From: Botryllus schlosseri
Lineage: Eukaryota
Length of the DNA stretch: 64,000 bases
Assembly (NCBI GenBank): GCA_051294905.1
Contig: CM119373.1
Span: 4,218,001 to 4,282,000 of the forward strand
Reading direction: 5' to 3'
Shown here: in pieces, positions 1 through 64,000 of the stretch
Position numbering within the stretch: position 1 is the first letter of the stretch
How the letters are laid out: every line of letters begins with the position of its first letter
Program-made: the position numbers and the translations under genes
The notes under the pieces: model-generated
Seen by the model: the letters and a program-made list of their open reading frames with translations, nothing else
Database searches by the model: none
What the model was told of the DNA's origin: nothing

Positions 1-1900
1 ATTTCGTCAGACATTTCATGATGTAACACCTTTAAAACCAACGCAGTTCTATACAGACTTTTGGCTAAATCTGTTTTTCCGTAGCGTAGCACGTACCTAT
101 ACATAGTCAACTTTAATAACGGATTTAGCATGTTAATAATCGACTTAGTTTTAAATAAAATACGGAATATAAACTAATCGAAAAATTCGGTAACCAATTT
201 CGCGTAGGCTATGCATGCATACAAATGAGGAAAGTTACATCAACGCGTGTTAAAGTAGCTGTATCGAGTTATCGAATGATTTTCTCCTTACATCAAAACA
301 ACTAGAATGTATAACTAAATTAAAAAACGTATCTAAATGAGCTCCAGGGCATTGTGATTATGCTGCATGCCAAATTTCATCACACATTTCATGATGGAAC
401 AACTTTAAAACTAACGCAGTTCTATAGCAACTTTTGCCTAAATCTGTTTTCGGTAGCGTGTACATATACATAGTCAGATTTAATAACAGAATTATCATGC
501 TAATATGTGACTCCTCACCTTGAAACTTGGTACGTAGTTGTAGGACATTGTGATTATGCAGCATACCAAATTTCTTCACGCATTTCATAATGGAACAACT
601 TTAAAACTAACGCGGTTCTACATCGACTTTTTGCGTACATCTGTTTTGCGTGGGGGCGTATAGCACGTACCTATACATAGTCAACTTTAACAACGGAATT
701 ACCATGCTTAACATTGAATCCCAACTCGAAACTTGATACGTAGTTGTAGGACATTCTGGCAATGCACCATGCTAAATTTCATCACACATCTAATGATGGA
801 ACACCTTTAAAACTAACGCAGTCGAATACCGACTTTTACGCATATCTGTTTTGCGTGAACATAGCATATACCTATACATAGTCAATTTTAATAGCAGAAT
901 TACCGTGTTAAACATTGAATTCCCACCTTGAAAGTTGGTACGCGGTTATAGGAGATTATAACAATGCACCATACCAAATCCCATCACACATTTCATGATG
1001 GAACAACTTTATAACTAACGCGGCTCTACATCGACTTTTTGCGTACATCTGTTTTGTGGGAGCGTATAGCACGTAGCCTACCCATACATAACCATCTTTA
1101 ATAACGGAATTACCATGCTTAACATTGAATCCCAACTCGATACTTGATACGTAGTTATAGGACATTATGGCAATTCACCATGCTAAATTTCATCACACAT
1201 CTAATGATGGAACACCTTTGAAACTATCGCAGTCGAATACCAACTTTTACGCATATCTGTTTTTCGTGAACATAGCATATACCCATACATAGTCAATTTT
1301 AATAACAGAATTAGCATGCTAAACATTAAATTCTCACCTTGAACGTTGATACGTGGTTGTAGGACATAATAACAATGCACCATACCAAATTTCATCAGAC
1401 ATTTCATGATGTAACACCTTTAAAACCAACGCAGTTCTATACAGACTTTTGGCTAAATCTGTTTTTCCGTAGCGTAGCACGTACCTATACATAGTCAACT
1501 TTAATAACGGATTTAGCATGTTAATAATCGACTCCCCACCTTGAAACTCGGTACGCAGTTGTAAGACATTATGACAATGCACCATGTCAAATTTTGTTAC
1601 GCATTTCATGATTGAACAACTTTAAAACTAACGCAGTTCCATACCGACTTTTGCGAGTGCGTAGCACGTACCTATAAGCATACTCAACTTTCATAGCGGA
1701 ATTACCGAGCTAAACATTGAATGCGCAACTTGAAGATTGGTTCACAGGTGTAGGGCAGTATGACAATGGAACACATCAAATTTCATCACACATTTCATGA
1801 TGGAACACCTTTAAAACTAACGCAGTTCTATACCAACTTCGCGTGAATCTGTTTGCGGGAGCGTAGCACGTACCTATGCGTGATCAACTTTAGTGATGGA
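1..1900 (-). repeat. Mirror copy of the same ~200-bp satellite array on the left palindrome arm
   Basis: Reverse complement of ~4690-6588, including the HOR junction (cgacttagttttaaataaaatacgg near 141). Confidence 0.95.
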
Positions 1901-1979
1901 ATTACATATGTAATTAAGTTTCAACACTTTTACAATGATTCGTCTTGCTTCCTATAACACCCCACTCGAGAAAATGCGT

Positions 1980-3265
1980 CGTAGGATATAGATGAAACTA
2001 GCACCACTCATCAAGACCGCTGAAAACAGTACATTTCAACATTTAGTAGCAGTAAATTTCTAGTAAAGTACAAGACGTGATGATTTCCGAGTGAGTTAAA
2101 AAGTAAGTATTGCAGGTATAGTTTACCTGAAAACCGAATACTCTGAAATAGAAGTAGATGCAGTGTAAATAGTTAATCACTTGATTAAGTTTAGTGCAAG
2201 CAGATAAAACCTATACTTGAGTAGTACAAAATGCACGAGTACTTCGCTATCGCCTCCCTCCACGTAATAAGTGTCTACGGTTTAAGACTGCTTTTACCGA
2301 TACTCGTCGGTTTCAGTTTTAGATAGAATTCGGAAACCAAATAATTTCATAAACATAAGCTAATTTAATGAATTTACTCGAATGTACTATGCCGCGCTGA
2401 TAAGATTAATTATAATATACTTATCATGTTACAGCGATTTTTCTAGCGTAGAAATCTTTAAAATGTAGTAAGCAGACCAAATGAAGATATTCGTTGAGCT
2501 GAATAAACATAAAAAATACTCTAGACTACTTTATCGGTACTTTACAGTTACAGTTTTAGATAAAATTTGTCCCTTTCACCTATAATTACAACTCCTCGCT
2601 ATCTAAACATGTTTAGAATATATTATTTGCGATGATACGAACCCGTGAAGTACTCAAGTTGCTTTTCGTAGGATATAGATGAAACTGACAACACTCACCA
2701 AGACCAGTGATCCACTGAAAAAAGTACATTGTAGCAGTAAAGTCCTACTAAAGTACAAGAAGTAATGATATCCCAGTTAGTTAAAAAGTAAGTATTGAGG
2801 TATAGTTTGCTCGAAAAAGCGAAAAACTCTGAAATAGAAGTAGATGCAGTGTAAATAGGTAATCACTTCATTAAGTATAGCGCAAGCAGGCCAAACCTAT
2901 ACTTAAGTACTGCAAATGTACAAGTACTTCGCTATGTTCTCCCTCCACGTAAAAAGTGACTAGGTTTTAGAGTACTTTATCGGTACTCGACAGTTTCAGT
3001 GTTAGATAAAATTTGGTAAGACTTTAAATTTTAAAGTAGTTTGAGCTTACGTTTGTATCACCCTGACAAGTAACATTATCAGACATGAAAATGATACTAT
3101 CACCGAATATAGAAGTTAACACGCGTCAATGTGCTTCGGAATTCACGAGAAATTGCTTACTAAGAGAAGTATATTGTTGTATACACAATAGTGGAGAGAA
3201 TATTTAAAATGTAGTAAGCAGGCCGATGGGTATTCGTTTAGTTGTATAGACATAAAAAACATTCC
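1980..3265 (+). repeat. Older ~690-bp direct duplication inside the palindrome arm (mirrored at ~3325-4610)
   Basis: cgtaggatatagatgaaact...ctctgaaatagaagtagatgcagtgtaaatag starts at ~1980 and again at ~2667. taaaatgtagtaagcag...cataaaaaa occurs at ~2459 and ~3205. The copies are clearly diverged. Confidence 0.85.
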
Positions 3266-4689
3266 CGCGCGCGTCTTAGTATTAGGTGGTAGGGTTAGGA
3301 AGTGTTTTGTTTAAGAGCGCGCGGGAATGTTTTTTATGTCTATACAACTAAACGAATACCCATCGGCCTGCTTACTACATTTTAAATATTCTCTCCACTA
3401 TTGTGTATACAACAATATACTTCTCTTAGTAAGCAATTTCTCGTGAATTCCGAAGCACATTGACGCGTGTTAACTTCTATATTCGGTGATAGTATCATTT
3501 TCATGTCTGATAATGTTACTTGTCAGGGTGATACAAACGTAAGCTCAAACTACTTTAAAATTTAAAGTCTTACCAAATTTTATCTAACACTGAAACTGTC
3601 GAGTACCGATAAAGTACTCTAAAACCTAGTCACTTTTTACGTGGAGGGAGAACATAGCGAAGTACTTGTACATTTGCAGTACTTAAGTATAGGTTTGGCC
3701 TGCTTGCGCTATACTTAATGAAGTGATTACCTATTTACACTGCATCTACTTCTATTTCAGAGTTTTTCGCTTTTTCGAGCAAACTATACCTCAATACTTA
3801 CTTTTTAACTAACTGGGATATCATTACTTCTTGTACTTTAGTAGGACTTTACTGCTACAATGTACTTTTTTCAGTGGATCACTGGTCTTGGTGAGTGTTG
3901 TCAGTTTCATCTATATCCTACGAAAAGCAACTTGAGTACTTCACGGGTTCGTATCATCGCAAATAATATATTCTAAACATGTTTAGATAGCGAGGAGTTG
4001 TAATTATAGGTGAAAGGGACAAATTTTATCTAAAACTGTAACTGTAAAGTACCGATAAAGTAGTCTAGAGTATTTTTTATGTTTATTCAGCTCAACGAAT
4101 ATCTTCATTTGGTCTGCTTACTACATTTTAAAGATTTCTACGCTAGAAAAATCGCTGTAACATGATAAGTATATTATAATTAATCTTATCAGCGCGGCAT
4201 AGTACATTCGAGTAAATTCATTAAATTAGCTTATGTTTATGAAATTATTTGGTTTCCGAATTCTATCTAAAACTGAAACCGACGAGTATCGGTAAAAGCA
4301 GTCTTAAACCGTAGACACTTATTACGTGGAGGGAGGCGATAGCGAAGTACTCGTGCATTTTGTACTACTCAAGTATAGGTTTTATCTGCTTGCACTAAAC
4401 TTAATCAAGTGATTAACTATTTACACTGCATCTACTTCTATTTCAGAGTATTCGGTTTTCAGGTAAACTATACCTGCAATACTTACTTTTTAACTCACTC
4501 GGAAATCATCACGTCTTGTACTTTACTAGAAATTTACTGCTACTAAATGTTGAAATGTACTGTTTTCAGCGGTCTTGATGAGTGGTGCTAGTTTCATCTA
4601 TATCCTACGACGCATTTTCTCGAGTGGGGTGTTATAGGAAGCAAGACGAATCATTGTAAAAGTGTTGAAACTTAATTACATATGTAATT

Positions 4690-7600
4690 CCATCACTAAA
4701 GTTGATCACGCATAGGTACGTGCTACGCTCCCGCAAACAGATTCACGCGAAGTTGGTATAGAACTGCGTTAGTTTTAAAGGTGTTCCATCATGAAATGTG
4801 TGATGAAATTTGATGTGTTCCATTGTCATACTGCCCTACACCTGTGAACCAATCTTCAAGTTGCGCATTCAATGTTTAGCTCGGTAATTCCGCTATGAAA
4901 GTTGAGTATGCATATAGGTACGTGCTACGCACTCGCAAAAGTCGGTATGGAACTGCGTTAGTTTTAAAGTTGTTCAATCATGAAATGCGTAACAAAATTT
5001 GACATGGTGCATTGTCATAATGTCTTACAACTGCGTACCGAGTTTCAAGGTGGGGAGTCGATTATTAACATGCTAAATCCGTTATTAAAGTTGACTATGT
5101 ATAGGTACGTGCTACGCTACGGAAAAACAGATTTAGCCAAAAGTCTGTATAGAACTGCGTTGGTTTTAAAGGTGTTACATCATGAAATGTCTGACGAAAT
5201 TTGGTATGGTGCATTGTTATTATGTCCTACAACCACGTATCAACGTTCAAGGTGAGAATTTAATGTTTAGCATGCTAATTCTGTTATTAAAATTGACTAT
5301 GTATGGGTATATGCTATGTTCACGAAAAACAGATATGCGTAAAAGTTGGTATTCGACTGCGATAGTTTCAAAGGTGTTCCATCATTAGATGTGTGATGAA
5401 ATTTAGCATGGTGAATTGCCATAATGTCCTATAACTACGTATCAAGTATCGAGTTGGGATTCAATGTTAAGCATGGTAATTCCGTTATTAAAGATGGTTA
5501 TGTATGGGTAGGCTACGTGCTATACGCTCCCACAAAACAGATGTACGCAAAAAGTCGATGTAGAGCCGCGTTAGTTATAAAGTTGTTCCATCATGAAATG
5601 TGTGATGGGATTTGGTATGGTGCATTGTTATAATCTCCTATAACCGCGTACCAACTTTCAAGGTGGGAATTCAATGTTTAACACGGTAATTCTGCTATTA
5701 AAATTGACTATGTATAGGTATATGCTATGTTCACGCAAAACAGATATGCGTAAAAGTCGGTATTCGACTGCGTTAGTTTTAAAGGTGTTCCATCATTAGA
5801 TGTGTGATGAAATTTAGCATGGTGCATTGCCATAATGTCCTACAACTACGTATCAAGTTTCGAGTTGGGATTCAATGTTAAGCATGGTAATTCCGTTGTT
5901 AAAGTTGACTATGTATAGGTACGTGCTATACGCCCCCACGCAAAACAGATGTACGCAAAAAGTCGATGTAGAACCGCGTTAGTTTTAAAGTTGTTCCATT
6001 ATGAAATGCGTGAAGAAATTTGGTATGCTGCATAATCACAATGTCCTACAACTACGTACCAAGTTTCAAGGTGAGGAGTCACATATTAGCATGATAATTC
6101 TGTTATTAAATCTGACTATGTATATGTACACGCTACCGAAAACAGATTTAGGCAAAAGTTGCTATAGAACTGCGTTAGTTTTAAAGTTGTTCCATCATGA
6201 AATGTGTGATGAAATTTGGTATGCAGCATAATCACAATGCCCTGGAGCTCATTTAGATACGTTTTTTAATTTAGTTATACATTCTAGTTGTTTTGATGTA
6301 AGGAGAAAATCATTCGATAACTCGATACAGCTACTTTAACACGCGTTGATGTAACTTTCCTCATTTGTATGCATGCATAGCCTACGCGAAATTGGTTACC
6401 GAATTTTTCGATTAGTTTATATTCCGTATTTTATTTAAAACTAAGTCGATTATTAACATGCTAAATCCGTTATTAAAGTTGACTATGTATAGGTACGTGC
6501 TACGCTACGGAAAAACAGATTTAGCCAAAAGTCTGTATAGAACTGCGTTGGTTTTAAAGGTGTTACATCATGAAATGTCTGACGAAATTTGGTATGGTGC
6601 ATTGTTATTATGTCCCACAACCGCGTTTCAACGTTCAAGGTGAGAATTTAATGTTTAGCATGCTAATTCTGTTATTAAAATTGACTATGTATGGGTATAT
6701 GCTATGTTCACGAAAAACAGATATGCGTAAAAGTTGGTATTCGACTGCGATAGTTTCAAAGGTGTTCCATCATTAGATGTGTGATGAAATTTAGCATGGT
6801 GAATTGCCATAATGTTCTATAACTACGTATCAAGTTTCGAGTTGGGATTCAATGTTAAGCATGGTAATTCCGTTATTAAAGTTGGCTATGTATGGGTAGG
6901 CTACGTGCTATACGCTCCCACAAAACAGATGTACGCAAAAAGTCGATGTAGAGCCGCGTTAGTTTTAAAGTTGTTCCATCATGAAATGTGTGATGGGATT
7001 TGGTATGGTGCATTGTTATAATCTCCTATAACCGCGTACCCACTTTCAAGGTGGGAATTCAATGTTTAACACGGTAATTCTGCTATTAAAATTGACTATG
7101 TATAGGTATATGCTATGTTCACGCAAAACAGATATGCGTAAAAGTCGGTATTCGACTGCGTTAGTTTTAAAGGTGTTCCATCATTAGATGTGTGATGAAA
7201 TTTAGCATGGTGCATTACCATAATGTCCTACAACTACGTATCAAGTTTCGAGTTGGGATTCAATGTTAAGCATGGTAATTCCGTTGTTAAAGTTGACTAT
7301 GTATAGGTACGTGCTATACGCCCCCCACGCAAAACAGATGTACGCAAAAAGTCGATGTAGAACCGCGTTAGTTTTAAAGTTGTTCCATTATGAAATGCGT
7401 GAGGAAATTTGGTATGCTGCATAATCACAATGTCCTACAACTACGTACCAAGTTTCAAGGTGAGGAGTCACATATTAGCATGATAATTCTGTTATTAAAT
7501 CTGACTATGTATATGTACACGCTACCGAAAACAGATTTAGGCAAAAGTTGCTATAGAACTGCGTTAGTTTTAAAGTTGTTCCATCATGAAATGTGTGATG

Positions 7601-7830
7601 AAATTTGGTATGCAGCATAATCACAATGCCCTGGAGCTCATTTAGATACGTTTTTTAATTTAGTTATACATTCTAGTTGTTTTGATGTAAGGAGAAAATC
7701 ATTCGATAACTCGATACAGCTACTTTAACACGCGTTGATGTAACTTTCCTCATTTGTATGCATGCATAGCCTACGCGAAATTGGTTACCGAATTTTTCGA
7801 TTAGTTTATATTCCGTATTTTATTTAAAAC
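4690..7830 (+). repeat. Satellite array: ~190-210 bp monomers, 411-bp dimers, 1388-bp higher-order unit in two copies (~5057-6444, ~6445-7830)
   Basis: A catcatgaaatgtgtgatgaaattt-like motif recurs at ~4787, 4976, 5178, 5380, 5589, 5791, 5996 and 6193. Near-identical ORFs are offset by 1388-1389 bp (5182/6570, 5424/6812, 6001/7390). Confidence 0.95.
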
Positions 7831-10800
7831 TGAAACTGTTAAGTATTACTTAAAGTGTTATAAAATGTGAAAAAGTATACGTAGAATTATTATTATGTCA
7901 TGAACAAGTAGTTTACAAATTCATACGATTTTTCTTGTTGCGTTCCGGGATATAATGTAATTTTTCGCTCTTTTTTATTTTTTATTTTTTCAATAAAATT
8001 AGTATTCATTTTACAAAAAACGTCGTGTAAAGATAAAGTACTTGAACACTAAACCCGTAACACAGTGGCGCAATAGCCCAGATCAGTCCAAGCTTAGGAG
8101 AGTAGATGACTTCTGCAGTGCCATTCAGTGCTCCACCGCCGATCCAAGATGCTGCATATATGTCAAACATACACGCGGTCAATATCAGTCTATTATACTG
8201 AGTTTTGGCATCGGTTTCAATAACCTGTCATTGTGCAAATTCCTAATGGTCTTAGTATGAACCGACATGCATTCGACTTATGGAAAAATGTGTCGCACAC
8301 TATTTCACCGAGATTACAACCCTTTCACGGTTCACAACTTGATATATCAACTTCACAGGGTAGTTCGGATTCTCAGGTAGACTTGAATCGTGATCCGGAT
8401 CTCGGAATATAGTAAAATCAGGGTATGTAGTTTAATTACTCACTCACTACTCTATATGTTGGTGGTGGTCATACCCTGCAAACTTTTTTTTTTTTGCTGC
8501 GAACGTAGTGTTTCACCTTACATCAGTTGGTTCAATGTATGTACCGGGTTGTGAAAACTGTCGCTGTTTTGACTATGTGTCACAATCAATACTAAATACG
8601 AGAATTCGTTACTCGTCGAAACGCCGCAGTCAGACATCGTTAACAGCGATTCCATGTATGGCAATCTTGAGTTCAATTGCGGTTTGTGATGTTAACCAAG
8701 CGGCTGTGTTTCTGCGGTGTGAAGACTGAATTCATGTTGTTTCCCCGCAGGAGTGCGATGTCTATTTCACACCTAGAGCAATTATAAAACGCATCTTCGA
8801 AACTTAATGGAAAATGCGTGAGCTCGACTAACTTTTTACGTAGTTCGAAATCGCTACTTCTATGCATTAATTCAAAGTATTTGTCAGTCATCGTAACACC
8901 GCTCATATGGCGCGCTATCTATTTATTTCAGAGATAACGAATTACTCCTGCTTTTATCAGAGGATACTTTTCTAGGATTTGCCTACTAACAGTACTTAGT
9001 TTAGATTAATAAAAGTATAGTGATTGAAAATAGATCACTGGAATATAGTTTACAGAAAACTCCACAATTCTATGTGACGTCCTTGCATACCAACAACCTT
9101 CGAACTATTCGCCGCCTCATAAACACTTGAGTAGGCCTACATCTGATGCGTGAGGGGAAAACATAGTTAAATTTTCATATGCATTTAGTTTCCAACTCTG
9201 AAAGCAAGCTTAGTCTATGATCATTCGCGTACCATTAGTATTCATTTTACAAAAACGTCGTGTAAAGGTAAAGTACTTGTACATTTCGGAGTACTCAAGT
9301 ATCAGTTTTGTCAGCTTATTATATGCTCAGTATATTATACGTCACAAATTGTGGAGCATTTATGTGGGTGCTCCGGGGTGCTCTTCATTGAGTGTTCGTG
9401 TTGGGTGATAAGTTTAATTTGCAAAATTAGCGTGTTCAAATCAGGTCTGTCGCCAACATAGTGATGTCGCATTAGCCCTAAATACACATAATAGAATATA
9501 AAGGAAAAGTATCATCTAACGTATAATGAATGTTATCTATTTCTCGGAAGCAAGTTATTATCAAAACATAGTGGTCAAAATTATCGCAGAGCAATATCGA
9601 TTTGCGTAAATTCCGTTATGCGTCTGACTACGTTACTAGGGATTATGTAGTTAGTTAAGGAATTAGGAGTCCTATCTTCCCAATCGGTATGGAACAACAT
9701 CAAAATCATCACAAAGCAATATCGACAAAATCTGCTTACTTTTATAACTTTATATTTTGTGAAGTAGAGAGTAGTTTAAGGTTATGTTTGTCTAACCTTG
9801 GCGAGTGCTATTGTCACACTCGATCACCATCTTCAAATCATGGCTATCTCAATGATGTTGACTAAATTTTCGGCTTCGGAACGTGTTAATTAGACCTAAT
9901 CGTTTTAACGCTGGGGTTCGCGTACAGGCATCGATAGAGTTTGTATAAATAAAGCCCTGCGAATCGCACGCCTACGGCTATAGTTCATTCGATTATTTTC
10001 ACCTTGGGATTCGCGTATATGCTACTAAGCTGTTACGACTTTAGAAAATTCTACAAGACTATTCGGAACGCGCACATGCGAGTGATTTGTTTCCGTAGCT
10101 CCGAACTGGAGAATCGCTTGCCTGCGTCTAATGAAAATAAGTCGTAAAATGTGGAGGCTGCAGAGACAGTAACTTGTATACATAAAATCAAGTTTAAAAA
10201 TATGGACGGATGAGTTATCTCTGAGCAATAGAGTAATATAACCGCCTATAGTTTAGTGGGGTATTGCTATAATGTATATCCAAACAATCGTTGCAGACTC
10301 TGAATGTTACCTAGGTCCTTATCACAAAAAATCATGCATCAGAAGCGTAGGGGTTCATATTATCAAGTCGCAGCGCTCAAAATCACATTTTATATTAAGT
10401 AATTAGTGATGATGTGTAGAATTTTGATATTAATAATATTATCCGGAGAATATAACCTTACATAGACATCATAGTTTTCGCATTTATGTATAATCTGAAT
10501 AGGAATTTAAATACATAGTCCTAAATACACATAATAGAAAATCTGTCGATTCTAGCCAAGGTAAGTTTTGACGTAGCAATCTTAAGTCGTAAAATGTGGA
10601 AACTGCAGAAACCGTAACTTGTACACATAAAATCAAGTTTAAAAAATATGGACGGATGATATTAGTCCTAAATACACATAATACAATATCTGAGAAAAGT
10701 ATCAAGATGCGGAAATCAATGCAGCGATGATATAGCAATGGGTGGATGATGTGGCAATAGGCGTGCTATAGGTGCGGCAATGGGCGGATGATGTGGCAAT

Positions 10801-11781
10801 GTAGGCGTGGCAATTAAGGCGACGTGGCCTTCTGGGATTGGTCTGCGTATATTTGACCAAACCTCACTACTCTCATGTCCAATTTCCCCGTCAATCTGTG
10901 GTTCAAAACTCACACAAATATTCGCTACAATAGCCAACAGCAGAGTGTCCAATTATCCATTCTTTTCCCACATATTATCATATCTCATGAAGTTACAATG
11001 CGTGCTGGAGTGTGGCATATCGTAACGTCCCTCCAAGACAAGCTATATATTTTTGAATTACAATGATGGTTATGTCAAATAGATATTGCGTGATGATCAT
11101 CCGACCAAAGGGTGGAAAATTATTTCCAAGTTTAACAAATACTTAACGATATTCATATGACTTCTACATCCTCAGAGTCTACGATTTTAAAACTCTATTG
11201 GTTGTTTACGGAGTGGAAGTTACGATAAGCAAATTTAATTTGTAACGCGACAGCCGTCGAATAGAATTCGTTTTCATGATATTTAGATTGAAAAAATTAT
11301 CATTAATATTACTTTCATTCATATGCGCGTTACCCAACTTTGTTTTCTTCAAATAGATGTTGACCCGAATGGGGGAGTCATGAATCACAATTTGAGATAT
11401 GAACATTTGAACACAAACAGTGAGCGATTTTATGAGATATGCAATCAATTAGACAAATCGAAACTAGGATTATTGTCATCGTTCTGACAAAACTGTCAAA
11501 GTATAGAAAAAGTATGGAAGTATGGAAAAACGTTCCGTACAATACAAATTTCCATAGCATACCATACTTGGACTTATCCATATTCCATACCGAAATGCCG
11601 TTCCATACCATACCATACTTCCATACCATTCCGTACCATGCCCTGTAGACAAGTACTGTCCCAACATAACAATGCATTCGACTCAGTCGGAATATTAATC
11701 CGCAGGAATAGTCAAAATCATGTGCTGAGATGCGATTCGAAACCCGTTCTCTCCGTCATATATTGAAGATGACCACTTAAG

Positions 11782-12298
11782 CAGGGGTGGGCGAACTACG
11801 GCCCGCAACACCGTTCTGTGCGGCCCGCGAGAGTCTAAAGAAACTTGTTTAAAATATTGATCAAAAGTGTACTAAAATCGAATTATTGCAGGGACTTGAT
11901 CAAACTTTTTGTTAGTATATTTCACCATGATAATTCTAGGGCAGTGGTTCGCAAACTGGGGGCGTGAAAGCGTCTGAAGGGAGGCGCGAAGCTGAGCCCA
12001 AATGAAACAATTTTTCGCGCTCCGCGCGATTCATATTCATTTCATAATTATCGCTATATATTTAGTAACCTTCGTAACCTTCTACGCCATCAAACTATCT
12101 GTTGGGTTGCATTTACGACAAGACCATAAGGGTGGCGCACCATCATAGGGGGGTCGTGTCTTCAAAAGTTTCGGAGCCACTCTTCTAAGGTAAATACTTC
12201 CTGTTTTATTTGTGTCATCCCAGTTTTATAAAGTGCGGCCCGCAAATGGATTCAGATGTTGAATGCAGCCCGCGAGCTCAAAAGTTTGCCCACCCCTG
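11782..12298. mobile_element. Composite hAT-type MITE (caggggtgggc TIR) containing a nested MITE at 11942-12182
   Basis: TIRs caggggtgggcgaact / agtttgcccacccctg. The inner element cagtggttcgcaaa...gagccactc is flanked by ttctaggg/ttctaagg. Homologous to 37949-39045 and 62032-63178 in opposite orientation. Confidence 0.85.
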
Positions 12299-12448
12299 AC
12301 TTAAACGCTCACAGCAACGTTACTACCATGATTTAATTTTATGTTCTGGAAAGTGAGTAAAGGTACTCATTAGATTTCGTGTTTAACTATTTTTGAACTA
12401 TCTTAAACTATTCCTGAATGTAGAAGGGTATTTTGATAGATTATAGGT

Positions 12449-13148
12449 CAGTGCTGGCCAACCTTTTCGGTCAAAGGGCAACATTCAATTGCCGAAGAAT
12501 TGCGCGGTTCACTAGCCGCGCCAAGCGTGAAAATTTTCGGAGTTTATAGCTCAATAATATTATTACTTGAGTATATTGCGGGTCTGCTGCGTATCGCTAT
12601 GGGCTCAGTTTGCAAGGAGGGGGCTATTCGGCGCCTGGAGATATCGATATCAAAAGCTTCGGCCAACATGCGTCAATCATTTTGAGCCCAGGTTTCATCG
12701 TTGACGGTCTTTCTGCGGACGCAAACAAAAGGTCGCATTCTGGACGACACATTCTCTTGTAATTGCGAATATAGTTTGACTCAATCTGGTACATCAGGCG
12801 TTCTTTCATTCTCAGGAGGGGTAACAATATTAAAAGCAAAAATCGAGTGACAACATATAGCGGGAAGCGGGAAGAAATTTTTTACTTTAGCTTAATCTAC
12901 CGCAGAATATTCTGCTTTATTGTAATGTACGAAGCCCTACCAAAAATATGACTGACCCATGGATCTGCCAATGCGTTAGAACTGATATTTTAGTCGTTAC
13001 ATCCCAAGTATTGCGGCCAGACTAGTCAAATTTGGGTTGGCCTTGCAAGTTCACATTCTCGGCAATCCATTTTGATAATATTACTCATTTCGAAAATTAG
13101 CCTACCTCGCGGGTAACTCGAAACCTTGTCGCGGGTTGGCCGCCCCTG
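12449..13148. mobile_element. Non-autonomous hAT-type element
   Basis: TIRs cagtgctggccaacc / ggttggccgcccctg; 8-bp TSD ttataggt/tcataggt. Confidence 0.8.
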
Positions 13149-13498
13149 TCATAGGTAAAATCGCCTAGTATGGCGTCATATACCTATACCAGCAAATATG
13201 GTATCGCCAAGTACGGTAGACGAATCTTACACCAATAAAGATTGTTCCTTATTAGCACGGTTTGGCAGTAGCACAAATTTCCAATCCACCCTCGTAAATT
13301 CTAAATCGAGATTTGAATCCGACTTGCGATACCGTGGTAATTTCATATCCCGAATTGATGAAATTTAATTTCTCGTATCACAGTCGGACTAAGTCTCTAC
13401 TAAAGTACTGAGGCCGGCTCCTATTGCCGACCATACATGAACGAAGCTGTGATTACCACTCTCGCTTAAAATCGCGACTCCCAATACATGGTATATAT

Positions 13499-14427
13499 CA
13501 GTGGTCGGGAACCTTTGTTGTCCGAAGAGCCATATTTGCCCTATTTTTCAATCTCAACTCCCAAAGTGCCATACTTGCCAATCAACCGTTACGTCACAAT
13601 TGAAAATCATGACGTCATGATAGCACTAATTCGAACTCACTACATGGGATTCCTCGTGTGCGCCTTATTTTCATGTAAAAGCTGGTATTTATTGTACGAA
13701 AATAAAGCTCGCAACGACAGATAAGGCATAAAACGGGCCAGGCCTCGCCATTGATAACGCAATTCATCGTAACTAGCGTAGAATTTATTATAACTGATAT
13801 CAATCGAATGTGACTGTCACTGATTCTGAAAATCTAAATACTTATCGACTTCTCAATTCTCAAAGTATTCGGCGGTAACATAACGTTGCGCTACACGCCT
13901 ACATTTTATCGCCGGTACTACACAGATCTATACTTACCAATGAAAAATGTGATTATGAATAGCTATGACGTTGTTTGATATTCGAGTTTGTGACTGTGAC
14001 ATCCACAGCAGTTAATTTCGCGCCGTAGATCAGGAAAACGATGCGTATTTGTAAACTGCGTTTTGAAATGGGCGTCGTCATGTATGCTATGCTCTTTGAT
14101 TAGTCAACGTATGGCACAGTTCAAGGTTTCGAGTCGGGTGAATAGAATTCGCGAGTGATATTGACCGCCGGCATGACAGTAACTTAAATTTGATGATTTT
14201 GCAAAGAGAGGGTCCGAGCCCCTAAACCTGAAGACGACATTGTCTTTACCTCTCCAAGATATGTTTATACTGCCACGAGAATAATTATATTGGTCATGAT
14301 GAAAATTTACCAACAAATCGCTGCAATAATGATCAATTCAGTACAAAAATAAATATTTGTCAAAGAGCCATATTTTATACCCAAAAAAGCCATACATGGC
14401 TCGCGAGCCATAGGTTCCAGACCACTG
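13499..14427. mobile_element. Non-autonomous hAT-type element
   Basis: TIRs cagtggtcgggaacct / aggttccagaccactg; perfect 8-bp TSD gtatatat. Confidence 0.88.
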
Positions 14428-15399
14428 GTATATATACTCAGAAATTACTGGAATGTCGGAAAAATTTGGCTGGAACTCAGTCTCTCGAATCCATTAGTTC
14501 TAACTGCTAGTACAACTGCTCTCTGCAGCTAAACTGAAATGAGCTATGAAACGTTATCTCAGTGTCACAGGTACCGATCTTTCAAATTATCAGCTATCAG
14601 TCACACATATTATGCTTCTTGACCATAAAAGATTCTAAATCTGGTGACGCACGTATATATTTAAAATATGTAATATTGCTGTTTAGTTTGGCGTGCATCA
14701 ACCAATCACTGTAGTATTCGAGTCGTCATTTCTTCGCAATTAACTCTAAAACTGGTCCTAATGGCGCCACGATAACAGCCACGCATATTGTGACGTATCA
14801 AGTAGAAAATTTTTCAGACAAAACCTTTCATACGGAAAAAATTTTATTGACAAATTCACGGAAAATCAGACTTGTGAAACCGATCTCGGTAAATTAGTAA
14901 ATAATGCCAAATAGTATAGTTAAAATCGGAATGGATCGTGATAGAAAATTGCAATGCTACAGAAGCATCAATGTCATAAGGAGACCACCAATAACACCCC
15001 TGTTGTTCTTGAAACTGAATAAAGTTCATGAATAAGATCAATTACCTCGACAGTTTGTCTATAATTTGTTGAAGAGATATTGCTCTAGTTTTTTTGTTAA
15101 TTATAAGTAAAGCGTTTTTGTTTGACCTGAAAAAAGGAAGATTTCGACCAGAAAAATTGAAATTCAACATTTTTTGAGAATAAAAACTTAATGTTGACAT
15201 AAGTGTGCCCTTATGTAAATCGATTAGGTGTTTCCGCACATAATGTTAGAATTGAAAGTGAAAAGTAAAAAGAAAACATAAAATGACAATAAAAGATGAA
15301 AATGTAATGTGACGGCATGCGAGGTCTTTATATCAGATCCTTGTCCAGTATCCTCGATAGCTGACTAAATCACATTGCAGCAGTAAGAATACTTTATGG

Positions 15400-16196
15400 C
15401 AGTGGTTCTCAACCATTGGTCCACGGACCTCTCGGTGTCCGTGGAACATTTTCAGGGGGTCCGCAAACACTCCAAATTTCCCAAAATGGTTGTTAAACCT
15501 AATTTGTATTTTTCTAAATTAGAGAAATCACGAGGTAGTATCGCTCCGTAACTGCTAAAACTTCGAGACCCACATAAACAGAATGGCCATCTGAGATGAA
15601 ATATTCTACTGTGCAAACTTAGTGTAATTTCGAATAGCCTAAACATATCGCTGTTTCGAAAGGCTTTGTTGGGTTGGAAAAATCCACTTTTTACTGTGAT
15701 ATAGGCCTACATAACCGATATTCCGGAATAACTTCAAGATGAGCTGCTAGACGTTAGGCTGGACGTTATATGTTCATTAAAAATATGTTTCCTAATTATG
15801 GAGCCATAACTGTTGCGACCTGCGATCATCCCCGAAGGTGTCGTCGGAAGCGGTAAGCGTTATTATTACATTCGCCATCATCTTTGTGGAAATGGATGTT
15901 CGGCAATCCTTCATATCAAATAGAAGGCGTGGATTTTTGAGACTTGACCGTGTATTTCAAGAAATGCAGCTACAAAATTCCCTTTGAAATAATAAAAGTC
16001 GTCGAAATGTCTACATAAATAGCGTGATGGTAATTTCAAGAATAGTCATTTTATCGCTGTTCATCACTGCCTTACAGTTGAGATTCACATAAGACAGATA
16101 ACGGTTGTACGATAATGGAGCTAAATTTGTACAAAGATTTAGGGGGTCCACGGGGGTCCGTATCGGTGCAAAAGGGGTCCGCGAAGACAACCGCTG
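15400..16196 (+). mobile_element. hAT (Charlie-like) deletion derivative with a decayed transposase C-terminal fragment
   Basis: cagtggttctcaacc...caaccgctg with perfect TSD ctttatgg. ~15880-15925 reads LCGNGCSAILHIK, resembling the hAT motif LCExGFSxL..IK. Shares sequence with 26470-26640 (inverted). Confidence 0.8.
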
Positions 16197-16455
16197 CTTT
16201 ATGGTATACCTGTAGTAAACAAGGTAGTTGGCCGATATATATTATAGGATTAGCCTTGCTGGCTACGTAACCTGGAAGTCCAATTCAAGGTGACAGAGTC
16301 AACTACAACATGTATTATCATTATACAAGGGAAATCATATATGATGAAATTGTCACTGAACGGATTTCGGAAAGCCCTGCTTCAAAATCCGATTCTTAGC
16401 ATTGTTCCGCTGGTTTACGATTAACTTCCTTTTACGCGTACATTGCTTCATTGTT

Positions 16456-17082
16456 TTAATAAGTTGATAAGTTGCCAATTACGATTGAATTCGACTTGTT
16501 GAAAATGACAATCGAATCGTTGGCGCAACTGTAGCTTGATCGATGTAAGATATCAATTTCGGAGGAATTAAGAGCTCTGTTCCAAAGCCGAAATCCTTCT
16601 ATGTCACCCCGAAAACCTTGATGAGGATTTTTGGGTTTAATGGACCAGTTCGTGCCTTTATCCTGATTCAAATTCTGTCCCAAGATAAGATCTCCGCCTC
16701 CAGGTATTACATGCTGGGAAATGTTGACGCTGTTTACGGTAGCGTTGATGTACACGCTCATGAATGTGTCTGATTTCACGACGCACTAATGTGTGCGATA
16801 CCGTGAGCAGTAATTACTGAAACTTCCTTGCACGGCTACGAGACGCGAGTTTACACTGATTTTAGTTCCGCTTTGCGGTGCCAATACGACGAAGGTGTTG
16901 CAGTTCTTCGGTCGGACTTGTAATGCTCACAATCGCTTGCTCTTTTGCGAATGATTGATTCGACTTTCGCACCCAGACACATGTCGTGAAGGATGTAATA
17001 GCTGGCCCTGGCAATGTGCCGTTACATTTTACGTAATGCATATGTTCCTCGTACGGAAAGCTAAAGCCAGATTCGTCGCACG
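16456..17082 (-). pseudogene. Terminal exon encoding a pentraxin (CRP/PTX-like) domain, disrupted by a frameshift (~16905) and an in-frame TAG (16786-16788)
   Basis: Acceptor ttccttcctggtttcag. Translation: CDESGFSFP...SFTTCVWVR...AIVS; H*CVV (pentraxin HxCxTW position); VIPGGGDLILGQ; FRGDIEGFRLWNRALNSSEI. The two ORF halves differ in frame. Confidence 0.85.
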
Positions 17083-17607
17083 CTGAAACCAGGAAGGAAA
17101 TGTCTATCGATTCACTCATCTCATGTCACGGTATAGCCGAAGAAAAATATTCCAACCCGGTAATATTTATTTCTCACTCGGCATTGGCATGACCTCTTCC
17201 CCTATGAAAATTATAAGCCCTATGGAATGAGAAAGGATTTTGATATCTATTAAATAGGGCTTAAACCTTGTGTGTCAACAATTTAGAAATTTTCAGCGCC
17301 AATACAATGTACTGGACCGCCCGCCTGATACTGGAACTGGAATTATCATGAAATTCGTGTATTCTTGGCGATGACCTAATATGATGTATTTACAGGTTCA
17401 GTTCAGCGCTGCCCCAAAGAGATCATTGGTCACCGGTCTGCAAATATACCAATAGATTAATAACTCAAGTCAGATTTCGGCATTTAGCCATCGACTTTTC
17501 ATATACCTTATTTTAATATAGTAATTTAGCTAAATATAATTCAACGGGTAATAATATAAAGCTATAGCTTGATGATAATAGCGGATAAACGGCGAAGCTA
17601 TTCTTAC

Positions 17608-17688
17608 TTGAGTGTTTAGTTTCCAGACCATTCGTTGTCATGGCGATATCAGGCATGTCGAAAGCGATCTTGTCCAGTTGCTTTGTTG
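17608..17688 (-). CDS. Candidate internal exon of the pentraxin gene (TKQLDKIAFDMPDIAMTTNGLETKHS)
   Basis: ag...gtaaga boundaries, 81 bp, phase 1 to phase 1, in frame with the exons on both sides. Confidence 0.5.
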
Positions 17689-17868
17689 CTTGAAAATCGC
17701 AATATAAAATCGAAATTTCAATTATCTAATTCAACATCAACAGTTATATTATTTATGCTACGTATGCCTGCGACTATGCAGCTTCTTGATGAAATTTGTA
17801 CAATTTTCTGGCATTCTGCCGTAAAATCAAAGCTTCTAGTGAAATAAAGTACTCTATCGATGCTCTAC

Positions 17869-17944
17869 CTGACGGTCGCTGACTTGCTTTGTTGGCAACC
17901 CGTTTCTTCAAGTCGGCCAGGATATCATTAATTCTACTGTCACC
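17869..17944 (-). CDS. Candidate internal exon of the pentraxin gene (GDSRINDILADLKKRVANKASQRPS), coiled-coil-like
   Basis: Acceptor gctttttcag, donor gtagag, 76 bp, phase 0 to phase 1. Confidence 0.55.
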
Positions 17945-18298
17945 CTGAAAAAGCACATTTAATATTTCGATTGCCCTCCTTTCGATGTAAGCTACTCATA
18001 TACGATAGACGCTGTGCAGCTATAAGATTCAAAACTACCTATACCTAAATGTATATACCATGGGTGGGCAAAGTGCGGCTTTTTCGGCCTCGATTGTGGC
18101 TCTTAAATGATCACACATGCGCTTCACGATTTTGCTAGAGATGATCACCCTAATCTTAAATTGATGCATTTTATCGCGTATAAACAATATGTGTATTGTT
18201 TTCGTGATGATTTACGCAGAACTCGTAAAATCTTTGGGATGGTGGCATTACATGGTTAGAAATGAGCAATTGAACTCTCGAATCGAGTTCATATAAAC

Positions 18299-20246
18299 CA
18301 GTGGTTCTTAACCTTTTTTCATCCAGTGCCCCCTTTCGAAAATTTTCGAGCTCCAGCGCCCCCCACTTCATATTGTAGGGACTGTAATAATGACAATGGG
18401 TGAGAGGGAGGGCCGTAACAGCACTTCGTCAGCCTCCCTAAAAACGATTGTCCTAGGCACCCATAGCGTGATAAACCAAACTCATGAGGCTTCGCCCCCC
18501 AAGAACCCCGTCGCGTGATTTCGAGGGTCATCATCTTTACGTGGCCTGGTCGACCTAGGAGCCAATATTTTCTATAACGCACGGATGAAATAGGTTTTAA
18601 ATGCATATATATGTCTGTATAAACTTTTTATCCTCCCAGCCCACGTAATCAGATTTACCAGTAGCGCTGAATGAACTGTTGTATTAGAAAATGAAGGCCA
18701 CGCAATAAATAATTGAACATATTCGGGCGTACCCGTTGGTACAATTAAACTGTTACATGTTATTTTGTTACCTCTCGTCAGCTATAGGTAAAAGATATTG
18801 AAACGCATAAACGTCTTGAACTAAAGTAAGCACACGATTCACGATTGGTATTTTGTCACTGGCAAATCATTTTTTCTGATGGATGTAATTTGTCCTATTG
18901 GGTGCAGATTGCGACGACATGATAATTCGGCACGAGCGATTTAGCACCTATGGAGAACGAGACTTATATACATCGAAGTTTACGCTCACCATAAGGGCAA
19001 TGCTCTTCGGCTAAGGTTTTCTCGCTGGAGATCTTTTTGACACACTTCTCGGAGTCCCATATTCACCGGAACTTCATGTCTTCGTGCATCGAGGCGTGGT
19101 AATGCCCGGCGCCGAAATGCCTCTTTCTATTTGCTATAACTATGCTTATTCTTCCGTGGGGGAGTCGTCAAAACATGATGTTTAAATTATTTTCATTCCC
19201 GAAATAATTTAGGGCACCCTTCGAGCTAACCGATTGGGGGTTTGGGTTGCAGCAGTTTTGGTCTTGGTAAGATGTCAAAGTTCAGTCGGTCTTTTTGGGA
19301 CTTTGGTATTGGAAATATTCCGCGCTCTAATCGCGCTCGAGGACCAGTCGTCTATAATAAACCGTATAATAATTATGTGTGGTGTATTCAGGGTCAAATC
19401 CAGGTTGTTATAACAACAATCGGGTACGGTCTCATACCCTGTGGCTCGAACCCTCCCGAATTAACATCGGCGATTGGCAATACGGGGGAAATTAAGGGTA
19501 TTGGATTTTATCTTAGTGCTTTGTGTAACTATAACTAAGTCAACTAAGACTGGGATGCATATATCTGCTCTCAATGAATTTAGTACTGTATACCCAGTTA
19601 TTAATTTTACCATGAATGTATTCCAAACAAAGCAACTCATATTATGTAACGTTCATGTGAGGTTGTGAACAACAACACGAGATAGTATCATCCTTTATGA
19701 TACGATGAAGAAATATTCTGATGATTTAATTTTGTAGCTCTCAAACCTATTTCATGTACAAGGGGCTGTCACTATCAAAAGTGACATACAGTGCCTCCTT
19801 CTTCGATTTTCACACGCTGTGCGCTACGGGATATAATACCTAATGCGAAACATTTTGTTGAAAATAACCCTAGCAGGCGTTACGGCAGTGTTTTAACATA
19901 ACGGGAATTTGGCGATCTAAAAGTACGCGCAATTCGTTTTATAATAATTATTATAACCCATTATAGTCCACTACATTTATGAAAACATATGTAGCAAACA
20001 TCGTCACGTAGCGCAACCACAAATTTCGGTATTTGACATGTTTTGTGGAACGTTAAATTGTTCTGAATACTCATTAAGGATATGTCATACTACCACATCA
20101 TCTACGGCGGAGCCATTTTTCTTCAGCGCCTCCTTATCGCCCCCCTGAGCCTAGCACCCCCCATATCGCCCCCTGAGCGTTTCCGCCCCCTTCAAAATCG
20201 CCAGCGCCCCTTGTGGGGGCGCTGGTGGCAAGGTTAAAAACCACTG
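18299..20246. mobile_element. hAT-type element containing a nested element at ~18408-19266
   Basis: TIRs cagtggttcttaacctt / aaggttaaaaaccactg; perfect TSD atataaac. The inner element is homologous to 51781-53046 (gggccgtaacagcacttcgtcag start) with TSD gtgagagg/gtaagatg. Confidence 0.88.
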
Positions 20247-21872
20247 ATATAAACGTTTCACCGGCTACAATGGATGTCTGGTCATCAATCAATCAATAAT
20301 AAATCATTGTGTTCAACAATCGACTTGATTATTAATTACGCCAGCGCAGGTCACAATCACTTCCCGACTAGCAATGGTGGATACAGCTATTCCGTTTGTA
20401 TTGTAAAGGGCTAATTCCATTATAATTTAACAGGGGCTGTAATGCATACCCTCAGAATTGTCCAATATTTACAAATGTTATTCTTTTTTGAATTCCAAGT
20501 TTATTAAAAAAAAAAATTGAAAAATGTTCAGCGGTTCAAAAGATATTGCGATTTAAAATCCTCTCGTCACTAGGTGGCGCTACTTTCAAAAATCTTTGAA
20601 ATCGATATTTTCCGCTCAAATGATGGTAGAGAACCAATCAAAATGTCCAATTAACCAATTCTGGGGCCAAGGAATTCAATAAAACCAACTGTTTCGCCCT
20701 AAAATCAATGAAAAAAAGTTACGGATGAAAGAAAAAATGGTGGGACGGGCTTGAAAATGTCTGTAGGATACGGCCTACACAAAAAAAATTATTGTGAAAT
20801 GTGCTTTTAAGGAGTATGGTTGATAAAAAGCTTGATTTTAAATTTCCCATTTATTCCACCGTGAAATATGCATTACATAAAAATTTCATGGTCCCGACCC
20901 ATATCCCTGCTCACCGTAAATACTATTATCACCAGTCAGATATATCAATCCAATGTAAATGTTTCTTTTAGTCTACTACGTTTGGGATACAACAATATCT
21001 TTTGATTATATCACAGACCGGAGGTCACGAATTAACAACATACACTAAAGGAAAACAGGATACCAGACGTTATAATTTTGAATTACGTGCCCCCCAGCTC
21101 TACAGGTAAATCTGAACATCGGGGTAGAGAAAGGATTAAAAATTAATAATAATAAAATGCGATTACCAATATTATTGACGAGACTCAAACTTCAACTTGA
21201 AAATATCACCCTATGAGGGCCAAAGACCAACGTTTGGACTGGGGGACGAGTTGCTGTTTTGGCCCTGAGTCTAGCTACAACCTCCGCTAACATGATATAT
21301 ATTATATAAGCCCATGGCTATGACGGCAGGTCCCAATGTTGAGTAAAGAATTGTGAAATGAGGATTGGCGCCCGTTTCAAGAAGAGTCATATGAGAATAA
21401 GATTTTCATTCATAAAATTCTGCATTCAACTTAATACAGATAATGCACTGCAAGCTGCCGTTACGAGAAACGGCAAAAACGGCTCGGTTATGATGCAGCT
21501 GTTGATTTTCAATGCTTCGTTGTGGAAACCGTAATATTTTATTTGACGAGTACAAAATTTCAAATCTTTGTTCTGTGTACGTACGTATACTAGATAGGCT
21601 TACCGCTCGCCAAGCAGCATCGGTCAAACTGCGTTTAACTATATTACTATAAGCATAACCAAACATCAATACACAAGTTACTATTTTAAACTAGGCAGAG
21701 TGGTGATTAATTATCCTGCTGCGAGGTACTGGCGTGTGAAACGTTTTGATAACCTGATATACAGTACGGCGGGTGTTCTTACGATCACACTAATGTACGA
21801 ACATCGGATATATCTATTTGCTGCGGATACTTCTTACGCAATGACTAGCAAAGCTAATAGGCTACTTCTGAC

Positions 21873-23132
21873 TAGGGTTAGTTCGGATATCAATAATTTT
21901 CACTATCCGGATAACGGATATATCCGGATATTTTGGAATTTATCTAACCGGTTAACCGGATAATAACTGCTAAGTGAGACAATCGATTTCATTACGTCTG
22001 CATGTAAAACGGATCGCAAAATCATTACACAGTGTTATTGTAGAGTACCTACCTATGCGCGCAGTATGAGTGAATACGAGAAAAACCACGCAAATTGAAT
22101 GTTCACTGCTTCTGCAATGCCCTCTTTATAAAGCACAGATGCATCAATTGTGGGATCCTGTAGCCGGGACCGGAATTTTGTAACAAAGAGTCCACGTTCA
22201 TTGAATGCTTTTTCAGCTTCCACAGAAGTGGGCTGAATAGAAAGCAGCGCTTCGTAGAGAGTCAAAAGGTTGGCAGGTCGTACGCCGGAAACTTCAACGG
22301 CTTTACATCCTTTTGACCATCCTTATGTATAGGTTTGGAGTACTAGAAGGACGACTAGCTGATACTGGAATTGATGCCGACATGATACCTCGCTCTAATT
22401 CACGTGATCAGGCACGCAGCCAGCCGAAAATGTAGGGGGATTGAAATAAACTCAGGGGGTTTCGATTTATTTTTTTCGAATTAATCATCAGTGGAAATCA
22501 ATTACGCTTGCACGCACGCACATTTTTGCGAACATTCGATGTCATTCAGTTTCGCGGTGTCACTCGCAGAATCACTAATTAGAATACATTTAACGAAATA
22601 TCGTCAACAAGCCATCGAGAGATAGGAGCCAATGCATGCTGGGTCCGAGATGGTTAGGCCAGCGATTATATCGTTCGTAGGCCTATTGCAGATGCGATTG
22701 TGTAGGTCAACGATAATATCGTGAGCACCAAGCCAATGAAGATGCAATTGTGCAGGCCAGCGATGGAATATAGTGTGTACACTGCACATGGCCTATTGCA
22801 GATGCGATTCTTCAATCCAGTGGAACTATCGGCTTGTTGAAGACGCGTTAAATCAGGCCAGAGACGATAGCCGAGCGCGCGGCAATCAATGACCTAATTT
22901 AACGATCTTCTCAGCAGGAGATCGCGTCACATTACATTGTGCAATGTGTACAGACGCATCTCGCTAATTGGCAACACGCTTCTCGTTAATCGGCCGCGCC
23001 AACACTGAATACGACTTATTGAAGCTTACTAAAACGTGTAAAATGCATTTGCAACGATTCTTTTTTATCCGGTTAACCGGCAGAAAAATATCCGGATATC
23101 AGATAGTGAAAATACCTGCGGTTGGAACTCTA
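21873..23132 (-). mobile_element. Decayed hAT element with transposase dimerisation-domain remnant (22053-22270)
   Basis: Minus-strand peptide LLSIQPTSVEAEKAF...FVTKFRSRLQDPTID matches the hAT C-terminal motif. Inverted subterminal motifs (atccggata, taaccggtta) at both ends. No clear TSD. Confidence 0.72.
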
Positions 23133-24041
23133 CCGCATCCTCTTCAGTACAATCCTTAAAATATGGGGGCGTGTCAGATCATGAAAATTTCGAAACTGGG
23201 ACGCTGAAAGAAAAAAGGTTAAAAACCACCGGTCTAGTGGATTCGTTTATTGACTACATTCATTTTACTCAGGAGCTTGTTTAGACTCAAGTACTTAATT
23301 TTACTCTTTCAAGTTTTTAACGTAGTTTCATGATATTTTCGACCACGTATATTAGTGAAATTATTTTATCGACAGGTCGAAATAGTCACTTTATTACCGC
23401 TACTAAATATATATTTTGAAAACAGCAAGAATTTGTAGTTTCATCCGTCCGTTTGCAAAAATAGCGTAACCTACCTTGCAATTTCATATATTGCCACACC
23501 TTGGATCACTACTGAAGGTAAGTAACGTCTCACGCAAATCTCCTTCTTTGAAGGAATAATTTTCATATTTATTTTTCCAATTTCACTTGAAGTAGTTCAG
23601 TCATTCATAGCGGTCGTGATTTCTATTTGACTTTACAAACAATGATTGCTTTGACCACGTATCGCTGACACATGCATGACTTCGTACAAGTGTTGCCGAG
23701 CATGCCAATTATCTCCCTCATTTAGGTTTATACCATTCGCATCATCTTTTGGAAGCCTTTGCCCCTGATTTCAACTATACTATACCTAAACGGCGACCAA
23801 GTCCAAAACACCTTGGTTTTGGATCTGTTTTCGTGCAGGTTCCGCAGCGGATAGGTGTTTTGGAATACCTTACCTTCCAACCTATGAAGGTAAATCTTAC
23901 ACAGGACTCTTGTACAGAATGGCTCCTGAATGCCATCCTTCCGGTTTCGTGTGTACCGAAATGGCGCGTGATCGTCGCGCCTTTTCCTGCCCCGAGTTTT
24001 ATTTGGTGTCATATCAGGTACCACAGACAGGCCGTACATAC

Positions 24042-24133
24042 GTTTTCTTGTACTGCACTGACAACCTCGAAAGGATTCTTCAAATTTGAATATTGCACAT
24101 TTGGATATTGTCCTGGATTACATAAAGTTACGC
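24042..24133 (-). CDS. Candidate upstream exon of the pentraxin gene (VTLCNPGQYPNVQYSNLKNPFEVVSAVQEN)
   Basis: Acceptor tgttacag, donor gtatgt, 92 bp, phase 1 to phase 0, compatible with the 17944 exon. Splice-signal evidence only. Confidence 0.4.
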
Positions 24134-24516
24134 CTGTAACATGTCTGGAACATTGTCGAAAGAGAGTACTAGTAAATAAGCCTAATCGATCTGATACTTG
24201 ATTTTTTTTTGATTCGTCATGCGTAGGGTGGCGGACGTCACGAAAATTCAATTGTGATGTCATAGTGAATTGAAATTGACAATTTAAAATATAGGGTAAA
24301 TATGGCTCCTTTGACGAAATATCTGTTCTATTGCTGTTGAACCGGCCATTTCGAGGGTTCTAGCCATCGCATATTGATATACGTCGGCTGTATCGGGTGG
24401 TAGTTGTCCGTAGGCTCATACAACATGTTTTTTTGGAAGTATTTACACAATTATGGCATAATTTTACAACTTGAAAAAAAAAACAGATTTTTTTTCAAAA
24501 TGCCTTTGTTTAAAAC

Positions 24517-24853
24517 AGTGGTTCCGAACTTGGGCGATATCGCCCCCAGGGGGCTATTAGGCGGCCTAGGGGACGAAATTAACGAAAAATGTAATTGGGG
24601 GGCAATGGCGCCTTAAAACGGTTAAATTTGAGTCAAGTCTGAGAAATGACCTTTTTTATATTTTTTAGTCCACTCACAAAATATAGCTGTAAAGGTGTAA
24701 TTTCGAGGTCGAGCCAAAATGTTGACCTTTTTTTTAGTCAACACGCTGGTGATTGTAGTTTGTATGCCCATTTTCGGTTCTCAATATTTTGGGGGCGATG
24801 ATCGGTGTGGAGCTTGAAAAGGGGGTAATGAGTCGAAAAAGGTTGGGAACATG
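24517..24853. mobile_element. Short hAT-type MITE
   Basis: cagtggttccgaactt ... aaggttgggaacatg termini with gggggcgat subterminal motifs; TSD degenerate. Confidence 0.65.
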
Positions 24854-24908
24854 TCTTAAACAAAGTGCTTTGGAACACGTTTGTTTTAAATGCAACCCTA
24901 GTTCTTAC

Positions 24909-24978
24909 ATCTAATTATTTTCAGAAAACCGATTGCTTCGGTAACAATACAACAACAAGGAAGGCAGTAACTCGTCAT
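24909..24978 (-). CDS. Possible first exon of the pentraxin gene (MTSYCLPCCCIVTEAIGFLKIIR)
   Basis: ATG at 24978, donor gtaaga, ends in phase 1 as the 24133 exon requires; only weakly signal-peptide-like. Confidence 0.25.
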
Positions 24979-25109
24979 TTAGGGTGTCTATGCGTCAAGT
25001 ATTCATCCAATATTCCCAAGGAAACGTATATGATTTCAATTCGCCTTTCGCGGCTACAGAGCATGTATTTCAAACCTATCTGCGTTACACATAAATATCT
25101 CACGTAACT

Positions 25110-25230
25110 GGGAAGCGATTAGCGCAATCTGCTAAGTGACACAGTCACGGCGCTAATGGTTCTTAGTTCAAGTCTCGGCTCTGCCATGTTTCCATGTGTC
25201 GGATGTTATCTGGGCTCCTCATTTCCGATC
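25110..25230 (+). mobile_element. tRNA-derived SINE remnant
   Basis: A-box-like tagcgcaatctg and B-box-like gttcaagtc, followed by gtgtcggatgttatctgggctcctc, which is shared with ~25980 and ~55840. Confidence 0.5.
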
Positions 25231-25487
25231 TCGCTGGATTAACAGTGTGTTGAAAAGCCTATTATCATATTAAACCACGCACTAATAAAGTTGGCAGTGA
25301 AAGCGCATGCAAGTGAAAGAGTGAAAGAGTAAATGCGCGTGATCAAATGCCGTCGAAGGAGAAAGCGAAAAAGATACCGCACTTCATGAGGTTGAAGATA
25401 CTAAACTGACAGTCAATGAAACTGAACTGTACAAATATCCATGTCGTGACGCACAAGTCCTAAATGGCGATAAGCGTCATTGTACTA

Positions 25488-26664
25488 CAGTGGTTCTAAA
25501 CCTTTCCGTCTGCGCGGACCTCCTTTGAACCACCACGGCCCCCTCGGACCCCTTTCAGTTTTAGTTCAAATGTAGCTCAATTTTAGTGCTATCGTCATCT
25601 GTATTTTGCAAATATTATTTTTAGGCTTGTGATTAAAAGCAACAAAATGACTTTTCTTGGAAATGATATCATACTATGTGTGTAGAAACTGTGAAGACTT
25701 TTAGTATTTCAAAGCGAATTCTGTAGGTGCATTTCTTGATATGCGCGATCGCGTCTTGAAAATCCGCGCCGTCGATTTGATATGAATTCACTATGCCGAA
25801 ATTTCCTTTCCACAAATATAGGTGTTGTCGAATGTGATAATAACGAGTTTGATCGCAACATATATGGCACCAAAATTGTGAAACACCTCTCTAATGAAAC
25901 CCCTCTCTAATGAGGGGGAAGCATCAGCGTCACGATAGCAATGGCGGTGGTTCGAATCCCGGTTCAGACCTACGTCTATGTGTCGGAGGTTTATCTAGGC
26001 TCCTCATCGCTTACCCCATTGCATATGCGGTGTTGTACGAAAAGTCCAGATGAATCAAGTAAAGTTGAGCTTACAGAATCGGCCGCAACATACTCTGACG
26101 ACGACGCGTGGGGGGCACAATGGAAGATGTGAATGAATTCATGACTAGAAGTCGTCCGGAAAGCGTATCGAAAGCAAAGACATACAAACACTACAATGTC
26201 CATGATCGGGCGCGATTGACCGTATCGACGATATGCGACAAAATAGTTCAATATAAACAGAATCAAACTTTCTAATGCATATATAACGTTCAGCCTAGTC
26301 ATTTCTATGTAGAAGCTTATCTTAAAGCTATTTTGGAATAGAGGTTATGTATATCACAGGAGAAAATAGATTTTTTTAAACAATTTGTTACCCAAACCTG
26401 TGCAAAACATCTCTGAACCGCCATATGTTCGTGTCAGTACGCTACTGGCAGTTTGCGATTTAAAAATGAGTTTGCAGGGTAGAATATTTCATCTCAGACC
26501 GCCATTCTGTGTGACTCACGAAATTTTAGCGATAATGGAGCAAAACTGTCTCGGATATTTCTTTAATTGAGCAAAATACACATCAGGTTATCGACCATTT
26601 TGCAAATTTAGAGGTTTTGCGGGCCCCTTGAAAATGCTTCACTGACGCCCGTTGGGAACCGCTG
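25488..26664. mobile_element. hAT-type element, related to 15400-16196, with an internal SINE fragment (~25925-26050)
   Basis: TIRs cagtggttctaaac / gttgggaaccgctg; TSD ttgtacta/ctgtaata; internal B-box ggttcgaatccc. Confidence 0.7.
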
Positions 26665-26731
26665 CTGTAATACTTGTATGATAATATTAATAATCTCACG
26701 CAACTCCTATATAACTTCACCGGTTTTGCGA

Positions 26732-26737
26732 TTTATT
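26732..26737 (-). promoter_or_regulatory. Candidate polyadenylation signal (AATAAA) of the FReD gene
   Basis: tttatt on the plus strand ~270 bp downstream of the stop codon at 27003. Confidence 0.35.
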
Positions 26738-27002
26738 TTGCCAGCGCTGATAACAGTATATTGATGTCAATATGATGTATGAAATGAGTCTAGCGGTAAA
26801 TCACAATCGGTCGGTAAATCTCAAGTAAAATCTTATCCAGCAATCTGCGGATTCAAATAACGACACAAAAGTGGCTTCTAAACCAAAAACACATCGGCAA
26901 AACAACATATTTCTCCCGGCGATATCTGCTAAGTATTTCACTCCAAATCAATGGTAGCACTGATTAAATCCTAGGTCGATAGGTCGGTTGCTGCCATGCG
27001 GT

Positions 27003-27291
27003 TCAACGTAGCGACATTTGTGTAAAGGTCATGTACCTAATCCTGTTATTAATGGTGTCGTACCAGCTCGGGGTTGCGTCTCTCTCGTTAAGATTACAAA
27101 TGTTGCATGCTGCGTTCCACCAGCCACCCCCTCTAGTATCGTAGCAACTGGTGGAAGGGAGATGTTTGCCTTGGGTAGAAAACCGTTGATCCGTGCCGTA
27201 GAAAGTGTTGGCAAAGCAATCGGTCAGGTTCCCTTTATAGCCGTTTGTCTGGATTTTATAGTTTTCCGCTGCTCCGGCGACCGAGAATGAG
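27003..27291 (-). CDS. FReD gene exon 5 (fibrinogen C-terminal domain, last exon)
   Basis: Acceptor tatttcag, phase 2 matches exon 4. Reads SFSVAGAAENYKIQTNGYKGNLTDCF...RFST...C...RGGGWWNAACNICNLN...W...TQMSLR*. Confidence 0.92.
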
Positions 27292-28143
27292 CTGAAATAT
27301 AGACTCTCCTTCTTCAATGTCGAGTATTGACTTTCTGTGTGACAGTTTTGTTACCACTACCACGCTTTGCTACAACGTCAAGTAGTAATAATATCATCAT
27401 CATTTTTTAATATTATTTATATTTAAATCAGAATAAACTGGTAAGTACATGCACAAATCGGGGGGAAACCTGCTCTTCAAGGATGACCAGTTGACGAAAT
27501 TGAACTACATCAATGGAATTTTGGATAATGATACTCCTGCCATCCTACGCTTTATATGAAAAGTTGGCAAGTGTTTGCGTTTTGGAGGTAAATGAGATTA
27601 TATAATTGAAATTGAAGTTAATAATGGCTTTGGTGGACTATTTCTATACATCAATTCAAGTGCAGTTTAATCCCGTGGTGCAGTGAAAGTATTCGTAGGA
27701 ATACGCACACTTAAACATTGATTGATGAGTAAAACGCCTTTGTTGAAGTTTTGCCCATTGGCTATGATTTGTAACAAGATACTTTGGATTAGCGGTTCTT
27801 GACCATGTTTCTTCGAGTACATGAATTCATCTATATTCAGATTGTTTTATTCATATTACGCCAAATCGTGGATATTATTGGTGAAAGGAACACTGTGACA
27901 AAAGAGACTGCATTTCCCTGACGCTGATTTCTCGATGATTCCATTGCATTGTGTGTCATATACGGCCGGGAAAATCGATTGCCTGAGTGATTAGGTTCTG
28001 AATCGCGGGCTCCGCGTCGAGTCGAGTATTTAAGTGTTACTCGTCATATCGCCATATCAGAAAATTTATATCTCATTGCTCACAAGGGGGCGACTGGGGG
28101 TGATAGGGGTGCGAAAATGTTGAAACTTCCAGTGATATATAAC

Positions 28144-30237
28144 AAGCGGTGGTTAAAGTAGTCGAGAAAGCTACAAAAGTAGAAGTAGAAGTAGCGACGA
28201 AAATTCCTGCTCAAGTACAAGTAGAAGTGCTTCTTTCGTGAGCAACCTAAAACTTCTTGAAGTAGAAGTAGAATTGACTAACTTTAAATCTACTGAAGTA
28301 AGTAACTAGTTTCAAAAACCATCGTAATTCGTTCGCATGGATTGCCAAAAGCTGCGAATTGAGCTATGCGAAAGGGGCAAAGCTTGATTCATATTGATGC
28401 ATACCAGGAGGTATCCGAATTCCGACAGCATAAGCATTCATCCGCATAATGGGATGAAAATGACAGCATTAATATGGAAATGCGATACTGATCCTCTGTT
28501 TAATCGAACAGTCCTTTTTAGAAAATATCATGGTATGGCGCGCGCCCCCATATTATAAGGCCCGTGGTTTAGTCGAAGATCAATATGGAGAAGTTGTATT
28601 GGATACGGTGTAAACACTTTGAGCGATTAGTAAACGTTAATTAAAAAAATAGTGAATCGTAAATATGTCATAATGTGTAGCTTTGTTTTCGGAAATTAAA
28701 GGCATTACTACACTTGCTTTTATCCTTCAACATGTATGTTTTCCAGGCAAAAGAACTGATACTAATTAGAACTCAAAGTATGGTACTAGGAATCGAAATA
28801 TAAATACTACTTTTAAAAGCGGAAAATGTATTTCACGTTTTTAGTCCAGAAAGTGTCAAAGGTGGTATGTGAAAACAGCCGTAAAACTGAAAAAAAAAGT
28901 CGGAGTCCACTTTTCTTGATTAGGACAAGACATGGACCGCTAGATTACGATATGATAAGTAAATGCTAGATTGTGAAACATCAGTTTCAAATGTCATGAT
29001 GAGTCATGCATACTGTGATGAAATATTTGAAATGGGCGACAATGCGGTGTGAACGGAACTACGCAAGCCGTTATCTAACTTATATTCTCCGATAATTTCG
29101 TGAAATCATATAAGTCACTCTATATCCACTGTGCGCCAGTGTTGGGATGACTCGAGTCATGACTTGACTCGAGTCAGACTCGAGTCACCTTTTTCGTATG
29201 ACTTGACTTGACTCGAGTCATTTTGCTAAAATGACTTGACTTGACTTGACTCGGCGTATCAGAAATGTGGATTGACTCGTGACTCGGGGCAAAATTCACG
29301 AGTCAATTTCAAGTCATCAAGTAATCGGTGTCAATAAAAATCACTGTACCTTACGTATGTACGGATTTTTCGCGCAACGTTGATGTAACCCGTGAGAGCG
29401 ACCAATCATTCAATGATCGTGCGTTTTACTGAGACTCTATTGTTCTCTCACAAATATTGACCGCAAACGAAGTTATCGAAGCTTACAGCCTATATGTTGT
29501 CATAAACTATAGTATAGTATATGTATAGTAACGTAATTTAATGACAAAATGTCTGTAAACTGTAAACTGAGGCTATGCAATAGCTTACGTAGTTTGGCAG
29601 TTCTAGGTATATGTGAGCGATACAGCGCCTTACTTGCGTCTATATTTAACTCTATATTCGTTCATCGGTTCAAAATCAATGACCACCCAATCTGTATTTC
29701 AGACAGCTAGCAAAATGCAATGACGTAATCATATTCCTCACATCTCCAAAAGGTAATTTCACTTGAATTGTGACTTGACTCGTGACTTGACTTGACTTGA
29801 CTCGACTTGACTCGAGTCACCTCCAAAAATCGAGTGACTTGACTTGACTGGAGTCAAATTTGAAAATCGATTGACTTGACTTGACTCAAGTCAAAATGTC
29901 CAATGACTCGAAATGACTCGTGACTCGAAGGTAGTGACTTGATCCCAACACTGCTGTGCGCGAAGCGCGACGTAAATTCTGGGATTTGCTCAACTTTGAT
30001 GGAAATTGAATGTTGATACTCCTCGAAATTCCTCAGGCACTCTTCCTGATTGGAGGATTAAACTACTTCTACTTAAAAAAACTGAAAATAGCGAAAAGTA
30101 AGTAAGTAGATCAAAAATATTACGAAGTAGAAGTAGAAGTAGCCGGAAATTAGATCTACTTGAGTAAGTACCCAAGCAGCGGAAAACTACTCGAGTACTT
30201 CAAAAAAATAGAAGTACTTCGTTACTGACCACCTCTG
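28144..30237. mobile_element. hAT-type element (cagaggtggtca TIR, agtaga subterminal repeats) in FReD intron 4
   Basis: Perfect TSD tatataac; homologous to 30825-32029 in opposite orientation. Confidence 0.88.
29137..29953. mobile_element. Nested hAT-type element with gactt/gactc subterminal repeats
   Basis: TIRs cagtgttgggat / atcccaacactg; perfect TSD ctgtgcgc. The sister host copy has the single empty site (gcgcacag, ~31044). Confidence 0.92.
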
Positions 30238-30824
30238 TATATAACATAGTCAAAATGTACGTGAAGACAGCTTATTCTGCATATGACGCGATAAAAGTGA
30301 ACTCAACGGAAAGTCGCCGCGGAAACCGGTTTACCGAGCACCTACCACTTCAGAAAAATGCCTTTTATTTAGCAAATTAATCAGTGATCAGTTGGGCGAT
30401 ATTTTCAACCTAAAAACGGAAAAATGTTGATATTTTTTTCCTGAAAAAACTTAATTTGCCAAAATTTTGCCCTCGTGTATGTAAATTAGACGTTTTCGCA
30501 CGCAGTGTCAGAAATGTACTACTTATCTTCATTTGTGGTTGTAACTGTCTGTCCTTACGAAGTAGTTTGGCCTGAAAAAAACTTTTTGGATTGCAACACA
30601 GACAAATTTATACATGAAAATACTTTATCACAACGGAATCTGAACCTATGAAGAATTCCAGTAGTTACATCACGCATTTTGGTTGAAATAATTAATGTTT
30701 GTTGTAGTACAACAACGAAAGATACTTCGCTACATTCTCGGGTAGAAAGTGTAAGTCCTTACTAAGTAGCTTGCCAAGATTTGAGAAAGAACGTTCAGCA
30801 GCAGCAGTTGCTGGCTGGCAACAC

Positions 30825-32029
30825 CAGAAGTGGTCAGTAACGAAGTACTTAGACTTTTCTGAAGTACTCAAGTAATTTTATGATCTACTTACTTCCTTTT
30901 TGCTATTTTCAGTTTGTCAAGTAGAAGTAGCTTAATCCTTCAATCAGAAAGATAGCCTCAGGTATTTCAGGGCTGTTTTCACGGAGTATAAATAATAAAT
31001 TTTTATAAAATTTGATTGAAGACCAGAAATTTCGTCGCGCTTCGCGCACAGCGGACCAATACGATTTCACGAACGAATTGGTGCATACAATTTAGGTAGC
31101 GGGTTGCGTAGTTCTGTTCACACCGCATTGTAGCCCATATGAAATATTTCATCGCAGTAAATATGACTCATCATAGCGTCTGAAACTATCGTTTCGCGAT
31201 CTAGCATTTATCTATCATATCGTTATCTATAGCAGCCCATGGCGTGTCCTAATCTGGAAAAGTGAACTCTGACTTTTTTTAGCTTTGGACCTGCTTTAGC
31301 AGATCCCTGTTAAAACTTTCTGGACAAAAGACCTGATATGTAATTTCCGCTTTTAAAAGCAGTATTTATATTTCCAAGTATATTACTTTGAGTTCTAATT
31401 AGTTTCGGTTATTTTGTCAGGAGAACATACATGTTGAAGAATAAAACCAAGTGCAGTAATTCCTCTATTTTCCGAAAATAAAACTACACTCTGTGGCATT
31501 TTTGCGATCAGCCATATTTTTTACTAACGTTTACTAATCGCACGAATTATTACCACCGTATACGACACAACTTTTCCGTATTGGTCTTCGACCAATACTA
31601 CGGGCCTAATCAAATGGGGGGGGGGGGGGTGCCGTACCATGATATTTTTTAAAACGGGGTTTTCGAGTAAACGGAGGATTAGCATCTCATTGCGATATCA
31701 ATGCTACCATTTTCATTCCGTGATGCGGACGAATGCTTATGCTGTCGAAAATTTATACCTCCTGTGATGCATCAATATGAATTAAGCTCTGCACTGTACC
31801 TATCGCATAGCTCAATTTCTAGATTTTGAAATTCCATTTTAACGAATTAGGATCTTTTTCACAACGACTTATTTACTTGAGTAGATTTAAAGTTAGTCAA
31901 TTCTACTTCTACCTCAAATAGTTTTAAGCAACTTTTAAATAAATACTTTTACTCGTACTTGAGTAGATTTTTTCGTCGCTACTTCTACTTCTACTTGAGT
32001 AGCTTTCGTGAATACTTTGACCACCTCTG
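30825..32029. mobile_element. Second, inverted copy of the 28144-30237 family, lacking the nested insertion
   Basis: TIRs cagaagtggtca / tgaccacctctg; TSD ggcaacac/gtcaacac. Confidence 0.88.
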
Positions 32030-32593
32030 GTCAACACTGAAGTTGTGCGTACACTGCTGGTGACACACCGTGTTGCTTCATTCTGACAGTGTTATCTACA
32101 TCATAATGTTTTCATCATGCGCCTCCTATGCCCACGTCATGCGTCAGTTAGGATATTGCGGTACGTTGAGCATAACACCAAGCCAAACTATTTGTTTCAT
32201 CTGATTCACATTAAGCAGGAAATAGACCGTCTACAACTGTAGGCCTATAAAGTAGGCTACTAGCTGTAAAACGTCAAATGATAAATTCACCGACAGTGCA
32301 AACATCTACGATACAAAAGAAATGCAGGTAGAGAGAAGATTATACTTTGTAAACAATTGTGACAATTTTTGAACCTAACGCAACAATTTTGTTAAAATTT
32401 CAACTTTTCTGACAGGTGAAAAAATCGCTCTACTCATGATAATATGCGCTATATCGGCTGCATTCCTCATGGGTGTTTTGCAAAATTTATAATGTTAATT
32501 CTCTGTTACTCGACAGCTGGGTTATCGTTAGACATAAATGTGTGGCGTTACCTCGTCAACAATACCTCCTATGCAATAGCTTCAGATTTTTAC

Positions 32594-32693
32594 CTGTAAG
32601 TCATGACATAATATCCTCCGTTTAATATTTCTTGTACTTCAATTTTCATTTCGTGGGTTCCGATTGATGTTAACAGGTGGATCTTTTCGAGAC
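32594..32693 (-). CDS. FReD gene exon 4 (GLEKIHLLTSIGTHEMKIEVQEILNGGYYVMTYS)
   Basis: cag...gtaaaa boundaries, 100 bp, phase 1 to phase 2; canonical FReD GLE.IH.LT motif. Confidence 0.92.
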
Positions 32694-32859
32694 CTGGCCG
32701 AATGTACGATAACGTGAGTGAGTATTACTTACCAAACGGCATTCGTGCTACGATATATTATGAATTGGGCGTAGGCTACCACGTGATGTCGGATCAACTA
32801 GCGTTGGAAGTATGGTTATTACTACGGCGATTTTTTTTTCACCAAAAAAAAACGTAAGA

Positions 32860-33190
32860 TTTTGACCTAAAAAATATAATTTTTGACATTTTTTATCTTA
32901 AAAAACTAAATTTCGACCAAATTTTGATCTAACGTATATGCAAATTAGGTGTTTCCTCAAAAAATGTTAGAATTGTACTACTTATCCTAATTTCTGGTTT
33001 GTCCTTACGAATTAGTTTTTTCTGAAAAAACTTTTTTGACTCAAAAACTGACAAATTTTTACATGACAAAATATTATTTTAACAAAATATGGCCCTATGA
33101 TGAATTCCAGTACATGACGTACTATGGTGAAAATAATTAAAATTTGTTGTAGTACAACGAAAGATTCATTCCTACATTGTCGGCAGGGAT
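32860..33190 (+). repeat. Dispersed repeat, also at ~30400-30745 and partially at ~15100-15255
   Basis: Shared blocks such as aaattaggtgtttcc...aatgttagaattgtactacttatc and gttgtagtacaacgaaagat. Confidence 0.7.
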
Positions 33191-33204
33191 ATCTAGATAT
33201 CTAC

Positions 33205-34207
33205 TTCAGCAGACTCCAAGAAGTGTGCCAGAACGATCGGCAGCGAGAAAACCTTGGCCGAAAAGGTCTATGCCCTTATGCAGATCAAAGACTTCGCTAT
33301 ATATACAAAATACATATAGGTTTAATTGTCCATAGGCGCCTAAATGACTGGCGCCGAATGTTCCTGTTTTTGCAATCTGAACCTCACAAGACAAATACCA
33401 TCCCGCTGGGAAAAATTTTATGCCAGTGAAGAAATACCAATTTGAAATCGTGTACGTCTCATAGTTTAGAAGCCTACGTTTGGGCGATTCTATATTTTTT
33501 GATATAGCAGACTGGAAGTTACGAAATAACATCATGTAACGAAGTCATATCAACGGGTCCGCCCGCCCGAAGATGTTTAATAATTATTTACGGGCCCTCC
33601 CGTTTTCAAGACACTTCACTCAGCTCTACCGGTAAATCTAATTACGTGAGTAGAGAGGACAATAAATTGATAGCATATGCAATCGCCGATCTGATTGACC
33701 GATTTTATCATGAATTATCGAAAATTTTCGCCCTTCGCGCTGGCTCACAATACAGTACGGATGATTTCGTGACAAACGCGAACAACGTGATGGAGATGTC
33801 GTTTCATCACCCTATGGGAGCCCAAGACCCACGTTTTAGGGGGGCCTGACGAGGTGCTGTTTTGTTCCTACCAACGAGTATACGCCCGAAGATGTTTAAT
33901 TATTATTGAGTTTTCCTACCTTTTGAAACACACCTCACTCAGCTCTACTGACAAATCTGATTACGTGAGCAGAGAGAAGATAAAAATTGATGACAATATA
34001 TATGCAATTACCGATTCAGTCATGAATTCTAGAAATTTCCCGCTTAGGTGACAAAAGCTGATTCACTACACAAACTCCCAACGCATAACATAAATAGCGG
34101 TAATCAGGGCATAGCCGGAGCGGGGGGTTCGGTCTATAACCCTATGGGGGGGCCCACGACCAAGGTTTTTTTGAGGGGGAGGCTGGCGAAGTGCTGTTAC
34201 GGCCCTG
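33205..34207 (-). mobile_element. Truncated inverted copy of the 51781-53046 hAT-type family
   Basis: Ends gttacggccctg; near-identical shadow ORFs 33124-33429 and 52599-52862. Confidence 0.85.
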
Positions 34208-35475
34208 TTCGCAAGATATTATGAACTGATGTTTCGCTTGAGTTGTATTCGAGCGAACAGACGTTCAGACTTGAACGTGTTCAATGTTGGTGCATACGGC
34301 CCTAAATGTGACAAAAAATGCTCTTTTGATCAGGAATACTTCTGCGTAGTACCATGGAAGTGAGATCGTAGCATTTTACATCCGCACAAGACAGAAAGCA
34401 CAATGAATAGATATGAGGATGTCGAAACAAGCATTCGTAGTCTTTCAATATCACATCCCGCTGGTATAGTGGTAGTCACAGAAGAGCGCAATAGTTAAGC
34501 GTCCGGCTTCCTGATTGGTAGGGTACCATCTCCGGTCCAGTCAGAAAAAAATAGCATTAACTACGGGAAATCAGTTTATAATTAGGTATAGAATTAACCC
34601 CACTTCGCTTCTACGGGTTGGTGGTAGCCAAATTTGTTATGTATCATTTTTCTGGCATCCTCACAATTTCATGGTGTAGTTAGTAAAATTTAAAAAGAAA
34701 TAATATTGTTTCGCAATAAATCAATATTTTTACTGTTATTACACCGGTTTTACATGCTTGAATTGAGATAAATTTGATGTAAAGTGGTCTTGTAGGCAAC
34801 GTAGCAACTTTATCAACTAGCCAGTAAAATTTGAAAAATGGTATTTGTGAACAATCGTAATGAACAGCAAAGTAAGAGTAAGACCAAAGGCTCAGATGAA
34901 CGCGCGATTATTTGAAAATTTTTCAGCACCCCAGACTCGTACCGCGATTCTCCATTGCGTTTAGCAGTTTCATTATCTAACTTTGAAAATTCCCGATGCT
35001 AACCGTAGTAGTAAATCTTAGCCCGGAAAATTATACTAGCGTACCTAGGTTACAGTAGCAGTGACATAGTGGTTGTACCTTGACATACTTAACAGCAATT
35101 TCACTTGTTAACGTGATTCATATCTATTTTAACTCCGCTGTCTGCTTGACTAAATCCGAACTGTAAATCGTATTTATCGTGACCTCTGAAGTAGACGTAT
35201 TCTAAAAAACGATAGCCATTCTGGTAAGTATTGCAAGCAGGTAAACCGTATCGTAATGCATGGGTACTTGAACACTGACCACCTTTGAGCTGGAGTTCAA
35301 TTAAAAATGTCGAGAAATTGATAGCAGATACGGAAATAAACAACCGCTGATTGCGAAAGATTATAAAAATTAAACCTAAAGATATTTTGTTTTATAAGGT
35401 CGGTTTGAGATCAGCCAACAGCTCGCACATAGCCACACCATATCGCGCTTATAGTACCGAGCTAATAGCGATTAC

Positions 35476-35572
35476 CCAGCCAAAACTCATCTTCGGGATC
35501 CCCGAATCCGCCGACGTAAGCGTTCCAAGTCCGATGAAAGTCCTCACCCCCTCCATTTCGCCTTTGAAACAC
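35476..35572 (-). CDS. FReD gene exon 3 ([33 protein letters not shown])
   Basis: Acceptor accttcag, donor gtaatc, 97 bp, phase 0 to phase 1; hallmark VFQRR..G..DF.R.W..Y..GFG....EFWLG motif. Confidence 0.95.
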
Positions 35573-36895
35573 CTGAAGGTGCGAAGGGTGAGACAGTAAC
35601 CGCAGTAAATGGTTTTGAAAATGTGGAAAGGAACATGTCCTAAACAGCTACGAATGGTATAATGAGCGAGCAGTTAAATTTGGTGAATTATCACTGTAAG
35701 CGAACAGATTTACACCGTGCCGTAGGGTGTATTTTGAGTCAAAGCACCATTTTGGTACTAAATTAGCTAATAACATGCCAGCTGGATTGTAGGCAATACA
35801 CATTTACATACGATGACGTACGAGCGGTGGCGTGGCCACGTTAGAGTGCGAATTTTTTCCGTGAATTTTCGTAAATCAACACAAAGTAGAGTATTTTGGG
35901 CTAGATCAGGACAACTTGAAATTTTTCTTCGCGCTTGGCACAATATAGCGTTCCTGAATTTCATAATCGTTTGAAAAAATTGCATAATTTCCAGAATAGA
36001 GTTCAACTGTATTGGCAATTACTAGAGAACTGTACATCCATAGTTTCCTTGACACAGGTTGGAATGCATACTAGGGATCGTGTGAATGTGAGGTTCACGT
36101 TCGCGTTCTGTGTGTGAACCTCGGAAATTTAGAGGTTCCCGTTCACAAACGAACCTTGGTAAGTTCTGCACTGTAAACCTTTTTCATATATTACAATTTT
36201 CACTTCATTAAAACATCTTTGGTTCAAATATATTGCATTTCAACGGCGCGCCACTCTATGTATGGCACTGGCAGCATTAAAAAAACACTAATCGAGCATG
36301 TACCTTGACAATCTCAAAAAATATACTTGCTTTGTTACAAAAGTTTGCTCGAAATATCCAGCCTTCCGTTTGTGAATATTTAGCGACTCTCTGCTGTGAG
36401 CCTGACCCGCAATCATAGTCATACAACATCAAGAGCGAAAAAACCTACATGTAGGTAGTCAGCGAATGATGCTTATTCAGCCAACCAATGAAATTGATAT
36501 CGTTGTCTGATGTAAAAAATCTAGTATGCGTACGGGGTCAATCTTGATTTCTTATGTTCATTGTATCATAAAAACCAAATCCATACGATTGGGGTGTTGG
36601 CTACTGCTTTATAACTTGTTAAAGGTATAATATCCGTCGCAAGTACAGAAACCCGTTTTATACTTTTCTTAATATCAACGTAGCAATACTCAGACACCGA
36701 ACACATTGTCCGGTCTGTCATTGACCGTTAAGGCGTAAGCCTATATTTCCTTGCGAATTCTCGTCGAAATTGTTGGCAAAGCGACGGAAGATAATGATTT
36801 CATCGGATTAATATATCATTTGATTGTCCCAGTTGACACATTTTGGCGACGTTTGGCATTATGTAGTCTGAGTCGTCTCTAGGTATCGTGTACAT

Positions 36896-37930
36896 CAGGG
36901 GTGGGCAACTTCTCCAGTGGGTGGGCCAGATATAGGAAAATGAAGTATTTGGCGGGCCGGATTCCTAAATCGATACAATAATCGTGTATTTATCCACCTA
37001 TGCAAGTTTTACGAATGCCTATACAACAGTGGTTCTCAAAATTTTTAGGACACGCCCCCCTTTATGATAGTGAAAAATTTTGCGCCCCCGTAATCGTCAT
37101 ATCACAAAATGCAACCAGAATGCTAGTAATCTCAACGGATAGTTTGATGGCATGGAAGGTTATGACTAGAGCCATTTTTATATGACTTTAAACAATCAAT
37201 AATATGACTTTATTTTTTGGAATATATGACTTTATATGACTTTAGGGGAAAATCATGTATTTTTACATGCAAAAAACGTCACGACTTACTGATGCATAGA
37301 AATAAATATGAATGAATTAAATGACTTTAAATGGCCCTAGTTATGAGTGTTGATGAGAGAATATGAAATATGAAATCCGGAATATACACAGAACGATAAC
37401 TGTGAATTGGCGATATATGGCGCCAAGCATGAAAAGTTTTCTCAGTTGATCGCAGCTTCACGCCTCCCTCAGATGATTTTACGCCTCTCAGGTTGAGAAC
37501 CGCAGCTATACAATATTGTATACACCTGTAAAATCGTATATAATGAGAATTTTAAGTTGACAGCATATAGAGGCTAAAAACATTTTTTAATGAATTTATT
37601 AACGTAATATACTTCAATAGCTGTTGAAGTCAAAGAGATCAATGGTAGAGGTAGATCAAATTTGTCGACAAGATCTTTGAACTCTGGTTTCATGTCGGAC
37701 GTAGAAATCCTCAGTAAAGATTGCAAGTGAGCATTAGTTAAATTAAAACACAGCTTTGTCTTTTGGTTTTCATGGTCGAAAATGTTTGCTCGCAAATGTA
37801 TGTGGACCCGAACAGAACAAGAGGTTTCATGGCCACTTTTTTCGGCTGTCAGCCTCATTATCGTGTAAGACCGGAAACTCTCTGCGGGCCGCTTAAAATC
37901 CCTTCGCAGGCCGTATGTTGCCCGCCCCTG
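36896..37930 (-). mobile_element. hAT-Charlie/Spin-like deletion derivative with transposase C-terminal remnant; contains 37027-37505, which contains 37167-37339
   Basis: TIR caggggtgggcaac / gttgcccgcccctg; TSD gtgtacat/gtatacat. Minus strand ~37810-37660 reads FGSTYICEQTFSTMK / LTNAHLQSLLRISTSDMKPEFKDLV. Inner TSDs ctatacaa (perfect) and gttatgac/gttatgag. Confidence 0.9.
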
Positions 37931-37948
37931 GTATACATTGATATAGGC

Positions 37949-39045
37949 CAGGGGTGGGCAAACTTTTGAGCTCGCGGGCCGCATTCAGTATCTGAATTCA
38001 CTCGCGGGCCGCACTATATAAAATGTGGATTATAAACCAAAACGTGATATGGATATTGGATTATATAGTGAGAACATGGAGACAATATGTATGCTTATTT
38101 AAAACTAGCCAAATATTGCTTCGATGATATCATACATGCGTTAGAGACATATAGTGGCGAGATTTCATAGGCTGGCGGACCTCAATAATCAATTTGTCAA
38201 AACCATAGAGTTGAAAGTCGGTTGGCCCGATTCTTAGGACACGATTGAAATATAAATCTGTGAGCAGCGATCTGCTCATAGATTTACGATTTCCACTTTT
38301 GGCTCAGTTCCAGGACACACAATGCTGACAGCATCATAACACCATGTTAGCTTCAAACACGCTTCTACTATGTGTAGATAAAATATAAATACCCCCATTC
38401 TACGCATACAGACAATGAATCTACCTAAGACACGCGCGAATCGTTTTTTATAAGCATATCACTGAAATAATTGAAAATAAAGTGGCCAATCTGAAATCCA
38501 ACTGGTGATCCAAATTATGTCAATCTCGTTGCAGCTATCCCGCTGTGATATTAAGTATTTACCTTGGATCAGTGGTTCTCAAACTTTTCAAGACACACCC
38601 CGCCCCCTTATCATGGTCAAAGATTTCGCGCCCCCCCTTATCGTTATATCACAAAACGCAAACAGGATGCTAGCAAACCTAACGGACTGTGGATGAGAGA
38701 TTTTAAAATATGTAATTCAGACTAAATACATAGTATTAACAATGAATTGTCCGAAAATCGCGCCATGCGCGAAAAATTTTTTCAGTTAACCTCAGCTTCC
38801 CGCCCCTCTTCAGATGCTTTCACGCCCCGAAGAAGGGCGCGCCCACCAGTTTGAAAACCACTGTCTTAGAATTATCATGGTGAAATATACTAAGAAAAAG
38901 TTAATCATAAGTCCATGCACTAATTCGAATTTTAGTACGCATTTTATCAAATTTTTTAAAAAAAGTTTCTTTAGACTCTCGCGGGCCGCACAGAACGGCG
39001 TGACGGGCCGCATGCGGCCCGCGGGCCGTAGTTTGCCCACCCCTG
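37949..39045. mobile_element. Composite hAT-type MITE with nested MITE 38570-38863
   Basis: TIR caggggtgggcaaact / agtttgcccacccctg; perfect TSD atataggc; colinear with 62032-63178. Confidence 0.92.
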
Positions 39046-39720
39046 ATATAGGCTATCACTTCATTGAAATGTAGGGTTGGAATTAGCAATATGACGTCAT
39101 GACGTGACGTCATGAGGTTCACGTTCGTGTTCACACAGAACCTTTCAAAAAGGTTCGCGTTCACACGAACCTAAACCTTTCAGATGCTCACACCATCCAT
39201 AATGCATACCCTGTGGGGGTCTAAGACCAGCGTTGCCGTGGTAGGCGCTGACAAAGTAGTATCGGTTACAGGAAAATGATTCAACCATCACGTTGTCTTA
39301 TGATTTTCGAAGTAAATTTATAGTATCGTTGGAGATGCAGTCAGGGGAAGCTCTGGGGCCGGATTTCTGTGCAGAAAACAGTAGCAGTCGGTGCGTTTGA
39401 GATTTCGGAGGTGGGAGTTTCTTTGGGAACAGCAAATCAATAAACAACCGGGTTAGGCATATCACTTTTTGTGATAAGTAGTCCCAGAGCAAAATAGGGT
39501 GGAATGGAAAAAATTCGCAGATGGTTGTTAGGAATGAATTTGAAGTCAGCAAAAAGAAAACCAAAGTGCTTATTATTTTCGGTGTATATATGAAAGGGTT
39601 GGACGAAAAGTGAATCGGAGTTATTCGAATCTGCAACGTGTGTTGATCGCGATGCTCCCAGCCAAGTATAATATCGAAACATAGAACAGTGCGATATTTC
39701 GTTATTGTAATTAAACATAC

Positions 39721-39794
39721 CGTCCACTCGGGCTCGATTGATGCAGTGGGAGTGGTGTCGGTAGTCACACAATTCAGTTGACATGCCGCTAAAG
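39721..39794 (-). CDS. FReD gene exon 2 (ALAACQLNCVTTDTTPTASIEPEWT)
   Basis: Acceptor ttctctatttcag, donor gtatgt, 74 bp, phase 1 to phase 0; ends at the typical FReD WT|VFQRR intron position. Confidence 0.85.
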
Positions 39795-39894
39795 CTGAAA
39801 TAGAGAACGTCATTATAACGATATACGTCGATATCAAATATCTAAACATTGCCGTTAGAACGTGAATTTTTTAAAATTCCACCGACGGTAGCGA

Positions 39895-40145
39895 TACTCA
39901 GATATAACACCCATACAAGGAGTCCTATGGTGAAATCTATATTCGATGTCTATATAGGTAATTCCGAATTGCATAGAGTTATATTCAACAATATATTTTC
40001 AATATTTAATGATGTTTCTAATAAAGGACATCAAATATTGAAAATATATTGTTGAATATAGCTCTATGCAATTCGAAATTACCTGTATAGACATCGAATA
40101 TAGATTTCACCATAGGACTCCTTGTATGGGTGTTATATCTGAGTA
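39895..40145. mobile_element. ~250-bp foldback (hairpin) MITE flanked by TA
   Basis: tactcagatataacacccatacaaggagtcctatggtgaaatc... is reverse-complemented at ...gatttcaccataggactccttgtatgggtgttatatctgagta; arms ~115-120 bp with few mismatches. Confidence 0.85.
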
Positions 40146-40261
40146 ATCGGTTCTTGCCCATATTTTGGTATATCGCTCATTCTAGTCCGTGACGCACCTG
40201 GCCTTACAGGCGAAAAGCGTCACTCATCTTTTCATCAATAATAATAATAATAATAATAATA

Positions 40262-41928
40262 ACCATAACAGAATTGAATGCCGAAGATCACTATAAATAT
40301 CTAGGGATCTGTGAAAGCGACAACATTAAACATGCTGCAATGAAATCAAGTCTAAAAAAAGAATACATCAGCAGGCTCAAGTCAATTCTCAAAACTGAAC
40401 TCAATTCCAAAAACAAAATCAATGCCATAAACAGTCTTGCAGTGCCTGTCTTGAGATATAGCTTTGGTGTGGTGAACTGGCGCAAAGATGAAATTAAAAA
40501 ATTGGACACAAAGACGAGAAAACTGATGACAATGCACCACATGCATCACCCAAAATCTGATACACAAAGACTGTACATCCCCAGAAAAAAAGGTGGTCGA
40601 GGACTACAAGAAATTGAACAAACCTTCAAAACAGAAATCATCGGCTTGTCACAGTACATCAACAACAGCGATAACATTTACTGCAAACTCATTGCACAGG
40701 AAGACAAACAGCGCAAAACAAAATCTCTGAGCTATCGTCACGACAAGTACGCCAGAGAAGTCAACTTGGAAACAGCTAACCTGTACACTGCAGAAAACAC
40801 TGTTGCTAAACCCACAACAATAGCAAAAGCAGCACGAGTCCGATACAAAAATGCAACGCTGAAAATGAGAGAAACGATATGGGAGTCGATGCCTCTTCAT
40901 GGACAGCACAAGAAGTTAACTTCACAGCCCCATGTAGACGAGCTTTCATGGACCTGGCTATCCAGCTCTGGCCTGAAACCGGCAAGCGAAGGATTCATTT
41001 TCGCAGCACAAGACCAATCGCTTCCTACAAAATACTATCGCAAAAGAATTCTGAAGCAAAACACGGACGGCAAATGCAGAATGTGCCACAACCAAAATAA
41101 AACTGTAGCACATCTCATGTCCGGCTGTGGTGCACTTGCAGCTACCGAATACACATGGAGACACAATAGGATTGGTCAATACATTCATCTTGAATTATGC
41201 AAACATTTTAACATCACCACTTCGACAAAAAATTGGTACGATTACAGCCCAGCACCAGTGACAGAAAACGAACAAGTAAAAATTCTGTGGGATGTACCAG
41301 TTATAACTGACCGCGAAATCAGGAGCAACCGCCCGGATATAATCGTCAAACTAAAAAAGAAAAGAGAATGCTTATTCATTGAACTGGCTGTCCCAGCTGA
41401 TCACAACCTACTGCAAAAAGAATCAGAAAAATACTCCAAATACGCAGACCTCAAAATGGAATGTGAGAAAATGTGGCGATGCAAAATAAACATTGTACCG
41501 ATAGTCATTGGTGCTACAGGGGTCGTGAGCAAAAAACTCATGAGACATATCCAACAAATTCCGGGTAACGTTCGATTCGACATGATCCAAAAGATCACAT
41601 TATTGGGCACTGTGCACATTCTTCGGAAGGCCTTGAATGCACCACTGGACTAAAATTACGCTTGTGAATCACAGCATAATTTCTGTAATTTCGATTCTTC
41701 ATCTTCAATCATCTCTACCTCTGCTCTGTAACCCTTGCCAATTCTTCATCTGCTGCAATTCTGTAATCTGACTTCTCCGTGTATTGCATAGGAATAACAA
41801 TTTGGATGTATTACTGAAATTTTAAAAATTTACTCCAATCTCGCCATTTTCCTTTGGGGGCAGGTTGCTCCCCGGATTATGTGTGTATCTACCAGTTTTA
41901 CTGTGAATAAAGAATATAATAATAATAA
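40262..41928 (+). mobile_element. 5'-truncated site-specific non-LTR retrotransposon (R4/Dong-like, RLE class) inserted in a (TAA)n microsatellite
   Basis: An (aat)n tract at ~40237-40261 abuts the truncated ORF; ~260-bp 3' UTR ending aataaagaatataataataataa. Confidence 0.9.
40274..41653 (+). CDS. C-terminal part of retrotransposon ORF: end of reverse transcriptase, zinc knuckle, restriction-like endonuclease
   Basis: YKYLG, RLYIPRKKGGRGL, AAQDQSL, CRMC...TVAHLMSGC, RHN, RPDII...FIELAVP motifs. No true ATG start (ORF begins at TTG); 459 uninterrupted codons. Confidence 0.93.
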   Translation: MNAEDHYKYLGICESDNIKHAAMKSSLKKEYISRLKSILKTELNSKNKINAINSLAVPVLRYSFGVVNWRKDEIKKLDTKTRKLMTMHHMHHPKSDTQRLYIPRKKGGRGLQEIEQTFKTEIIGLSQYINNSDNIYCKLIAQEDKQRKTKSLSYRHDKYAREVNLETANLYTAENTVAKPTTIAKAARVRYKNATLKMRETIWESMPLHGQHKKLTSQPHVDELSWTWLSSSGLKPASEGFIFAAQDQSLPTKYYRKRILKQNTDGKCRMCHNQNKTVAHLMSGCGALAATEYTWRHNRIGQYIHLELCKHFNITTSTKNWYDYSPAPVTENEQVKILWDVPVITDREIRSNRPDIIVKLKKKRECLFIELAVPADHNLLQKESEKYSKYADLKMECEKMWRCKINIVPIVIGATGVVSKKLMRHIQQIPGNVRFDMIQKITLLGTVHILRKALNAPLD

Positions 41929-42094
41929 AGGACATCACACGACTGCGGTCGGTGAACTTAGCAATGAAATAGAAACGGTCTGCTTCTGTTATATTGAATC
42001 ACCATCTGCATGATTCCAATTGCATGTTTACCGCATGACTAAATATACGATCACAACATCGGATCACGGACAATACACGTCGTATTGGCTAGAT

Positions 42095-43565
42095 CAGGGG
42101 TTCTCAACCCGCGGCCCGCAGACGGTTATTTTGCGGCCCACGACATCTTTCATTATAAACGCAATTCTAGTGGCACGATATTGTTACATATTATTTTATC
42201 TACTTAGCACTCTTATCGCACCGTCTCTGTCTCGTTTGATTACTGATTCCAGGGATATCTAGAAGTTCTAGAAATCCCTGACTGATTCTTTGATGTGTTC
42301 TGGTTTCTTGATATATGCTCGAGTGTAGATTGTTATTGTTTTGAATCGGTATTCGGCTGGACTCTGGTTCACGAGAATTCCGTTGTGTAGTACACTTTTA
42401 AAGACTGTTTCACTCACCGTGAACGGTTTGAACAGATACAAGAACAAGGAAGGGGAAATTAAACGGCGGGAACTGGGTTTGAAGGTCTGCGTTGAACAAT
42501 GAATTTGCTGTCTCAAATATAAATGGAAAACCGATGTGACATATTTGTCGAAGATCAGTTGTCGTAACGAAGTGTAGAAGCTCAAAATTATACCACGACA
42601 CTTTCTTCTGAAGTTATACGTATCGCCTGATGTTAGAAAAACATTGCTAGCAAGCCCACTAATCGATATTTCGAAGCATCGTTAAAATTGTCGACGATGT
42701 TACAGACGCATGTCTCAAAATTACTTGGAATATCGCTAAATCCATGAAATTTGCCATAGAAGGTGTCATTTCAATAAAACGTAAACATACTGTGCGAATA
42801 TTCGCTGCTTCCAGAACATAACAGCAAGGACAAAATCACCTGACAAATGTTGAAGCTACAGTTGTCTGATTGAACCGTGACGAGAAGAGTAACAGAACAG
42901 CAATGTCAGTCGGTCTTTCATCGCATGTTCTGAAATACGTTGCCGCGTAGACCACTTTCGCCTAACATCGGACGAATCCACTGACTCCACTGAGTGGAAA
43001 TGCTGGCAGGGCAAACGCGGATAGGGCCGAGCGAAAAACATCAACTTAACAAAGCTGACTCCTATCTGTACAACTACTGGTGCAGGGCTCCAGCCATGGA
43101 AGGAAAAGAGTAGGGTTGATTGATTTGTTCATAAATTACCCGAACGCCAGACTTCTTCTCATATCACTAAGAGCTCAAAGTGATAATGGTCTTTGTAACG
43201 AAAAAGTTACCGGAATTTTATACTTGCTTGCTCACGTATTGAAACAGGGAGTTAGGTTCTCTGGTGGGAGGGTTTAAAGGTGGATGTACCGACTTGGCAA
43301 CTAATGCAATGCACGCTCAATGACGGGTTATAGTTGCGCCGCTGGAAGATACATATTCTCACAAAAACAAAACAACTGAAAACTTACGAACACTGCTTTA
43401 GAATGCATAAAAATGTACTCAACGCCCGTATACGACTGGTAAATAGGCTACAGTAGCCTAAATTTAATAGTAGCCCACAAATACATGGAAATAATGTTCT
43501 GCGGCCCGCAACGTATTTTGCTGTTAAAATGCGGCCCGTTATACAAGGGAAGTTGAGAACCCCTG
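42095..43565 (+). mobile_element. Decayed hAT-Charlie element with transposase remnants
   Basis: TIRs caggggttctcaac / gttgagaacccctg; perfect TSD ggctagat. Plus-strand remnants NGKPM*HIC (~42520, zinc-finger region) and GAPAMEGK (~43085, catalytic Asp region). Confidence 0.85.
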
Positions 43566-44355
43566 GGCTAGATATTAGTACGGGGCGGATCGACAAATTC
43601 TCTGGAGAACTCCAATTCCGCTTCTTCAATTCTATGGTCCTACTTCGTTCCGCCGCCTAGCCCTGATTCCTGAAATGACCGGGATCCAATCCGAAAAAAA
43701 ACCTACGATAATAATCACTTACGAGTCACCTTTATACCCAGTAAAGTTCATAAACTTGCAGTAGATCATACATGACAGGTTGAGGTTATATTTTGATTTT
43801 TGCAACAAGAGAAACGTGACAAATAAAGGTTACAAGTTTGTATTGAAAACAGGCTATTGGTGGCTATACTGGCGTGTGGTTGGTAGGTACAATAGTCATA
43901 TTCATTAATAGCGGTTCTGACAGTATCAAAAAGTACGAATCTGGTTCCCATCCAACTCCGACCTTATCAAGAAAATATTAAGACGGCTCCGTTTCCATTC
44001 CCGCCAAAAATGTAAACAACGCACCGGATATTCAGTCCGGCTCCTGTCGATGTCACGTTGTACCATACTAATTGGCATACTTCACTTTTTCCTAATGGGC
44101 TGTAAGTTGCCTAATCACTATCTTCCAAATCATTTACTGCCGTAGGGGATATCCTGAATAGTGAATTTGCAATAGAGCAATATGTTAAACCAGCCAAGAG
44201 AAGATCATCAGGCGAATGAAACGAGTGTTATATGTTGACGGCAAATCTTTTTACCATATTTTCTCGCGGCACACCAATCTTTCCAATGTGTCGCGGTACC
44301 CCGGTTAAGAAGTGTAGGGGAACACTTTCAGCAGACTCTGGATATATCGACTTAC

Positions 44356-44551
44356 CGGTCTTGATTTCCACCTGCACAATACTCCGTATAGTCTCTTTTA
44401 ACGCCGCCGACCCATTGTGAACCACTGATTGAACGTAGCCATCAAGCGCTCCCATAAAGTGCAATTCTGCGCACGTTGCATTCCGACTGTCACATTGTTG
44501 TGCGGTGACATATGAAGCACATACGACAGTTATAATGACATAAAATGTCAT
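44356..44551 (-). CDS. FReD gene exon 1: signal peptide plus short helical region (MTFYVIITVVCASYVTA-QQCDSRNATC...VEIKT)
   Basis: ATG at 44551, hydrophobic N-terminus, donor G|gtaagt in phase 1 matching exon 2. The five exons sum to 756 nt = 251 aa plus stop. Confidence 0.78.
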
Positions 44552-46048
44552 CGTAACTATCTATATCTCAATACTTTCGGCTTTTCCTGAATGAATATTT
44601 AGTGAAGTCACATTCTTCCGGTCAAAAGTGTCAAAATACTGTTAAAACGAAAGCAGCGTATTTCGCTGATTCTACAATGGAGTTGGGTGCAAATCAGAGG
44701 AAAAACGTGCACGAGTACCAGCTTTCGGAGATAATTCGCACGACAGGTGAGACGCTGCCCAAGGTGGCCTACCATGACCGCATATCACAGGCCAGTAATG
44801 CATATATAGGAACGCATTTCTGATTTGCAAACTGCTCAGTGCTCACTTGACGAACATCTTCCATGATTTGAATCTAAATGTTGAAGATTACACATTTATA
44901 TTATTCGTCAGCAATTGGAGTAGGTTTAGATTTAATCTTGTTGAAGTGTAGGCTACGTTTATTGTATATTGCGACATATTGACGTGTTGTTGAAATATTT
45001 AAGTGCGTATTTGAGATCCGATCGAATCGATAACAGCAATTTGCATGTCGCTGATATTTTAAGAGGAACATTTTCTATGAACATGAACATTAATTCCCTG
45101 GTTCAGATGTCATTCGTAGGAGCTCAGTGGAAGTAATAATTTCAATCATGTTCCCATTTCCATGATTACATCATAATCGGTCGTTATATCGACATATTTC
45201 AGAAATGACACCATTTTATTCTGCAGATTCCCGGATACTTACTGTTCGCCTGAATTGTATTTCGTGTTTGAATTGCTGTTGCAATATTTAAGACCAGATA
45301 TGAAAGTTATTCGAGTTACTTGACTGGAAATTGTTCTTCACTGATATTTTCATCGTAAACTTACTACGAACATTAAGTCTCTGACTTGATATTATGTAAT
45401 GGGGGGAGGGGGGTTGGTATGCGGCACAATGATCTAATCCCCGCATCCACGATATCAGTTTGTGTGATCGGGGAATTTCGTTCCAATATGGTGGGGAATA
45501 AATATAACTGTGCTAGCGAAACAATTCTGGGCCAGCTTCACACAATTCTTTACGTGATTTCGGTGAATTGGATAATACAGAGAAGTGGAGAAAAAATTTT
45601 TATTATGCAAGCTTCGCGTATGTTTGTACGAATTTAAATTGCTTTGTCAGTACATCCATTTCAACATTCTTCAGTGCCTTTTCAAGAAATGCGTACACCA
45701 CTCGCGAGAGTACCCAGCTAGTTCTTTCACACCGGGATAATAACGTGAACGACGGAGTTTATTGTCAACTGTTATCATTTGGTTACTCAATCATCAACTC
45801 AATTCTTGGACGGTAGCATAACGTCCAGCTACAATTGATTGGGATTTGAGCGTGTAATTGGCAATATCACCTCCACAGAAGTTCATTTCTCGCTGTGCAA
45901 TCCAGGATTTCAAGCCATGCGATGTCGGATACAGCGAATTCGCGAGTATTGCTTACCGCCACCACAGCCACTTTGTTTTGTAAGCAGGCAAACCGGGCCT
46001 ACGTATCGAACTCGACTGATAAGATTGTTACGATGTAGAACTATAAAT

Positions 46049-46562
46049 CAGAGGCTCTTCAACCTTTTTCGCCGTGGTACACCATTGTATCGTTTACTCT
46101 AAACTCGTACACCGCTGTCCACATATTACACCGAGTCAGTAGTAAGTCTAATCCAAGAGTTTCAACCGTTTTGCTATACAGGTACGCAATGCGGTTACAT
46201 GTACCGCATACGATCGCATCCAAGCGTAGAGCTCTCCTGGCCCATCTGGACGATAAATATTAAACTCTGACGATAAATACTAAACTCTGACGTTCGCTGC
46301 GTCGGAGTCGCATTTTTTGTGGCATTTTAATCCTTTTCAGATAAAAAGAGAACAGATTCTCAAAAATTAGGACATTTATTTCAATTTATTGAAAAAAGAG
46401 GACAAATCCTTCTAATGGTAAACCTAATGGATGAGCCCGTACCCAACAGACATCGGCAGCATCTTCTTTAGGACAACTATTAAAACAGGTTGGGGAGGGG
46501 TGCGCCAGGCTACGAAAATCTATGACAGGGTGCGCTCGAAGAAAAAAGGTGGAGAACCATTG
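46049..46562. mobile_element. Degenerate hAT-type MITE
   Basis: cagaggctcttcaacctttt ... aaaaggtggagaaccattg termini; TSD degenerate. Confidence 0.55.
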
Positions 46563-49500
46563 ACATACATGATTCGAATAAAGTCATCGACTTGATTCTT
46601 TTTTCATTTTATCAGTATAGTGCGGAGCCTTAACTTTCAAAAATACGTGTTATTCTCGCGGCCCTGTACTGGTCTAACCAGTCAGGATCCTTGGTTCGCC
46701 ACTCACCGATGACTAGGCATTTTCAAACGTTTGGCGCGAAATGCTAACTCGTTTTCGAAAATCTTCCTGCAAGCTCATTTATGATTTATCACTAATATAC
46801 AGAATAATGAGCCTTTGCATCGCGGCATTTTGTAAATTTTGGTAACTGCACGCAACTCGCATTTTTAACAGCATATTTTAGTACGAAATTCGAAACTTTC
46901 TTCATGAGGATACTCTCTGTGCTCACGTCTTTTTGAGTCGACAAATTGTTAAGAATTTCTTTCAAGTGTTTTTTCTTCTACTTTGCTAATCCCGAAAAAT
47001 GTCGGGTTTGAGGAGGTGTAACCACGGACAAATTTCGATCCCAGGATTGAAAATTTGATCACGAAATGCCAACCCTAATCGATACCAAAGATGAGACCGC
47101 ATATCAGTTCTCCAAATTGAACTGTTACATACCATGTTGTTCGTTAATTAATATGAAGTTTGGAAGCCCCGAGTTTGACAATGCTGATTCTATCAGCACT
47201 AAATCTACCTCGCCGACAGAACGCTTTCTTAGAAGTTGAGGATTCAGCTTGCCTTTATATATACATAGTTCTCTTGTTTTTATCTGTATTACCTAGTTAT
47301 GAAATTGTTGCTAAGACGGTGGTATTACTCAGAGGTATGAAAGCAATCTCGACGGCAGCCAATATCGCGTGTTTGTGACCGTACATGGTTCGAATGTTCG
47401 CTAAAAAATCGTTGTTACTGCGTAACAACGTCGGGACATCGCTGAGTTCACGGAAAGAACAACCACGGATTAATTTCGTAATAATAACATATTACTTCAC
47501 TCAGTCGATGCCAAGTGTGTTGTTGTGAATCTGGAGTTGACCGCAGGCGAGTGTCACGCATAGAAATCACAGCAGCGCAGAGTGATTAAGCGAATACACT
47601 TTTTCTTTGAACCTAGATAATGATTTCAAATCAACATCTTTTATAACGGATGGTAATTTGGCGCACAGTTTACCACGAGCTAAAATTTGTGCGGACGAAC
47701 CAGCACGCATTTTATTTTCAACACCATCATCTTTTTGTACCATATTTATACGCCATCAATGGCAGGCGGGAGGACTTGATGGCATAACTATTACATACGT
47801 TCAGCGGAGGGTAAAATAATCAGCGTTTCAACCAAGCCCTGAACTACTGCTATCTCCGGCTAAGCAAATTTGCGTTATCACCATGGGCAGATGCATTGTG
47901 GGTACAGTGCCAAAGTGATTTAGTACAGGGGCTTATGGAAAAGCGGTCAGTGTTAAAATATATTGATTAGTATTGGGTCTGTAGTATTTTATACGAATAG
48001 AGCTTTTAATGGGTAATTATTCTAACATTCAGGATTTGTTTCAACCCAATATCTTGTGTGCGTATATTGTTATTCTGTGTATAGTTCGACATGTCGAAGA
48101 TAGTCCGTTCATGTTGTCTTGATGTCTTTGCCGTGTAATGGATGCAGTAAAAGGCGGAAAAAGATTCGCAGAGTCTAGTGTAAGAATAAGCAACAGCAAC
48201 GGCAGTAGTAATGAAGAGTTGATAGTAGAACGTTGATATCCCAGAAACTATAGTGAGCGTTGATATTACAAATTTTAGGCTCCCAACAAACGGCAAGCAA
48301 GAGCTGTTGGCTGTAGCAACAGTTCCTGATGGGAAACGCCATTGTACAGCACCAACATCTGAAGCAGTTCTACGTGACCGCTGTACTGTGCAGGTGCCTC
48401 TCCTCCAAATAATTATTCAACGGTTCCATCAGCAACGCCGTTGAGTGGAAAAGATTAAAAAGACAGCGCATACAGCCAGAATAAGGCATGCCATATGGAA
48501 ATAAAGATTAAAGATGAGGTCATCGCTTGTCTTGAACAGAATAATTTGATGGACGATTTGTCTGATGAGTTCATGTGAGAAAATTCAGTGGTTTACCGTA
48601 CCAAGTAACCTGCTGCACCGCCTAAAGCTATACAAACTGGTGGAAGTGGAATCACATCTGGAAGACCTTCGATAATTTGCAATGACGCTAGATGCCTTCC
48701 CCTTATGCCGTCATTGGTGGGAACGCCCCTACCCACGACGACAACCTTACCACGACGACGACGGCTTCAAAAAACTCAAAATCAACCCCACCTGAACTAA
48801 TAACTCCCTTTGGTAACAAAAAAAATCTACTCGCGTACCACCTGGAAGACCTTCCCGTACCACTAGTGGTACGTGTACCACAGGTTGGGAACCACTGCGC
48901 TAAAGCGTCTTTAAAAGAATCAATGGGTACTCATTTACCTTGTTGGGATCCAGTACAATGTACATTGCTGTAACCTTTACCGCTCTTCCAGTGATCACTA
49001 GGCAATCCTACAATTATTTATTTTGTCCCTCTCATTCAATCATATAAATATATCCTTTCATCAGTTATGCAGAAATTGACGTGAGGCTCAGCTGTGACCT
49101 ATGTACCGTATAATATATGCTACTCCATATAGGTGCACAAGTGCACATGGCTGACATATCCATACTTGCAAATTTGTTGCACTGCAAGAAAATTTTACTT
49201 ACAATAATATAGCTGGGATATATTCAAATATTCTGGTTCAATAGACAAAATGATCACAGGAATGGCATTCATATGAGTGCAGTAGTGCGGTTGCCATCTT
49301 ACACAATGATGAATCTTTTTCCTGTAGACGAGGTTCATAGCCACGTCAGAGCTGGCGGTTTTAGCATGCACAATTGCACATAACACCATTGTAGTGGTAA
49401 GATTTCGAATCTAGGCCAGGGTGATTCAGAGGCACTCTTTGGCAATGTCCTCATAAGGAGATGGTCACACATGCTTTTGCTTGCTGTAGATACAGTACCT

Positions 49501-49899
49501 GAAAGATAACAACTGAACTTTCTTCCAACACATAATGGTACCTGAAACTGAAAGTAGAAATCACATTTTCAATGTCATGGCACTTGCCTTACCTAGTTGT
49601 TGTGGAAAAACTAGAAGGCTCTTAATGCCCATAGGAGTTTCTGAGCATAACTTATGTTCATTTACGTCGATACGTGTGAAGCAATCTACCTCTGGAATAT
49701 ATTTACAAATGAATACATACGGTGACACATATAGACATCTTTATCCAGCCACAAACTATCGAAATCGATACCTCCATGGCAAAGAATAATCAAAATAGAC
49801 ACATTACCTAACCACTTTCGCCTTGATTAACGGCTTATCGAGTAGGCTAGCTATCAACTTGGCACAAATTTGGAGGACAATTATTCAGACAAATATCGC

Positions 49900-51650
49900 T
49901 AGTAGCGCACTCCAGGGTTTATATAGCTCAGTGGTTGCAACTCAAGTATATACGCGATTTCCACGTAACTAGGCAAATCATATTACAAACCCCTCCGTGG
50001 ATTGGTCAAGAAGCTGATGTACACTTATCATTGACAAAATCATTTGGCAGAAATTCCCTTACAGAAATTGTTAAGGTGGTATTGCGGGATCACATTTTCT
50101 CGAACAACAGTGATCATACACTGTATATACGGATGGTTCGAAGACATTGTCAGGATGTGGATATGCAGTATACATTCTTCAGTTGAATGAAAAATTGTCT
50201 GCGTCGCTTCCAAAATGTTTTTCAATATTTTATGTAGAGTTACATGCCATCAAAGATGCATTATCATGAATTCAAAGGAACAGGCATTATCATGAATTCA
50301 AAGGAACAGGCAGAGTAAAATTGCTATATTAAGTGACTGTTTGAGTGCCCTAACCGCCATCGCCAATCATGGATCGGTCAATGACTACGTTGGGAACAAT
50401 ATATTAAAATACATTGCAGAAATTAAAATTAGCAATACGTCAATCACGTTCATTTGAATACATGGGCATGCTGGTATTCGTGGCAACGAAATGGCCGATC
50501 AATTAGCCAAAGAAGCTGCTTCAAGAAGGGATGAAGGGAACAATCAATTAATAACTCTGCCTGATCACTGTCCGTCTTAAACCACCATTGTAGATGTAAA
50601 TGGGATAAGATAGGGTTACCTAATATTTGGTAATCGCGAAATGAGGGCAATTTCACCAAATCAGGAAAGTTAGTTGATCAAAACTGAAATCAGCATATAT
50701 CGCTAGCTTTGCTGGAAAATTTGGGGGGTTCACTAAAAAAAGGTCTTCACTTTCGTTCGACTCCCGATTTACACAATTTTTACTTAAAATTAGTGGTGTT
50801 GACTAAAAAAAAGGTCGTCGCTATCAATCGAACCAGGAATTTCCTATTTAACGTAATTAATGCCCATTTTTACTCGAATCTATCCATCATCTCAGCTGTA
50901 AAAGCTGTAAAGAAGGACGAAATGCCAAAATGGACATTTAGACGTCCTCGGAGGACATTTTCACAAACCAGAAAAAGGAGGACAAATCCTCCTAAAGAAG
51001 GACGTATGGTAACCCTAGATAGGATTTACCAAAGCAATGAGACCGGAAGAGCGTACAAGAATCTGCGACCGTCAATTACCGACGACATAGCTGATATTGG
51101 AACACGGCGAAGAGACGCAATTCTACTGATATTAAGAAGCGGCCACGGCAGACTGAATCAACAATTGCATACGATCCGTTGTTCTGAGGCTCTACTAGGT
51201 CAGCAATGCAATGCAGAAAAATGTGTAGAGCAATTTTTGTTAGATTGTGTGAGATATCAACATGAAAGGAGACAACTACTTCATGCCGCACGAGTGAACC
51301 GAATAAATTTGGAATTGAATGACGTTATAACGGATCCGAAGATATTGAATAATGTTGTAGAGTTCGTGATATCTTCAAGACGATTTATATAGTGTAGATA
51401 ATACATGTATATTCATTATTTGTACAACGAAATGTGTTTGGATATTGTATCTTGTCGGCTAGTTCCGTATATTGAATGTGCATGTTGGTATGCCAATAAT
51501 AATGAGCGATGCTGTATATATTTTGATAATGAAAATTCTTTGTAACAACCGGTATAGAAGTGGCGCACAAAACCTGTGCTGTGATAAGCGCCTCTATCAC
51601 GATTTTACTACTACTAATAATAATAATGTGAATAAAAAAATAATAATAAT
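49900..51650 (+). mobile_element. Decayed 5'-truncated LINE with RNase H and C-terminal zinc knuckle (I/Ingi-group-like)
   Basis: Broken frames give PPW, YTDGSK (~50126), ELHAI, ILSDCLSALTAI, HGHAGIRGNEMADQLAKEAA, LRSGHGRLN...C...VEQFLLDC. Ends in a (tac/taa)n tail. Confidence 0.88.
50611..51017. mobile_element. MITE (tagggttacc TIR) inserted into the LINE
   Basis: tagggttacc / ggtaacccta; flanked by gataaga/gatagga (7 bp). Removing it restores KWDRIYQSNETGR. Related ends at ~46340-46426 and ~56879-57250. Confidence 0.8.
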
Positions 51651-51780
51651 ACCTCAAGTATAACTAAAAGTAGCAATTTACAAAATCTGCGAAAAGTGCT
51701 TTAAGTTGAGATATAAAATAAAAGGTTCGAAACATACTCAGAAAGACCGAGTAGCTTTAAAAGTAGATTTTTGGTGTGGT

Positions 51781-53046
51781 CAGGGCCGTAACAGCACTTC
51801 GTCAGGCCCCCCAAAACTTTGGTCTTGGGCCCCCCATAGGGTTATAGGCCTAACTTCTGGGGGGCTTCGCCCCCCAGACTCCCCTCTGTCGATACACTGT
51901 TTACCGCGATTCATCATATTCATTGGGAGTTTGTTTTAGTGAATCAGCTTTTGTCGCCTAAGCGCACGAAGGGCGGAAAATTTATAAAATTCATGATTAA
52001 ATCGGTCAGTATGATCGGGAATTGCATATATACTGCTATCAATTTTTATCTTCTCTCTGCTCACGTAATCAGATTTAGCGGTAGAGCTGAGTGAGGTGTG
52101 TTTGAAAAGGTAGGACGACTCAATAATAATTAAACATCTTCGGGTGTATACCCGTTGGCAGGAACGAAACAGTACCTCGTCAGGCCCCCAAAACGTGGGT
52201 CTTGGGCTCCCTCAGGGTGTAAAACGACCCCCCATCAAGTTGTTCGCGTTTGTCACGAAATCATCTGTACTGTATTGTGAAGCAGCGCGAAACGCGAAAA
52301 TTTTCGATAATTTATGATAAAATCGGTCAATCAGATCGGCGATTGCATATATATTATGCTATCAATTGATTGTCCTCTCTACTCACGTAATTAGATTTAC
52401 CGGTAGAGCTGAGTGAAGTGTCTTGAAAACGGGAGGGCCCGTAAATAATAATTAAACATCGTCGGGCGGGCGGACCCGTTGATATGACTTCGTTACATGA
52501 TGTTATTTCGTAACAGTCTGCTATATCAAAAGATATAGAACCGCCCAAACGTAGGTTTCTAATTTAAGAGACGCACACGATTTCAAATTGGTATTTCTTC
52601 ACTGGCATAAAATTTTTCCCAGCGGGATGGCATTTGTCTTGTGCGGTTCAGATTGCAAAGACAGGAACATTCGGCGCCAGTCATTTAAACCTATATGTAT
52701 TTTATATATATAACGATGTCTTCGGTCAGCATACGGGCATAGACCTTTTTGGCCAAGGTTTTCTTGCTGCCGATCGTTCTGGCACACTTCTTGGAGTCGC
52801 ATGTTATATGGCCTAAAACTTGATTGTATGTCTTGGTGGGTCGTGGCGCGGTGATGACCCAATACCCAATAATAAAGATAAATGGCTACTTGAATTCGCG
52901 CCCAGCGCGAAAAAATTTTGAAAAAGTAGCATAAATTTTCAAAAAATACTCTATGATTTATGATAATTCACGAAATACTTTTGGGCCCCCTTCGAGCTCG
53001 TGCCCCCCCCAATTGGGGGGTTTGGGGTGCGGCAGTTACGGTGCTG
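51781..53046. mobile_element. Full-length non-autonomous hAT-type element
   Basis: TIRs cagggccgtaac / gttacggtgctg; perfect TSD ggtgtggt; internal duplicated block (cacgtaatcagattta...gtagagctgagtga). Confidence 0.9.
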
Positions 53047-54489
53047 GGTGTGGTCACACAATTTTAGCAGTTAGTCGGGGGTGGTGACTTTCTAAATTGT
53101 AAGATTTATCTTTTCGACTAAAGTAAAATGACGAATGACGCTAAAATAAGTAGGCCTACAATCTCCGATATTTTTTTCAAACACCGTGCTACAGGGGCTA
53201 TTTCACGCGGTTTTCGTATCAAATTCACTCGAAAAAATTGTTGAAATGATGATTCTGAAAACATAACTGCTTACGCACAGTACATGCAAGCAAAATCTAC
53301 TTAAGTACTCCGATACCATACGATTGCTTTATACTGACCACCGTTGACTGCACAATACACATGTATATGGAGCCTTCGCATATTGCCAAAAATAAATTTA
53401 AATGTTTATGAATGCGGAATTCATTGGAATCGTGTATTTATTCCGCAGATCTATTGCTTTTAAGTCAGGTAATAGTAGGCCAGCTCGTAAGCAAAACAGA
53501 AAGCTGTTGGTGACAAAGGAAAGATAGAGCGAGTGACCATTATGACGATTTGTATTGATATTAATATTCCCAATCACAGATTCAGGCCAATTTTGAATTG
53601 CGAATTGCCGATTGTTGTGAGTTGAGAGGGAATCCTAGGTTGCATTATTGTATTTTCTAAATCCACAGTCCAGGCGAGAGTTTGAGTGATTTATTCACTT
53701 AGCCCAATCCTTTCGAATTTCTCCTATAATTTCATTTAATTGCAATCTTGTAGTTGTTTTGATCCCATGAACTTCATGCGGTGTTTTGAATTTGATGAAC
53801 TTTTCGAACTGATCTGAAAGTCGACATTATTTGAAAGCGTAGCTCTTAAGAAATAGCTCGTACCAACCAAATATGTTATGGAGCAATGTACATTGTGCCA
53901 TGTACATTGTACGACCACATAAGAAAATAACATCCGTCAATCATCGGCGTGCCTGCCTCGGGCGAAGCCTTCAATTCGAGCGTGCTCGTTGAAATTATAA
54001 TAATCAAACGAGGACAGCAATATTTCTTGAAGAGTTTTTGTTGACGCGATAATTATCAAGTCGTTATTCGATACCCTGGCTCTTGTTTTTATGTGTCAAA
54101 ACCACAAATCGCTCACAAATAAGGTAGAAATAGGGCTAGGTAGCAGGTAGGTGACAAGAAACGGTGTAGCTGGATGCAGAATTTTAAAGCACAATTCACT
54201 AGAATGGGGTTTGCGACCATTTTGACCAGTGGGAGAGATATGAATAACGCCGTGATACGCTGTATCACGCATATGCTTTTAAAAGTAGGGCCAATAGCCA
54301 ACTCATTAGAAACGGCATGGAAACGGCATTTGCGAGACTTGTCAACAAAATTAAGTATTTGACTACACGAAAACCTGAAAGTGAATCGCGCGGAGCTCAG
54401 AAACGCTCAAAGGCTTCAAGCTGAATCAGAAACCTCATTCCGTGGTGAGATAGCGTAGTGGTATGTTCCAAAGCTACAACACCAATGAG

Positions 54490-55785
54490 TAGGGCTAGGC
54501 ACAATGATTCGAGTACTCGAATCTGAATCGAGTAATTATTTCAATGATTCGGGTCGAGTAGCAAAAGATTTTTTCGAGTACTGAAATTAAATGGTCCTCG
54601 CCACTGAAAGCTATTTTATCGACAAGAATTATAGTTTCGATACTATTTTCCACTATGGAAGTCTTGAAACCTTGATTGGTTGTATCGCACTACACGAAAC
54701 ATAGTACAAAACTACGAACGTTACTGGAAGTAACACATCTCCGAAGTTATGATCCTCCCACAACATAGTAACAAAGTGAAATCAAATCGGTACGGTCAAA
54801 ATAATACCAAAGTATATATAATGCAGGGGTGGCCAACCTGCGGCCGTGCGCGGCCTTAGAAGGCAATTTGTGCGGCCGTGGACAATGGTATGAGTTGGCG
54901 GCCGTCGATGTTCACTTTGAATTTACGTAGTGAATTGACTTCCGATTCCTTGAGAGATATTGATTAATCTTGAAATTTTCTCCGTGCTAATCGAGATTCA
55001 ATGAGACTACGTTTTACGATTTTAATGCAGTAGGTCCCTTTGCAGTCAGAGCCTCACGGTGCAGATGCGAACAGCAAAGGAAAGTGATTCGCCACATCTA
55101 GAAATACGAACTCGAAATCGTGTGCTTCTGACTATACCGATAATATTGATGGGAGATCAGGAAATAACAGCATGCAACAAAGTGACTAATAACAATTGGC
55201 CCACCTGAAGATACATTATCATGTATATCTTGCCCTAAATTTTCGAAAACACCCCCTTCACCAACTCTACCGTTGAATCTGATCACATGAGCTGAAAGAG
55301 GATAAATAATCGGTAGAAATATGCAAAACTATAATATTAATGATGAAATTCATCAGTAAATCTGAAATTTTGTTCACGTTTCCACTCCATGAACACTGAC
55401 CCCGCGCGAATTTGAGACGTACTGTATGTAAGCTTATAGGATTAAATAGATCACTCTGGAGTTCACCAGTATGGACATAGACATTTGAACATGGATATTT
55501 GCCGTCTATCTACTTCATTACGACTATGCGATGGAATGCGGCCGTAGGTTACATGAATAGTCGAAATGCGGCCGTGAATGGAAAAAAGGTTGGCCACCCG
55601 CGCTTTAGTGTGATGGATAACAGACAATATATTCTTTGTGTTTGCATAAAAGTAACATATTTCAACCTTGATATCTTATATGATGTTATTACGTAAGGAG
55701 TGATACTCGAATACTCGACTCGAATCGAAGCATAGTACGTGATTCGGAACAGAATCACTCAGGTACTCGATTTTGCCCAGCCCTA
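54490..55785. mobile_element. hAT-type element (tagggctgggc TIR) with nested element ~54824-55602
   Basis: tagggctaggca / tgcccagcccta; perfect TSD ccaatgag; inner caggggtggccaacct / aggttggccaccc. Confidence 0.88.
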
Positions 55786-55873
55786 CCAATGAGTTGTGGA
55801 TTCGAAGACGACCGAGTTCGACTCATGAATTCCTACCTATAAGTGCTGGTGGTTTATTTAGGCTCACCTTGCC

Positions 55874-56635
55874 GGTTGTCCGACATATGAGCATGCGACA
55901 CAATGTGAAACGACAGTTCAGCAGGGGACACTTCAATATGCGTCACTTCAGCATGTGACTTTATAACGCAAAAACTCACCCTAACCCGAAAAATGGCCCT
56001 GAAATAAACCCTTATATACATGCTAACTAGAGGTCGACCGAATATCGACCTAGACGATTATCGAGACCGATATTCGGAACTTTTCCGATCATCGATATCG
56101 GTCTACGAATGCCGATATCGCGGCCGATATTTTATACATAAAAAAATTAAAAAATATTGGAAATCCAATGCTCCGTGTTCTCAATCTCAAGAAATCCACG
56201 CCGCAAAGGGCGATACGTGACAGATTAACACTTGCAGGGCGAGTTTAACTGGGGCAGCATGCAGAGAAAGCATGCTTCCTGCAGTAAAATCTGCCTCTAC
56301 TGGACGGATCTGCAATTTTGTATCACATTTTGATTTTTTGGTTTTCCAAATTTCAATGAATGTGCACAATTAGGCGATAATTCTTCTCAATTGCGGTTTT
56401 CTCGTTTGTTGTTCAGCTTTCTTATAGCGGCATGGTTATTTGTTCCTTCCATATTAATATCGACCTATGATATATGTTATCGGCCTTGTGAGCCTAACCC
56501 TAATGCAGCCATAAATCCAACCCTAACCCACTACTAGCCCGTAATTTAACCCACATGCTCATGTGTCGCATGCCCAATTGTCGCATGTCGAGGTGCCGCA
56601 TGCTATAATGTCGCATGCTCATATGTCCACGAACC
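55874..56635. mobile_element. MULE/Mutator-like non-autonomous element with ~15-bp repeats in its TIRs and internal ccctaaccc motifs
   Basis: ggtt..gacatatgagcatgcgaca / tgtcgcatgctcatatgtc..aacc; 9-bp TSD caccttgcc/cacctcgcc. Confidence 0.75.
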
Positions 56636-57394
56636 CACCTCGCCAAGTCATGCGCGTAAGCGTGGTTTTACAAAAAAAAACCATAAAGTGGGCCATGCTA
56701 CAAGTCGGCAGTTACGGAATCGAAAATATGGAATATCGGCTTGGTGTAAATGAACATTGTACTCGGCTAACCCATGAATACCACAACAGAACAGCAACAG
56801 AAACCCAATCCATAGACCGCACACAAGTCAAAATTGGCAGTCTTCACTGGCTGCACAAAGCGTCCACTACCAATTATAAGGGTTGCCAGATGTCCTCCTT
56901 CAGTAGGATTTGTGCTCCTTTTTCAGTAAATTTAAAATGTCCTCCGAGGACCCATAAATGTCGCCCTAATTGGCAATTCGCCCTCTTTTACAGTTTTACA
57001 GCTAGCCTAATGGACAGGTTCAACTGAAAATCGGCATAACTGACGTGAAAGAAGTAATACGGACGTTCGAGGCTTTGAGCGGGTCATTCGGGAGTGGGAT
57101 GAAAGTGATCACCTTTTTGTTGTTGCTTAGTCAACACAACAAAATTTCGAGTAAATATAGGAAAATCAGCCGTTTTAAATTTCGATCAATTAACTTTTAT
57201 GATTTGGTAAAAGTGTCATCCTTTCCTGATTCCAAAATATGGCAACGCTCTAGTTTCATAAAAACCAAATTTGTGCGATTAGGTGTTGGCTGCTGTATAA
57301 CTTGTTAATAGGGTAATATCAGCAGCAAGTATAGAAGCCGCTTTTACACACTGCTCAATATCAATCTATTAATAGCAATAGTCAGTCGCCGACT

Positions 57395-57680
57395 GCATTA
57401 TCCGGTCTGACCTAGATCGTTAAGGCGTAAACATATATATTACCTAGTTAGTCCTCGTCGAAATTGTTTGCCTATAGCGACAGAAGATATTGGTTTTATG
57501 GGATCGGAACATCATTTGATTATTTCTGTTGATACATTTGGTGACATCAAAGTCAGCATGTATCTCAGTATTGTGGCAAAATGTGGTCTGAGTCATTACT
57601 AGGTATCGTGTAGCCTACAATAATATATCACTTCACATAAATGTAGGGTTGGAATTAGCAATATGACGTCACATGACGTA
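57395..57680 (+). repeat. Fragment of the 36072-39201 host family lacking the two nested insertions
   Basis: Colinear with 36708-36895 joined to 39054-39110 (ctaggtatcgtgta...tatcacttca...aatgtagggttggaattagcaatatgacgtca). Confidence 0.85.
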
Positions 57681-58851
57681 GTAGGTTGCAGTGGTGAGCA
57701 TCGGAGCGGAGTCGGAGTGTATTCGATGCGGAGTTTTGCCGATTTTGTGACACTCGGAGTGCAGTGGGAGTTTACTACAGATATTTTTTTGGATATGTTT
57801 GGAGTGTTGTAGCTTTTGCCCCCGATATCTTTGGATAGCTCTGACCAGAAGACACTATTTATTACAAACCAAAACACAGACAGTTGACACCTTGTAAAGT
57901 TGTAATATGACGGGTAACATGCAAAAATGATTGCCAAGTAGGCTACATAAAAATCAGCCATCTGCACAGCAATTGGGGACTGGAGAGTAGACATTACTAC
58001 AAGGCCAACCATCTTATCACATTTATTGTGTAAAACACATTACCAAGTGTACCATCCTTGCCACTCTAATGATATATAACTGGTTAAAATGGTATAATTG
58101 GCCACGAGCTATCTTACCTAGTGGTCTAGCAAGGCATTTTCCTTGAGCAGTGTCTGTAGATCACAAAATTGAAGGCGTCCAATATCATTCGCAGTGCATC
58201 ATTTGCTCCCTGCCTTCAGATGAAGTTTTTGAACCTGCAGTCTTTGAATACACAGCTGAATGTCACCATATTATGAGATAGATCTCCAGACTCTTCCACG
58301 TTGCTGTCATTGCAGTCTTCTATAGTCACATTCCTCCTTGCGTATTTGTTTCGTGGCTGATTTTCACGCTACCCCAGTAATTGTGCGAAACATTTACAAT
58401 AAGCAACATACAACCTTTAGCTACCCTGATTCTTCCAGCAAGTACATGATCATAACGGAATATATCCCATTATCCTGATGACATTCAATGTAGTAATAGG
58501 TCCGTTTTATGAAACTGTATTCCCAACGTTGGTATCAGTTGATACAAGATAATATCCGATACCACTCTTGTGATAACTCTTCGCAATTTTCATCGTACTT
58601 GCAGTGAGAAATATCGGTAATAAGTGTTACATCAATATTTCTCTTATATCTCTATACATACAACAAGCACGTTTCTGGATTGATACAATAATAACTTCTG
58701 TAATGTGTTATAATGATTTATTGACATTACGACGAATTTTCGCTAGTAAGATCCGCTCACTGAAGCACACCAGCATCTAAGTCCTCTTCAAAGATTTTAA
58801 CAATACATAAATCACCAAGGTAAGCTGATCTTACCCTGTAAAAACAAAATA

Positions 58852-60204
58852 GGGGAGATGTGGTACCGATGGATCACTGGGACCGAAAATACTTGAGAAA
58901 TTATCCATGATAATTCCATGAATACACTCCATGAACTTATCTGAAATTGCATGCTGGCAAAATCTTTCCCCACATACAAAAAATTTCGACGTGCGCGAGC
59001 TATGGGGTCTCCGTCAGACGTATTCTGTTTTGGGGGTGTAAACTAAATTTCGATTGACGCATACATTTTTCGTTGTAACCTTCAACACGATCAAACCAGC
59101 AATCATTTTCAATGTGAAGTGTATGAGGCTATATGATGACAGATAATAATTTAGTTAATACCCTCCTTGCGTGGAATTTTTTCGATTCATGTGTAAAATT
59201 CGTGGGGTAGGGACCGATGATACAATAGCCGAATCAAGTAAAATAATCAAGCATAGTAATCATGCAACAGCTGAAACATGCCTCAATACAGAAACTCTTT
59301 ATGTAATAATTGCATGTGATGTTTTATCACTATAACGAGGTATTTGGAAGTCACGATGTCGATTTACGGGCAGTATGTATGTACCCTCAAATTTATAACT
59401 TCGAGCTTAAATCGAAACGTGATTTTATGGCAACATTTGAGTTGTTATTATTATTTCTATTTTTTGACGGTTGCGACCAAACATTCTTCTCTGGCTTGCT
59501 GTAGCTTAGGTTATAATTAGTGCACGGTTTTGCAACTTTTGTAACTTTTTTTACAGCTTTCGGCATCTTCCTAAATACTCGTAAGATATGTAGAATGCTG
59601 TTTTAAGCTGTTTAAAGGAATCTTATGGTGCAACTGTTTGCAACTTTTGTCCATATTTTTCATGCAACTTTTTCGATTATTCATGAAAGTATTTTCGATT
59701 TTGGTGAAATACACGGCCAAATTCGACTGAAACACCGTAAATCAGCACCGAAGTAACGCTTTTACGGGTATTTCGGGAGCTGAACCGGAAAATTGACCCT
59801 TTTTTCAGTCAACCGAGCAAAATGTGGTCAAAATGCAACTGCTGCAACCTTTTTCGAAAATAAATGAATAAATGCAACTTTCCACGGATTTAACTGCAAC
59901 AAAAACTTGCCCTAGTTATAATATACAGCAAGAAAAGTTGTCACATCTGAGTTTTGAAAGTATGTCTCAAAGGTCCCCGGGTCGTGTGCCATTGAACCCA
60001 CCGGGTGGGGACCGATGATACGTTGGAGCACCAAATTTCAAACGTTCATAATATTTTTCGAAATGACGGATATTCACGTATATATGCGCGATAGGTAGAG
60101 CTTGTATAAAAGTATTGAGCCTGCATGATGTGCTGCTATCGGCTGAACATTTCGGGGCCAGAGATCATTTTCTAATTTTTGATCAATCGGTACCACATCT
60201 CCCC
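58852..60204. mobile_element. Non-autonomous DNA transposon with ~25-bp TIRs, TA-flanked
   Basis: ta-ggggagatgtggtaccgatggatca / tgatcaatcggtaccacatctcccc-ta; internal copies of gggaccgatgatac at ~59209 and ~60008. Confidence 0.85.
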
Positions 60205-60949
60205 TATTCCGAGTTTCTAATCAGCCACACTAAATAACTAAAACCGTCTGCTTTGTTCTGCTCGCAACTCGCATCAACTACGCTTTTTTCAATATTTACT
60301 GACGTAGCCTAATCAGTAATCAGTCATCGAGAACTCTTTCTGAATTTTCGTCATGTAATGTTTTGATCAAGCATAGTTTGATTGAGAAATGACTTTGATG
60401 TGATAAGAAAAATCAGCACCACAATTAAGTTTCTGCTCCTGATCTGCCTCATTCTACAACTTCCAGATATCATGTAACAGGTTGAAAATCGGAAGTCAAT
60501 TCCGAGGAGCGTTGATCAGTGCGTCAGTGATGCATACTGTCTGTTAAGTGCAGCTCGATCAACTGTTTCAAGGCGATGGCGATACTGAACTTAATTTACT
60601 CTATCATATGATCGTCGACTTTAGTGATGTTAGTGGTAGTTATTTCGGACTGGCTGGTTTTAATATAATGACTGAAGCACCGCCGATGTCTAGTGGGTTG
60701 CCCACAAAGACGCAGGAAAATAGTGACGTATGGAAGGATTTCACTCTGATACATAATCATGGCGAGTATACTGCTGATTGTTGAAGTATACTGTTGATTC
60801 CCTGATGATTGTGAAATCCTGTGGCAATAAGTTTTGATTACTTTTTTCATGTTTATTGCTTTTCGAGCTTGCCGTTCATCGCTTCGATCTCTGTTCCTAT
60901 GATACCTGTGATTTTTTGTTGCTGCTCTAATAATGCCTGTGTTGGTTGG

Positions 60950-61135
60950 TTGGTTTTGGGGCATTCATGGTGTTTGTCGACTACTATGGTCATTTACACC
61001 AGGCCGATATTCTTCTTATTTTCCGTAACTGCCGACTTATAGCACGGCCCACCTCTAGGCTTTTGTAAGACATTGCTGACGCGGATGAGGTGGCGAGGTG
61101 GAGCCTAGGTAAACCTCCAACACTTAGGTATCGGA
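60950..61135 (-). mobile_element. SINE body copy of the 54443-56790 family
   Basis: Reverse complement gtgggccgtgctataagtcggcagttacggaa...aatatcggcctggtgtaaatga matches 56688-56755. Confidence 0.7.
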
Positions 61136-61146
61136 ATTCGGAAGTC

Positions 61147-61318
61147 GTGATTTGCATTGTTGTTCTAATAATCTCTGTGCTTTGTATTGCTGTTAATCTG
61201 TGATTGTCATTACTATTCTAATGATTTCTGTGATTTGTATCGTTGTTTCAATAATGTCTATGGTTTGTCATTGTTTTTATAATAATCTCTAGGATTTGAA
61301 TTGCTGTTCTAATAATAT
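61147..61318. repeat. Degenerate ~30-bp minisatellite, ~6 copies
   Basis: gtgatttgcattgttgttctaataatctct-like units in tandem. Confidence 0.75.
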
Positions 61319-62031
61319 TTTTTTGCCATTTGCCGTCGATCTTAGATGCAATACCTACTAAGGGAGATGAACTTCATTTACACTGCTTCAAGGTAACGGT
61401 GTTCTCTCTGTGTGCTACCCTTGCTAGTTCCTTCAATGCTTGCCAGTACAATCTTAGATGTATTTTTCTTTCGTTCTCTTTCAGAGATACAACTAGTGAT
61501 ATTCTAGTGCATCACTGTTCTCAGCGAAGCTGTACATTTCGATTCTTTGACAATGTTATTGAATAGCCTACTTCTGCAGATATGGATGTTTCGAATACTT
61601 GACGAGATTCTTCGGAGTATCTCGGAGTCTGGCATTGAGCTCTTCTGAGTCAGAGGGAGTTTTCCTCAGATACTAAAGTTGTCGGAGGGACTCGGAGTCT
61701 CGAAAAGCACTATCCGCTCATCACTGACAATGACATGAGGATCGGCAAGGGCAACGAATCGGCAATCACGTCAACCAACCGAATCACAGGATTGGGGCAC
61801 TGCAACATCTCATTTCCGGAAAGTAATATGAATCATTGGTACCAACGCAATTACGCAATCAATGAAATGAAACCAGTATAAACGTGGTATGTCCCATTTG
61901 CGTGTCAATAATGTGTTAAAAGAGCGAGACCGAAGCCGCTTGATTCCATAGTTCTTATCGTTAAGCGTCGGAACATCAGATCCACGAACTTGACCGTTGA
62001 TAAATGCTCTTAGAACGTATAGGCTATAGGG

Positions 62032-63178
62032 CAGGGGTGGGCAAACTTTTGAGCTCGCGGGCCGCATTCAATATCTGAATCCATTCGCGGGCCGCACTAT
62101 ATAAAATTCGGATAATAAACTAAAACGCAATTTTGGTATTTGATTATATAGGGAGGACATAATGATAATATATATGCTTGTTTAAAACAATCCAAACATT
62201 GCTTTGATGATATCGTACAGAAACAGTGGCGAGATTTCATAGGCTGGTCGACCTCAATAACCAATATGTCAAAACTATAGAGATGAAAGTCGGCTGTCCC
62301 GATTCTTAGAACAGGATTGAAATTTAAATCTGTGAGCAGCGATCCGTTCTTAGATTTACTTATTCCATTTCTGGATCAGTTCCAGGACACACAGCATAAC
62401 CATGTTAGCTTTCAAAACACGCTTCCACTATGTGTAGATAAAATGTAAATACCCTAAATCTGCGCATACCCAAGGCACGTGCAAATCGTTTTTCATAAGC
62501 ACATCACAGAAATAATAAAAAATGGAGTGGCTAATCGGAAATCACACTTGTGATCCGAATTAGCCTATGTCAATCTCGTTAGGATTTCTGTGATGTTTAG
62601 CAGTTAAAACCTTTCAAACTGCGGGGGCCTTGAGATCGGGATGTCGCGCCAGAAATTAAACATAAAAAAATGGTATGAAGTATTTACGTTAGAACAGTGA
62701 TTCTCAAACTTCTCCCTTCATCCCTTGATGCTAAACGAGTTCGCACCCCCCTTATCGTCATATCACAAAACGCAACCAGGATACTAGCAAACCTAACAAA
62801 TAGTTTTATGGCATGGTTACGATTGTGGATGGGAGATTTTTTAATATGAAATTCAGACTAAAAATACAGAGCAACAAATCTGAATGGGACGTAGATCGCG
62901 CGAAGCGCGAAAAATATTTTCAGTTGAGCTCAGCTTCGCGCCCATCTTCAGATGCTTTTAGCCGCCAATGGGGGTGCACCCCCAGTTTGAGAACCACTGC
63001 CTAAGAATTATCATGGTGAAATATACCAAGAAAAAGTTTAATAAAGTTCCAGCAGTATTTCAATTTTTATTACGCATTTTATCAATATTTTTAATAAGTT
63101 TCTTTAGACTCTCGCGGGCCGCACAGAACGGTGTGAAGGGCCGCATGCGGCCCGCGGGCCGTAGTTTGCCCACCCCTG
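62032..63178. mobile_element. Composite hAT-type MITE with nested MITE 62695-62999
   Basis: TIR caggggtgggcaaact / agtttgcccacccctg; perfect TSD ctataggg; colinear with 37949-39045. Confidence 0.92.
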
Positions 63179-64000
63179 CTATAGGGCCACTAACATGTCT
63201 AGATTTCTACTACTCGTTTCGTATGCTGCTACACAACCAATCGAGTTTTACATTCTTCCACAGTGGAAAATACTAATGACTCTATAATTTTCTCTGATAA
63301 ATTAACCGTTAGGGGTATGCAATGTAAACATTTTCACTCCGCAGAAAAATCATGCAGTCATCAGAGTTACTCGATTCAGTCTCAAGTGCTTCAAACATTG
63401 TGTTCTGTTCCGTGAACGAGAGTGGGCAATGCCACACGTAGGTCACACAACAAATAATATAAATATAATGTAGGCCTATACCTTCAGTTACGTGACCGCA
63501 GATGTTGGAACACTGCGCTTACTGACCAACAACATTGATAGCAACAATGAAATCAGCTTGAGAAGGAATACGCCTACAACTTACGTAACTGAACCCAACT
63601 TTAACAGCATTTTTTAGATTTCTTACACCAACTTCAATTTACTGAAGCATCGAAGCAGCATCAACCATCCCATAGATTTAATTTTCAAATCGTATCATTA
63701 TAATTCGAAATGATAAATTTCTGAAGGAAAGATTTTATCAACATAAGGACTGTCAGTGAAGCATGCAAAGTAGCATTGTCGCGGATGAAAATTCTCCACG
63801 CGAAAGCGCTTATACGATTGAATAATATATTCATATCGTCATAACCCGAATATTTTCGGCTGACACTCGTCGGGGGTAATCGCCAGCAACTATAGTAGAT
63901 AATTTAAACAAACTTCGTCTACCAACAATCGTATATCATCAAATATGACGTCACCGGCGTGGAATTTCGAATAATTGAGGCAAAGAGATGGCCCACGCTC

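Follow-up and report, generated by a model that had tools for sequence, protein, structure and literature searches.

A near-perfect palindrome of at least 6.6 kb in Botryllus schlosseri, the probable centre of a gene-less inverted repeat with candidate Maverick-type ends

We characterized a near-perfect palindrome of at least 6.6 kb at the start of a 64-kb window of the Botryllus schlosseri assembly GCA_051294905.1 (contig CM119373.1, positions 4,218,001-4,282,000; Table 1). In a base-by-base mirror test of the assembled sequence, the arms at 1-3272 and 3317-6588 differed by four substitutions and no indels. At the mirror offset i+j=6589, 3268 of the 3272 arm positions pair, compared with only 833-934 of approximately 3290 at the 19 adjacent offsets. 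These results bear out the first-pass annotation, which had described a palindrome of this size with satellite-bearing arms, a constant mirror offset and four arm substitutions. The mismatches (369/6220, 756/5833, 1394/5195 and 1677/4912) all fall in the outer half of the arms, and with p=0.07 we claim no gradient along the arm. The visible mirror stops at 6588 because the window begins at position 1. The structure is larger than that annotation described, as the right arm extends beyond 6588 and arm-type sequence runs far past this point.

Table 1. Features of the palindrome and its right flank (window coordinates)
Feature	Position	Strand	Description
Left arm, visible part	1..3272	+	Mirrors 3317-6588; expected to extend ~4.3 kb beyond the start of the window
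Spacer	3273..3316	.	44 nt: one bulged base, 5-bp stem, 33-nt loop
Inner arm	3317..4683	+	Two diverged copies each of modules v and u
Satellite block 1	4684..6243	+	~202-bp monomers, 411-bp dimer structure; mirror 346-1905
Non-satellite module, 199 bp	6244..6442	+	Mirror ~147-345; identical copy at 7633-7831
Tandem duplicate of 5056-6442	6444..7831	+	1388 bp, 99.1% identity, 11 substitutions and 1 indel
Outer arm, inferred	7832..10715	+	Dispersed modules; no ORF >97 aa
Second CTCACTACT motif	8443..8451	+	Possible alternative terminus (element of 10.3 kb), edge of a nested piece, or chance occurrence
GC-rich subterminal short repeats	10716..10830	+	24-nt unit, 3 copies; GC 0.49 versus 0.25-0.32 just before
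Candidate right terminus	10863..10871	+	Ends in the Maverick (ACT)2 motif, ACTACT at 10866-10871
Predicted target-site duplication, CTCATG	10872..10877	+	6 bp; partner expected beyond the window

The arms are built of repeat modules. The satellite has a period of 202 and a 411-bp dimer, with 7.7 copies across 366-1905; its monomers of 189-209 bp share 71-91% identity, rising to 89-91% for two pairs of alternate monomers. The satellite, 7.7 plus about 6 monomers, is confined to the interior of the arm and flanked on either side by non-satellite sequence, which led us to reject the earlier idea that the palindrome reverses the orientation of a satellite array. Nearer the centre, the repeats previously read as one duplicated unit of ~690 bp are present, but they comprise two diverged modules and no single homologous unit: module u (~355 bp, 3570-3923 versus 4253-4610, 81% alike, offset 683) and module v (~165 bp, 3325-3490 versus 4067-4235, offset ~742). 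In the outer arm, 7998-8048 recurs at 9234-9283 (94%), 10138-10213 at 10583-10659 (92%), and a third module occurs three times (9471-9514, 10516-10545 and 10661-10704). A segment at 9271-9317 resembles module u (80-83%); a u-module profile scored 9270-9321 (E 3e-7) and an unrelated AGTAC-rich element at 30119-30235 (E 4.8e-7) equally well, and the link to u is therefore not specific. The interval between 9317 and 9471 is bridged by no homology, and 8049-9233 resembles no other part of the window. Every kilobase of 1-11,000 is partly covered by short dispersed repeats on the same strand, and 11,001-25,000 contains none.

The longest ORF spans 97 aa, and 25 ORFs of at least 60 aa lie in 3273-11000. 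Nineteen of these were scanned against Pfam with no match at the cut-off, and the ORF and Pfam scan of this region found no genes for a protein-primed polymerase, integrase, ATPase, protease or capsid. Given that no Maverick gene occurs among the scanned ORFs, the element is not an autonomous Maverick/Polinton. Rfam gave no match in the whole window, and a BLAST search of phage records with 8049-10871 was likewise without a match. Part of 3240-6440 was found in 19 of the 24 listed sequencing runs, from 10 studies, seven of these labelled metagenomes; this suggests a high-copy repeat and is a pointer to copy number only. Words touching the spacer make up 2.3% of the searched stretch and satellite words 55%, so run shares of up to 0.55 may reflect the satellite alone. 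The best-matching run may derive from the very sample that was assembled.

The centre has a defined anatomy. The spacer was annotated as 44 bp, and 3273-3316 does contain 44 nt, but five further pairs form beyond a one-base bulge (3274-3278 with 3312-3316), leaving a true loop of 33 nt at 3279-3311. This loop, closed by a GC-rich arm end, is C-free and holds four G-runs and a telomere-like stretch. We claim no function for its sequence, since the telomere-like heptamer occurs eight times in the window, the other seven without a hairpin, and C-free 33-mers are common (132 of 63,967). No second copy of the palindrome centre exists in the 64-kb window. Inverted duplications primed by fold-back start from a short inverted repeat already in the sequence, with a loop at the centre, and the 5-bp stem and 33-nt loop fit this origin, which the first-pass annotation had already considered. 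In wild-type yeast, 2/3 fold-back duplications were reported to involve a 5-bp repeat around a 35-bp spacer (Al-Zain et al. 2023, PMC10622511), resembling the stem and loop length found here.

Divergence within the locus provides a relative chronology. The arms differ at 4 of 3272 positions (0.12%) and the tandem copies at 12 of 1388 (0.86%; Fisher p=2.4e-4); within the duplicated segment only, the counts are 3/1387 and 12/1388 (p=0.035). The junction of the tandem duplicate is present in the left arm too, and at all 11 tandem-copy substitutions the left arm agrees with copy 1. Because the arms differ less than the tandem copies, one arm was copied from the other after the tandem duplication. 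All three polarisable arm differences lie on the left arm, and two of the three assessable left alleles occur in other monomers.

Where the right arm ends determines the predicted size. A terminus at 7831 was rejected, as arm-like modules continue past it. The last dispersed module lies 167 bases before the ACTACT of the candidate right terminus. ACTACT is frequent, with 18 occurrences in the window, and at this density the post hoc chance of finding one within 170 bases is ~0.05. The longer motif CTCACTACT is found at two places in the window, each within this stretch, against 0.30 expected (2 of 100 shuffles, also post hoc). Mirroring the 10871 end predicts a whole-element palindrome of 15,154 bp, with its left end 4.3 kb before the window. 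Another candidate ACTACT lies at 8446-8451; we provisionally rank this 8451 end second, because the 51-bp module at 7998-8048 recurs beyond it; its motif may also reflect one element nested in another.

Taken together, these features suggest, with a probability that we put at roughly 60%, that the palindrome is the centre of a ~15-kb gene-less, recently copied end-to-end inverted repeat with Maverick/Polinton-type ends, and that this would be a non-autonomous snap-back dependant of an autonomous Maverick. Vertebrate Mavericks are 12.7-24.6 kb long with 5'-(AGT)2 // (ACT)2-3' ends (Barreat and Katzourakis 2021, PMC8097293; see also Novick et al., PMC3014272), and the (ACT)2 at the candidate right end, the inverted ends and the predicted 15.15 kb agree with this description. 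Maverick/Polinton elements are further marked by a 6-bp target-site duplication, which is here a prediction from the right flank. In contrast, the arms here contain satellite and the polymerase, integrase, ATPase, protease and capsid genes are missing from the scan; moreover, described Maverick TIRs of 46-1447 bp surround a long unique core (PMC8097293), whereas arms of at least 3272 bp here surround 44 nt.

In a snap-back dependant of this type, the 3' end of an ancestor would have paired with itself through the 5-bp stem and primed synthesis as far as the terminus, so that both ends became identical. A single strand of the element would then form a hairpin whose open end could act as a double-stranded origin from which a protein-primed polymerase, provided in trans, starts copying, in keeping with the panhandle-shaped origin modelled for Maverick replication (PMC4046053). 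Replication round the loop would regenerate a full duplex, and the arms could be kept alike by copying or repair while the strand is a hairpin. Integrase from the helper would insert the element with a 6-bp duplication, and the 202-bp satellite and other modules would be carried along and expand by tandem duplication. We more tentatively propose, at somewhat less than even odds, the fuller version in which a Maverick/Polinton of an animal gave rise to an integrated satellite of the snap-back type. This would be a gene-less hairpin of 15 kb with two helper ends, in which arm is recopied from arm at each replication, the G-rich 33-nt loop acts as a nuclease-resistant turn-around and satellite DNA is carried to new sites. 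Among linear DNA viruses, defective genomes of the snap-back, self-complementary type are palindromic over their whole length, carry the same end twice, turn at a central hairpin and depend on a helper. The palindromic nature of scAAV has also been mentioned (PMC12870357). Unlike such genomes, the structure described here is integrated in an animal chromosome, lacks genes and carries satellite. No element of such a kind was found described in literature titles or abstract openings.

Among the alternatives, a non-autonomous cut-and-paste foldback of another superfamily (FB/Tetris/Mutator-like), with elongated TIRs, a middle that is nearly lost and an ACTACT present by chance, is unlikely but deserves the most weight. 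A Ciona foldback was reportedly described by Simmen and Bird in 2000. Long modular TIRs with internal tandem repeats and no ORF are a hallmark of FB/Tetris and Mutator-related foldbacks and are found here, and the abundance of ACTACT in the window would suit a chance match. Tetris of Drosophila virilis is likewise non-coding, with long modular inverted arms divided into an outer domain, ~200-220-bp tandem repeats varying by tandem duplication, and an inner domain (Dias et al. 2014, PMC4079207). Its TIRs, however, reach only 1735 bp and flank a middle domain, its monomers are ~94% alike and its target-site duplications are the Mutator-like 8-10 bp (PMC4079207); here, far more divergent monomers lie in arms several kilobases long (at least 3272 bp, or 4515 bp if 7831 is their limit) on either side of 44 nt, and the end resembles that of a Maverick. 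The modules stop just ahead of the (ACT)2 motif, and a crude scan of 8049-11760 for other short end motifs found no hAT-, piggyBac/Kolobok-, (CT)3- or T(GT)3-type ends, although six CACTA-type and three Mutator-like matches remain. The "very large foldback element" of the first-pass annotation holds for the form, with its long modular arms, internal tandem repeats and lack of genes, whereas the motif at 10866-10871 suggests Maverick/Polinton over FB/MULE.

We regard as improbable a one-off chromosomal inverted duplication, in which fold-back priming at a break in a repeat-rich region left an immobile palindrome. The stem-and-loop anatomy of the centre, its single copy in the window and the youth of the arms relative to the tandem duplication would all fit such an event. 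Yet it leaves unexplained the end motif and the GC-rich subterminal repeats where the modules stop, and does not easily account for recovery from metagenome runs; the yeast fold-back duplications are one-off chromosome rearrangements (PMC10622511), whereas the structure here seems bounded by a transposon end. An artefact is likewise improbable; in that case the genome would have one arm only, and a folded-back read or a chimera from amplification would have entered the assembly. A read fold-back would put the tandem duplication in both arms too, and mis-mapped polishing reads could cause the left-arm bias of the polarisable differences and the sharing of left alleles with other monomers. Long-read errors are mostly indels, but the four arm differences are all substitutions, with no indel in 3272 bp that include four runs of six A. 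Nanopore genomic libraries are reported to contain ~0.55-0.6% fold-back reads and PacBio HiFi data virtually none (PMC12870357); the bearing on this assembly would depend on its platform.

Maverick replication via a single-stranded panhandle intermediate is a model, restated in PMC4046053. Whole-element palindromes with Maverick ends would be the expected residue of copy-back errors in such replication, and arm-to-arm versus copy-to-copy divergence across the family could test the model by comparing sequences alone. Such a family would also show how multi-kilobase short-spacer palindromes, thought to be unstable, last in the germ line and carry satellite DNA about. If the fuller snap-back satellite version is true, the element would be to transposons what defective interfering genomes are to viruses, and would record in nature how Mavericks replicate. 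Should the ends prove to be of another type than Maverick, the locus would hold a large yet familiar foldback transposon; if the palindrome is an artefact, the observation would bear on assembly quality only.

The 8451 motif, the satellite core and the 10871 end gave no exact matches in viral, metagenome and prokaryote collections, where this animal is not expected. In an exact scan, a 17-base motif of the centre occurred at 120 prokaryote loci, with one match each among the 80 listed, and these matches are taken as chance.

The full structure exceeds the 6.6-kb palindrome described in the first-pass annotation, and the mirror stops at 6588 only because the window begins at position 1. At the mirror offset i+j=6589, a base-by-base mirror test paired 3268 of the 3272 positions of the left arm (1-3272) with the right arm (3317-6588), compared with 833-934 of ~3290 at 19 neighbouring offsets. 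The mismatches lie at left-arm positions 369, 756, 1394 and 1677, and the mirror test found no indels between the arms across all 3272 positions. The arm length, single offset, four substitutions and spacer given by the annotation proved exact; the inner arm, which it had read as one ~690-bp duplicated unit, instead carries two modules, each as a pair of diverged copies in 3317-4683: u measures about 355 bp (81% alike) and v about 165 bp. The arm satellite repeats with a period of 202 over 7.7 copies and shows a 411-bp dimer structure. Folding the spacer adds a one-base bulge and five extra pairs, leaving a 33-nt loop without C.

The repeat-bearing stretch continues outwards. Segment 5056-6442 recurs at 6444-7831 (99.1%, 11 substitutions, one indel), and the junction of this tandem duplication is also found in the left arm. 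Past 7831 lie further modules, arm-like and repeated among themselves, and short repeats on the same strand occur in each kilobase up to 11,000 and are absent from 11,001-25,000. However, the 1.2 kb at 8049-9233, possibly captured or nested DNA, has no match elsewhere in the window, and no homology bridging 9317-9471 was found there; both count against a continuous arm. The u-like assignment is weakened by a match of the u profile, at a similar E-value, to an unrelated element at 30119-30235.

Features of the palindrome centre and of the stretch beyond its right arm
Feature	Position	Remark
Spacer	3273-3316	mirror test
Arm-like module	7817-7845	resembles inner arm
Dispersed module	7998-8048; second copy 9234-9283	94%
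u-like module	9271-9317	resembles u
Three more module families	span 9471-10704	
GC-rich short repeats	10716-10830	after module families

A candidate right terminus, ACTACT at 10866-10871, lies 167 bases past the last dispersed module, a placement with a post hoc chance of ~0.05 given 18 occurrences in 64 kb. Likewise by post hoc test, the window has CTCACTACT at two places, 8443 and 10863, where 0.30 would be expected (2 of 100 shuffles). The site at 8443 lies within 8049-9233, inside the predicted outer arm and between the two copies of the 51-bp dispersed module. If the element ends at 10871, the mirror predicts 7555-bp arms and a total length of 15,154 bp; an end at 8451 would make it 10,314 bp long. 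We ranked 10871 higher because modules go on beyond 8451. One element nested in another is a possible account of the two candidate ends. Two minus-strand CATCATC motifs and a number of TGGCA half-sites in the subterminal repeats at 10716-10830 may, as a post hoc likeness, recall adenovirus origin elements. In a survey of vertebrate Mavericks, the commonest end motif is (AGT)2//(ACT)2; the elements are 12.7-24.6 kb long, their TIRs measure 46-1447 bp and they make 6-bp duplications (PMC8097293).

Coding content is sparse. The region 3273-11000 holds 25 stop-to-stop ORFs of at least 60 aa, the longest of 97 aa. A Pfam scan of 19 of them (six satellite ORFs were omitted as near-duplicates) gave no match at the cut-off, and the two matches seen below it were weak, with E-values of 0.046 and 0.034; no Rfam family was found in the whole window. 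Without any Maverick core gene, the element is not an autonomous Maverick member.

Between the arms 4 of 3272 sites differ, between the tandem copies 12 of 1388 (Fisher p=2.4e-4); inside the duplicated segment the arms differ at 3 of 1387, compared with the same 12 of 1388 (p=0.035). The left arm matches the copy-1 (5056-6442) allele at all 11 substitutions between the tandem copies. Together these results indicate that one arm served as template for the other at some time after the tandem duplication had formed, which fits hairpin recopying, recent fold-back or a read artefact equally. The 5-bp stem and 33-nt loop resemble wild-type yeast fold-back duplications; in two of three of those, the repeat was 5 bp and the spacer 35 bp, which the authors relate to hairpins with long loops being cut less well by Mre11 (PMC10622511).

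We consider it most likely (probability about 0.6) that a Maverick-ended ancestor folded back and that the product was copied and inserted by enzymes of a helper, an autonomous Maverick/Polinton acting in trans; the steps beyond the anatomy we infer. The ancestor's fold-back would have used the 5-bp stem, and copying would have run out to its terminus, giving a product with two identical ends, a single strand of which could form a hairpin with a duplex origin, as in the panhandle model restated for casposons (PMC4046053). The helper's protein-primed polymerase would then copy the product and its integrase insert it. A foldback of another superfamily, Tetris/FB-like (Tetris: PMC4079207), is unlikely, and a one-off inverted duplication more doubtful still.

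That the palindrome is a fold-back artefact seems similarly improbable. The arm differences are all substitutions, without indels, including across four matched runs of six A, and fold-back reads are virtually absent in PacBio HiFi as against 0.55-0.6% of nanopore genomic reads (PMC12870357), which would weigh here if the reads were HiFi. In favour of an artefact, all three polarisable differences fall on the left arm, and two of three assessable left-arm alleles are also present in other satellite monomers; both patterns would be expected under conversion and under mis-polishing alike. Part of 3240-6440 was present in 19 of 24 runs listed, from 10 studies. Among these, the best share was 0.90, in a run that may be the assembly's own source; three runs of one other study reached 0.66-0.71 and seven metagenome-labelled runs 0.40-0.54. 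Satellite words account for 55% of the stretch, so any share above 0.55 must include some words of the inner arm; spacer words make up 2.3%, so the shares are uninformative on the centre.

Foldbacks with satellite-bearing arms are already known, as are non-autonomous Polintons, from Repbase. Titles and abstract openings of the open-access literature yielded no description of whole-element palindromic Maverick dependants; PMC6431247, PMC3014272 and bioRxiv 2024.01.15.575659 concern ordinary Polintons or Polinton TIR remnants. The interest of the element lies in its striking anatomy and in a replication idea open to testing.

Other elements were observed in the window. An older foldback element at 28142-32031 (arms ~970 bp at 78%) has what we take to be a Tol2-like hAT end, with more such ends presumably inside (~30120-30237 and 30825-30880), and contains a nested MITE at 29139-29953 that has short TIRs and is rich in TGACT/GAGTCA units. 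A hAT-like MITE with a 16-bp TIR lies at 11782-12298, with relatives at 37942-39052 and 62025-63185. The 486-aa ORF at 40193-41653 gave a weak zf-RVT match below the cut-off (E 6.5e-4) and, judged by motifs, presumably corresponds to the 3' portion of a non-LTR retrotransposon of R4/Dong type. Segments 18409-19063, 33212-34207 and 51781-52805 are three diverged copies (69-84%) of one dispersed repeat, which measures up to 1 kb and is internally duplicated.

Follow-up and report, generated by a model that had tools for sequence, protein, structure and literature searches.

The 68-bp feature at 3261–3328 of the window (the whole stretch of 64,000 nucleotides that was analysed) is best explained as the middle of a mobile element of about 15 kb that lacks genes, is almost entirely palindromic and probably depends on Maverick/Polinton elements, a reading to which we assign a probability of roughly 0.6. 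The locus is a palindrome, its centre is present in many copies and new mutations are mirrored in both of its arms. The short centre appears to be shared by a subfamily of roughly 90–220 copies. Long near-perfect palindromes are as a rule fragile and do not persist when their spacer is short; this one is common to a large family and was found in several samples. The telomere-based account of the centre that was put forward in the earlier note is not supported.

Organization of the palindrome and its ends

The palindrome consists of two inverted arms (1–3272 and 3317–6588) joined by a spacer of 44 nt. The arms are complementary with 4 mismatches per 3,272 bp, a length that is a minimum since the left arm is cut by the window start. 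The mismatched pairs (369/6220, 756/5833, 1394/5195 and 1677/4912) are confined to the satellite of the outer part, the innermost 1,595 bp of both arms being free of mismatches. The arms are closed by a 9-bp GC clamp, in which CCCGCGCGC (3264–3272) pairs with GCGCGCGGG (3317–3325). Inside the clamp a bulged G (3273) is followed by a 5-bp stem, TCTTA/TAAGA, which carries a 33-nt loop (3279–3311). This arrangement of clamp, one-base bulge and stem had been described in the earlier note and is borne out both by the comparison of the arms and by folding of the 108-nt centre, which yields the same structure at −38.8 kcal/mol (z −13.4). The chance of a 5-bp stem resuming past one bulge or mismatch is ~0.005. 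G/C runs of at least 9 occur 38 times across the window, and the clamp pair are the sole ones within 1–10873. The description of the surroundings as very AT-rich holds in direction but not in degree, as the inner arm has 34.5% GC compared with 39.8% for 8000–64000. Derivation of the clamp and stem from 38425–38452 was considered and rejected; the likeness covers 26 nt without extending further, and the sister copy near 62480 shows it less strongly.

Table 1. Features of the palindromic element, in window coordinates
Feature	Position	Strand	Remarks
Left arm	1–3272	−	Mirrors 3317–6588; cut by the window start
Left GC clamp, CCCGCGCGC	3264–3272	+	Innermost part of the left arm; also occurs in the family in a form 2 nt shorter
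Spacer, 44 nt	3273–3316	.	Bulged G, 5-bp stem, 33-nt loop; common to the family
Degenerate telomere-like G-rich tract	3282–3299	+	Four G-runs, without exact TTAGGG
Right GC clamp, GCGCGCGGG	3317–3325	+	
Inner right arm, modular	3317–4683	+	Old internal duplication, 3570–3923 and 4253–4610, 81%
202-bp satellite-like array	4684–7831	+	1,388-bp tandem duplication inside
Outer right arm (putative extent)	7832–10871	+	Modules in common with the inner arm or with each other up to 10704
Candidate right terminus, (ACT)2	10866–10871, possibly to 10873	+	

The two copies of the tandem duplication within the array (5056–6443 and 6444–7831) are ~1% apart, with 12 differences and an end gap. The left arm carries the alleles of the inner copy (5056–6443), and at the three arm mismatches that fall inside the duplication it is the left arm alone that deviates from both right-arm copies. 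Beyond the array, modules of the inner arm recur at 7811–7865, 9271–9317 and 9770–9819. Other modules link parts of the outer arm to one another (7998 with 9234, 9471 with 10516 and 10661, and 10138 with 10583), the last of them ending at 10704. We infer the extent of the outer right arm, the alignment of the public runs being limited to 3243–4690. After the last module come 19-bp repeats at 10726–10801. The region 10700–10871, in which these subterminal repeats are G+C-richer, lies just inside the candidate end and contains what we take to be CCAAT-like and GC-box-like motifs.

The candidate right terminus is an ACTACT located 162 nt past the last module; within 170 nt of that module such a hexamer is expected by chance with a probability of ~0.04. 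A rival ACTACT is found at 8446–8451. The same 11-mer occurs at 8443–8453 and at 10863–10873, 2.4 kb apart, and the pair possibly represents a nested or duplicated terminus. The 20-nt terminus motif has no match in metagenome contigs; an 18-nt version is present in one viral contig (L001), with no similarity past the 18 bases, and is taken as a chance match. Up to the candidate end the length of the arm comes to 7,555 bp, or 6,167 bp without the tandem duplication. A symmetric element would measure 15,154 bp, with its left end ~4.28 kb upstream of the window start.

No stop-to-stop frame of at least 120 aa is present in 1–10871. Of the 22 short frames listed in 7832–11400, 11 were compared with Pfam and PHROGs; the sole matches, both below threshold (E 0.046 and 0.071), belonged to a single outer-arm frame, for which no longer homologue was found. 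Genes for polymerase B, integrase, ATPase, protease or capsid were not recognised in the element from its frames, Pfam or PHROGs, and Rfam and ARAGORN gave zero matches in the window. The arm of the element may hold captured MITE-like pieces, judging from sequence likeness. An older inverted pair of ~970 bp (78%) spans 28142–32031, and the stretch 30116–30235, between its two members, resembles the inner-arm module 4329–4452 (67%, E 3e-6).

Copy number and joint change of the arms

A search of public runs with 3240–9500 listed 24 runs, 19 with the stretch or part of it (10 studies). Four runs from four studies, X1, X18, X15 and X5, were aligned to 3243–4690. X1 is possibly the source sample of the window and as such not independent; X18 and X15 come from other studies, and X18 bears the same organism label as X1 with a separate sample and study. 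The centre, which the earlier note had proposed to seek in other individuals, is found with family-type variation in three of the four runs, the spacer being covered in X1, X18 and X15 (three studies). The summed contig depth is 21,757 at 3303 and 20,615 at 3308 in X1, and 13,915 and 10,165 at the same positions in X18. Both positions carry a T>G variant of the loop, that at 3303 amounting to 3% in X1 and 36% in X18, and that at 3308 to 10% and 23%. A 2-nt deletion in the clamp at 3266 accounts for a depth of 4,848 out of 21,992 in X1 (22%, in 22 contigs) and 772 out of 21,225 in X18 (4%); by hand count it leaves a spacer that is still 44 nt, with the bulge on the opposite side. The spacer depth in X15 is 14.2, with a 320-nt contig that crosses from arm through spacer to arm. 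In X5 the spacer is uncovered at a nearby depth of ~15, which is uninformative on its presence.

The high depth, together with variants of intermediate frequency in separate studies, identifies the centre as a real multi-copy feature of a family. The earlier note held that many dispersed, TSD-flanked copies of the same centre would favour a transposon over a break; read depth confirms the many copies, dispersal and TSDs aside. In X1 the depth of the arm next to the centre, 40,579 at 3339, is ~2 times that of the spacer, which is the ratio expected if this spacer is common to most copies of the arm, and in X18 the ratio is 3–4, not 2. The centre would be present in ~88–217 copies per haploid genome, a figure that is rough since summed contig depth does not equal copy number and since it assumes that the depth of 195–240 at the two rarest alleles represents the two arms of this copy. 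Among the 23 best supported of 289 loose ends, none falls at 3272 or 3317. Short reads are blind to a flip-flop of the spacer, as the two strands of one and the same arm–spacer–arm molecule already present it in both orientations. An exact scan with a 21-nt motif of the loop gave no match in viral contigs or JGI metagenome contigs.

X15 and X5, a run labelled as another organism and a seawater metagenome, show the element at a depth of ~14–70, and the same element reaches tens of thousands in the organism of X1 and X18. The low depth would fit traces of DNA from a repeat that is very abundant.

The two arms change together. Of 75 variable sites on 3243–4690, 40 were listed and 7 of these were checked, chosen by their high non-reference share. 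At 3526, 3819 and 4113 the letter of the window makes up 1.1%, 0.8% and 0.3% of the X1 depth and has zero depth in X18, X15 and X5. The mirror positions 3063, 2770 and 2476 bear the complements of these alleles. The three near-private alleles are young mutations that are present in both arms, and the arms are therefore being kept alike. Polishing of the assembly could in principle equalise the arms; four arm differences survive all the same. The mirrored mutations offer a direct handle on how the element moves, whether through a self-paired hairpin intermediate or with frequent conversion between the arms.

Probable Polinton dependence and the foldback alternative

With a candidate (ACT)2 right end and a predicted size within the Polinton range, the element would resemble Maverick/Polinton transposons, for which (AGT)2//(ACT)2 with 6-bp TSDs is described as the commonest vertebrate end and (AG)3//(CT)3 is also defined (PMC8097293). 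Unlike these, it is gene-less, and its inverted repeat constitutes the whole element rather than a short terminal repeat. It is not an autonomous Polinton. In the model of Polinton replication (Kapitonov and Jurka; bioRxiv 10.64898/2026.07.28.741278), the opposing terminal repeats of the excised genome anneal and a protein-primed polymerase copies it. A wholly palindromic strand would snap into a perfect substrate for such copying.

The founder of the subfamily may have been a single strand of an ancestral element that folded back on the imperfect repeat formed by the clamp, the bulge and the 5-bp stem. Outward copying from this fold-back would have replaced or deleted a longer middle, the subfamily being founded once. 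The clamp and 5-bp stem provide a short central inverted repeat, as in break-seeded palindromes, and inverted repeats of 5–9 bp are reported to seed large palindromes in repair-deficient yeast (PMC7999016). A plausible founding event of the family is priming by fold-back at an inverted repeat that is short and imperfect. The current spread would be that of a non-autonomous dependant of Maverick/Polinton elements, in which a single strand, once displaced, would fold into a hairpin of full length. The paired ends of the hairpin could rebuild the terminal origin for the protein-primed polymerase of the helper, and the same ends could double as the substrate for its integrase. Mismatch correction in the hairpin, or conversion from arm to arm, would hold the arms alike. 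The 44-nt spacer may be long enough for the integrated palindrome to be tolerable; in eukaryotic cells a 12-bp spacer frequently stalled replication forks and a 52-bp spacer did not (PMC7999016).

If the Polinton link is true, the family would consist of naturally occurring snap-back elements that depend on a virus-like transposon, and the point of fold-back would be marked by the short-centre subfamily. Replication of that transposon is known from models, not from observation. Snap-back or copy-back defective viral genomes are helper-dependent and self-complementary, with both termini kept and genes lost. In contrast to such genomes, the present element is integrated, heritable and amplified in an animal genome, and its helper dependence is putative. 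No report of tunicate elements that are palindromic throughout and have Polinton ends was found in the literature covered, which included PMC6431247 and bioRxiv 10.1101/2024.01.15.575659 but few subscription papers and not Repbase.

A rather unlikely alternative is a classical foldback transposon, related to Mutator or P elements, whose TIRs are very long and contain satellite and whose middle has shrunk to 44 nt. Besides Tetris, which is considered below, foldback elements include FB, Galileo and Tm1. An element of this kind would move by cut and paste, and its arms would be homogenised by gene conversion at the locus. The multi-copy centre fits such a transposon, and the element shows those foldback features that can be tested here, namely long modular arms with tandem repeats, a non-coding middle and many copies. 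Its succession of an inner domain, ~200-bp tandem repeats, a flanking domain and a non-coding middle is also that of Tetris from Drosophila virilis, a non-autonomous element with long modular inverted arms that is described as having 8–10-bp TSDs and ~220-bp repeats within TIRs whose length reaches 1,735 bp (PMC4079207). However, the arms, which appear to be ~7.5 kb long, are four times the length of the longest Tetris TIR, the middle is only 44 nt, and the candidate (ACT)2 end would be of the Maverick type. The arms also co-mutate, and the young private alleles mirrored at three sites would demand frequent conversion in a classical foldback element.

The loop tract and accounts based on breakage

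Exact TTAGGG is absent from the loop and is found in 6 copies elsewhere in the window, on the + strand. Scored against (TTAGGG)n the loop reaches 27, a value reached in 39 of 20,000 loop shuffles, and five other telomere units score 11–21. Of 2,908 tiles of the window, two reach 27, the loop itself and 56497, which is inside the element at 55874–56635. The TTAGG-like character ascribed to the loop in the earlier note is real but limited; the likeness is above chance, but it includes no exact unit and is not placed at the fold point. As 17 non-telomeric bases (3300–3316) stand between the tract and the right arm, the tract is not at the folding 3′ end, and fold-back of a 3′ end extended by telomerase would be expected to leave the repeat at the fold point. 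The opposite-strand reading of the tract is C-rich, which suggests that it could not be a telomerase product. De novo telomere addition is recognised by exact units at a broken 3′ end, and none is found in the loop. The motif has another ready source, because an unrelated interspersed element (55947–56560) carries such tracts. The tract is most likely inherited sequence that was trapped in the loop, and not a telomerase product made at the site.

The element at 55874–56635 is small, with imperfect inverted ends of 15-bp units and three CCTAACCC motifs. It equals the loop in telomere-likeness, yet has no homology to it: the best score between the two is 22, which lies inside the range of 58 tiles of the window and is matched or surpassed by tiles elsewhere, and a homologous origin of the loop was rejected. 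The proposal that the centre is the core of a foldback element, in so far as it concerns a multi-copy palindromic centre, is supported; the tie to this small element, which formed part of the same proposal, does not extend beyond the level of motifs.

It is improbable that the founder of the family arose from a break with a short, error-prone telomerase addition and then looped, leaving a scar that all copies inherited. The better fit of the tract to (TTAGGG)n than to the five other units, and its rarity in shuffles, would agree with such a scar, but the lack of an exact unit, the 17 unrelated bases before the right arm and the equally telomere-like tracts of the unrelated interspersed element all argue against it. 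A long shot, when taken as a whole, is also the reading in which the short centre is a functional part, kept by selection, of a hairpin replicon that depends on Polintons, with a loop that mimics a telomere. In such a replicon the displaced strand would begin its snap-back at the GC clamp. The loop, being single-stranded, would bind a telomere-type protein or fold into a two-tier quadruplex, and in this way the tip of the hairpin would escape the hairpin-opening nucleases of the host. The 15-kb palindrome would replicate extrachromosomally and re-integrate, its arms being corrected against each other. A two-tier quadruplex is predicted in the 68-mer with a gain of 0.19 kcal/mol; the isolated loop shows no predicted gain, and 15 comparable two-tier motifs occur in the window. 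With so small a gain and so common a class of motif, the quadruplex was dismissed as unsupported.

It is very improbable that the locus records a one-off break followed by addition of telomere repeats and fold-back, or the replicated hairpin end of a chromosome. The near-perfect arms and the short imperfect central inverted repeat would suit the products of fold-back (PMC7999016). Against this, the depth is 10,000–21,000 with many variants of intermediate frequency in two samples, and at least 4.19 Mb of contig lies upstream of the window. The abortive telomere addition envisaged in the earlier note is not supported, given the multi-copy, variable centre and the absence of exact TTAGGG, and the window does not lie near a chromosome end on its upstream side. 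The rDNA palindrome of Tetrahymena, in which 42-bp M-repeats surround a 28-bp non-palindromic centre (PMC5182062), resembles the present element as a giant palindrome with a short asymmetric centre (28 bp there, 44 here) and a fold-back origin, which is putative in our case. It is a programmed, single-locus and gene-bearing minichromosome, whereas the present element is multi-copy, gene-less and chromosomal; a single locus with a non-palindromic progenitor, as in Tetrahymena, is at odds with the multi-copy centre. The available text of PMC5182062 makes no mention of telomeric sequence in the rDNA spacer.

An artefact is hardly credible, whether it be an adapter, a chimera from amplification or an assembly error caused by fold-back of long reads. 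Although the arms match at 99.9% and the left one is truncated at the window start, the spacer occurs with natural variants in contigs from three of the four runs, from different studies, one X15 contig bridges it and the arms differ at 4 sites. Neither the library adapter raised in the earlier note, nor a fold-back of reads or assembly, nor a single healed break could give such depth and such variants, and all three are rejected for the centre.

Other repeats are found outside the element. A 486-aa open frame at 40193–41653 (+) has a weak match to zf-RVT (E 0.00065, under the curated cut-off) and probably represents the 3′ portion of a non-LTR retrotransposon. A dispersed MITE-like family is represented at 11780–12066, 38546–39052 and 62671–63185, with members that are 75–78% alike. 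Finally, a 1-kb repeat is present in two inverted copies, at 33212–34207 and 51781–52798, which are 84% alike and lie 18 kb apart.
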